From the NCBI GenBank assembly GCA_047967505.1, contig CM106538.1: DNA of 64,000 bases, one strand, 5' to 3'. The stretch's first letter is position 1. Every line of letters starts with the position of its first letter. The notes beneath the pieces are model-generated. The model was not told the origin of the DNA. It made no database searches and saw nothing but the letters and a program-made list of their open reading frames with translations. Both the position numbers and the translations under genes were made by a program. This document shows positions 1 to 64,000 of this stretch, in pieces. This DNA comes from Dipteris shenzhenensis. Its lineage: Eukaryota.

Positions 1-2
1 TA

Positions 3-191
3 GCACGGAATCCGGTCTTTCATGCAAAGACCAAACACATTGAGGTCAGGTACCATTTCATCAGGGAGGTACTTGAGGACAAGCGCATAGAGCTTGTCAA
101 GGTTCATACAGATGATAACCCTGCAGATATGCTGACGAAGAGTCTACCTAGTCAGCGGTTTGAGTATTGTCGTGTATTGATGGGCTATTGA
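3..191 (+). mobile_element. 3' end of Ty1/Copia pol (RNase H), followed by PPT and the start of a 3' LTR
   Basis: Frame from nt 3 reads ARNPVFHAKTKHIEVRYHFIRE...VHTDDNPADMLTKSL (Copia RNase H). Purine tract AAGTGGGAGG at 248-257, then TG at 259. The LTR appears cut off near ~300. Confidence 0.9.
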
Positions 192-340
192 TGGGCATTG
201 GATAGTATGCTCACTGGTTGTTCTCCCTTAAAGGCACATTGTCCTTTAAGTGGGAGGTTGTGGGGGTTAAAGGTCACTGTGCCTTAACCCCAGTTATGTA
301 CAATACTCAAACACATATATAAATGAATGAAAAAAGAAGA

Positions 341-3240
341 TTAGGGTGGTTCTGCACCCACCAAAAACTTGTGTGGCTCTCTGTCTCTCTCTCTCCCTCT
401 CTCTCCTTCTTCCATTCTTGCTTCCGTTGAGAGCACTCTCATCCGGCTCTTCAGTTCCCATTTGGTCCTATTAGCATCAGGGACATGCACAAAATAGTCA
501 CATCCAAAAACTCTGAAATGTGCAGCTGAAGGTTTCTTACCAAAAAAGGCATACAGTGGAGTCATTCCATTCACAGCCTTCGTGTAGCTACGATTCAGAA
601 TGTAAACTACCGTGTTACATGCTTCAGCCCAGAAAGCCTTTGGCAAATCTTTCCCTTTCATCATACTCCTGCCTATTTCGCAGATGACGTGCATCTTGCG
701 CTCTGCTACTCCATTTTTCTGTGGTATATGTAGCTACGATTCAGAATGTAAACTACCGTGTTACATGCTTCAGCCCAGAAAGCCTTTGGCAAATCTTTCC
801 CTTTCATCATACTCCTGCCCATTTCGCAGATGACGTGCATCTTGCGCTCTGCTACTCCATTTTGCTGTGGTATATGTGGCGGGGGTTTCTGCCTCTTGAT
901 CCCATGACTTTTGCAGTAACTTTCGAATTCACTTGATGTGAACTCTCCACCTCTGTTTGATCTCAACTTCTTCACCTTCCTCCCCATTTCTTTCTCGACC
1001 ATTACATGCCATTTTTTGAACTTACTAAAAGCTTCATCTTTAGTCTTCAGGAAGTATATCCATATCCTTCTACTGTAGTTGTCGAGATCAGCGTCATGAA
1101 GTAGTAGGAACCACCCAAAGCTTCCGCCCTCTCCATCTTTCCACAAAGGTCCATGTGAACAAGCTCTAGAGGAGCCTTTGCCCTGCTGGCCTCTTTAGAA
1201 AAGGGCTGCCGATGCTGCTTACCCATCATGCAAGCTTCACATACATCAGGCAGATCTGTAATCTCTGGTAGGTCTGCAATCATTTCACTTTTATGCATCT
1301 CTTGTAAAGAACTAAGGTTTAGATGACCAAACCTCTCATGCCATAGCTTAGTGTTGCTCACATTGGTTCGAGCACTGAAAGCTGAGAGTTCGTAGATGTT
1401 GTTGCGCCGTGTACCTTTACCAATGACCTTCCCTTAAAGATCCAAAATTTGTGTACAATTCTTATCGAATTGAACTTTGAGGTCCCAATCCGTGATCGCA
1501 AAAATGGACAACAAGTTCCTCTTGATATCTAGCACATAAAGAATATTGGACAACTGTTTTACAACTCCATCTTACTTAAGAGCAATCATACCTTTTTCTT
1601 TTGCTGGACATTTTGCATCATTGCCGACTGCTACCAGGATGTCATTGCCTACCGGATATAGAGAGGTATACCAATCCTTACGACTGGTCATGTGGTGCGA
1701 TGCACCACTTTCATTAATCCAAGGTTCATCTGTAGGTACATGAACTACCTCCGTGCAAATCTCCTCAATTGCTATGAATAGCTCTATTGGTACTGCCTGC
1801 GCGCTGTTGCTGGACTCTTTCTTTACTTCGTTCTTCTCATTTGCAATCTTCTTTTGGCACTCATTCTGCTTGTGCCCTGCCTTGTTGCAATAGAAGCACC
1901 CGATCTTGTTCTTTCTCTTTTTATCATTAGAAGAAGATGGGTTACCAGAGTCCTTACCCTTACCTTTCTTTGATCCAGCCGAGAAAGCCGAATCTTCTCC
2001 AGTCCTCGTCTTTTGACGCATCTCCTCATCCAGAAGCATTGAGCTGAAATCCTCAAAGTTGAGGGGCGGATTTCTGTTCTGCATATTCAACGCCATAACA
2101 AGACTGTCGTACTTTGGTGGGAGAATCTGTATGCACCTTCGTGCTAGATTCTCGCTGGTGATGGTGATGCCAATCGCAGTCATCTGATTGCGTAGATTCT
2201 TCATCCTGGTGATGAACTTCTCTGCCGTTTCAGACTCAGATAGTTTCTCATTCGTGAGTTGAGTCTCCAGATTCTGAATCCACGTCTGATTCGTGGTCTC
2301 ATACTAATTTATCAAGACCGTCCATGCCTCCTCCGTTGTGGTGACATGTTGAATTAACGCCATGACAGAATCACTTACACTACAGACAATAGAACACAAC
2401 GCATCTCATTTCTTCTTGTCCACGTGAGAATCTCATCCGCAGTTGGTACTATCTGGTGTCCTGCATTAGCTAGATTCGGTCTCGCGACCGGCTTCACATC
2501 CACCCCAGTAGCAATATCCCAAAGCTCGTATGCACTTAGGATGGTCTTCATATTGAACTTCCAGAGTGGATAATTAGTGCCGTCCAACTTTTCGCTTTCG
2601 CCAAATGGTGGGATTCGCAGTCTTGCGGACTGGGCCATCTCTCACAATTTGCTCGCAAACAGAAACACACTACCAAATCTTCTTGCTAGAGCCCAAGCTT
2701 TGATACTATGTAAGAAAACAATACAACGTCTATGCTCAACAGATAATAGGATCTTGTATGCAAGAGAGAAAAGCAGATAGTATGGAGAATAAAAAATTTG
2801 ACTACTGTAAAACTGAAATAATAGATGGCGCTGCCTCCCAACCGTGCGCTCCTATGTGAGAAGCTTCGATGGCATGCTGGAAACAGTAGAGTACGGAGAC
2901 TAGATGCTAAGGAATCAAGGTTGCTATAGTCAATGATGATGATGGGATTCATGGGCTTGCTCTTATATAGCCACCAGTCGTAGTCGATTAAACCCAATTG
3001 GATGACCGACCCAATCCACCCAAAACAATCGACTGGAGGTCAGTTTCAAAATAGGCCACCGACCACATGATAGAACCGTGGCGCAAAATAGAGCAACTAA
3101 CCTACGGACTCCGTTCGGCCCAGAGCCATCCGGGATCATCTGGGGCTCCAAACGGGCCCGGCAACCCGAGAGTGGGCTGCCTCAGGAAATGCTCCATCTA
3201 TCCTTAGTGCAGTCAGTCATGGGATGCCTTCCTGCTTTTT
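341..3240 (-). mobile_element. Truncated, degraded Ty1/Copia element (5' LTR, PBS, gag, protease, integrase; RT missing)
   Basis: Gag KLDGTNYPLWK, zinc knuckle CFYCNKAGHKQNEC, protease-like WINESGASHH, GAG-pre-integrase LWHERFGH..CEAC, integrase LVHMDLCG / SNRGGEF / QQNGVAERK. tRNA-Met-type PBS (TAGTATCAAAGC on -) next to LTR edge TGTAAG at 2709. Many stops and frameshifts. ~147-bp internal tandem duplication at ~584-875. Confidence 0.9.
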
Positions 3241-4140
3241 AATTCCCATTACAACCCATAGGAGCAAGAATAATCCATCATGCACAAGGCCTTTCTATGG
3301 ACTCCTTGGCTTTTGACCCATCAAACTTTACACATGGGCTTACCTACACAGCTTTGTCACGTGCATGAGACCTTGCAAGCTTGTCCATCCTGTGCCCCTT
3401 GGAAAACAAGCACATCAAGTGGATAAAATTGTGCTCGAAGAGATTGAGCACCTCAAAAACTCACATGTGGAAGCCATACAATATGACTTTGAGCGACCAT
3501 GCACAACCCATACTCCTTGCAATTGCTCAACACAAGATCATTCCACTCGCACAAGGTAGACATACTCTTGTCACAGTATCCTCTCAGCAACAATTCTTTG
3601 CTTGCAAGAGTTGCATATTAAGCGACATGACACAGCCAACATTTCAAGCTTTTAACACACATGGCCTAGGGCTAGCTACGTACCACAAAGAGTGGAACAC
3701 AATCCAACAATGTACAAGTTTCAACAAAGAGGGTGTTGAGTACTTGCTAACAACATGCAAGTCTTTTGTTTCAAATGACTTCGCAATAATCAACATTTAC
3801 AAATCACCTAAGGCAAATGCCAACATCCTCCTCCATGCATTTAAAGTCTTAATTAATAAATTGCGTCAAACTTCTCAACTTACATTGCCAGTGACTTCAA
3901 CATTTGTCACAACAAATCCACTCCAAGCTTAGCAAAACTTCGGCACTTCATGAACACTCAGAACATGGACCAACTAATTACACTACCAACAACACTCCAT
4001 GCATCCATAATTCCCACATTTGGGTACCAAAAAATTGCATGACACATGGCATACATGAAACAAATTATATCTCCTGGTCAAACCACTCACTCGTGTATAC
4101 TACACTTTACAAGAACAAACAGCTAGCACACACGAATCAT
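3240..4140 (+). mobile_element. Helitron/Helentron-like remnant: PIF1-type helicase C-terminus fused to an EEP/AP-endonuclease
   Basis: From 3243: FPLQPIGARIIHHAQGLSMD...HGLTYTALSRA (SF1/PIF1 motifs V-VI), then VDKIVLEEIEHL. EEP motifs follow in order across frameshifts: LNTRSFHSHKVDI (~3526), ILCLQE (~3593), IINIYKSP, IASDFN (~3885), SHIW, SWSNHSLVY (~4075). Confidence 0.75.
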
Positions 4141-6763
4141 CACGAAATCATGTCACTTGGGCAGGCCAAATGAATTTAATTCATCTTGGTGACATTCTAT
4201 TCATTGTTGAAGCTATCGATTTTATAAGTTTCCTTTGATTAAGTAGTTAACGTTGTAAGAATGCATATAACCTAAGTTTTGCTTGATTTAACATATAAAA
4301 TAGATAATTATTATTATCTACATATTTATCTTTTTTACATTAAATTTAATTGTATTAAATTTAACCTTATGGAATATTGATGAAATTATAAGTAAGATAA
4401 ACTTAACTAACTTGAGTTAAATTTAAATAAGTTACCTAGATCTAAATTTAACTAAGTTACCTAGATCTAGATGAATGAACTATGATTGATTAAATAGCAA
4501 GAAGACTTATCATGGATTTATTATGGATTTATTAAGTTGTGAATGAGAGATTAACATAATGTAAGAGTAAGCTAGCATAAGATTAACTAAATATTTCACT
4601 TAAGTGCATTGGTTATTAGGTTACTGATTGTTATTGGTTGGAAAAGTGAATTAGTTATTTCATGATTAGTATTTGGTCAAATTGAGATTCCAAGCTAGGA
4701 CATAAAAAAGATTTAGGGTTTAGAGGGATCTAAGACAAGGAGACAAATCTATATAACATACAATAGCCCGTCCTCTTCCTTGATTTGATCTTATTTGCAA
4801 GAAACAAGGAGAGGAGAAGAGAAGCAAAGTAAAGCAAAGAAATGCAAGTATTGCTTGTATCCCTTTCAATGTTTATTTGTTTTAATTTATATTACTTTGT
4901 ATCCCTTTCAATTTATATTTGTTTCTTTTCGTTTTGGGATTTGAAACACAGAATGTTTGAGAGATTTCACATGCGCACCACCTACAACTAGCCCTCCAAA
5001 GGGGGCTTAGGGAGGGGAAGGGAAGGATGAGGACAAGGTGGAGGGAAACCCCTTTTTAGACGGTTGGTTAGCCCATGTGGCCATGGCTAGGTGGACTACA
5101 GCTAACCCCTCTACAAGGGGGTTAGCGGAGCGAAGACGAGGGCAAGAGGAGAGAAGCAGTTGTGAAGGGATATCACATGGGATATTGCCAACCGTCTCCA
5201 GATAGGTTGGAGAGGATTTCATTCATGCATGTCTACGTTGTCCTCACAAATAGGATGAGAATAACATCATGACGTTGGTAAGCAAAAAATAGCATGAGAA
5301 TAACCTCATGAAATTACCACTAATACATTTTGTGATGATCTTTAGAATATCGATGATAATATGGCTTATATCAAAAAGCTGTCCAACTGTTATCATCATT
5401 AATAATATCAATACCATTGGCATATGGATGGATAATACTGACAATAGTACGACTTTTATCGACAATACTATTTCTTTGTTTCCAAAAGCTTTCTACTTAC
5501 AAAAATCTTGTGAGAGCTACAAGCACTCTTCAATCGGCAAGATTCTAATCCATAGCTCTTGCACCTAGCATGTTGGGGTAAGGTAAACCATAATCGAGTC
5601 ATGAGAGGATGGGAACGAGGGTGGTTGCAAAAGTCCTTAGTTATGCAATATCTAGCATATTGAGTTGAGGGTTTACCACAAATGCAAGCCAACGAATCCA
5701 ACTAGAGCAACTATATTCATGTATGGTGCTAGTGGTATTTGGAGAGATTGGATTAACACACGTCTATGCTTCCTAGATTTTTGTTTAAAAAGCCACAAGT
5801 AGAAAGAGAAGAAATAGACACGATGATACTGTAAGTGCAACAAGAGCACCATCAATAGCTAGGAGAAGTACTACACAAGTAATGAAACGGGCTTCAATTA
5901 GGAGGTAGATTACAAATGTAACTAAAAGCATAGAAGCCTTGCTCATTCATACTATCCACGATCAACCTATAACTGAGGGTGTTAATGATATGAATCAAAA
6001 TAATGCTCCACAATCACAAGTGGATGCAAAATCATCCCTACATTATGCTCATGAGAGTTCTAGTCAAGGTACAACTAGAGTCTCTATTGAAGGTTCTCAA
6101 GTAGCACAAAGGAGAGCACTAAATGTTGGGGGTTAAAAACATAAGTCTATCGGCCCAAATGGGAGTTTGCAACTAATTTGCACGACTAAGTTGAATGGAA
6201 ATGTAAATTCTGTCATGAGGAGAAATCTAGAGGCTCCCTCTTATTTGGTTCTATAAAGAAATCTATTGCACTTTGCCATATTCCAAGGGGATGAGCAAGC
6301 TTTTGTATGAGGCGTCCTTCCTCAAAATGCTGATCAAATGTTAGACTTTACTTATCTAGTGTCTCAACTATTCCCATGGGCCATGGCATTTTCCCATCCC
6401 CGTTTTCATCCCTTGGGGGCTTGGTCTTCTCTCCTTAACATAATATAAAGTGAGATTTCCCATGGGAATTCATTGGTAGTAACCAAACCCTTGTCACATG
6501 CATGCTTGGAATTTGAAACAACGCCTTGTACTCGAGATTCCTCTATAAGAGACTCTATTAGTACATTAGATGTATACATACTTTTGCTTGGATATCCAAA
6601 GAACAACCTCAAAGTATACAATACACCATACCTTGTTTCCTTACGTGCACGTAGCTTGTACAAATAAGAGTGAATCCCTTGGAGATTAAACGTGACTCAT
6701 CTTTCAATAAGATTTTTTTCTCACGTCTAAGGTATCATTGAGCTTTTAATATCCTGATGCTCA

Positions 6764-7163
6764 CAATTGTCTCTACCCGATACTTTATTGATCCTTCATG
6801 ATCTTACTACTCCGTTACGAGATGAGAACCATTGTTGGCACCATTGCATCATGTCCTTGTTCCATCTATTTATGCACTAGAGAGCTATGATTTTGCTCCA
6901 CCTACGCATTTGCCATAAGAGCAAATTTGCATATGTATACCTTAAATCTTAAATGAAGATGATGCTTGCAATTGTCTCTACTCAATACTCTATTGATCCT
7001 TCATGACCTTACTACTCCATTATGCTCTAATAGAGATAGAGGGATGAGAACCATTGTTGGCATCATTGCATCGTGTCATCTATTTATGAACTAGGGAGCT
7101 ATGATTTTGCTCCACCTACTCATTTACTATAAGAGCAAATGTGCATATGTACACCTTAAATCT
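6764..7163. repeat. ~200-bp tandem duplication
   Basis: CAATTGTCTCTAC...CCTTAAATCTT occurs at ~6764-6950 and again at ~6969-7163. Confidence 0.8.
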
Positions 7164-10100
7164 TTTGTAAAATGAGCAAAAGAATGAAGGAGAGACCTCT
7201 CTCCATTCCTCTATCTCCAATCTCTCACCTCTAGCTTGCATTGCTCAGAAGAGTGGCCTTACACCTGCAGGCTCTAGCCTTTTCACAGGGGCACTAGCGC
7301 TGAGAGCTGCAAGCTCACCTTAGAGGCCACAACATCAATGAGTTGGACTCCCCTTTCCTCTCCCCTAGCCTTTACAGCCACTGCCTGCTTCCTTTTTCCA
7401 TATGCCTAAGGTTAGGTCTGTGGAGTGATACCCTTCTAAGGCTCTAGGAAGAAAATGAGGACAAGAAGCCCACCCACAAAAACAGTGAAGGGATGGACGT
7501 AGCGGAGGAGGGCCGAAGCCTGCTGAGATGAAAGGAGGTAGCTAAAAGAAGCAAGATGCTCCTGAGCCTGCAGTGAGCCCACCCACAGCTTAAGTCCACC
7601 CCACAGCTCAAGTCTATGGAGCTGAATGCCCTTCACTTGGCAAGGTGTGAAAAAGTTCTGTTCCCTCTTGATAATTGTTTCTTGAGCTTTGCATCAATGG
7701 AATTCTTTGGAAGAGCAGTAAAGAGATTGAGAAAATCGTGTCTACCCTAGGTAAGGTTGAAACTGGAGGATTTGTCTTGCTAATCCTTTCTCCAAACGCG
7801 TCCCTAAGTTTTCCTTGCCGTTTCTTTTCAGGAGCCTCAGTTTTTTATAGATTAAGCAGAATTGAATTTGAGGCCAAAGAGTGGAGAGTGAGCTCCCAAA
7901 ACAACTCAAAGCAGAGAGTGAGCTCCCAACACAACTTAAGCTGGGGAGTCGGCAAAAATAGGGCTGACCAGTCGGCTATTATGACCAGGCCTTCGGCCTA
8001 TTAAAGGAGAGGCCCTGGGCCTCATAATTCATCCAACCATTCAGCAAGAGCAGGAGTGGACAGGAGCAGCCAGAAGCCACTCCCTTGGGCCTCACACTGG
8101 GGGTAAAGGAGAGTGGAAGGTGTGCTGCAGACTGAGTTCCCTAGAGGCTGGACCTTGGCTGTCTTCTAGGGCAGCAAGGTGTTGTGATCTGGACAGAAAG
8201 TCTCCTTACGCTCCAGGTGGAGCACGTGGGCTCGAGTCTAGAGATAACCGGAAGATAGAAGTACCTTGTGGTAAGATCAGAGGACCACACCATTAAGGGA
8301 CTCTGGATCTATCTCTTTTGTATTGTGTCCATAGCTTTGGACGATATATTATTTTGGTGGTTTCTATATCTGGCTGGTTCATTGTCTATTGATGAGTCTG
8401 CACATCTATCCTATGCACATAAGTTTACAAGGTTTGTGATTCCACACCCCACACCTCACTGTGTGAGTTCCTGGGCTATTCTATCAGTCTTCTGCTGTGT
8501 GTACCCTCTGTTGGTCGATTTCTAACAGAGCCTCCACTACAAGGATCATGTCAGTTCCTCAAGAAGGCTTTGATCTTCCTTGCCAAGTAGCTTGAGCTGA
8601 GTGATTCTTTGTCACTCGCAAGAAGTTGGACGTCTATTCAAATTCTTCATCACCTAGATGGCTCAGTATTCTCAAATTGGTGGTTTAACTTAATGGAGGG
8701 GGATCCCTAACCCGTCGTAGATGGGTCCTGTTGCTCGTAAGAGTAAAAGAGAAGCAAAACTTATGCTCATGTTGTCATAAGTACCCATGCATAAGTTGCC
8801 ATATGGGTTTTGAAAGGTTCTAAAATCTCAAATGATTGCTCTGATAGACAAAAAGGTGGTGAGGTATGATAACTTACGCAACCTGCTACTTGGTCGAACA
8901 CTAAACAAGAGGCCAGATTGAGCCCACAAAAGGAGGGGTTTTGGGGGTCCAAAGTAAGCAGAAAACACTATAAACAGCAAGCAACAAGTAATTTAAGAAA
9001 TCTGTACCCCTCGTCTCCAGCTGTATGCATTTTTACAAAGCCTAAAAAGACACAGTAACACATTGACACAGACTCTTCTCAGGGATGTTCCCCCTAATAC
9101 CCATATATGAGGCCTTCCTAAGCTTTTGTTCAAGTCCAGAGGCAGTATTATATATACCTTTGTAAGACTAAAATATGTCCAATCATACAAACTTAGATTT
9201 TTTGTTGTTCTTAAGACCAAAAATGTACACAGAAAATAAAAGTCCAGAGGCAGTATTATCCCTCTAATTGTATCACCTTCCCCACGAATAATAAGAACAG
9301 CTTCTCCGCTTCTCATCATGACGTAGACTCCTCAAAGACAAAAGTAAAATGACTTTTTAAACAATTTCATTTCTTTTTCTCTGCAGTATGATACTTCATG
9401 ATTTCTTCAACACCACAGCAGGACAAAACGCTACCTCATGTTTCCTAGTACCTTTGATGGATTCCAACCTTAGGAGTGATGCCAGCTGAGCCATCATTTA
9501 AAAACATTGCCTTTCTTTTGCTCCTGCAGTCCTCAACCCTTGCTACAAGAAGGGTTAAAAGAATATGCAAGTCAAATGCTGTGAATCACAACCTCTTGAC
9601 CATCTGTTATGAATTCAAAAGCCTCCAAGAGCTTCAGTGGGGTGGCTATAAGCTCTTCTTATGCACTCTTTATTGCTCTTCTCCCTGCTGGTGATCTGCA
9701 AGTCTGATGCACTTTCTGAATTCCATAGATAGGGCTTGGAAGCTCTGCAAATTGGCCAACCAGACTGTCTGTCTACTGACCCATTTTGGTCAAACGGGCT
9801 GACCAGACCCAACCCTGTACTGCCGACCTGCTTACTGACCAACCATTTCCAGGCTCACCAGATCCATCTCTTGCCCTGTATCTGTTGCTGGCCTCTATTG
9901 GAGGTCATTCCAGGGACTGCTCCTACCAGCCATCCAGCCATATTCCAGGGCCTTGTACAGCCCTCCATACGGCCCTTTTAAGCAGCCCTACAATCCATAC
10001 TTGGTGCTCACGTGGCAGCGTGCTTGCTGCCCACATGCAGCCTTCTTCTTTTTCCTCAGTCCAGGCCTGCTGCAAGTCATTTTCCTTCTGTCCTCCTCAT

Positions 10101-10930
10101 ATGGGGCTCACAGGAAGGGAGGTGACATCTAACCCCAAGAATCATTTCATCCTTCAAAAAAATATTTAGTAACAGTGTTACTGTTTCCAGTAATGTGATC
10201 CTTGCGCCATCCCTTGTTATCCAATTTTCCCAAAACCCCCTTAAATAAAATATTCATATACATAAAATGGCTATAGTTGGGGAGTGCGCCTCCATGTAAG
10301 TGCAAACTTGACAAATGGAATTTCCAAATTTTGTGCGTTTGAAAGTGCTATTTATACAAGCATACTGGACTAGACGATAAACAGTCTCATGAATACAGGA
10401 GGCTGTCCATGGTTTGGTTGGTTTAAACACCCATGAGCAATCTTCAAATCCACCATAACTGTAATAAACTAACCAATGTCCCAACCTGAAAAATGGTACA
10501 CAAAGGTATCCTCAGATACGGACATCCTCTATTCTTGAAATGAGTCCACAATATTACCATACTTCAATATACTTCAATGTCTTCAGTATACCCCCTGCAC
10601 CTCACTCCCCTACAACAACAATACCATACTTTTAACATCTTCAAGATGAGGACACGAGAGTCAGCCCTAACCCCCTTGCAGCCCCTACCCACACTCCTAT
10701 TCAAAGGGGGGGGGGGGGGGGGGGTATGTAAAAGAAGAAAGTCATCGATTGAGCTCTATAGTGAGCAACTTTCCGATGGCAAAATGTCTTAAAAGCAGAC
10801 ATAATGGAACTTGTTGGTTTCTTTGGTATGTACACAGTGGAAAACTGATTTGCAAAATCCTACAGTAGACCACCTTGTCCCAGAATATATATATTCTATG
10901 TTTTTGTTGGGTCACATAGCAGACACTAAT

Positions 10931-12045
10931 CTATGTGATAGTCACCCGAAACAACCAGAGGAGGATGAAAGTAACCACCATGCAGGCCAGGAAGAAATTG
11001 CAGAGAGACAAACTTTGCCAGCACCTTGATGGTGGCTCAGCCTGAGTACTGGCATCTCTATCATTCCATTGCTCCATGAAGCCTGTGTCTTCAGACCCAA
11101 CGACGTTTTGCACTGTTGCACCGCATATTTCACAAATCCTGTCATAAGAAAACTTAATCAAACCGTACGAACACTATTCCAAAGAGCTTTGAACTACCAG
11201 AACCTACAACCTCTCGTTCTCATCCCTTTGGGAGCGTGTTACCCACCTATTTTTCGTTTTTCTTGAGATTCTTGATCTTTCTTATGAGAGTCTAAGCCCC
11301 AATATTTTGAAGATGCATTTAGTGTTAAACGAAGCCACGCCTGGAAGGTTTCCAGGGCAAGGTCGTTGTCGGCGTCAACTCATATAGAAATTTCATGTGA
11401 AGGCTATATAAACGTTCTCAAGACACCTATAGTTAAAGATGAAAATTGTAAGGTTCCAGTGTCCTTGGAAATTTGGAAGTAAACTCGTACGAGTACTATA
11501 CACATTTGCTTTCTCATCTGGGCCAAGATCATCGGCCTTAGGGGAGGTTCACAACATGACAAACTACGATACAGCTGCCGGGCGAATGCATTGCGTTGGA
11601 AGTAAAAGATTTTGCACCTGTTTCCTCTGATTTTGAACCAGGCTTCGGCGCAATCTCGGTGAGCGATCGCCAGATCATCCTTGCAGTTGCAGCCCAACTG
11701 CATCGCTTCACTAGCACCCGGTTCGCTTTCGAAAACCAAATGGCAAACCCTGCATTTCTCATCCTCTTCGTTCTTGACGCTGCCTTGTCCCAAATCTAAG
11801 TCGAAAAGCTCAGCTTCAGCTACGCTGATCGCTTTCTCCAAGTCTAAGTGACTGTCAGGCAGGTCGTGAGGAGGGTCCCGTGTGCTCGATTTGGTAGCAC
11901 CGTGATCGGGGACTAAGGCTCCTGCATCATGAGCATGCGCAGATGCAGCTACGGCAGCTGCATGCTCGTCGTGGTGGTGAACGGAGGCTTCATTTCCAAG
12001 CTTGATTTGTGGTTCGCCAGCGGTGGGATCGGGAAGGCATGGCAT
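10931..12045 (-). CDS. RING-CH/RINGv (C4HC3) E3 ubiquitin ligase with C-terminal transmembrane helix; join(12045..11618,11138..10931), 211 aa
   Basis: CRVCHL..LGCNCKDDLAIAHRDCAEAWFKIRGNR|ICEICG is restored by a GT-AG intron at 11617..11139. Typical plant C-terminus FMEQWN..RCWQSLSLCNFFLACMVVTFILLWLF. First in-frame ATG is at 12045; an upstream exon cannot be excluded. Confidence 0.9.
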
Positions 12046-13158
12046 GGCGAGTGTTGTGGAAGAGGAGGCGTAAATGGGTCTGTCGTGAAAGCGCAACTGG
12101 TGCCGGAAGAATCGGTAACGAGCCAGAGCCTTTCAATCACTGGAGACTTTCAGCTGATGAGGAGCTAGGAGACAGCCTTTTTTTTGGATGTGGGCGAATG
12201 CGGCCAGCGCCGCTGGTCTTTGGCAGCTACTGCTGTGGGAGAGGGTACCGTTGCCGACAGCGAAGAGGAGCATGCTGCCACTTGTGAAGTCTGATGAGAA
12301 GGATTGGCGAGGCAAGACAAGTGCTATGTTTTACAGGGGCAGTTGAAGGTGAATCGTGAGTCTTTTTGGTGCTTTTGGTGAGGGGATTTACGTGCTGCAG
12401 AGGTTGAGAGAGCGGCTGCTGCATTGCTGTGTGAGATTGTGCGTGTCGTTGAGTGCAGTGGCTGGTGAAGGGCGGCACATCCAGACACACAACTCACACG
12501 TGCGTCTATAAAGGCATCCCTTTTGCTTGTCATGCACGCAATCACAATATCACATGCACATTCCCCCCATTAATTACGGTACGCCGCCTAAAGGGATGTT
12601 TGGCTTTCAAGAGCTCTCATCAACCCACTACGTTGATTTTCTCACGATCTAATGGTGTGGATTGGGAAAGCTTTGCTTTTTTTTATTTAATTGAGTGTAT
12701 GAGGAGCACATACACACGCTTTTGATGATAAATCTATATAAAGGTTCCAACTTTGCACAACTCGTTGTGATTGATGCATTGTCAAGCTCTTGTGAAGAAT
12801 ACCATAAGAAGAATTTGTGGGAGAAAGTGTCGCTCCAAACTCTCGTTGCTCAAAAATTCGAAGACCAAAGGCTGTGCCCGAACACATCTGCTCAGGTATG
12901 TCTCTTTTCTGCCGTTTCCATAGCTTTTTCTGTTCTTTCCCGAATCTGCCTTTGCGACCTTATCTTCGTTAGCTAGGATGCCGAGTTGGGCACGCACCTC
13001 ATGTATTCCAGCCAATGTATCACTTCATTGCAAACATGGCTCTGAGAGAGAGGTAGCTTGCTCCTCTTCTCATGATCAGGAATTCCATTGAGGAAAGGAA
13101 GGAAACGAGCTCAGGGCTAAGGAAAGAGAAAACTAGAGGCGGATCAGCGGGCAAGTAT

Positions 13159-13594
13159 ATGAACGGAGACTACCCAGGACCCCACCTCAAACCTTCATCC
13201 CCCCCACTGAGAAATCTTCCCTCCTTCCTACCAAAGCCCACCTCGATCACGTTCATGACGGATTCACTGAGAAATCTTCCCTCCTTCCTACCAAAGCCCA
13301 CCTCGATCACGTTCATGACGGATTCACTGACACTTCTTTCAGTAGCATTGTTTTCAATCTGACTCCCAGCGTCGTTGGTGCTAGAATTATGGGCCTTCCT
13401 TCGGCCATCAAGACGCTAGGATTGGTTCCTGGTCTCTTGATGATCGTGTTTGTTGGGTTGCTCGCAGACACTGGCATGGAGATGATGCTTAAATTCTCCA
13501 ATGCTGGCAAAGTCGTCTCCTATGGAGGACTCATGGTCGACTCCTTTGGGCACGTAAGACATATCCTCCTACAGTAGTGTGTATTGATAAATAG
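13159..13594 (+). pseudogene. AVT6: 5' fragment of an AVT6-like (Aa_trans) amino-acid transporter
   Basis: EKSSLLP..DGFTDTSFSSIVFNLTPSVVGARIMGLPSAIKTLGLVPGLLMIVFVGLL..SYGGLMVDSFG..LLQ*CVLIN. Frameshift in a C-run (~13200), exact 60-bp in-frame tandem duplication (~13206-13330), TAG at 13575. No downstream part of the gene was found. Confidence 0.8.
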
Positions 13595-14059
13595 CCGGAT
13601 TTCTACTACTAGCCTTGGTCGAAGATATCCCTTCAGACCAACTCACTTAAGCCGTTACTAGGCAGCGAAAACTCAATGCTTGGACACTCCCGAATGCTTT
13701 AATCCTGCATCTCAATAACCCTCTTCTGATTGCGAGTACAGAAACATGTAAAAAGTTGCCATATATAATCCACTAGAACAGCAACGATGCCCCATATCCT
13801 TAGCGAAAGGGAATCATAAGTATTAGTGTAGAAACGACGAACAAAATTTTAGACATTCACACGTTGGTTTGAGAGGAAATCAAAGATATAACTTGAGCTG
13901 GATTGCACTCGGATTCCTATTTAGTAGAACTCCTGAGACTTATGTGTGTGTGTGCACGCACTGGGGCTTCCCCAATACCGACCCTCCTCTCCTATCGTCC
14001 TATGGTAAACAATGTAGATAATTCTTGCTTTTAATAAATATTAACTATTTAGTTGAAAC

Positions 14060-14530
14060 CCAAAAACCAAAGACTAAAGATGCGTGGCTTGAACAAAATT
14101 GTTTTAACACTTGCTATCAACTTTGTGCCTTGGACTATTTCCATTAGGTTTTGCTCGTATGCTATATTGATTGGCCATGTTTTTTTTCGAGATGATAAAA
14201 TTTTTGAATTTGTTAAATTCATTGTACGATATCAACTTTTTACCTTGGGGTATTTTCGCAAGGATCTGCTCATATGGTATATTGTTTGATGTTGTCTTAA
14301 TTACCTTAAAACCCAAAATAAGAAAGATTACAGATGCATGATAATGTTTTTACACATGCTGTCAACTTTGTACCTTGGAGTATTTTTGTAAGGATTTGCT
14401 CAAATGGTATATTGTTTGACCATGTTTCTAACGTAAATTTTTTTAAATATTTGTTAAGTTCACTATACAATATCAACTTTGTACCTTGGGGTCTTTCCAC
14501 AAGGATCTGCTCATATGGTATATTGGCATG
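14060..14530. repeat. Four ~115-bp subrepeats (two ~245-bp dimers) upstream of the kinase
   Basis: The core TCAACTTTGTACCTTGG...AGGATCTGCTCATATGGTATATTG recurs at ~14117, 14232, 14362 and 14473. Confidence 0.8.
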
Positions 14531-14609
14531 ATCTTGACTTTGCAATTATAATATTGTCACATAATTTTACATTTTATGTCTCTTAACTTTGTATTTTGCT
14601 TTCGTTTAG

Positions 14610-15989
14610 GATGTGCTAAACGTATTGACATGGTGACCAAGGAACATTCCAAAGAATTGAAGAGGCCCTTTGCCTATATTCAAAGAGAAGTACTCTTACT
14701 CGTTGCACACATGGACAATACAATGATCGAAAAAATCAGGGATGATGACACTCTATTAGATGTATTCAAACAACATGTGATGCAAAGGCTAAATAAAATC
14801 AAAGAGGTGTCAAAGATACGAGATCAAGTAAAAGACATATTCACAGATGTAGCCTGGTCAGAAGAATTGGAAAAGCATGTGACGACCATCATAGGAAACA
14901 TCACATATCATGCACAATATGTAGAGGAATCGCTATCTTCAAATGAGAAGTGTTTGGCTTGGCATAGTATGTGGAAATAAAGAAAAGCCCGTGGTATACG
15001 AGCAAATTTGTACGCGTTAGCTAAGAAGAATATTGGTCCAAATCCAACCGAGGAATATGCACGTGCCAGAATAAATACATCGAACAATGCTTCTACGCAA
15101 CAAGTGGACAGTACTGCTACGACTTTTCCTACAGCAACCTATACTGCCTGGCTGCAAGATCATGCATATGAAATATATAAGGATAAAACAATCAGTGTTG
15201 GGTCTAAAGGGCAACTTTTCCTAGCAAGAATCAAAGGAGTACTAGGCATCAGCCCGATTGCTTATTATGTAGCAAAGAGTTTTAAAGGCAATGCAAAGAA
15301 AAGAGAGTCTACTTTCATGAAAGAATCAACAATGCAAGTTAAACATAGCGTCTTGGTTCGGCCGATTGCTATGTCAATAAGTGCACCACATTGGATTTTC
15401 ACACCATATTTTAATGGAGGGACATTGTACACATTTTTCAAAGAAACTGAAAAAAGGTTCATGCATTCCAAGCTTGAGTTAGATACAGAGAAATTCCCTG
15501 CAAATAACATAGAACAGGTTGTGACTCTCGTACCAGAACTTTGTTTTGCTCTTTGCCTTGGCCTTCAGAAGCTGCACAAACAAGGTTGGATCCACAATGA
15601 TTTGCACAGTGGAAATGTCCTTCTGGACTATGTAGCTACTATGCGAGTGCGGATTGGTATTTGTGACTGGGGACATGCTACATATGTAATAAATTCAAAG
15701 GAGAACTTGTTAGCTAGACATTCTAGTGAGGAAGATACTAAGTACAAGAATAGAATTTTTCTCTCTAGGTTGGATATTCTCAGAGCTTTGTAAAATCAGC
15801 CTTTACATAGCGAAATATGTACCCAGTTTACAGATTCTCACAGACCAAGCACAATGGTCAAGAGATGTTAAACTAGTCCAATACATTTCCAAAAGGATGC
15901 TTAAACAACATCCAAAAGACCGCATATCACTACAGAGTTCATGCAATCTATTTTCATCAAGGAGAATCAAGCCTGATATATGTATGTGA
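14610..15989 (+). pseudogene. Divergent protein kinase with N-terminal helical region; disrupted
   Basis: Kinase motifs SVGSKGQLF, YVAKSF, FMKE, PYFNGGTL, HNDLHSGNVLL, ICDWG; then SLGWIF and PKDRIS in another frame. In-frame TAA at 14978 separates it from the same-frame upstream ORF. The subdomain VIII (APE) region is missing. Splice acceptor TTTAG at ~14609. Confidence 0.75.
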
Positions 15990-16174
15990 CCATTACAAGA
16001 GATGGGATACGATATGATCCCAAATTAATTTTTTAATGTAATAAAGGCAAATCGAATATACAAAGTCATTCCATGCTGGTTGATCCTATATTCTATGTTT
16101 ACATTTAATTCATAAGTATTCAGAAGCCCCCACAATTATCGCATTCCAGCTAATCCCCGTGTCGAATGGAGGGG

Positions 16175-16203
16175 AGCTTCTTGGAGAAGCTTCTCCAAGC
16201 TAG
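16175..16203 (+). mobile_element. Candidate Helitron 3' terminus (hairpin + CTAG followed by T)
   Basis: Hairpin AGCTTCT-TGG-AGAAGCT (16175-16191), 8-nt spacer, CTAG at 16200-16203, then T. Overlaps a perfect 20-bp palindrome CTTGGAGAAGCTTCTCCAAG. Confidence 0.35.
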
Positions 16204-16789
16204 TTTAAAGACCAAGGTAGAGCAGAAAGGGCAGCTCTGAAAGCCTCTCCAAGTAGCTCACTGAGGGAATCTAATGCCTCTCGCACAATACAGATTATTT
16301 TTTGCAAATAGGCATGTTTTAATCTTTGACAAGCCAAACAAATTAATCAATTTAAGTGCGTGATCGATTAGTAGTGGCCACTAGCGAGAGTGAGGGGCTT
16401 ACCAACCAAGGCACATGCACACATCATGAAGCACACACAGAGGTGCATTTTGTTCATGCGCAAACATGTCGTGAGCACACAGATACGCCCTTGGTGCTCA
16501 AATGGGGTGCCAAAAATCACACCATGCACAATTCTTTGGTGACTAGGTGTTGTTTGCCAGTCACCAAAGGTCAATAACATCACAAGAGGAGTGTGAACAT
16601 AAATTCTTGGATTGGGGATGCACCCAAACCACATCCAGAGTGTCATCAAGCTGTGCACTCCAACTTGTGAGTGTGCACTGACATTCCCATGCAGATGGAT
16701 CTTCTATGAAAGAAAAGTTGATTATGGGATGCTGGAGGTTGCTTTCATGCCAACCTCAAACCTTGACATGCAACAGCAGCTCAAGCAGT

Positions 16790-17036
16790 AGCGCACCTAC
16801 CTACCCCCTCATTCAAATCTTGCATAGTGCACCTGCCTACCCCCTCAGTTGAATCTTGCATAGAGCGTGTAGGTCCTAGGTAGTGGGACCATTCGAATCT
16901 TGCATAGTGTCGGTGCCTACCTGCTCATCCAAATCTTGCATAGAGCACATAGGTCCCAAGAAGCGTGAACCAGCACGTAGGTCCTAGATAGTGTGAACCT
17001 TGCACAAAGCACGTAGGTCCTAGGTAGTGGGACCAT
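16790..17036. repeat. Cluster of short repeats (AATCTTGCATAG; GTAGGTCCTAGGTAGTG), possibly a TE subterminal region
   Basis: About four copies of each motif within 250 bp. Confidence 0.55.
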
Positions 17037-17676
17037 GGGTGGGTGGGTGTGTTTTGTTTTGTTTTGTTTTGTTCTAAGATGGGATTGCTAGACAAACCTG
17101 TCTCTCTCTCTCTCACCTTGTAAGAGCATGCCACATGCATGTGAAACTTTGGCACACCTCTAAACAAGCTATCCCATTGCTCTATAGCAACTCAAACAAT
17201 GACATTAGGCTATGAGGGCAAAGATGCGATGGCAGGCAAAGAGCAAGAGAAGACAACAACTACCAAAAGATGCACACTCGAACTTATAGAATGTGACAAT
17301 TTTTTTGGAAATTCACCTAAGTGCTCCAAGATTGCAGTATGGAGGGCAATGGAGGGGGGGTTTGGGGGCCTCTCATTTTACTAGCATGCCTCCATTCCAC
17401 AATCTAATGTGTAAACAATCTACCTACCTAGTCTACCTACATTCACAAATGCATGTGGACTTAATCCAAACCTCCATACAACCATTTCGCCTCTAACATG
17501 TGGCCAAGTTTTGTAAAACCGATGTGGGTCTTGGTGGTTTGACGCTCAAGTTCGTGTTGTTTGGGGTTGTTCCTTTAATGAGTTGATTTGGCTCCTAGGT
17601 TCGTCATTGGGGTGTGTGTGCAATCCCTCTAATGAGTCACTTTGGCTTCAAGGTTTGTGCGTTAGAGAGGTTAAAC

Positions 17677-17678
<2 letters not shown>

Positions 17679-17721
<43 letters not shown>

Positions 17722-17726
17722 ACTCG

Positions 17727-17770
<44 letters not shown>

Positions 17771-17802
17771 CTCTCCTCCCCTCTCCCCCCCCCCTCTCCC
17801 TC

Positions 17803-17845
<43 letters not shown>

Positions 17846-17913
17846 CCTCTCTCTCTCTCTCCCCCTCTCCCTCTCCCTCTCCCTCTCCCTCTCCCTCTCC
17901 CTCTTTGTATCCC

Positions 17914-17949
<36 letters not shown>
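17679..17949. repeat. (CT)n / pyrimidine microsatellite
   Basis: Directly visible; it explains the spurious SL/RE ORFs. Confidence 0.98.
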
Positions 17950-18049
17950 ATTCTCGTTCTCGTTCCAAACACCTACATCGATTATAACCACATGGCTCAA
18001 AGCTTGTGATTTTTAACAATACATTAAAGGAGCACTTTATTAGGACTGC

Positions 18050-21000
18050 CTCTTAGAGGGAGTGCTATACTAGAGAGTTGGATTGTCCTCTTGTGAATTG
18101 AGTTGGATTGTTCTCTGGTGAATTTTTCACCTATAATTATTTCTTTTTAAGTAATGTTCCTTAGGTGAAAAGTTAAAGCATAAGCTCTAAATAAGATTAG
18201 GAGGCACTCTATATACTTAAGGTATGTATGCTTTCCAATATACTAAGAGGCACTTTGGCACTCTTGTTAACACAAGTGCCCAAGCTCAAGTCAACTAACT
18301 AAATATTTCCATAGCCAAAGCAAAAAGGTAGTAGCAACCAAGTCACCAAGCTTTCTTCAACTGATTGAGCAAATACTCATATTCCATGAAGTAAACAAGA
18401 AGACCTTCCAAAGTGAAGGTGCCAAACAACTTTTTCTAGCAAAACTATAAGCTACTAGCAATGTTATATCCATGGATTTTAAGAAGGAAGACTGAAAGAA
18501 GGTCATCATGCAATCTAAGAAATTTCCACTTCCCACTTTATGGCCACCTACTCTACCCACAAGCCATCCTAAGCAATTTGTCAAAAAAGCATCCTCTTGG
18601 AAAAATCTTAGCAACCCTTTAGCACCCAAAGCTTCATATCCAAATTGAGAATCCCCAACCATTGTTTGTTCTTAAGAGCTATCATGGTGTGCCATAGGAT
18701 GTTATGGAACCTTTGGGCCCATTTCCCTTGTGTGAGACAAAGTTCCTCATTTGTCTCTCAAGAGCATCCCAATTAGACCTACTAAAGCACTAGGTAAAAG
18801 AGATATAAACTGGAAGAGCATTTAATATATGCTTAAGAATAATAATTCATGCATTCCATCCAAGTATTTGGGTTCTCCATAGAACCAATTTATATTTGAT
18901 CTTAAAATGCCTCCATTTTAAACTGTTTTCTTGGATGATACAAGTGCCCCAAAGGACAACCCAAGTATCTCCATTAAAAGCGATAATCATCTAATCATAA
19001 AGGTTTCTCACCCCACCCAATTAAAAATGCAAAATTCTTGAATGACCTAGTGATTTAGTAATAATAAATTGTCTACTTGGTGCTAGATGGCCATTGAGAG
19101 AGATGAGTTATAGACCCAACTGTTTAGACAAGGGAAGTAATAGCCCCAAACCTTTTTGTGACTTTGAATAAAGCATAATTATTGATCGACACTTTTGACA
19201 TAAGGGTAAATAGGAAGGGAGCAAGAGGGCAGCCTTGTTTGATTGATCATTTGAGGGCAAACTCCTCCAAAAATCTAACAATGATTGCAACCATAGCCAC
19301 ACTTTTATCAAAATGTGTTTGGACCATCTTTCAACTAAATATGAAACTAATATGCTCCAAGACTTTAAACAAAAGGTCCTAGCAAATTATATCATTTGTA
19401 TTATTTAAGTCCCTCCTTAAAAACAAATATTTATATCCAATTTTTAAAAGCAAGCTCAACATTGAGAGTATCATTGAAGATAGTCTATCCATGAAAAAAA
19501 CATGATGTTGTAATTCAACAAATAATAATCCCATTTGATGCAAGGATCTTCAAAGCAATTGGTAGTTTGAATCCATAACCTTTACAAAGACTAGATAAAG
19601 TGTTCATCCATGAATTGTTAAACTTGTAATAGCCTTACCATGATTCAAGGGTAATGTAAATCCCCAATCATTAGGAGTATGATTGAAAATTCTTGATTGC
19701 AAAAAGGTTTTACCAACTAAAGGACTTGCAAGCTACCCAACTAGATGAAGGACTATAAAAATAGTCCAGTTAGGTAGCAGAAAACTACTTAGGCCTTCTC
19801 TTTATTCTAGATGAAAAGCCTAAAGGGTCCAAATTTGTAAGATTACATTTATTTACTAACTTTTCTTAGGTACTAGTTGATAAGATTACATTTATTTACT
19901 AACTTTTCCTAGGTACTTCTCCTCTTAGGACATAACCTTGATAGGTCATGACCTATCTCCATGCCTATCATGTTCTCATGCCCATCAAGAGTAAAGTTGA
20001 TTGAAGAGTATTCCTGTGACTTCACCTTATAGTTGATGTAAGACTATGCTCATGATGTTACCTTGTAGTTGACCTAAGACAGATATCCAAATGTTATCCT
20101 TGTCTTTTGATCACCTTAGATGTCAAAGCAAATGAACTAGAGCCTCTTGAAACACCAAACAAGATTTGCACATTAAGATAGCAACCCCTAAGCCCCTTGC
20201 CTTGGATTGACCTAGACCTTAAAAATATGAATCAATCCATGAACAATCATAATCCACAGTCTTTTTTTTTTAAATAAAATAAAGATTGAGCTTTCCCATA
20301 AGCAATATTTGAGAGGAAGCTTGTTCTTAAGTACTATTATTTGCCCCTTATATTCTACAATGAATTCAATTAGTTTTTTTTTTTAAATGGCTATCAATAA
20401 TCATGGGAGAGAAAGTGGTCCCTTTTACAAAAATAAAGAAAATGAGGAGTTTAGCCTACACCATCACCCTCAACAAGGGCAAATTTTGTTTTCTCCATCA
20501 AGGTTCTACGTTTCATCTTTTGTCCTCTTTACATTTTGATTGGATCAATGAATTGATTGAAAGATGAACTCCAGTGAATTACTAGGATTCTAATCTTTTG
20601 GGAAAAGCCCTGCAAATCTAGTAGTTGTTTCTCTATTCTTGAACTACACCTTGGACATAAATAAGTCTATGAGTGGTGAAGAAACCTCATTTTAAACTTT
20701 TTCTTCTTCTTGAACGTTTTCCATCCATCAAAGCCCCCTCCCACTCTATCAAAGACTCATAAGCCTATAGGACTTGTGCTTCAATTTTAAGCCTTGACCC
20801 AGACATTATCACATTGAGAAAGGCGGGCCTTTTGAGGAGCGCATGAAAAACCACCTCTTTTTCAGCCTTCAAAGGGTAGTTGCGTGCATAATGCCCCCCC
20901 ATGACAAACATAGCATGTGTTTTGAAAGTGCCAAAACACTCTTTTGTTGACCATAGTGCTCCACCTAGCAAGCAAACATCAACATGATTCGGAAGATCCC

Positions 21001-21400
21001 TATCATGACCCCATAGAACCCCCTCTTCACACTCAAGGTGTAAATGTAGTACAAGGACTTCACCCATAGACATGGCGACTCTCTTAAATGATGACAGCGT
21101 CCACAATGGATAATATAAGAAGAAATTTAGATTGAGTATTTTTAAATTGAAGGTCATCATGTGAAAAGGAAGGGTTCCAAGAGATCGATAAAAACATGGT
21201 CCCCCAAAAATCCAAGGGCTTTCTACCCATATTGATTTTACCTATTAATTATGAGCAATGCAAGATAGATGCCTTTCCCCATAAATTGTAGTGAGCTTGA
21301 TGAGCACATGTGTCTCAAGCCTAGAGCAAACTAGTGCTCAATGCCTTCAAAAGATGTTACCATCCCCAAACAAAATGGTGTACTCCATAGGATGAAGGAC
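18050..21400 (-). mobile_element. Highly degraded L1-type LINE (ORF1 zinc knuckle and ORF2 RT remnants)
   Basis: Minus strand reads IKQGCPLAPFLFT (~19210-19250; RT motif RQGCPLSP). A degenerate CCHC knuckle GGHYARNYP lies near 20880. Boundaries are approximate. Confidence 0.6.
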
Positions 21401-23074
21401 ATAAGATATCATCATGAATGTCCTCTCTCAAAATATCAATGATCAATTAATGGTCCTTGACAAGCAACTCACCTCACTATTTCTTCCTTTCACTTTATCC
21501 CAAGCAAAATCAAGTCAATTAGGTTAACATCAACTACTTGTGGTACCAAGGTCTAGGCATACGTTAATGCAATCTTTAAAGGAATGATTAAAGGTAGACC
21601 TCAAGGGAGCATCAAAAGAGTTAGTTTGAGAACAAACGATAAGGGCATAGACTATCAGGATCAAGGGACAAATAGTAAATTAGGTGGATCATGCAAGATC
21701 ATGGCAGCAACTTCCAAAAATAGGTCATCGTTCTTATTCAACTTCTTGTCAAGGACATCTTCATGATGATGAATGGTGTCTGAAGGTGTCTTTTCTATTC
21801 ATAGATATATCTCCTCCCAAATCTTATTAGATTGACCTTGAATTGATCCAAATTACTACCTTGCTTTCTCGTCTCAAACTTGAAATGGAGCTTTGATCAC
21901 TTTACATTCATTTTGGGTTTGGATCTCCCTTGATCATTAGTTGACTGAAGAGATTTATCTGTCCCTTTGCCACCAATGGGTTGCCAGTTCAACATATGCA
22001 AAGAAGTAGAGTTATGTTCAGTGCAACTTTTTCAATTGAATTAGAATATGCTAGAATCTCTCTTTCATAGATGGTTTTGATAATCTCCTTTAATTGCTTG
22101 AATCTTATTTTTATTAAAAAGTATATATTTGATTTAAATTGAAACTTTACTTTAAATCAAATATATCTTTTAATAAGTACAAACTAATCAAATTTGATTT
22201 TTATACATATGAATCAAATTTAGATTTCAAATTGAATTTTATTTAAAAATATAAACTAAATTTTACTTTTTAAAAATTAAAAATATAAATTAAATTAACT
22301 AATTTATATATAATTTAAAAAAATAAATTAAATAATTAAAATTAATTTTATAATCTTCCCTTACCCCTTCCGATCATAGCTGCCAAAAGTGGTAAGGGAG
22401 AGGGAGCTATGACCCCCCTCCCTTACCTCACGGCGATCGTGGCCGCCGGGGGGTAAGGGAGAGTGGGCTCTGATCACCCCCTAGTAGCCGCGACCACCGA
22501 GGGGTAAGGGACGGGGGATAATACCCCAAACCTCCCTTTATTCCCTTCCCTCTAGGCATCCCCTTCCCTCCTTCCTTGTGTTGATTCCAGGGCATGCCCT
22601 TCCCTCTGGGCGTCCCCTTCCTCCTTGCATCAATTCCATGTCAATCACCACCGTAGATTGCCGATAGAAGGAAGATCGAAAGAAGGAGGAGCGGACGGTG
22701 GAAGGAAGATAAAGGAAAAGGAGGAGGAGTGGGTGGGTGGGCTAGAGGAGAAGGAAGAGATGGGGTAGGGAAGGAGTCGTCATGAGGTGAAGAGACAAAG
22801 AGGGGGAGGGAGGAAGAGGTCATGGTGAGAGGGGACACAAGAGAGATGTGATTAGTGAGAGGGAATGGGAGAGTTGGAAGAAAAGCTCACCAACAGGAGT
22901 GGAAAGAAAGAAGAAACAATGTTAGCGGAGACAATAAGGGAAGATGAAAGAAAAGGAGAGTAGGGGGAGATTCAAATTTAAAGTAAGAAAAGGGGAGCGT
23001 TGGAGATTTTAAATTTAAATTAAAACAAGGCAAGTGTGGGGGATTCAAAGTGAGGAAATTTTAAAAATTTTCTT

Positions 23075-23234
23075 GCACGACATTCTCCTAGACATTCCTT
23101 GAATTTATGACATTACTTCACAACATTCCTTGCTTGTTCACGACATTCTTTTCCACACGACATTCTCTTCCACAAAATTCCTTGCTTTGCTTCACGATAT
23201 TCCTTCCGTGGTGCACGACATTCTCTTACTAGTA
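23075..23234. mobile_element. CACTA-like element end with subterminal repeats
   Basis: About seven ACGACATT-type repeats end in TCTTACTAGTA, the reverse complement of CACTAGTAAGA with one transition. Confidence 0.5.
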
Positions 23235-23492
23235 CATTGGTAAGTTCTTTGTCTCTCTAATCATACTTCTCCCAACAACCTTTACTCTCTCTCTTTCGTC
23301 ATACTTCTCCCAACACTCTTTGTCTCTCTCTGTATCGTATTCCTCTCTCTTTCTCTCCTTTCATTGTCCTTTCTCTCTCTCACACTGTCCTTTCTCTTCT
23401 CTCTTTATATTGTCTCACATCTCCCTTTCTCACATTCCATTCTATCTCTCCTCCTATTGCATGTGTTTGTCACACCGTCGTCTGTTTCTCTC

Positions 23493-23530
<38 letters not shown>

Positions 23531-25299
23531 TTCATCGTCCTTTCTCTCTCTCACACTATCCTTTCTCTTCTCTCTTTATATTGCCTCACATCTCCCTTTC
23601 TCACATTCCATTCCATCTCTCCTCCTATTGCATGTGTTCGTCACACCGCCATCTGTTTCTCTTACCCCACCATTCCTCCATCATCCATATGTCCATTCGT
23701 TTGCCATCTACCCATCCGTCCACGGTCGTAGGAGGTATGAAAGGGGGTACCCCCTCCCTTATCCCTCGATGGCTATGATTGCTAGGAGGTAAGGTAGGGG
23801 GTCATTCCCCCTCTCACTTATCCCTCGGCACCCATGGTCACTAGGGGGAAAGGGAGAGGGGCCAATCTCCTCAAACTGCCACCCCTCACTGTGCCCTTCC
23901 TCCTCAATCACCACATCCTCAGTCCACCCGCTTCTCCTCTCCTCCCCCTCAATTGCCATTGCCTACCAGCAGCAGTCCATCCACCCGTGACTCCTAAGAG
24001 ATAAGGGGGATTTCCCCCTCCCTTAACTCTCAGTGACTGTAGTCACCAAGGTGTAAGGGAGGGGTATTTCCCCTCTTCTTCCTCCTGGAGGCCGTGACCA
24101 CCAAGGGTAAGGGAGAGGGGGTAAACCCTCGCTTCTCCTCTCCTCGATTGGCATGCCCTCTCTCCTCCTTTCTCCTGCAATGCGTTGTGCCTCCTCCTCC
24201 CTTTCTCCTTCCTCCTGTCACACTAGACCTGACCCTCCTCTCGTCGGCCTCTCCCCCTTCCTCTTGACGTGCCTCCCCCTCCTCTCGTTGCACTGTGCCT
24301 CTATATTCCTCCCGCCATCCCTCCCCATCTCTCTTCTTTTCTTCCACCATGGCCGTGCCTTCCCATCCCTCCTCCTTCATCCCGTAGCCCCTCTCTCTCC
24401 TCTCTTCTCTCTCAATTTATCTCTCTTACTTTTTCAAAATTATAAAAAACAAAAGTAAACATGAACTTAAATCTTCATACTTGGCTGAGAGTTGGTAGAT
24501 AGGGAGTAGACTCTCTCTTCTTGCTCTCCCTTGATCCTCCTTTGATTGAGGGAAGAATGAATGAAGGGAAGGAGACCTTTTTATACTTTTATAGGGCCCC
24601 TCTTCCTTGTACTTTCCTATTTACACTGTTAGATCCATTTTCAAATTCTATGGAGCGTTCGATTGGTGACAAGTGTCACACTGCCTCCCCATTGCTTTTG
24701 ATAGTGGCCGGACATCTTTTTAAATTCTACGAGCTGTTCGATGGGTGACAAGTGTCATGCTACCTCCCCACCGCTTCTGACAAGACCGATCATCGTATGG
24801 CCCTAGTTTCCTCTTGAGAATTTGCTTTCAGAGCTGATTTTCTACTTCTTTTGACTTGATTCGTTTTATCCTTCTTTCTAAATAATGTTTTTATAAATAT
24901 TCACATAGCCCTTCTTTTCTCCCCTCCACTTCAGGACACTCACATTGAAATGCCCATTGAGATGCCTTTTAATGATATCCCATGGTGAGTTGGGCACGGA
25001 AGCAACATTCTTGAAATAAAATAATGATGGACCTAGAATCTTTGTACTGTCGTGTATTATCCTAAAACCTATACGATTGAATTTAAATTGTAAATCCTAC
25101 TAGCTAAATGCTCAACCTGAATCCTTATGTTGCAAAAGAGAAGTAGTTGAATTTGCTACAATCCATAATACTGATCCAAATTCTCTTTGTCACTTTAAAA
25201 GACTTGGCGAAAATAAGGTGGTAGTTGTTGTATCAAAGATTTTTAGTGCATATGTTGAGCTAAAACATAAGTGTGGAGATATGGAAATACTTTGAGATT

Positions 25300-26508
25300 T
25301 TATGCCTTATAATATTTCCAACAAATCATTTATTGCATGGGACAGAGATGAGCCTTCTGCAACACGTCATCGAGAATACAAAGTACATCTCTTTGGATTT
25401 TAAAGTGGGAGATATTTTACAAATGATATCATTTGCAAATAAGAACGTAGTGTAAGGTCAAGGGGTCTCTAGCCTTATGTATAGTGTTAGAGCATGGATT
25501 TAAGTTTTTTTACAAACATTTGGATTGATTACTTGTAGATAAATGATAGCAATCAAGTTGTAACATCCATTATGAAGGCAATTCATAGTGTACATGCATA
25601 AAAAGGTCACCTACCAGAAATTTTGAGGATACAGGTAAACAATTGTGGACGAGAGAATAAGAATGTGCTCTTGTTTGCATTTCTCTCAATGTTAATCGCT
25701 CATCAAATCTTCATTGAGATTGAAGTTAGATTTTTGTTGGTTGGGCATATACATGACGATATCGATTAGGTTTTTAGCACAGTCTCGAGAGAGCTAAAAC
25801 ACAAGGACATGGACACAATGGGTGACTTGATAAGAAGATGTGGGAGCAAGTTGGTGGCTATAAGGAAGGTACAGCATGCTCCAGAATCGAAAGAATGTAT
25901 GATTGGAAAAGCTTGATTCTACAAAAAGCTGGTGATGCCTTGACAAGTCATAGCAATCCACACTACTTTCACTTCTTCTTGAAGGATGAAAAACCAGTGA
26001 TGTGCTGGCAACAATATTTGTATGATATAGCATGGGAACCTGAAGGAACTTACAATCTCTTAACTTCAATTTCAAGCAAGGAAATGTATCCAAAATGGCT
26101 CCTATAAAAGAATTCAACGAGAAATCCAAGTGTGAAATAGAAGGCTTAAAAGATTTTATTAAAGCCCTTGAGAAAATGTGAGAAGATTACATTAAGAATG
26201 CCCTTTCTTTTGGCCAAATATTGGTAACGACTTGCACCTACCTTGTCGACTCTTTGAAAATGAATTGGAATCACTACTCCCATGCCCATTATCTGGACTA
26301 AAGAAGAGAGAATTTATGCCACAAGTAGATATAGAAGTATATTGTTTTGTTGCAATTCGACCATCATCTGAACATGAGAATGTGAAGTTCTGGGTTGCAA
26401 AAGTGGGGGACATAAGCATGGATGACCACGGGAGAGCTATAACATTTACAATGGTGTAGTATGAGCCAAAGGGGAAGAAGGAGATCCAAGAAAACAAAAC
26501 ATTGTACA
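25300..26508 (+). mobile_element. Sola-like DNA transposase remnant (QxDNCxxENKN / GHTHxDID type)
   Basis: ~25606: GHLPEILRIQVNNCGRENKNVLLFAFLSMLIAHQIFIEIEVRFLLVGHIHDDID*VFSTVS. C-terminal segment FVAIRP..FWVAKV..V*YEP. Interrupted by the CACTA end at 26509. Confidence 0.65.
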
Positions 26509-27065
26509 CACTACTACAAAACTAGGTAGAAATGGCAGCCCAAAAGTGACATTTCTACCTTATTAAATGGCACTTTCTTGCCGCCATTTCCACATGTGCC
26601 ATTTTTTGGAAATGGCAACCAAAAGTGCCATATATTTTTGCCATTTCTATGTCCATAATGGCAACCAAAAGTGCCATATATTTTGCCACTTTTACATATG
26701 AAATGGCAACTAAAAGTGCCATATAGTTTTGCTATTTCCACATACAAAATAGCAACCAATAGTGCCATATACTTTTGCCATTTTATGTCTTAAATGGCAA
26801 CCAAAAGTGCCATGTATTTTGCCATTTTTTTGTATGAAATGGCAACCAAAAGTGCCATATAGTATTGCCATTTCCACATGCAAAATGGCAACCAAAAGTG
26901 ACATATATTTTTGCCATTTTGATGTCTAAAATGGCAACCAAAATTGCCATTTTTACATATGAAATGGCAACTAAAAGTGCCATATAGTTTTGCCATTTCC
27001 ATAATCGAAATGGCAACCAAAAGTACCATGTATTTTTGCAATTTTTAATGCATGAAATGGCACTG
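26509..27065 (+). mobile_element. CACTA/EnSpm terminus with subterminal repeat array
   Basis: CACTACTACAAAA at 26509, then ~9 copies of AAATGGCAACCAAAAGTGCCAT interleaved with the inverse TTGCCATTT. The partner end was not located. Confidence 0.8.
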
Positions 27066-27799
27066 CATTTGAGACCAACTGTGAAAGAAATGGCAAAAGG
27101 TGACATAAAAATTGTCATTTATTATATTCAAAATGGCAAAAGAAGAATTAAAATTTGCAAGATTTCATGTTAAAAATGGAAATAAAGTGACATACAAAAT
27201 GCCGATTATTATGTTACAAATGGCAAGAAATGGAATCACAATTGCCATTTCTTATTTTATAGACAATATCATTCAAAATGGGCAAAAAAATTTTAACTTC
27301 TACTAGCTTTTAAAATGGGCCAAAAATTTACATGACATTGGAATCTTAAATGACTAAAATTTTACATTTGATACTTGGTATCCATGAATGAACTTTATTG
27401 TGTAAGTGTGAAAGATTAATCAAAAGTCTTAAGTGCATCAATACTCATAGTACACAGTGTGAAGAAGTCATCTAAAATTCTAAGGAATAACTTATACCTT
27501 TTATAACACACACATTTTACTTGATAACAAAAATTATTTGATAGTTGATTGAGAAATAAATAATACAAGTTTTACATAACAAAATAAAATATAAAATTAT
27601 AAAGACATTACATGAAGAGTTTTTGAAGCAACATTAAAGCCTATGGCTTGACCCAATGTCTGAATCTCATTATTTGCTTTAAATATACAAGCATCCTTAA
27701 TGATTGCATCATCAAATCGTACTGAAATTTAACATATATGAGGCAAACATAGATATTTGCTTTAGTCCCAAATAACATGAGATGCTCCTTTTAAAATGA

Positions 27800-28135
27800 A
27801 AACTCCATGCGCTCATTTTTAGTCAAATACATCTCTGCCATATCTTCATCATCATCCATCAATTGTTCAATTTCATCTCTTACCTGTAATAGAAGTAAAT
27901 TATATGATTTCTACAATTTAATTTATACAGACAATGAGAGTAAAGTGTTATCTATTTAGATCAATTAGACATTTTACTCAAGAACATCATTACAAATATT
28001 TCAATAATATTGCAAGACATTACCTTTTGCACATGACTAGTCAAAGAAACAAGCTTTCTTTTGAGTTTATGGACACGTTTCAAATTTAGTATATTGAATT
28101 TTGAAGTCAACTCATCTAGAACAGGGTAAGCCTCA
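27800..28135 (-). pseudogene. MRS2: Captured two-exon fragment of an MRS2/MGT magnesium transporter
   Basis: EAYPVLDELTSKFNILNLKRVHKLKRKLVSLTSHVQK|VRDEIEQLMDDDEDMAEMYLT, with GT-AG intron 28023..27884. The rest of the gene is absent. Confidence 0.85.
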
Positions 28136-30973
28136 CCTGCTTCAGGCCATGCAATACCTTTTCACACTTTTCTGATACTGAAAACACTCTTAACATCCTT
28201 CTAAGAGAAAGGCTTTCCCTTTTGTGCAACTATAGAACTCCGAAAGTCTCAAAAGATTCACTAACTTCAATCTCACTATGTCCCTTGACTACTGGTTCAG
28301 CATTACACTCCTTAAATTTTCCTTCCAAATCCTCTTGAATCTATGTATCCAAAGGTGCCAATGACCTTGTCTCCCTCTATTGAAAGAACTTGTTTTAAGA
28401 TTCCTAGAAATTAGGTAGAAATGGCAATTGAATATTTCAAGAGTGTAACCTCTATAGAAGAAAGTATAGAGTATCACTTCCAAATATTGCATGCTAAAAA
28501 ATAGTCCTATAATATATGACAAATTCCATCATTTAATAGGCTATGATCATGTCTCCTTGGAGAAATAAGCGACTTGTTATCTAATCACAAACTGGTTTGT
28601 CATTAACACTCCATCTAGGCTCTTCAAGAATTCAAACCATTTCATATAAGGCTACGAGAACTATTGTCCTTGTCCAATCCAACTAGGGGACAGAGCCTAT
28701 GGCTTCCATTGTTAGGTTGACACTTTGGTCCATCAAGATTGCAACCTTTCCTCTCGAGATCAAACTGTAAAAAATAATAAAAGGTGAGAGCAAATTCCAC
28801 ATAAATTTCTTAATACAAAAAACAATGTTAAATTGCGAAGACTGTAATTGTGATTTGAGCCATAACTTTAAAACACCCCACCAACAGAGATCTTCAACGA
28901 GCGTGATTGACTTCCATTGTGCTTACACTAATGACCTTGTTAATAAAACAAGAGCTAGTCTCAATTATTCAAGCAACCGAATACATCGGAGGTGGCTGCC
29001 TATTAATAAGGAGGCATAGCACAAGCATTTGAGACCCATTTTAAAACACCACAAAGAGCAAAGATGGTCAGAGAAGTGTAGAGTTTAAACATGCTTACTA
29101 GCATGTGACATATGTGAGTGCATGAGCACATGTATCAGCTAACTTATTATTCTACGTACATATGTGCATGTAGGACAAGGGAAAACAAGCCTACATGTGA
29201 TCCCAATAGTTGGAAGAAAATCACAAATAAAAAGATTAAATATACCTCCTCATAGAATCCTCTTTCCATAAATATAGTTATCTCTTGGAGAACCTTTCTT
29301 TGCAACTTTAGCAACAACCTTTTTGCTAGTCCAACCACAATTTATTCAACTTCAAAATCCTCTAGCAATAACAAGCCTTGCCCTAGCTCACAATAGCAAT
29401 CTCTATGTTCTTTCCACCATTTTCAACAACCTGCATTAACATACAATATCTCAATAGTAAGAAGGAAATACCCTTTTGAGTGCAAAAGAATTTAAGCTCT
29501 ACCAAGAAATAGGTAAATTAAGGCATTGCAAGTGAAACAAAAGTCTTGTGCCCATGCTCATCACCTATTCTCTCCAGTGTTATTCTCCTCCATGCCTCTC
29601 CATTTCTTATCCACCTTGGGCCATATATTCACTCAACTTACTCCTCCTTGTATTCTACTTGTCACACCTAATTCTTCCTTCTCTCCATGGTTGGTTCAAG
29701 GGTGTTTTTTCTTCTGGTATGTTTGCTCAACATTACTCCTCCCCACTTTCTAATTGTCACATCTAATTCTTCCTCCTCTCCATGGATGGTTCAAGAGTGG
29801 TTTATTCTTCTAGTATGGAAGCCAACAATTAGGAACAAGAGAACCCTCGTAGTGCTCCCCAACAAATTCCTACCAATGGCTTTTGACATAACAACAACTA
29901 GCAATGCTCAAGGAACAGGCTACGAACTACTGATCCTCCATAGAGTTTGGGTGGATAGTCAGGAATTCACCGTCACAAGTAGAGTTATCATAATGGCTAC
30001 AAGCGATTCTCGCCCTTGAGGATAGCCATATTGTGGAGGGGACTCTTTTGGGATGAGGGTCTTCATGTTGAGGCTCTAAAAAAACAAAGTTACTGGCGAG
30101 ATCTCCCATCTTTCTTGGTGACTTCTTGATTGCCCTCATCCCACTACTTTGAGACACCCCATGATGTGCTCATGCATGTCTAAATCCATTTTGAAGACAC
30201 TCTTGCCCTTCTTTCATCTAGGCACAGCTTTCTAGAACTTAATAGCTCTTAATAGATGAGAGTACACAAATTTTTGTGGACTCTTATGTAGGAATTTGTA
30301 ATTGTGGCCTCTCTTGGATGTTTTGTACCAAATAGCTCCAACTATTACAACCCACTTCTCATAGCTTGTTCCCCAATGATCCATAAATGCTTCCTCAAGC
30401 TTGTGCTTGGGTTTGGTACATTGCAACTCAAATTATGGGTCATCTTCCTCGTTCTCCCCAGAGTCACAATGACAACTACAAAGTTATCCCCGTCTGGCAA
30501 ACAGTCAATGAGGTCATCAAAACACTCCCCAAATGGTGATGAGTCATCGTTTGTCTCTCCATTGTTTGCCACTCCATATTCACGTAGAGGATAAAACTTG
30601 AATTGCCTCCCATCTCTTCATAGTTGCAATGTCCTCATAATTTTCATGATCCCCTGTGATGTATGCATTGCAAAAATAAGAAAGTTTCCTTGTCTTGAGC
30701 AGGTGGTTCTTTGAAAAGCCCCATTTGCTGTGCAAACTACGAGTTTCTTTCGTGGCCTCACAATTGTGTCTATTTCTCCTTTGCATTTCATTTACTTTCA
30801 CTTCATGGAATAGTCAGTGCTGCATGAACTATTCTTGGGGCTTTGTTTTGTGTATGTTGATTGTGCCCCTATGGAGAGGTTGGCTATGAGCTAGGTTACA
30901 ACACCATGGCATCATTGATCTTTTCTTAAGGGCATGTTAATTGGTGTTTGAACAGAGCTTGTTTAATAGCAAC

Positions 30974-33900
30974 TGTAAAGAATAAGGGAGAGAGATAGGA
31001 GACTCAAGTTCAGCTTTCTTCACAACAACACAAGAGAGAGAGGACACAAGGTTGGAGGGTGAAGCCTTTCTTCACTTTTGCACACAACAACAATACAATA
31101 GAAGAGGGAAGTACCCTATATGTCAAAACCTAGAATACGTGGTTCATATGTGAACCCAAACCAAAAACATACGTGGTAGTCTAACTACACCACGAGCACA
31201 ACTAACATAGGCGGTGACATAAATGATAGTCATCCAGGAGATGTATCGGGGGTAGAGCTTGATATCTCAACACTCCCCCTCAAGCTCAAATCCATCTCAC
31301 GTACACCAAGCAAGCTCCTAAATCTGCGAAGCTTCTCGGTACCCAATGCCTTCGTAAAAATATCAGCCACCTGCTCCTCAGTGCTGACATAGACAAGATC
31401 AATCTCACCAGCTAGAACCTTCTCTCTCACAAAGTGATAATGCACCTCAATGTGCTTCGTTCTAGCATGATAAACTGGGTTATTAGCAAGCATGATGCTG
31501 CTAATGTTGTCACAATGAATGACAACTGCTCCATGAATTGACTGTCCCATATCTGCAAGTACCTTCCGTAACCAAGCTACCTCACATGCAGCCATTGCTG
31601 CACCCCTGTACTCAGCCTCTGTGCTCGACAAGGCAACTGTTGGCTGCTTCTTGCTGCTCCAACTGATGGCACCACTCCCAAGGGAAAACATAAAACCACT
31701 AGTAGATCTCCTGTCTGAGACACTACCAGCCCAGTCAGCATCTGTGTATCCATGTACCTGTAATGCACACCCAGCTTCATAAAACAGTCCATAATGCAAT
31801 GTGGACTTCACATACCGCAGTATGCGCCTAGCCGCATCCAAATGTGGCTTCCTCGGTGCCTGCATAAACTGACTTACCAGCCCCACAGCATAGCTCAAAT
31901 CTGGTCTGGTTATAGTCATGTAAATCAAGCTACCTACTATGCGCCTGTACATAGTAATATCTTCAAGAAGCTCACGTGTCTCTGCATTGAGCTTCACATT
32001 CTGCTCCAATGGAACAGAGATAGGCTTACAGCCTGTCATCCCATATTTGGACAGCATGTCCAAACCGTATTGCCTTTGCAATAGCCATATCCCACTCGGG
32101 GATCTAATAACCTCAATGCCCAAGAAGTAACGCAGCTCTCCCAAATCCTTCATCTCAAATTTCTGCTTCAACAGCAGCTTCACTTCATTAATGTCTGCAT
32201 CACTATCACCTGTAATAATCAAGTCATCAACATAGATGACTATAAGCACAATCCCTCTGTTTGTCCTTTTCACATAAAGTGAAAAATCTGAATTGGAAAT
32301 CTGAAATCCAATAGTGACAAGATATTGCCCTATCTTGTCTGACCATGCCCTCGGCGCCTGTTTTAAGCCATACAAGGCTTTGCGCAACCTGCATACAAAA
32401 TCGGGGTGTGAATTATCCTCATAACCTTCTGGCTGCATCATATAAACCTCTTCCTGCAAATCACCATGCAAGAAGGCATTTTTCACATCCATTTGATGCA
32501 AAGACCATCCCTTTGCAGTCGCCATAGCAATTACTGCTCTCACGGTTGCCATCCTTGCAACTGGGCTGAAAGTTTCCTCATAGTCAATTCCATATGTCTG
32601 CGCAAAACCTTTGGCAACCAATCTTGCCTTGTACCTGCTAACAGACCCATCAGCATTGTGCTTTACTTTGTAAACAAAATTGCAGCCAATAGCCTTCTTA
32701 TCATGAGGCAAAGGCATCAAATCCCAAGTGTGGTTTGCATCCAAGGCAGCCATCTCTTCATCCATAGCTGCTTCCCAATTTTTATGCCCTGTTGCATCCT
32801 CAAAACATGTGGGCTCTAGCTCCTCTAGAACCTTGACCATATAAGCATAGTGATGTGCTGTATACCCATCATATCTCAGCCTGTCAACTGGATACTTAAT
32901 ACGAGTGGACCTCTGTACAACTGGATCAGTTGCAGGAGTCTTTAAATCATGCCTGCTTTTCCTTGCACCAGGTGTAACAACAGAAGGAATCCCAAGTTCC
33001 TCATCAAGGCTCATTTCAGAGCCACTTGACTCTCCATCAACATGAGAGCTACCAGCAGACACATCAAACACTGGAGCATGGTCCACTTTTTCTTTTCCCT
33101 TATGTGATACTTGCACAACACTATCAGGACTGCCATGTGACGATTCACTAGATCTCAATCTCCCTGTCCATGCATTAGATCCACTAGTAGAGGACTCTCT
33201 GGGTCCACTCAAGGCTTGAGATTGCTGCTCTGCATTTATTGCAGCATTCCCATTTCCTGCATCTGCATCTCCTACCATAACAGTTGGTGCATACCAGCTG
33301 CTCATTTCATCAAAAACAACATCTCTGCTCACTTGCATTTTGCGGGTGGAAGGGTTATAACAGCGATACCTTTTCTGGTGCAGAGCATATCCAATAAAGA
33401 TGCATTTTTCTGCCTTTGGATCCAGCTTTGTTCTCTTCTCATCAGGAACATGAACATAAGCTATGCAACCAAATACCTTCAAGTGAGAAATATCTGGTTT
33501 TTGGCCTGTATACATTTCTTCAGGCGTCATGCCATGGACAGCTGCAGTGGGGGTTCTGTTCATAATATAAACAGCAGTTGCTACTGCTTCAGCCCAAAAA
33601 TAATCAGGCATGTTTTTCTCATTTAGGATCGCCCGTCCTACTTCTGCAATATGCCTGGTCTTCCTTTCTGCAACCCCATTCTACTGAGGGGTAGACCTGC
33701 ATGAGTACTTCCTTTGAATTCCCTGTTCTTTCAGATATTCACAAAATTCTTTTGAAAAGTACTCTCCCCCTCCATCAGATCTTAGCACTTTAATATGCTC
33801 ACCTTTCTCTTTTTCAACCATGGCCTTAAAAGCCTTGAAATGGCTGAACACTTCACTTTTGTGCTTCATAAAATAAATCCACACCTTCCTAGTGTAGTCA

Positions 33901-36430
33901 TCAATAAACGTCACATAATAATGGCATCCACCAATAGAAGCAGCTTTGGTTGTCCAAACATCTGAATGGATCACTTCCAAAGGTCTTCTGCTCATCTTAG
34001 CATTTTTGGGAAATGCATGTCTGGCCTGCTTACCCATTTGGCATGCTTCACATACCTTTTGCATTCCCTCAACTCTGAATTTAGGCAAACCTGCAACAAT
34101 GTTTTTCGTTTGCATAGATTTCAGCCTTTGTATATTCACGTGCCCAATGCGCTTGTGCCATATCTCAATATCTGCAATGACACCTCTCCCATGTGCAAAC
34201 ATAGCAGCTTTCACCTCAGGCATATCAACATCCAAGGTGAACATTCTGCCATTTTTGTTGCCTTTCGCAACCAAGCGGCACTTATTTTTCAAGTCCTCAA
34301 CAAAGCATCCATCAGGATTAAATCTAACCTGCAGACCTTGCTCAACCATCTGGCCTACTGAAACCAGGTTCTTAGTGATTTTTGGAACATGAAGTACATC
34401 TGCCAAGTACTTCGTTTTGCCATCCTGCATAGCCAATGGCACTTTACCAACCTGCGTAATTGGGTGCGCAGTATCATCACCTGTTTCAACATAACCTGGC
34501 TTATCCAAATTTCTAACATCATGAAACCACTCACCATGACTGGTCATGTGGTTAGAGGCACCTGAATCAACATACCAAACATCATTGCAAGCTGCAGCAT
34601 CTCCTGACATGGAGTTAACCATATGCTGCATCACAAAAAGGTGCTCATTTCTGTCGTCACCATGCCCACTTGATGATGCATAGTTGCTTTGCTGCAACTT
34701 CCCACTTTTGATGTCATTCTGCTTTTTATAGCATGTATTCTCCTTGTGTCCAGGATTTCCACAATAATAGCATTCTGTGCTGCTATTTACTTGCTGGTTC
34801 CTTTGCCATGAACCACGGCCTCTTTGGCTCCCCCTGCCTCTAGAACTACCACGTCCTCCTCCATAGGACTGGTTTTCCTGTTGTTGCTGTTGGTTCTGAT
34901 TTCCTGCACAGCCACCAAAACGGCCTCTTCCTCTACCCCTGCCTCTACCTGTATTCGAGTAGAAAGCAGTCTCTTGAGAAGTTGAGTTGGCTGAACCACC
35001 ATTCCTTTGCTCTTCACTCAGCAAGAGAGCAATAAGTTCCTGAAAATCAGGAAATGTTTCACGGACTCCAATGGATGTCCGAAACTGTGCATAATCTTTC
35101 CCAAGACCATTCAAGGTCACAGACACTAAGTCCTCATCATCAACAGGTGCTCCAATGGAGGCAAGAGAATCTGCAAGGCTTTTCACCTTCAAGGAATACT
35201 CATTTATATTCAGATTTTTCCTTTGCACATTGTGCAACTCCTGCTTTAGCTGCATCTTTCGTGCTTTGGTATTTGTGCTATACAGCTTCACCAATGTATC
35301 CCATGCCTCCTTAGGCGTCTCTAGATCCTGTATATGCACAATCATAGAATCTGAAATGCTAACAGACAGCCAATACAGGCATTTTCTGGCTTTTTCATGC
35401 CATTCTTTAAAGGCCTTCAATTCAGCAGGAGTGGGAGCAGCACCCAAAACTGGTTCTGCAGTTTCACCACTGATGTACTCCCAAACTCCCTTTCCCATAA
35501 GGAAGTTTGTCATCCTGAACTTCCATGCTTGGAAGTTGTTCTTGTCAAGCTTCTCACTGACAATGGTAGACAGATTCTCAGACATTTTACAAATCACGAA
35601 TTGCAACAGCAACCTGTAAACACAGCAAATGCCTCACAAGGGCAAATAGCAAAACTTCTGCAAAAAGCCTCACAGGGGCAGATCTGCAACACTGACGAAA
35701 GTGGTATTTCACCACACAGTCACTTCCTAGTGACGAGTTTGCATCAACAGGCAACAGGCATGAATCTGCAACTCCCAATATCTCTGCACATAGGCATACG
35801 ATGCAATTTCTGTGGCACCTTTCCACCGACTAGCCGCGCAGTGGTGGCACAGCGAAAAACAGGGCCTTTTTCTGAGTGCCTGCGAAGAACTTCCGCCTTC
35901 AAAACGGGCCCCGAAACGGCCCGCCCTCACCCGCAGCATATACTGCGCTCTCGCCACACCGCGAAGGGCCTCTCAATCTGAAACAGTGCACTCCTGCACT
36001 TCTGGCTGTGCTACCTGCAGAGATTTGCTCACAAACTCGAAATAGGAAAGCTACACTGGTCCTCTTACCAGGACACCACAAACTTGGCTTGCTTTCTTGA
36101 GCTCCTTACCACGAACAAGGCTCTGATACCATGTAAAGAATAAGGGAGAGAGAGAGGAGACTCAAGTTCAGCTTTCTTCACAACAACACAAGAGAGAGAG
36201 GACACAAGGTTGGAGGGTGAAGCCTTTCTTCACTTTTGCACACAACAACAATACAATAGAAGAGGGAAATACCCTATATGTCAAAACCTAGAATACGTGG
36301 TTCATATGTGAACCCAAACCAAAAACATACGTGGTAGTCTAACTACACCACGAGCACAACTAACATAGGCGGTGACATAAATGATAGTCATCCAGGAGAT
36401 GTATCGGGGGTAGAGCTTGATATCTCAACA
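30974..36430 (-). mobile_element. Full-length Ty1/Copia LTR retrotransposon (5457 bp)
   Basis: 299-bp LTRs at 30974-31272 and 36132-36430 (TG..CA; 2 mismatches seen). 5-bp TSD GCAAC. PBS TGGTATCAGAGC (36131-36120). PPT TGAGGGGGAG next to 31272. Confidence 0.98.
31230..35585 (-). pseudogene. Copia gag-pol polyprotein with one premature stop
   Basis: Gag, CCHC, protease WYVDSGAS, integrase HSDVW/SDGGGEY, RT QMDVKNAFLHG/YVDD, RNase H DADWA. The two ORFs share a frame and are separated by TAG at 33683-33681 (TPQ*NGVAERK). Confidence 0.95.
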
Positions 36431-37295
36431 GCAACACCATATCCATCATGTTTCCCCTTGCTATGGCTAGACCCAAAGAAATTCCGCATCATGTTTAGAT
36501 GGGTCACGGATTTAAACCTTGAGACAAAGTAGAATCCATGGGCTGATTTAAACTAAGAGGAAGCACCATTTGACCACACCCAATATCATTTTTTAGCCAT
36601 TCCCAATGCAATAGAAAAGCATGCTGCACAAATAAGGTGCATCATGTTCCCTATCATCCAAGATTTAGAAATGGCATGTACATTGCACTGATTTGGACTC
36701 CAAGTTAGCAAGCATATTGGCATTAGTCATATAAGAATCAAGCAAATGATTATATGTGATATGCACTAGAATTAATAATTGCTTGTTTTACCAATAAGCA
36801 CTTTGTATCTCATCTTGTTCTTGAAATGACTAATTTTCTACAAAATCTATGATAGAGACAATAGTGGCATGGTAAAAATTAGCAAGGCACGTCTTGAATT
36901 GCTTATCTTGCCTACTAGCTGGAAATTGTGAAGCACAGATTTTGGGATGAATTGAACCAAGTGCTCTACTAACTCCCTCGGCTGAGTGCTCTTATACGAT
37001 AGTAGCCATCTATTTTTCTCCAATATTTCAACATCAACATGTTCAAATCTCCTCCACTTTAAAGCAATAGAGTTGTCTTCTCTCATTTAATTTGGATAGA
37101 CATCAAATTGCCTCTTCTTCATACTATAATATGTGCATGTGCCACGAATGCATTCAACGTGGTGCCACTCAGAGTCTCCATTTGGACAGACTCTACTAGC
37201 TCCCACAGAGACCTTAGGCTACCAAACTTGGTCTCCCTCAAAACATATAACAAGGATTTGGTTGGCCTACAGATGGCATGTATTAGGAAAATTCA

Positions 37296-37818
37296 GAGCT
37301 CATTTTGGGGCCTTTTAGCTCAAAAGGATAATAGCCCTCCACCAATCAAAGGAGGGCCAATGCAATGTTGAAAATTTTAGGAAAAGGAAAAACAAAGAAA
37401 TATTGCCGAGTTTGCACTTAATGAGGATACGTGAGTTATATCTGACATACATGTAGAATTTGGTATTTCTAACATCACCGGCACATCCAGAGCACACCAA
37501 AACCCTCGGTAAGGCTTTCAAAATGCCAAAAATGAGCATTCAGCGAACTTGTCAAGTCACATTCGGTGAACTTGTCAAATCACATTCATTTGTACAATTG
37601 GCTTTCTGAGCTTTTTTTGCCTTTTTTGGGTCTCGGGGTGCCCATTTTGGCCGCTTTAAAAGACCTATCGGGGGTTTTGGCCTGCTCCAAATGCGCTGGT
37701 GATGTAAGAAATACCAAAATTTTCACCTTATGTCAATGGGATTATGACATATTTTATTGTTGTATAGAAAAGAAAAATGAAGAAATCGTGAATTTCTCTC
37801 AGGTCCCCAAATGAGCTC
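37296..37818 (-). repeat. Palindromic ~530-bp MITE-like module, copy 1 (inverted relative to copies 2 and 3)
   Basis: Ends GAGCTCATTTTGGGGCC...GGTCCCCAAATGAGCTC. Inner imperfect hairpin ~37460-37715. Confidence 0.7.
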
Positions 37819-39854
37819 CCTTTTTGCCTAATATGATTCATCTACGAGACATGGGCATCTATCTCATGGGAGCAATGCTCTAAGATGACCATATTTTTAC
37901 ATGATTTTTCAACCACTTGGCTGGTTTAGGACAATCACATTAAGTCCAAGCCAGCCTAGTTTAGAAATTGAACAATCAGACTATACAAAAATGCATTCAC
38001 AGACAACCATCGGGCTAGTGAAATATATTATTGTTCAACCACACTGATTTAGGATAATCACATAATTGGTGTTTTGACAAACCAACACGCTGATATATTG
38101 CATGATGTTTCAACCAGTGGGCTGATCTAGGACAATCACGTCAAGTCCAAGCCAACCCTTTTTAGAAATTAAACAATTAAACTATTCCAAAACTCATTTA
38201 TAAATAACCATTGGGCTTATTTAGGCAACCACACTGACTTGCATTGTATCAAGCATGTGTATGATGTACTCGTCCCACTGCTTGCATCCTATTCGCTTTT
38301 TGCAAATCTCTGTATTTGGAGAAGGTCTCAGATTCTCATGCTAGAATGTTGTCACCTAATCAATAACTTTTGCACTTAGGATGTCTCTCCTTTTCTTGCA
38401 TTTTGTTGAAGCCCACAAAGGCTTCTCAGATCGGGATGATATTGCATTGCTTCCTCTCTTCCTTTAACTATTGGATCCATCTTGGTACTTTCTTATTGAC
38501 AACATCTTTAATTGAGAACAACTTTCAGATTGAAACATCTTTGACATTGTGTGCCCAAGCCATATCTTCTTTATTTCAAAGGAGACCAACATAGCTAATA
38601 TCACCCTCTTTTTGGCTAGTTGATTTAAGTTGTAGACCCGTTTCACTTTTTGTAGGTCATTGCCATCAGAGCTACCCTGTATGGAGTTTTCTTTCTTCTT
38701 GTTGTTTCTCCTTCTGCTAACATTGCAAAAGTGCTCCAAAAGTATCTTCCATTTCCATTTCGATATCGGGCCATTTCTTTCCTCGCCCCGTAGTATGTTT
38801 CTTATATGCATTGACCAATCTTTTTATCTTTCCTATCTCAGAGCCTCTATCTGGTTCTCTTGCAAGCCATGACAAGCAAGCTACTCTTGTCACCGATGCC
38901 ATGGAGATGATGAGTGAATTGCCACCAACATAAAGATTAGCTAGCTTGTGAGGTGAGTAAAGAATAGAAGGTGACTTACCCGACTAAAGAAGATAATGCC
39001 AAACAGAGAGGGAGGTGAAAAAAGTTGAAAATTCATGGGGATAGCAAAATTTTCAATCATCGTGATTTCCCCCCTCTGGCGATACACATTAATAAAATTG
39101 GATATACTGATTTCCCTCAAGCAATTGCAATGTGGCCCAAATTACTTCAAAATGCAATGACCTTTGATATTCTTATGAGCCAGATAACAAGGAACTGCAT
39201 GGAAAAAGAACCAATACAAAATTGTAAATAGTGTTGGATTTATTAAAAGATCCTTGTACATGCACAAATTGCACATTTTCAAATTCTTCCATTGTAGGGT
39301 AAATCTAGATACCAATATTATCAACTCTCAATGTTTTAAGACCACCATGTAGTAGTCCCACTAGTTTCGATTCCAAAATTTCAATCTTTTTTTGTTTTCA
39401 CCAAAGCAAGAAAAAGCTATGGAGTGTGCCCTCGAATGGGTATGCATAATTTTAGCACAACAATGGAGGCCCCTTAAACCATACCTAAGGTTCTCAATTA
39501 AGTGTTTCCTTGGATTGAGGAGAATCTCATGTTTTGTACTTTTGAATGATTACTTGATTGGATGTATGTGTAGAAAAAAATTTCATGTTTTTGATTAAAT
39601 TGTTATATTCTATACTCTTTAGGATTCATGCTTCACATGCAACATAACACTTGTAATGCTTTAATGGTCTCATTCCAAATCTTTATTCCATATTTTTTTG
39701 GTTTCATGTTCAAGATTCAAATGTACTACAATTGGAAGACAATGTTTGTCAAATTCCATTGAGCAATGCATACGTCATGGGTCAAGTAAGATAGCTATAT
39801 ATAAAAAATTCCCTGAACCTTACAAGAAATGGCTACACCCAAGTAAACATTGAC

Positions 39855-39996
<142 letters not shown>

Positions 39997-40949
39997 TTAG
40001 TGTTGATGATGTACTTGACTTATTGTATGATTATCTCCATGAAATGTCAATGTATTGTTGTTGTTAGACTGGCTTGCTTGAATATCTAATGAATAATGGT
40101 GGTTTGCATTGTTTAATATTTGGTGAGAATAATGGATGTTTGCATTGTTTAAGCATGATGACATTGCTCGTTAATAGAGAGTCAAGTTTGCTTTGTGTTT
40201 CACATTTGCCTGAATGAAATTGCACATAAATTGAGATAGTGACAAAAGAGATATCTTCAAACATCTTGTTGAAGTTTGTTACTTTGCTTGATGTGCACGT
40301 CCGCTATCTTGATGGTGGGAACTAATGTCCAGATACTTAGGTTGATGTCCAAATCCATTGTAAGAGTTGTATCTTCATGATGGAAATTGATATCCATTTG
40401 TTGCAAACTACACTAATCTTCTACAAATATTGCATTGTCATAAAGTAACATAAAATTGCAATAACTTGAGGAAAAGTTGGCAAGATTTGATGAGAGATGT
40501 GATAATTGGATTAGGAATCATGGATAGATGATATTTCGATTCAAAAGCTACCATTCAAATGATGAATTATAATTTTTTTCTTTTGGTCAAAAAGTAGCTG
40601 TATTATATAAATCAACAAAAAGATTTACATTGGGATCCTCTTACATATCATCCTCATAAAGACGTATTTCAGCAAGTAGACCAAAGATAAGATTAAATGT
40701 ATCAAACAATAGAGAAACTAATGTAACAAAAAATCACTAGAGTAGAGGTATTTGAGTCCCTTGTCTCATTCACAATTAGATGCAAGCTACAACATCCCCT
40801 TGTGCTGGCAATCCTACTAGAAGTTTCTTTGATACTTTGCCTTGTGCTCATGAATTTCATCAAACAGTAGATCATGGTCCCTGTTGAAGAGTTGAATGAC
40901 CTGGGAGAGTCTGTGATTTTCTTGATAACCATTCCATAAAAAGAGATCC

Positions 40950-41520
40950 AACATTAGTGTTAGAATGAGTAAGCATTCCTAAAAATCCAAATAAACCATA
41001 ATGCATGAGCTCTAGCTAAGGTCCAAAAAGGCTACCTTCCTTTCGCTACATCCCCAAGAAGAATAGCCTTCCAATTTAATGGTTGACCTCATTGTATTTG
41101 GGTTATCTTATAGACCCTATGGCATGAGGGCATGCCATACAAATATGAAAGACATCTTGGATACCAGTGCAACGCTTATACTGACATTACCCTTCCCAAT
41201 TTTCAAGCCTTTGGCAGTGGCCCACACATATTTGTGGAGAATTAACCAAAGGAGAGTGGACATCTTTGCCTCCCTTGGGAATGAGCTTGATAACTACCCC
41301 ATTTAGATGGCAAGGAAGTTGCTGGATTTGAACGCTTTCTTGCTAGACATCCAGCAACCTGAGGCCAACTACCTCCCCAAAAGTCTTACAAAATTGTATG
41401 GGGAGGCCATCTTCTCCAAGGGTTTTCCATCCTTCATTACATTTATAGATTCCTTAAGCTCCTTTAGTGCAAGCGGAGCTTCAAGGTGGAGTCTGTCTTC
41501 TTGCATCCCGACATAGCTCT
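40950..41520 (-). mobile_element. Possible LINE ORF2 C-terminal (zf-RVT-like) remnant
   Basis: Minus strand gives LLWLILH..; KRCTGIQDVFHICMACP across frameshifts. Confidence 0.35.
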
Positions 41521-41949
41521 CTAGCTTGTACCTCATCAGAAGTCACTTGACTAGAAGAGAGAAGGAGGTTCTTGAAATGTTGAGCCATAAAGACCTGGTT
41601 CTCTTTATTTTCTCTCTCTCACTCTTCAGATATTCTAAGCAATATAGATATTCTTATTCTTTGCTATCATTTCAGTCTCCTCCTCCTCCTCACTTCACTG
41701 ATGATATTAGATTACTGGGATTTCTTACAATTAGTGAGATAATATCTTAGGCACCTTGCCCATTACACTTCCCCACATCACACTCTCTTGTTGCTGTACT
41801 ACCCTCCCAAAATGCACTCACAATCAACCCCACCACGATGCTGGTTCTAGAAGCATCAAAGCAGCAACATTGTTAGAAGGTGTACTAGTGCAATGACTAT
41901 CCCCATGACCCATGAAGCCTCCATTTGCAATGAAGGACTCAAGCCCTAT

Positions 41950-42830
41950 TCCAGTCTCAATAGACTCACGCTATCTTTGAAGTGCACATAGGTAAGAAGG
42001 AAATGGATAGAGGAATATGTGGACCAGAATTGGGACACAGTGTTCCCCATGCGGTAGTCCCTAAGTACTTGTCACCCACTTCCTATGTGAATAGCTAAGA
42101 TGGATGCACCACAAAAAAAGTCCAACACCCAACGACAGTTCCAATCGCTAAAGAGGAGAAACTGCTGGTGAATTAGTGCTTTGAGATGCAGAGACTTGGT
42201 CTACAATGGTTGTGTTGTAGTTGGATGTTAAGGTTGCTGAATTGTGCTAGGATCATTCAAACCCATTCCAAATGGTCCTCTCCAGCATGACTTGGTGGGA
42301 GAGTTTCAACTAGAGACACCCAAATTGTCTATCCATGTAGTAGAGGACATCAACCACTCTCAATCTCTCAACTTTATCATGATGTGTAGATGATGGAATG
42401 CAGGCACTGACAAAGAAGGGTAGCAGATGTGTGCACAGATTGCTCCCAACAACCAAGAGTGTCTCATCATATGAGTTTGTATGAATGCAGCTTGGATGTC
42501 AATGGAAGGGCACTACATCTTCAAGAGGAAAAGGGTTACGTATGATTACATTGAGTGTGATATTGCCATTGTGTCAATGCAAAAGAAGGCATGATTGACT
42601 AGATACCATCTCATTGCGTGGCTTGACCATTTCATTAAGTATAGTACCCTTCCCTCTCTCTCCATTTGAGATGTACCCAATGCTTGTCATGCCTTGTATT
42701 TGCGAGTTGAATTCATGTCAAAGGCAACAAAGGTAGGAGTAGATATTACCACCATACTTGCACACACCTCAAACAAGTTACATATGGACATGTGCTTTTT
42801 CTCAGCCTTCAAGAAGGTGGTGCAAATATT
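41950..42830 (+). mobile_element. pogo/Fot1-type (DDE_1) transposase remnant
   Basis: NPF..WWESFN*RHP; ECLII*VCMNAA..HYIFKRKR..YDYIE..SMQKKA*LT..WLDHF; GVDITTILAHTSNKLHMDMCFFSAFK (compare LPxHTSHxLQPLDV..F.PFK). Confidence 0.7.
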
Positions 42831-42907
42831 GTAGGTGGCAAAACACATGCAATATAAATTTTCGGCTCCATTTTTTAAGGGATGACCACCCTCTAATAAA
42901 GATGTAG

Positions 42908-45900
42908 AAAGTGCTGTCCATCTATACTTTTTGGCTCACATGGAAGCATTGGCAAGCTAGTTGGAGATAGTTGGGCAAAACAAAGCCAATTTACTTCCAC
43001 ATGACAGCTAACAGAGAGCAACATGCAGTCGTCCTCTAAGAAACCCCTATGCAGCAAGGCGAGACCATGATGGGCTAGCCAAATAGAATGATCTGCAAGG
43101 GTGCATGACTAGAGCGGAGACAAGGGTCAATCCACAATGCCGACCAACCAACTTGAATGGTTGGCCAATGAACAAACAAGGGTCTAGGGACTCTAGTCTA
43201 GGATAGACCCCAAACAACCTCAGACTGAACAACCAAGAGCAACCCCTAGGGTAGCAAGACAAGGCCATCATGGGGGCCAGCCAAACAGAATGATCTGCCA
43301 AGGTGCATCACCAGACCACAAATAAGGGCCGATCCACAATGCAGGCCAACTGACATGAATTGTTGGCTAATGAACAAACAAGCATCTAGTGACTCTGGTC
43401 TAGGATAGACCTTGACAAACATCAGGCTAAACAATCTAGACCAGACCAAGCCAACCACAGAGAAGGCCCCTGGAGAGGGTTACAAGGCACTTATATAGCC
43501 ACCACTGTTGGGCCAATGGTTGTACTCGGAACCAAGGATGTTTTTATCGAAGCTATGCTTATATATTAATATAAAATCTTGGCAAAAGTTTTCAAGCTCC
43601 ATTTTTTGCTTTCACAATATTGGTAGAATGTAGTACCCTTTTTATATGTTCTTTTGAATTTTGAAGGAAAAAATGTAAATCCTAGCAAAACTTCAAATTT
43701 TGTTGCATAACAGTGTCAAATCCTGGCTAATGTTTTACACTTTTAAGCTATGCTTATATATTAATATAAAATCTTGGCAAAAGTTTTCAAGCTCCATTTT
43801 TTGCTTTCACAATATTGGTAGAATGTAGTACCCTTTTTATATGTTCTTTTGAATTTTGAAGGAAAAAATGTAAATCCTAGCAAAACTTCAAATTTTGTTG
43901 CATAACAGTTTCAAATCCTGGCTAATGTTTTACACTTTTATTTTGATTAGGACATACAAACTTTCTATGGCAATATAAAAGTTTATCTCCTTAATGAAAA
44001 TAACTTGAAAAATTCATCCATAACTTGTTCCTTTATCCAATTTAAAAGTGATGTCCGTCTATACTTTTTGGCTCACATGGAAGCATTGGCATGCTAGTTG
44101 GAGATAGCTGGGTAAAACAAAGCCAATTTACTTCCACATGACAACTAACAAAGAGCAACATGCAATCGTCCTCTAAGAAACCACTATGCAGCAAGGCGAG
44201 ACCATGATGGGCTAGCCAAACAGAAGGATCTGCAAGGGTGCATGACTAGACCGGAGACAAGGGTCAATCCACAGTGCCGACCAACCAACTTGAATGGTTG
44301 GCCAATGAACAAACAAGGGTCTGGGGACTCTGGTCTAGGATAGACCCCAAACAACCTCAGACTGAACAACCAAGAGCAACCCCTAGGGTAGCAAGACAAG
44401 GCCATCATGGGGGCCAACCAAACACAATGATCTACCAAGGTGCATCTCAGACCACAAATAAGGGCCGATCCACAACGCAGGCTAACTGACATGAATTGTT
44501 GGCTAATGAACAATGTGACTCTGGTCTAGGATAGACGTTGACAAACATCAGGCTAAACAATCTAGACCAGACCAAGCCAACCACAGAGAAGGCCCCTGGA
44601 GAGGGTTACAAGGCACTTATATGGCCGCCATTGTTGGGCCAGTGGTTGTACTCGAAACCAAGGATGTTTTTATCGAAGCTATGCTTATATATTAATATAA
44701 AATCTTGGCAAAAGTTTTCAAGCTCCATTTTTTGCTTTCACAATATTGGTAGAATGTAGTACCCTTTTTATATGTTCTTTTGAATTTTGAAGGAAAAAAT
44801 GTAAATCCTAGCAAAACTTCAAATTTTGTTGCATAACAGTTTCAAATCCTGGCTAATGTTTTACACTTTTATTTTGATTAGGACATACGAACTTTCTATG
44901 GCAATATAAAAGTTTATCTCCTTAATGAAAATAACTTGAAAAATTCATCCATAACTTGTTCCTTTATCCAATTTAAAAGTGATGTCCATCTATACTTTTT
45001 GGCTCACATGGAAGCATTGGCCTGCTAGTTGGAGATAGCTGGGTAAAACAAAGCCAATTTACTTCCACATGACAACTAACAAAGAGCAACATGCAATCGT
45101 CCTCTAAGAAACCCCTATGCAGCAAGGCGAGACCATGATGGGCTAGCCAAATAGAATGATCTGCAAGGGTGCATGACTAGACCGGAGACAAGGGTCAATC
45201 CACAGTGCCGACCAACCAACTTGAATGGTTGGCCAATAAACAAACAAGGGTCTGGGGACTCTGGTCTAGGATAGACCCCAAACAACCTCAGACTGAACAA
45301 CCAAGAGCAACCCCTAGGGTAGCAAGACAAGGCCATCATGGGGGCCAACCAAACACAATGATCTACCAAGGTGCATCACCAGACCACAAATAAGGGCCGA
45401 TCCACAACACAGGCTAACTGACATGAATTGTTGGCTAATGAACAAACAAGCATCTAGTGACTCTGGTCTAGGATAGACCTTGACAAACATCAGGCTAAAC
45501 AATCTAGACCAGACCAAGCCAACCACAGAGAAGGCCCCTGGAGAGGGTTACAAGGCACTTATATGGCTGCCATTGTTGGGCCAGTGGTTGTACTCATTGA
45601 ACCAAGGATGTTTTTATCGAAGCTATGCTTATATATTAATATAAAATCTTGGCAAAAGTTTTCAAGCTCCATTTTTTGCTTTCACAATATTGGTAGAATG
45701 TAGTACCCTTTTTATATGTTCTTTTGAATTTTGAAGGAAAAAATGTAAATCCTAGCAAAACTTGAAATTTTGTTGCATAAAAGTTTCAAATCCTGGCTAA
45801 TGTTTTACACTTTTATTTTTATTAGGACATACAAACTTTCTATGGAAATATAAAAGTTTATCTTCTTAATGAAAATAACTTGAAAAATTCATCCATAACT

Positions 45901-46852
45901 TGTTCCTTTATCCAATTTGAAAGTGCTATCCATCTATACTTTTTGGCTCACATGGAAGCATTGGCGTGCTAGTTGGAGATAGCTGGGCAAAACAAAGCCA
46001 ATTTACTTCCACATGACAGCTAACAGAGAGCAACATGCAATCGTCCTCTAACAAACCCCTGTGCAGCAAGGCGAGACCATGATGGGCTGGCCAAATAGAA
46101 TGATCTGCAAGGGTGCATGACACAAGGGTCAATCCACAGTGCCGACCAACCAACTTGAATGGTTGGCCAATGAACAAACAAGGGTTTGGGGACTCTGGTC
46201 TAGGATAGACCCCAACCAACCTCAGACTGAACAACCAAGAGCAACCCCTAGGGTAGCAAGACAAGGCCATCATGGGGGCCAGCCAAACAGAATGATCTGC
46301 CAAGGTGCATCACCAAACCACAAATAAGGGCTGATCCACAACACAGGCCAACTGACATGAATTGTTGGCTAATGAACAAAAAAGCATCTAGTGACTCTGG
46401 TTTAGGATAGACCTTGACAAACATCAGGCTAAACAATCTAGACCAGACCAAGCCAACCACAGAGAAGGCCCTTGGAGATGGTTACAAGGCACTTATATGG
46501 CCGCCATTGTTGGGCCAGTGGTTGTACTCATTGAACCAAGGATGTTTTTATCGAAGCTATGCTTATATATTAATATAAAATCTTGGCAAAAGTTTTCAAG
46601 CTCCATTTTTTGCTTTCACAATATTGGTAGAATGTAGTACCCTTTTTATATGTTCTTTTGAATTTTGAAGGAAAAAATGTAAATTCTAGCAAAACTTCAA
46701 ATTTTGTTGCATAACAGTTTCAAATCCTGGCTAATGTTTTACACTTTTATTTTTATTAGGACATACAAACTTTCTATGGCAATATAAAAGTTTATCTTCT
46801 TAATGAAAATAACTTGAAAAATTCATCCATAACTTGTTCCTTTATCCAATTT
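42908..46852. repeat. Tandem array of four ~930-bp units
   Basis: Units start with AAAGTG at 42908, 44045, 44976 and 45920. Unit 1 carries an extra ~195-bp duplication. Each unit contains a diverged ~200-bp internal dimer. Confidence 0.95.
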
Positions 46853-47147
46853 GGGAATGGGCAATCCAAGCACCACCTAGGTGCGGATCTCAGCCATTTA
46901 GCAACCCTCAATTCAGTAAGCAAAATGGTTGGCCTTGATTTCCACCACTCTACACAATTTGAATTGGTTTTTGGTGTTGAGGGCTCTCACCTAGGGCCTT
47001 GCTTGTATTATTTCTTGGATTTGTTTCCCAAATGAATAGAAATGAATACTATTTGGTATGCTTACTACCTACTGTTGTTGCTAAGTTTGTCTTGTTGTCA
47101 TTGTCATCTTCAACAACTTGGTCACCCATAGATTGGTGTACCATAGC

Positions 47148-49206
47148 ATGGTTAATTGTTATGGTCTCTACAAGAGGCTTATATGACATAAAGGTGATTC
47201 CTATGAAGGCTTATTTAAACTATTATTGATAATGAATGGTGAGTGCACTCTGGAGGCTTACCCCATCTCATTAGTGAAGATGCTCACTTCTAGAGATTTA
47301 CCTTAATTCAAGGTCCTCCTCATAGTTGGAGGCTTATCCAACCTAATACTAATGGTGCTCTTTGATAAAGGCTTACCCAAACATTTTAATTATTTGTCCA
47401 TTCAGATGTAATGCTCACATTGATTAAGGCTTACCTTATTCAAGAAAAATGACTAAGTCATTGATTCTGTGCTAGAAGGCTTACTTTATATGATTACATC
47501 ATTTTAAAACAAATCTCATGTTTTAATTCATTCCACCAAGCATAAGATTGGAATAAATGCTAGAAATTCTTTCAGTTAATGATGGCCACTTGTTGATGAG
47601 GTGGACCAAAGCTGCCAAAAAAGTTGTTTTTAGTTGTTGAAATCCCCCATTTTATTTGATAACTATTTGATGTAGAAAACATAAAGAGCCTTTGATTTAT
47701 CAAATGTATGTGCTTGATAAATGCAACATATTCAGAATAATGAATATCAACATTTAAATCACCACTTTGGTGCTTATAAATTTGCTTGAATTTGAAAGAT
47801 TTTGTGTTTAATACGAGATCGGCATTTACTGGTATTAGAATAATGATAGTTTGGTTTTACACTTATTTTCTTCAAATTAAGATGGACTTGCATGTCATTG
47901 AAACTAGTGTTATTTACTAGAAAAATAATTGATTTGAACGTGAATTACAATACTTGTTGATGCACATCATGTGCTCTTTCAAGTTTCAATTGCTTGATGA
48001 AGAATTTTCTAAAATGATGGTCCATGTTTGCTTGTGCTAATTGGCACAACGAGAATTAGATTTGCAAAATTGTGAAGGATGCCTCTAAAGACTTTTTCTA
48101 AAATCTGCTTCAAATTTACCAAGATGTGATCAAACTACCAAAAATGGTGCCTAGAAATGCATTAGCAAAATTCAAAGCTCACTTTGGGGCCCTAAGAGAA
48201 ATCACCATGTTGTTTTTTTGGCTTTAAAAATAAATTATATAAAAAATAAAATTGACAAGGTAGGTGTTTTAAGTAGGCGTGCCACTTAAGTCTTTGAAAA
48301 TTCGATGCACGATTTGATGTTTTTGACATCACCAACACGTCTTGAACAGGCCAAAACCCCACAACCAACTTTTGAAATGCTGAGAATGGTGTCTAAATTG
48401 CATTCCACTATACATTCTTTTTTCGGGCCTTTTTTTGGCTTTTTTGGGCCTCCGAGTGTCCATTCTTAGTGTTTCAAAAGCCACTTTAGGGGTTTTGGCC
48501 CGCTCTAGAGGCACCATCGATGTCTTAAAATTCAAATTCTGCACCAAAAAATCATGTACATCAAATATAATAAATGGAAATGATATCCCTATTGAATGTA
48601 AGCTTGATTTTTTCCCTCCTTTTTATGATTTTTTTCTACGTTACGTAGGCTTATGATTTTTTTCTATGTTATGTAGGCCCTCCTCTGATTGGTAGAGGGC
48701 TATTTTTCTTCTAGGCTAAAAGGCCCCAAAATGAGCTCTCAAGTTTCCTAATGGTACAAGGGTTATACTTTTCTAAATGATGCCAAAATAATCCAAAATA
48801 TCTTTACATGAGCAACATTGTGTTTGTTTTTTAATGTGTGAATGAAGATTGCACAGAATTTCAACCAAAATTGACCAAGATATGGCCTAATAGCTAAAAG
48901 TACCTTCTTGATTGGAGCATAGATTTCTATGAATAACAATGCCCATATGGCCTCCAATTTTTTTAATAACATGTACTCTATGTATATCATGCAAAGATGT
49001 AGTGTGCAAGTACGTATGTGCAAGTACGTATGAGGAACAAGGAGATAAGATGCTAAATTCACTTTTAGCTTGTGGACTTAATTGTGATGTGTAATTGTGA
49101 CAACCTAGGGACACTAGTAGTGGAATGGAGATGAGGTTTGTTGCTACCCTTAGCACCTTGTAAAATTAACATTTAGAGGCTAAGTGGGGGCACTTTATTA
49201 CAAAAA
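47148..49206 (+). repeat. Long direct repeat, left copy (~2.06 kb); contains palindromic module copy 2 (48175-48738)
   Basis: Colinear with 56742-59016 from ATGGTTAA to TTATTACAAAAA. About seven RAGGCTTAY motifs in the first 350 bp. Confidence 0.92.
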
Positions 49207-49667
49207 TAGGCTAAGTAAGGGTCTTGAAAGGGCCCCCAATGAGTGTTTCCTAATTTCAAGGGATTAGTGAGGTATTTGAGGTGTACCAATGGGAGTGCTC
49301 CTTTTTGTGGGGCAATGCCATGTTGAGGTGGAGGGTGGGCAGACCTGCAAACAGCCCCTATTGGCTACTCCTCTTACACCGGGGACCACTCAAACCATCC
49401 CCCCCCCCAACCCATGCTTGACCCTTCTCCCATATGCACCTCCCCCAAACAAACCTACAAGTCATTCAAGAGGCAGTGGGCCCTTCTAGGTGAATTTTTC
49501 CCCCCTCAACTTGTTACAGGCCTGCCCCCTCCTTTTCTCTAGTCCAGCTCCATTCTCACTCCATTTTTCAAATGTGGGAACTCATTTGGCATCTTCCCTG
49601 CCCCATCCTACTCTAGTCCACTGTGTTTCTCCCTCTCTAGCACCTCCTATACCAGCTGCTCATTATA

Positions 49668-49880
49668 TCTCCATTCCTAGCTACAGCACCTCCTACATCA
49701 ACAGTTGCTCATCCCCCTCTGCTCTTTCTCCCTCCATTCCTAGCTATAGTACCTCTTGTAGTGGCTATTCATCCCCCTCTGCTCTTTCTCCCTCCATCCC
49801 TAGCTACAACACCTCCTGGAGTAGCTGCTCATCCCCCTCTGCATTTCTTTATCCATTCCTAGCTACAACACCTCTTGGAG
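49668..49880. repeat. ~60-bp pyrimidine-rich tandem repeat (~3.5 copies) upstream of the BAH gene
   Basis: CCATTCCTAGCTACA..CTCATCCCCCTCTGC recurs every 60 nt. Confidence 0.85.
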
Positions 49881-50006
49881 CTTCTCTCAACCTTCAGTTG
49901 CACCCTCTATACCTTCTCCCTCTCTCTCCCTACATCGAAACTGCTCTCTCCCTCCAAGCTGCACTTTCTAGTCCACTATTGCTATTGTGACAACCTCTGT
50001 ACAAGC

Positions 50007-51155
50007 ATGGTGAGGAGACCATACATGTACTCTGTGTCCCACAGGAACAAAAATGCACTGGATGAATGGGTGCCTTGCGCCTACAGCTTGAATGATTGGA
50101 TAGTCATGAGAGGATCTGCCAAGGGTCCACATAAGCTTCCCAAGAGCAAAAGAGGTGATGTTTTGCATGAATGGAAGGGCCGCATCATGAAGTTCAAGCT
50201 TGGGAAGAAAGGATGGCTTGCAAAGGTGTAACACATCTACATGGGGAAGGACATGCGCCTTCCTCCATCAAGCAATCAATCGACAATACCATCACATTGT
50301 AAGTCTACATTTTGTGTAAGATTTTGAAGTGTAATGAGTCAGTTTGAAATTGTATTTTGAAATAGAACCAGTGTATTGAGTCAATTTGAACTTGTATTTT
50401 GAAATAGCCCTTGTGCATAGCAGATGTATTTCCTTCAGAATTTGAGGAGTGGGAACCAGTCGAGTGCTTCTTAGGTAAGTTTACTGCCATTCATGAGGAT
50501 TTAGGAAGGCAAATGCATGCTGGAGAGAAGTCCTCTGCTTTGAAACACATAAATATCCATTGGTATGATGCCAAGTACATTACTCCAAGGACGGCATTAG
50601 GCTATGGCCATCTTCAATGAATTGCAACACCACAACTTGAAGACGTGCATTGCAACATGGTGGACACAAGAACAATGCAATCATACAAGGAAAAGATTGC
50701 AAAGGATGTGGGCATGGCCATGAAGTTTACATTTGGCTCTAAATGGGTAAGGTTGTCTTGGTTTATGCCTCTGCATATTTTTGCTTCTTATTTTCAGAAT
50801 ATCCAGATGCACAGAACAAAAACCATGTGGTCATGCAAGTGCCTACATGAGAATTCCCTTGAGGAATTGCTTGGGGTGAATTGGGGAAGCAGGTCAGGTG
50901 AACAGAAGGGTGATTTGTTTCAATCATGCTGACATCAATCGCAATGCTAACAAGGTCATTTTGGTGAACCGCATGGCTGCCCTCAATGCCTTTGGAACCA
51001 ATTTTCAAGGTATGGCATTGACGGTAGCAGCCATGTCCCTGGCCAGCAACAACAATAGCGTTGACTCTCTATCGACTAGGTTTAGATCTAAGAGTGTATT
51101 TGGGAATTCAAAGCCCGATATTCTCAGTGTTTTAGAGAAGAGAGAAAGGCTCTGA
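50007..51155 (+). pseudogene. BAH-domain-like protein; exon 1 50007-50298, exon 2 from 50424; disrupted
   Basis: Spliced product YSLNDWIVMR..HEWKGRIMKF..LAKV*HIYMGKDM..PSH|YVFPSEFEEWEPVECFLGKFTAIH follows the BAH pattern (Y.xGD.V.MR / Y.ARI.KI / V.V.WYYRP.E / ELFLS..D...+E.I.GKC.V). The GT-AG intron 50299-50423 keeps the frame. Stops at 50229 (TAA) and 50618 (TGA). The C-terminal end is uncertain. Confidence 0.6.
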
Positions 51156-51379
51156 AGCCTTATTGTATAGAAATTTTATTTTATATGAATACAGATATAT
51201 TTTTTATATAGTGCCCCATTTTGTGTTCTTTTACAAAATTTATTTTATACTGTCATTGTATTTTGTGACTTTAATTATTGTTGGCATTAATATTTTCATT
51301 CACTATTTTGTTCAAAAGCATGCTATCATATAAATATTTGCGCTATAATGGTCATTTCAGAGCAATCCAGTAAGAATCT

Positions 51380-51574
51380 CACCATGCGGCAGAAGGCAAA
51401 TGTGTTCGGCATCGCGCGGGGAGCCTAGAAAAGCAAAAATTTGCTATGGCACATATGGGTCAAACAGGCCCCATATGCACCTAGTCAAATAGGCCCCATA
51501 CATGCCATAGCGGTTTTTTGCTTTTCTGGGCTCCCTGCACAATGCTGAACACATTTGCCTTCTGTGCCACAGTG
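51380..51574. repeat. 195-bp hairpin/MITE with ~75-bp arms and CAC...GTG ends
   Basis: CACCATGCGGCAGAAGGCAAATGTGTTC.. pairs with ..GAACACATTTGCCTTCTGTGCCACAGTG. Mismatches are mostly transitions. Confidence 0.85.
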
Positions 51575-51757
51575 AAAAAACATCATTTGACCACTCAAAT
51601 TCACATTGAACTTGCATAAACTGATGGAAAGCATCATGTAACATGTATAATAACATGGGAACAATAATAGAACATAAAATTATATTTTATTCATTGGCCT
51701 CAAAGGGCAGAGATTTACAAAATGATTCAAGTTACACCAAATGAGCCTAAACAACAT

Positions 51758-52868
51758 CTAGGGCCAAAGGGAGGGATCGGAGCAGATGCGCTTGGCGAGG
51801 GTAAGATCCTTGTCCATCACTGTTACTCTTTTGGCATGGATAGCACATAAGTTCGCGTTTTCAAAAAGACCTACTGTCATTTGCTCCATTGCCTCGTGAA
51901 TTGCTCCCATAGCACCTGAAGTGAAACGCACATCATCCTTGTAATGCTGTGCTATTTCACGTACAACACGTTGGAAGGGTGCACGGGGAATGAGATTGTC
52001 CACAGTGGTTTGGAACTTGTGGATCTCTTGAAGGTCCTTCACGCCTGATTTTTTGCACCTCTTAATCTTTGGGGGACCCTGCACTAACCTCTGGACATGG
52101 CTCCATGGCCGCTTGTATTCTTTGAACTTCTTTTGCCTCTTCTTCCTTGCAACCACCTCTTAAGCTCCTCTTCCTGTGTCTGGTGGGTCCTTCGAGGTGG
52201 CTTGTCGTGCCTAGGCGTTTGCTTTGTCCTTGGTCTCTTTTCCTTTTCATGAGGCTGTGAGACAACAGGCTGAGGCTCTTGCTCAGCTCGTACTAGAGGC
52301 TCCTCATATCTTATAATTTCGAGGCACAAAGGGTTGATGATGCTCTTCCATGCGGTCTGCTTGGTTGGAGGATTGGGGCCAAGCTTCATTATATCTGCGA
52401 GCCCGCCAAATACTTCCTCTTGTTGTGGCCCCTGTAATCTCTCCATCTCCTCTCTTTGCCTTTCTTGCTCCCCTTGTTACTCTAGATGCTCCATGCCAGG
52501 ACCCCACAGAGGAGGGAGGGGTAGTTGATCAAGATTGACTGGACTATTTTACCCCTCTTGGGAGACCTCTCTACTTCCACAGTTAGTTGTGTGGAAGGAC
52601 TGAGAGGATCCCTAATCATGCTTGGATCCTTCCTCGTGCTGGGATTCCTCATGGTGCTGAGATCCCTGGGATCCCCCATGAGAGTCGAATGGTGGGGACT
52701 CGCGTTGCTTGGACTCCTGATGATGAGAACCACCTTCAGATCCCTCTTGATCAATGCCCTCTTGGCCACTGGGGCTTGCAGTGTGTTCGGAGGCCATGGG
52801 TTGTGAGGACAACGGGTAGCGTCTAAATGATGTCCACTGGGTCTAGCAGTTTGTTTAACTCATGCCAT
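51758..52868 (-). pseudogene. Divergent histone H3-like gene with very long N-terminal tail (reconstructed ~370 aa)
   Basis: Intact histone fold [56 protein letters not shown] (45/70 identities to canonical H3 by manual count). Starts ATG GCA TGA GTT AAA CAA ACT GCT AGA = MA(R>*)VKQTAR. Internal PTKQTA(W)KS and PRTKQTPR. Four stops and two frameshifts, all in the tail. Confidence 0.88.
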
Positions 52869-52881
52869 AGAAATGAGGGAT

Positions 52882-52953
52882 TTTAGGGTTTTGAATTGCT
52901 TTATATAGTCTTTTTTAAAGAACTTTAGGGTTCTTCTTTTAAATTAGGGTTTT
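52882..52953 (-). promoter_or_regulatory. Candidate promoter of the H3-like gene: TATA plus three telo-box-like AACCCTAA motifs
   Basis: TATATAAA (52907-52900 on -). TTAGGGTT at ~52883, 52925 and 52944. Confidence 0.5.
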
Positions 52954-53152
52954 TTGAGTGCACCCCCTCCCCCTCCCAATCTTTTGTCGTCGCCAGTTCG
53001 GTAATACTTAATCTTCACTACGCTCCCTCCCAACCCACTCACCCCTCCGCCTTGCCATGTCGCACATGCAATTCTGCAATTTCCAAACAAATTTGTGAAT
53101 TTTGGAATCTATAATTGACTCAAAATAGTGTTAACTTTATTCATCAAACATT

Positions 53153-55609
53153 TTACATTTGGGGCTCTCTTAGGACCCAACGCCTCCCCTGTCTGACTCT
53201 ACTTTGCAACCAAAGCACAACCCCTTGGCTCCCTGTTGAGGACTTCCAAGTAGCACATCTCCTTGTCTTCTTGAGATGTTGAACCGCTTTTGCGAGACTT
53301 GAGACCTCTACCTTATCGCGCTTGAGAGTCCTAGTCTCAAGACATCTATAAAACCAATCGAACATTCGTGTAGTGCATTGCTTCATGCGATACCACCCCC
53401 ATGCCTTGTATTCTTGAAGTATGCTGCCTTTGCTCTGTAGTGTGATTTCTCCATTCCTTGAGTATTCCACATGGACAGAGTGCCCCATTGCTCCACAAAC
53501 CATGGTGCATGTGCGTAAAGAATATACTGTAAACAAAAACATTGTATTAGAAACAGAAACTGACTCAAGTTTAAAGCACAAATTTCAACCTAAGGAGGAT
53601 TACCATGTAATGTGTAATATGTGACTCCCCCCATGCTTCTACCATCAATGATATGAATTCTCCCAATGCTGTCCTGAATCTCTCATAATAAAGCTCATCT
53701 GTTTGACCTTGTCTAAGCAACTTTATAAATGCATCAAGCTTTGTCCACAGTTTTGCTCTCAAAGTAGCAATTCGCGGATGTGAAGCTTGATTTGTAGTGC
53801 ACTCACACAAAGCTTTCCAATACTCCCAATCTAGGGTGCTTTGAGCCAATGTATGTTTTTCTTTATCAGCATTGTGGTTGGACAAGAACCTCCTTGCCTT
53901 TCCTCCACCCATGGACACTTTAGAGGAAGATTTTGTCTTTCCTGATTGTTTCTTGTCCTGCTTAAGCTTTACATTGCCTCTGTGAAGTTCCATTAGTGAG
54001 AGTAGTTCTTCAGCTTTTGCAATGCATTGTGCAGATACTTGCTGTGGCCTCAAATTCCAAGCATAAACTAGATGGAGATAGAGTAACTTATCAAGTATAC
54101 GCAGTTCAGCATGCAAAGTACACACGTGTACCCGCTCCAATGGAATTGGTAGAATGGGGTCCCACTTAGGATCCTTTTTGTGATGATCAGGGGCTGCACT
54201 TTGGTTGCAAGAAAGGATGCCATTTTCCCACTGTAGGCTTCCCCAATGAAAGAGAAATACAGTAAGGATATAGAAATGAGAAGAAATAAAGTTGCAATGA
54301 AGAGGGGATTTCTCTTACCTTCTTCTCTCATCCCATAGAATTTGACCATGGCTCTTTGCAAATTCTCTACATCCACGTAAACATTATTAAAAGCATTCAT
54401 CTCAAACGTTTGGATACCAGATTTCTTTTTACTCTTCCAAGTCATTGTGCCACTTACACAATGGTATCCTCTAAGCTTTTCTCTAGCACATTGGTTTGTT
54501 TCTTGATGTGCAAGCCTTACAGACCACGGTGTTGGAAATGGCATTGTAGATATCTTATACTTTTCCTCCATAGCAGACTTGAAAATTTTAAAAACAAAGT
54601 TGTAAGCTTCACGACTTACACCAGCAGCATCACAAGATCCAAGCACCTCCTTTGCTTGCACGAGGCCCTTGAAATCCTTCATTACCTCTCTAGCAACTTG
54701 TTTACGTCGCCCTTTTTGTCTAGGGTCCTTCAACACTTCCATGACATCACTTGGCTTTATTAAACTTCTTAGAACATATGAAGGATCACTATCATCCATT
54801 TCCATTGTTCCCATCGCATCCTCCATGAAATTCCTAAAGTAGAGTACAAATGAGTCTTAGTGGAAAGAATGCAACACCACAAATATTTTCGAGTAAGAAA
54901 TTTCATTGAAAATTTGGGGAACTAACCTTGCATCTCGTATTCTCCTCTTTCGGGCACCACTATTGGTTGACAATGCATCCATAGATTGTAATTGTCTTTT
55001 CCTCTCTTTCAGTCCCAAAGGTGTTCCCTTCAACTTTTGTACTCGTTCTATTGACTTCTCTCGTTCATTCTCCACAGCACATTGAACTTGGCCATAGATA
55101 GACCTTTCCAAATCTTGTTTGCTTTCAGCGAGCTCCTGGATTGATTCTTCCAATTCATGTCGCTCCAAGTCCAGTGGATGTGCTTTGTCACTGAGTTCTT
55201 TGTTTTGCAATTGGAGATCCTGCATACTATTATGCATTGCCACAATAGTAATATTTCCCAAATGTGCAAGTTCTTCTGCTTGGGCTCTCTGCACCTCGCT
55301 TGCTTGCATAGCCAATGTCTGAGAATGGTTCAATCGATTGCAATAACCGAGCAATCTAGCATGTCCCTTGCCAACAAACCGAACAACATCATGCACTATA
55401 TGAAAAGGAGGACTCTTTTGAGTGGCAGGGTATAAAGGTTACAAGTTTCCATCCACCCAATGGTCAAGATGCTTCTTTCCTTGCAATCGAAGACTGTGGA
55501 GCACACTTTGAGGAGTTCCACTATATCCCAAAGAGCGTGTGCTTGCATATTCTACCTCCAGTTGTAGGTTCACATGGTACTTGTTGGATATGTCCTCGAA
55601 AGGTGCCAT
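53153..55609 (-). pseudogene. RAG1/Transib-like (CMC-related) DDE transposase; multi-exon, internally deleted
   Basis: Exons 55609-54927, 54833-54319, ~54230-53604 and 53526-53153. Introns 1 and 3 are frame-preserving GT-AG. Motifs in order: PIPLERVHVCTLHAELR, SMGGGKARRFL, HITHYM|YILYAH, GTLSMWNTQGMEKSH (RAG1: DALH, MNGNFARKL, ITNYFHKTLAH, GSIGAWASEGNESGN). N-terminal coiled coil. Confidence 0.78.
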
Positions 55610-55659
55610 GAGTACTCAAAGAGAGGTATCAATGATGCAGGCTAAAATGTAGGGAAGAG

Positions 55660-56262
55660 CTGGCAAAGATGGAGTAGTGAGAGGGAGAGAGTAGCAAGGA
55701 AGAGGGAGGAGGAGAAGCATATGAGGGAAAGAGGAAGAGGAGGAGGAGAGTAGAGCGACAAGTTTAGAAGGGAGGGAAGGAGCTGCTGTAGAAGGGAGGA
55801 GGAGGGGAGAGATGCTACAGGAGGGAGGAGGAGGGGAGAGATTTTGCAGGAGGGAGGAACAGAGGAGAGGGAGCTTGGGCATCTGGAGAAGGAGGGAAGA
55901 GGAAGGAGGGAGGAGGAGCCAGGAGGAGGAGGAGGAGGAGGGGAGAGGGAGGAGGGAGGAGGAGGAGCAAGACGGACGAGGGGAGAGATGCTATAGGAGG
56001 GAGGAGGAGGGGAGAGATTCTGCAGGAGGGAGGAGCAGAGGAGAGGGAGCCTGGGCGGCTGGAGAAGGAGGGGAGAGGAAGGAGGGAGGACGAGCCAGGA
56101 GGAGGAGGAGGAGGGGAGAGGGAGGAGCGAGGAGGAGGAGCGAGACGGAGGAGGGGAGAGGAGGAGAGAGGGGGAGGGAGGGAGAGGGAGAGGGAGGGAG
56201 GGAGGGAGGGAGGGAAGGAGAGAGAGGGAGGGAGGGAGGGAGAGAGAGAGACAGAGAGGGCG
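55660..56262. repeat. GA-rich low-complexity tract upstream of the transposase
   Basis: Directly visible, with an internal ~180-bp duplication. Confidence 0.9.
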
Positions 56263-56741
56263 GGAGATTCAAAATTTGAAATTCAAATTTTAAAAAGTGG
56301 CCCCCTCCCCTCATTCATGGGGGAAGAGGTGGGCTCAAATGTGGGCTTAACCCACCTAGGTTGGGCTGGTTAGGCCTCTTTGGGACCCTTCAAGCCCCTT
56401 GCATTAGCCCACTAAGCATTCCCTAATCCATTCCTTATGAGGCCCTTTTGAGACCCCAATTCTCCCCTAATGTAGAAGTGATTCCCATTGCGGCGCTCAT
56501 AAGAGCAATCGTGTTGTTTGAGTAATTATGACTTAACATTTAGCTTCTACAAGTGTTATTGTAAGAACTTGTGCCAAGTATTGGATTCTGAAAAATCTTC
56601 CCAGATGTTGTTAAACTCAAACTCTTGATTGAAACTTGGAAGCTCTTCGTATTCCATGTCTAATGTTGTTGAAGTCGCCGATAGTGGCATATCAAAGGTA
56701 TCTAGCTTTTGAATCGAAATATCATCTATCCACGATTCTTG

Positions 56742-59016
56742 ATGGTTAACTACAATGCTCTCTGCAAGAGGCTTACATGACATAAATTTGATTACTATGA
56801 AGGCTTATTTAAAATGTTATTGTTAATGGTGTGCACTCTCGAGGCTTATCCCATCTCATGAAGATGCTCTTGGAGACTTACCTTAACTCAAGGTAATTCT
56901 CATAGTTGTAGTGTATCCAAACTGATACTAATGGTGCTCTTTGATACAGGCTTACCCAAACACTTTGATTGCTTGTCCATTAAGATGTAGTGCTCACATT
57001 GATTGAGGCTCAACTTATTCAAGAAAAAGGACTGAGTCATTGATTCAATGCTAGAAGGCTTACTTCTACATATGATGATTACATCATGTTTTAAAAAAAT
57101 CTCATGTTTTAGTTGATTCCACTAGACATAAGATTGGACTAAATGCCATAAATTTTTTTGGTTGATGATTGCCACTTGTTGATGAGATGGTGGATTAAAG
57201 CTGCCAAAAAGGTTATTTTTTGTTGTTGAAATCTCCCCCATTTTATTTGATAATTATTTAATGTGGAAAACATAAAGAACCTTTGATTTATCAAATAAAT
57301 GTGCTTGATAAATGCAACGTATTTAGAACAATGAATATCACCACTTTGGTAATTATAATTTTCCTTCAATTTTGAAAGGTTGTGTGTTAAATAAGAGATG
57401 GAATTTTGCTCTCAATAGAAAACAAGACTAATGATAGTTTGGTTTTACACTTATTTTCTTCAAATTTAGATGGACTTGCAATGTCATCGAAACTAGTGTT
57501 ATTTACTAGAAAAATCATTGATTTGAACTTGAATTACAATACCTGTTGATGCAGATCATGTGCTCTTTCAAGTTTAAACTGCTTGATTAAGACTTGCCTA
57601 CAATGACGGTCCATTTTTGCTTGTGCTAATTTGCACAATGCGAATGAGATTTGCAAAATTTTGCAAGAATTCTAGAATAATTCGCATTTACATAACCTTT
57701 ATCCTCTAAAATACTTCACATTGACATATTGTTTTATCTTATAAACATTTGGAAAAGCTTGCAATTAATCGATATAATAAGACCATGTTGTGAGCATTTT
57801 GTTGCATAATGTGCTTATATGATAAGACCCTAAAATGAAGGACAAAAATACATTCAATAAACTGAAATTTTTATGAAAATTATGTTTTTCTATATGTGAA
57901 GGATGCCTCTAAAGACTTTTTCTAAAATCTGCTTCAAATTTACCAAGATGTGATCAAAGTACCAAAAATGGTGTCTAGAAATGCATTAGCAAAATTCAAA
58001 GCTCATTTTGGGGCCCTAAGAGAAATCACCATGTTGTTTTCTTTGCTTCAAAAATAAATTATATAAAAAAGCAAATTGACAAGGTAGATGTTTTAAGTAG
58101 GCGTGCCACTTAATTCTTTGAAAATTCGATGCACGATTTGATGTTTTTGACATCACCGACACGTCCTGAGCAGGCCAAACCCCCACAACTAGCTTTTGAA
58201 ATGCTGAGAATGGTGTCTAAATCGCATTCTACTATACATTCTTTTTCCGAGCCTTTTTTTGGCTTTTTTGGGCCTCCGGGTGTCCATTCTTAGCGTTTCA
58301 AAAGCCACTTTGGGGGTTTTTGCGTGCTCCAGAGGCACCAGCGATAACTTAAAAATCAAATTCTGCACCAAAAAATCATGTACATCAAATATAATAAATG
58401 GAAACGATATCCCTATTGAATGTAAGCTTGATTTTTTCCCTCCTTTTGATGATTTTTTTCTACGTTACGTAGGCTTATGATTTTTTTCTACGTTATGTAG
58501 GCCCTCCTCTGATTGGTAGAGGGCTATTTTTCTTATGGGCTAAAAGGCCCCAAAATGAGCTCTCAAGTTTCCTAATAAGAGTTATACTTTTCTAAACGAT
58601 GCCAGAATAATGCAAAATATATTTACATGAGCAACATTGTGTTTGTTTTTTAATGTGTTAATGAAGATTGCATAGAATTTCAACCAAAATTGACCAAGAT
58701 ATGGCCTAATAGCTAAAAGTACCTTCTTGATTCGTGCACAGATTTCTATGAATACCAATGCCCATATGGCCTCCAATTTTTTTAATAACATGTACTCTAT
58801 GTGTATCATGCAAAGATGTAATGTGCAAGTAAGTATGAGGAACAAGGAGATAAGATGCTAAATTCACTTTTAGCTTGTGGACTTAACTATGATGTGTAAT
58901 TGTGACAACCTAGGGACACTAGTAGTGGAATGGAGATGAGGTTTGTTGCTACCCTTAGCGCCTTGTAAAATAAACATTTAGAGGCTAAGTGGGGGTAGGG
59001 TATTTTATTACAAAAA
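56742..59016 (+). repeat. Long direct repeat, right copy (~2.27 kb); contains palindromic module copy 3 (57999-58562)
   Basis: Matches 47148-49206 plus an extra ~235 bp at ~57661-57895. Confidence 0.92.
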
Positions 59017-61150
59017 CAGTTCACTCATCTTTAGTGTTGAGAAAGGGACATCTTAGTCTCCCTTTCATAGGAATGGCATTTTTTGGTCAAAAAGTTTTAA
59101 GCATAGTACTACATGAATTCAAAAGTAAGATTCAACAATAAATTAATTTGTAAAAAGTAAGATTCTACTTTTTGTCTACACCTTTTGTTCTTTGTTATAC
59201 TTCTCCCACACATTTTTTGTCCCTAAGCGTATAACATCTTTCCACATGCAACTTTTTTTATAAGGTTTTCGTTTGGCATAAACCCATGTGTCAAGCTTAA
59301 AGATTTGTAACACCCAAAAGGAAAAAAATTACATTGCTAAACAAATGGTAGACATGCATTTTTGGCTATGTTTGTCCAATCTTCATTTTCATTGTCTATT
59401 TAATACCATTATCTTGATCATGGAATGCAAGAACATGCATGAGGAAATATGTAGCTTCTCTTGTGGTATTGAATTGATCATGAAATGCAAGAACATGCAT
59501 GAGGAAATATGTAGCTTTTCTTGTGATGCATCTAATTTTTCACATATTTGTGTTGACGAACCAAACCTTAAGACATCATATTTGAATCTTTCATGTGCTG
59601 GGAGCATCATAAACATCCACGATGCCTTTTCCCAAAGCCAAGTATGATCTTGATGTCAAAAATTATTCTTCATTCTCTAATGCCTTGAAACATGTAAAGA
59701 GTTTTTAACACCCAAGATTTATACTCGTAATTTTGCTTAGTTTTTCAATCTACATGTTTATTGTCTACTCAATATCATCGAATTGATCATGGAATGCAAG
59801 AATATGCGTTGAGGAAACATGTGATAATGCATCTTGTGCATTTCAAAATCCACATGTTTGTGTTGATGAAGTGGAACCTTGAGACATCTTGACTTTTTAA
59901 CGGTAGGGCCTCTTTCATGATACGACTACCATAAATTTTGATATTTGATTTTCAACGACCTTGATCAAGTATTTCTTTATTTATTATTCCTTAGTTTTTA
60001 GGTTTTGCCCTTTACCCTTTATTATTAAACAAATGACAACTTCTATTAAATCTAAGAAAGTTTAAGTGGACCATTTCAATAGAAAAAGGGGGGGAACCAC
60101 TTGAAGACATGCAAATACTAGACATGAAATAATACTCGAACAAATCTAATCTAACATCTTTGTAGCATTCCATCCCTAATGCAAGATCATCTTTTTCTTC
60201 AAGCTAATAATCATATCCTACACCTTCAATCCTCCCAATTACAAAATTACGCTAATTAAATGATGTATTGTCCTTTTAAATGGGACATTGAACCCACCAA
60301 ACACCACCACTTTGAATTGTTGTCATTCTATAATAGACAACAAAATGAATCAAATTTCTGCAATTTGGGTTATTAAGAAGGGCATCATCATGCGATACAT
60401 CAGGACGAAAGAACATAGCAAAGATGCCAAAATTGAAGAGAACGGATGCAAATCAAAGGACTCACAGACCAAGGGGAAAGAAACCAGATACTACCGAGAG
60501 AGGAGAAATCAGAACAGGTTCTTGGTTTAGATATACGCCACGTTCTTACAAAGAAAAGAAAATAAAATAAGGATATCTCATAAGCCGCGAAAATACTACG
60601 AGTATGAAAATCGGAACGATCCCATGTAGTTTCTCGACAAATTATTTGCCATATTTTACCAGAACAGTACTGCCCAAGTATGAAAATCCAAAACCTCAGC
60701 CCCAAGTATCTTGTTTTCTTGAAAAGCCCCCCCATTTGAAAGCCATCAAAAATTTCCGAAGACAAAACAAGAAGTGCTCGTCACAGCCAAAAAATACTGA
60801 AAACAGATTCTCTGTTTTAATATTTCAACTCTTACTAATGCCCCCGACGGGAACAAAATTCTTTTGACAAGGTGATCTAAGGCGACCCCCGACAAAACTT
60901 TGACGTGCACCCAGAAAAAGGAATTAGGCGACTATCCAAGCAGGCCGCCTTCAAAGCATATTAATAAACTCACTCTACTGAAGCAGTGAATTTGGTTGAA
61001 CATATAATTTGCCTGAACCTCTTAGAGCATTAATAAACTCTCTCATGGAGGAGTGCACTTGGTTGATCACATTTTTGAATCAAGAGGTTCAGGCAAAGAA
61101 CATATTCTCACAAAACATCAACCCAGTTCAAAAAGTCAGCCACAAGAAGC

Positions 61151-62386
61151 TTAATAGAGGCCCGGCAACAATTCTGAAAGAGACAGAAGTCGCTCGACCC
61201 CAGGCCTCGAACCTTGCGAGAGGTAACTGCTCTCCACTGCTGGCAAATCAAGAGCCTCCGAGGCTTGCTGCGAGTAGGCATCGAACTGACCGTTTTCAAG
61301 AGCAAAAGCATTTGGAACGTTCAAATCCATCTCTCCAATGGACGCCTCGCAACCCATCACGGGTGACAAGCCGTCCAACTCGTCTTTGTAATTCTGCTCA
61401 AAGATGCCCTCGTGAGACGTCGAGGTTGAAGTGTATGGGGCTTCCCTCGTCCTGCTAGCCATTTCCACACCAGTGGGCGAGCTCCGTTCCCATTGAAACC
61501 GTGTTTGAGCTGCCAAATCCTCCCAATACGTCTCCGGAATGTTTGTGGGAGGGCTCATACACCTCGAACCTTCGCCCAACAGCCCCAAAACCTCTTCTGG
61601 ATCGAAAAATTCGTAATCTTGCAAGTCCTCTGGATACGTGAATTGCTCTGCGAGCTGGCTGTCAGAAGGTATTTCCAAATCGAGATTCGTCAAAGCCAGT
61701 TGACGGTTGTCGGCCTCGTTAACCTCGCGCTTCACAGCCGATAGTCCATCCGACGCTGTTCGATAATCCACAGATTCAGGCATCCATAAAGCAACGGACG
61801 GTTTGATATCATCGAGCTCGTCCGCATCAGGCTGTCGGCTGACTTCGTCTGAGACATCCGGGATAGGCTGCGTATCTGACGGAGCTGATACGTCTGTTTC
61901 TTCATCTTTACCGCTCGTTATACAAGAAGAAGAAGGATCGGAGCAACATAGGCTTTCGTCGTCATAGCAAGAGGAAGGAAGGGGGAGTATCCTACAATCC
62001 GTCACTTCCGGCAGATTGAGCCTTGCACCAGGGCCATAAAGGATTCTCGCAGCTTGGTCGTAAGCAAGCGCGGCTTCCCTGGCTGTAGCAAACGTTCCCA
62101 GCCAAAGCCTTTCACCCCTGTTCGGCTCCCTGATCTCAGATACCCATTTCCCCCACGTCCTTTGCCTGACTCCCCTGAAGTTGCAATGGGCGTTCTCCGG
62201 TCCACCTTTCCCTTTCATGCAGCCTTTCTTCGAGCCTTTAGCCGGAGCTTTCCTAACCCTGTGCAATTGACCCTCTTCCATGTAAATCTTCCGATTCTGC
62301 TCCGCCCACCAGGCCAAAATCTCGGGGACGCTGGAGCAACCGTGGGGTCGAGGCCGGGTAACTTTTCTCCTCCTGCGCATGATCAT
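61151..62386 (-). CDS. DREB2: DREB2-type (group IV/A-2) AP2/ERF transcription factor, 411 aa
   Basis: [21 protein letters not shown] (CMIV-1) followed by AP2 domain [44 protein letters not shown]. Then a Ser-rich segment, [10 protein letters not shown] and an acidic C-terminus. Open frame; first ATG at 62386. Confidence 0.95.
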
Positions 62387-62587
62387 GGCGCCAGGTTGGG
62401 AATTCCCAGGCGTGGAAGGGTGGGCGAAGGCGCAAGCGAAAGGAGCCAGGAATGGAGGGACGGACCCTGTTGGAGAGGGAAGCAAAATAGAAACAAGGGA
62501 GGAAGCGAGGATAAGCCGGAAAGAGGAAGAATTGAGAAGCGATAAGAAAGCGAGAGAGAGAGAGAGGGGGGGGGGGGGGGGGGGGGA

Positions 62588-62930
62588 ATTTATAAGTATG
62601 GATGGATGGGAGGGGGTGAGGTAAGCGCTAGGGAGCGTGGAGGGAAAGCGTAATAGGTGTGTGTGGCCGGAAGGGCTACTAGAATGAATGAATGATATAT
62701 AGGCGAGTGCAAAAAAAGAAGAAACATCTGGAATCTTTGGGCGACGCCTGTCATTAACGGGAATGACTAGCTAGCTCCTGCACACGTGTACACACACACA
62801 CACATAATACATGAATATTGAATGCGATGTTACCCGCGAAGCTTCCCCTTCTCTCCCGCGTCGCGATAAACCCCTCCCTCACCCTCAAGAGTCACCCCAC
62901 GCTCACCCTCAAGAGTCACCCCACGCGTCA
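62588..62930 (-). promoter_or_regulatory. DREB2 proximal promoter: TATA, HSE-like, G-box/ABRE and CGCG motifs
   Basis: TATAAAT 62594-62588; GAAacATCtgGAAtcTTT 62721-62738; CACGTG 62783-62788; GAAgcTTC ~62838; CCGCG/ACGCGT at ~62834, 62856 and 62923. Confidence 0.5.
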
Positions 62931-63314
62931 TCGCCCCCTCACGCCCCACTTCCCTCGCTTTCCGCACACATTATTCTTAGACTGTTTTCAACAACAAGAC
63001 CCTCTCTCCCATCATCGTATCATATCAAACCGCTCGCGACCCTCGCAGGGTATTTTAGAATGTATGCATGCGCCAACCACCACTTCTCATAATGCACCCC
63101 CATCCACCCGCTTCCCCCTCTAATCCACAATTGTTTGCAACATTGTGCCAACTTAAAATGAGACACCTTTTTGAAATCCACAAAACACTTCTCGTGTCCA
63201 ATTTTGCTAGGTCTATCTATGCCCATAGACTACAAGAAACTACCCATCATTAGTGGATTGGCCAAAGGTCCCCTTCAAGGAGAGCAAAGTGAGTTTTCTT
63301 CGGTTACATACCGT

Positions 63315-63468
63315 TGGATTTGGCTACTTCAATAATAAAAGGTCTAGCAAATTTCAACTCAAATAGATGGATTTGGCTACTTCAATAATAAAAGGTCTAG
63401 CAAATTTCAACTCAAACAGAAACTCGGTTACTTCAATAGTAAAAGGTCTAGCACATTTCGCCTCAAAC
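63315..63468. repeat. ~52-bp tandem repeat (2 copies plus a partial third)
   Basis: TGGATTTGGCTACTTCAATAATAAAAGGTCTAGCAAATTTCAACTCAAA repeated. Confidence 0.9.
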
Positions 63469-64000
63469 ACAAATTTAGTTTCCACCCCTACTACCACCAT
63501 CTACCTATTCAAGGACAATGTTCAAAAACCAAACCCCAAGTCTATTCCAACATTAAGGGCCACAAGGTTAACATCATTATAAGTTCAAGTTTCAACATAT
63601 TACTAACGTTCCACCTTACATGATCTAGCTTACAACAATTTGAATGCATTACAAAAGGGAATTAATGAGGAATCACCAAAAGACAATCCCCTCATTGTGA
63701 GGGGATTGTCTATTTTAATTCATTCAAAAAGGGAACTAATGAGGAATCGCCAAGACACAAAAAGACAACACCCCCCCCAAAAAAACGCCTCCCCAGCACA
63801 CATATTGCACATTTCCAATGTATTGGGTACATGGAAATGTACTCTTAGCTTTGTCGGTAGAGCAACCTCCCCATGCTACAAAGAGTTGCTCTTTTTCACA
63901 TGTCCTAAGATTGTAGCCATCGTGCCTATTCCCAAAGTTTTATAAGCATCCACAAGGTCTATTGGAGCAGATTTTAGTGTGGAAAAAGGAGTGGGAGGTG

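Follow-up and report, generated by a model that had tools for sequence, protein, structure and literature searches.

The stretch of DNA analysed here (the window; 64,000 nt) is plant-like nuclear DNA in which three neighbouring genes lie between two long direct repeats: a broken gene for a BAH-like protein, a divergent histone H3-like gene, and a convergent, putative transposase gene (Table 1). The direct repeats bracket all three genes in an LTR-like layout, and no reverse transcriptase was seen between them.

Table 1. Features of the window, with positions counted from its first nucleotide
Feature	Position	Strand	Remarks
Ty1/copia polyprotein	31230-35633	-	named by reading the translation
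Left direct repeat, ~2 kb	47148-49209	+	blastn identity of 83.8-93.6% to 56742-58995
Broken gene, ORF pieces	50007-50231, 50408-50620, 50621-50932	+	all three pieces confirmed
Broken gene, exon 1	50007-50298	+	conserved M-V-R-R-P start, then the BAH-like domain (first half); interrupted in frame by TAA at 50229-50231
Broken gene, predicted intron	50299-50423 (or to 50420)	+	GTAAGT donor at 50299; tandem acceptors, TAG then CAG
Broken gene, exon 2	50424-50932	+	remaining half of the BAH-like domain, then roughly three quarters of the conserved middle domain, with W-F-M-P-x-H
Tail of the stretch first noted	50933-51155	+	no relation to the family; ORF 50880-51155 in another frame
MITE-like hairpin inverted repeat	51379-51575		arms of 81 nt (81% complementary) around a 35-nt loop; lies between the broken and H3-like genes
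H3-like gene	51761-52868	-	histone-fold ORF 51761-52159; between the broken gene and the putative transposase gene
Putative transposase gene	53371-55438	-	several exons or frames; in-frame TAA at 54857-54859; convergent to the BAH-like gene
Right direct repeat, ~2 kb	56742-59019	+	insertion of ~228 nt relative to the left copy
AP2/DREB-type transcription factor ORF	61151-62770	-	539 codons, apparently intact; named by reading the translation

The reading frame of the broken gene opens at the ATG at 50007, and splicing carries it through all three ORF pieces. Depending on the acceptor, the intron measures 122 nt (ending at 50420) or 125 nt (ending at 50423), and both versions restore a single frame. 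We scored these readings against a family profile (A3; 395 positions) that was built from 45 relatives and includes no window sequence. The spliced reading gave a single hit over profile positions 12-275, with 252.5 bits for the 125-nt version and 250.2 bits for the 122-nt version, while exon 1 by itself scored 49.4 bits, exon 2 191.3 bits and the unspliced reading 51.5 bits. Since five shuffles and the reversed sequence reached at most -1.3 bits, as against 250-252 bits for the spliced reading, the ORF pieces are evidently real and far from a chance arrangement. The same profile hit supports the intron at 50299, as do the intron-less relatives (those of moss type and that at the metagenome locus L001), which are continuous across the junction of the window gene, and a further relative, P0006, which, evidently translated through its own intron, shows a read-in of 'SHCKS' at the same phase at which the window reading runs into GTAAGT. 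It should be noted that the profile cannot separate the 122-nt from the 125-nt version; the closest relatives read [T/A]-D-[V/I]-[F/Y]-P-S at the start of exon 2, and the shorter intron appears to be favoured because it keeps the Asp of this motif. A second short intron (50747-50797, GTAAGG..CAG, 51 nt) was considered and rejected, as the segment encodes W-F-M-P-L-H-I-F, the best-conserved motif of the family.

Both exons have recognizable relatives. Exon 1 aligns with the N-termini of P0006, P0014, P0017, P0049 and P0091, and residues 21-107 of P0006 match 50049-50306 with 44% identity in tblastn; these N-terminal relatives came from a HMMER scan, and a word-index search of exon 1 against longer proteins gave no match. 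The exon-2 reading is 58% identical to P0001 (292 aa) over 99% of the query (E 2.7e-66), and the corresponding tblastn match has an E value of 2e-71. When the window pieces were searched separately, they matched no PDB sequence and no Pfam family at E<=1. A HMMER scan with P0001 returned 165 representatives at E<=0.001, of which 77 lay at E<=1e-10 and 11 at E<=1e-30, and several of these relatives carry about 100-130 extra N-terminal residues that align with exon 1 of the window gene. In a second search, with a seven-sequence profile, 56 clusters were found, many of them of 385-446 aa and every one without a Pfam domain on record. The only named members of the family are a 'hypothetical protein' from Ceratodon purpureus and from two Adiantum species, and moss-type members share only about 21-27% identity with the window reading. 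Intact members measure about 370-450 aa and consist of an N-terminal domain of predicted BAH fold, a middle domain and a probable ubiquitin-like domain at the C-terminus. Judged by these matches, 50007-50932 is a decayed member of a multi-copy gene family, so far unnamed, of mosses and ferns. Of note, one clade of the family (P0013; 593-594 aa) is uniformly full-length across its 29 members and has an added N-terminal zinc ribbon (Pfam Zn_ribbon_LapB, E 2.6e-5); it gives the impression of one stable gene, perhaps domesticated by the host.

The first-pass annotation had proposed, from the strand pattern of the first ~130 residues, that the gene encodes a BAH domain. We examined the fold on an intact relative, P0014, rather than on the broken window copy. 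The AlphaFold (AF2) model of P0014, computed from a 45-row alignment, had a mean pLDDT of 89.6 and a pTM of 0.76. In a VIA-align comparison with 48,161 representative chains, ranks 1-19 were all BAH domains (Z 7.9-12.9; rmsd 2.5-4.2; 92-138 aligned residues) and covered model residues 1 to about 170-180, the printed range of one row reaching residue 287; rank 20, with Z 6.4, fell on a different part of the model. Foldseek returned 59 PDB matches at E<=0.001, the best of them BAHCC1 (1.5e-5), and the further rows printed included TNRC18, DNMT1/MET1, ASH1L, polybromo, AIPP3, EBS, SHL, MTA1 and ORC1; DNMT1, MET1 and MTA1 contain BAH domains. Because the leading VIA ranks are BAH domains and the Foldseek rows printed are BAH domains or proteins containing one, we call the predicted N-terminal fold BAH, though membership by Pfam profile fails: PF01426 matches one of the 45 members (E 0.017, 15.5 bits), none of the 45 reaches its gathering score of 30.8 bits, and the window pieces did not match it. 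Against 177,635 PDB sequences, the best match of the family profile was again the BAH domain of BAHCC1, at an E value of only 0.0061 (18.7 bits, positions 82-165), with V-x-V-x-H-x-Y of the family opposite V-K-V-K-W-F-Y. The proposed BAH domain is hence borne out by the structural match of the intact relative, with weak support from sequence.

The domain that follows had been described as unrecognized, and it is indeed real and conserved. A second model, of the middle and C-terminal parts (P0019; 179 aa, 86-row alignment, pLDDT 91.9), shows an alpha/beta domain in which a helix is followed by a mixed sheet, with the motifs W-F-M-P-x-H and G-W-D-x-K. Foldseek found nothing for this domain at E<=0.001 (best 0.05, probability 0.30) and the ESM Atlas gave no usable match; the VIA list of the P0019 model is filled by the ubiquitin-like part and says nothing on the middle domain, which we regard as unmatched rather than as a proven new fold. 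For the C-terminal part, the last ~55 positions of the profile matched the ubiquitin-like domain of ubiquilin-3 at E 0.034, followed by SUMO2, BAG6 and ubiquitin at E values up to 1.6. All 50 VIA rows listed for the P0019 model lie at residues ~122-179 and are ubiquitin-like proteins or ubiquitin/SUMO fusions (~50-57 residues), with Z scores of 4.9-6.6 that, being below 8, count as middling by the tool's own note; the ubiquitin-like rows of the P0014 model are likewise middling (Z 5.2-6.4).

In overall shape the family resembles the known BAH readers EBS, SHL, AIPP3, BAHCC1, TNRC18 and ORC1, with which it shares the distorted beta-barrel (VIA Z 11.4-12.9 for ORC1b, TNRC18, EBS, AIPP3 and mouse ORC1), and with BAHCC1 it also shares the sequence frame V-x-V-x-[W]-x-Y ... 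S-x-x-[ED]-D. It differs from them in sequence, with an identity of only 8-17% and Pfam scores below the BAH cut-off, and in its company, as the partner domains of the readers are PHD, coiled-coil or enzyme domains and those of the family are the unmatched middle and the ubiquitin-like domain; the family is, moreover, multi-copy and linked to a transposase-like gene.

Whether the likeness extends to the ligand depends on the pocket, for which the composition of the methyl-lysine cage was taken from an excerpt of PMC13068663 and the cage residues of BAHCC1 were assigned by reading the motif, not from coordinates. The family column opposite the rear-cage Trp of BAHCC1 holds His in 26 of 27 members and Tyr in the other one, the column two residues further on holds Tyr (25) or Phe (2), and an upstream column, represented in the window by the W of H-E-W-K-G, is aromatic in 27/27, so that two of the three cage positions of the readers are aromatic in the family. 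A later column, that of the W in the window's E-E-W, is Trp in 33 of 37. The aromatic residues that the first-pass annotation had placed near the cage (W of HEWKG, H and Y of HIY, W of EEW) do stand on strongly conserved family columns. According to the same excerpt of PMC13068663, a conserved His and Asp of BAH H3K27me3 readers recognize H3 Pro30 and Ser28. The acidic residue of this pair is kept in the family (Asp in 26 and Glu in 8 of 37). The column opposite the His that reads H3P30 contains Trp (16), Phe (6), Ser (4), Tyr (3), Leu (3), Cys (2) and three others (n=37); it is aromatic in 25 of the 37, and His is absent from the printed counts. With His in place of the rear Trp, and with the H3P30-reading His not conserved, the family departs from the readers as described in that excerpt (PMC13068663). 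Because of the first of these replacements, the pocket is, as far as its residues tell, not a canonical trimethyl-lysine cage, and trimethyl-lysine is a doubtful ligand; given the same exchange of Trp for His, the putative ligand may be a lysine that carries fewer methyl groups or none, or else a different peptide. The original suggestion of a reader of methylated H3 consequently finds no support in these columns, and the His-for-Trp pocket poses a concrete biochemical question.

The BAH domain of the family might also read no modified tail at all and instead be a docking module, for other proteins or for the nucleosome core, within an adaptor that acts, for example, against host silencing. 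Such a role would agree with the almost uniform loss of the cage Trp and with the C-terminal ubiquitin-like domain, which suits an adaptor, and the BAH domains of Sir3, Orc1 and rice ASI1 are found among the VIA matches (Z 9.4-12.9). The Sir3 and Orc1 domains dock on the face of the nucleosome, and the BAH domain of ASI1 binds a peptide of SUVH6. A mere docking surface accounts less readily for the aromatic residues kept at the cage positions on either side of the lost Trp and in two more columns close by, and the best sequence and Foldseek matches are the methyl-lysine readers BAHCC1 and TNRC18. We consider the docking role unlikely on balance, yet a serious rival.

Turning to the surroundings of the broken gene, the convergent neighbour had been labelled a transposase. 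Its three ORF pieces matched no relevant Pfam family (E<=1), no relevant match was found among PDB sequences, and recognition in the ESM Atlas was low, so the label is backed by no transposase profile in any of these resources. The gene does contain a C-x-x-H motif and a conserved H-x-T-H-Y-M ... Q-G-M-E-x-S-H stretch, and we take the C-x-x-H together with a later Glu-x-x-His-x-x-x-Lys stretch to resemble transposase motifs. A counterpart is found at the metagenome contig L001, which carries a full-length BAH-like relative of 398 codons (40% identical to the moss-type query A4, whose first sequence is P0186); here the neighbour lies downstream of the BAH-like gene, on the minus strand at 1371-2051, and is again convergent to it. 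Two exons match between the neighbour genes of the two loci, with 52% identity over 54 aa and 42% over 26 aa, and an intron falls at the same place in both. The linkage of a BAH-like gene to a convergent gene of this type is documented at only two loci, the window and L001, and we believe that the neighbour is probably the transposase of the element.

The gene that separates the two in the window has H3 as its nearest relative. With the Pfam Histone family, its intact histone-fold ORF 51761-52159 scores 104.3 bits (cut-off 26.4; E 6.5e-30), and the best 60 rows of the PDB comparison are all H3 or H3 variants, with H3.3 the best at E 2e-28; about 51 of 92 aligned positions are identical to H3.3 (about 55%, by hand count on the alignment). 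Upstream of the fold lie three K-Q-T motifs resembling the H3 tail (at about 52859-52842, 52367-52341 and 52236-52189), and the gene starts with ATG GCA TGA, a stop taking the position of Arg2 in H3. Both its divergence and its open frame exceed what a recent pseudogene of canonical H3 would show. At L001 no H3-like gene is present between the BAH-like and neighbour genes, and for this reason the window's H3-like gene may be a passenger specific to this lineage, or an insertion that has nothing to do with the pair.

The observed/expected ratio of CpG is 0.18 in the broken gene, 0.28 across 49210-56741 and 0.25 in the copia element, and it ranges from 0.18 to 0.38 inside the repeat block; in 59020-64000 it is 0.71. 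Nonsense codons are present in all three genes. As a whole, the three-gene block has the appearance of repeat DNA that has long been methylated. The 90% cluster of P0001 comprises 61 distinct members, and among the 15 of these that were listed many are truncated and each sits on a contig of its own. We read the direct repeats, the low CpG and this 61-member cluster together as pointing to a multi-copy, long-silenced mobile element. As for its ends, the ~2-kb direct repeats and a 41-nt inverted repeat were examined and revealed no clear termini or target duplications. The arms of the latter (40510-40550 and 56703-56743) are 93% complementary, and the right arm ends exactly where the right direct repeat begins; the pair could bound a ~16-kb element as its terminal inverted repeats, or a small repeat could simply be present twice. 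Low-complexity tracts mark the block at either inner edge, on the left (49646-49887) of 60-nt repeats rich in Ser/Pro codons and on the right (55642-56373) of purine-rich GGA/GAG sequence in 176-nt repeats.

Taken together, we favour the interpretation, at a probability of roughly 0.55, that the window gene is a decayed copy of a family that travels with the putative transposase gene, and that in live copies the BAH protein steers or shields the element in chromatin. In the mechanism that we infer, the BAH domain of a live copy would dock the protein on nucleosomes or on a histone tail, and the middle and ubiquitin-like domains would couple it to the transposase of the element or to host factors; in this way the element could be guided into a particular chromatin state or protected inside it, with a bias in where it lands or in how it is silenced. 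Chromo and PHD readers have been taken up time and again by transposable elements, as outlined in a section of a preprint (10.1101/2021.11.30.470311), and a reader-guided element of the kind envisaged here would parallel them. In those cases, among them chromovirus integrases with a chromodomain and transposases fused to PHD or Chromo domains, the element likewise carries a fold that reads histones, by which insertion could be steered or silencing evaded (same section, 10.1101/2021.11.30.470311). The difference lies in the architecture: the captured readers known are fused to the integrase or transposase, whereas the BAH fold of the family is encoded by a separate gene, convergent to the transposase-like one. 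The section of the preprint on captured readers names no capture of a BAH domain (10.1101/2021.11.30.470311), and we found no report of a BAH gene carried by a transposon in the titles and abstract openings of the open-access papers searched. If the linkage is indeed that of a mobile element, it would add both a new type of reader and a new architecture to those known. Apart from this, Pfam does not see the family, and with a dedicated profile repeats and genes would be better annotated in the large genomes of mosses and ferns.

A more conventional origin would be that of a pseudogene of an ordinary host chromatin gene, which was never mobile cargo and whose neighbours are there by chance or come from other repeats. 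The ill-defined ends of the element and the neighbour's lack of a transposase match leave room for such an origin, the ~2-kb direct repeats could belong to another element, and the uniformly full-length P0013 clade could be a host gene. It is difficult to reconcile with L001, where the same convergent neighbour is found despite the distance of its BAH-like gene (40% to the A4 query), and with a cluster in which 61 distinct members at >=90% identity, many of them truncated, are gathered; the CpG depletion, moreover, is like that of the copia element. A host-gene origin thus appears rather improbable to us, and the mobile-element interpretation remains the one we prefer.

A far more elaborate version of the mobile-element interpretation would make use of the H3-like gene as well. 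In it, bryophytes and ferns would harbour undescribed DNA transposons equipped with a chromatin toolkit, in which a protein with a His-pocket BAH domain, the novel middle domain and the ubiquitin-like domain tethers the transposase to a given nucleosome state, and an H3 borne by the element itself displays repeated tail motifs that the BAH protein recognizes, as had been hinted at by the first-pass annotation. Were this so, the element would mark or choose its own chromatin. Amplification of H3 copies by a DNA transposon has been described in fungi, where, as here, an H3-like gene lies in repeat DNA beside transposon genes (excerpt of PMC6710886). Compared with the fungal copies in that excerpt (PMC6710886), the window's gene is highly divergent (about 55% in the fold) and has three tail-like motifs. 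In the open-access titles and abstract openings searched, the phrase 'transposon-encoded histone' was not found. We regard the full toolkit as highly improbable and mention it for what it would imply.

As regards the state of the window copy, the gene had initially been viewed as a cryptic one, legible by splicing and by reading through stop codons. Its frame is interrupted by TAA at 50229-50231 and by TGA at 50618-50620 and 50930-50932. In relatives, the column of the TAA holds Gln or Arg and that of the first TGA holds Cys, Arg, Glu or Ala, and because sense codons stand there, decay explains the stops better than read-through does. A six-frame scan of the window with the profile ends at position 280 of 395; no frame contains the last ~115 positions, in which the middle domain finishes and the complete ubiquitin-like domain lies, and 50933-51155 gave no profile or tblastn match to the family in any frame and no Pfam family. 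A live gene expressed by stop-codon read-through, for which the otherwise open frame and the retained signature residues of the family might speak, can practically be dismissed in view of three stops of two kinds within about 270 codons, the sense codons that relatives have at these places, the missing end of the protein, and the nonsense codons of the neighbouring genes. By these features, we consider the window copy a 3'-truncated pseudogene that makes no functional protein, an ordinary dead copy without function.

Elsewhere in the window, a tandem satellite occupies 42908-46853, where a unit measuring about 931-944 nt is present four to five times at 95-100% identity, and the AP2/DREB-type ORF lies just outside the repeat block, in DNA of much higher CpG content.
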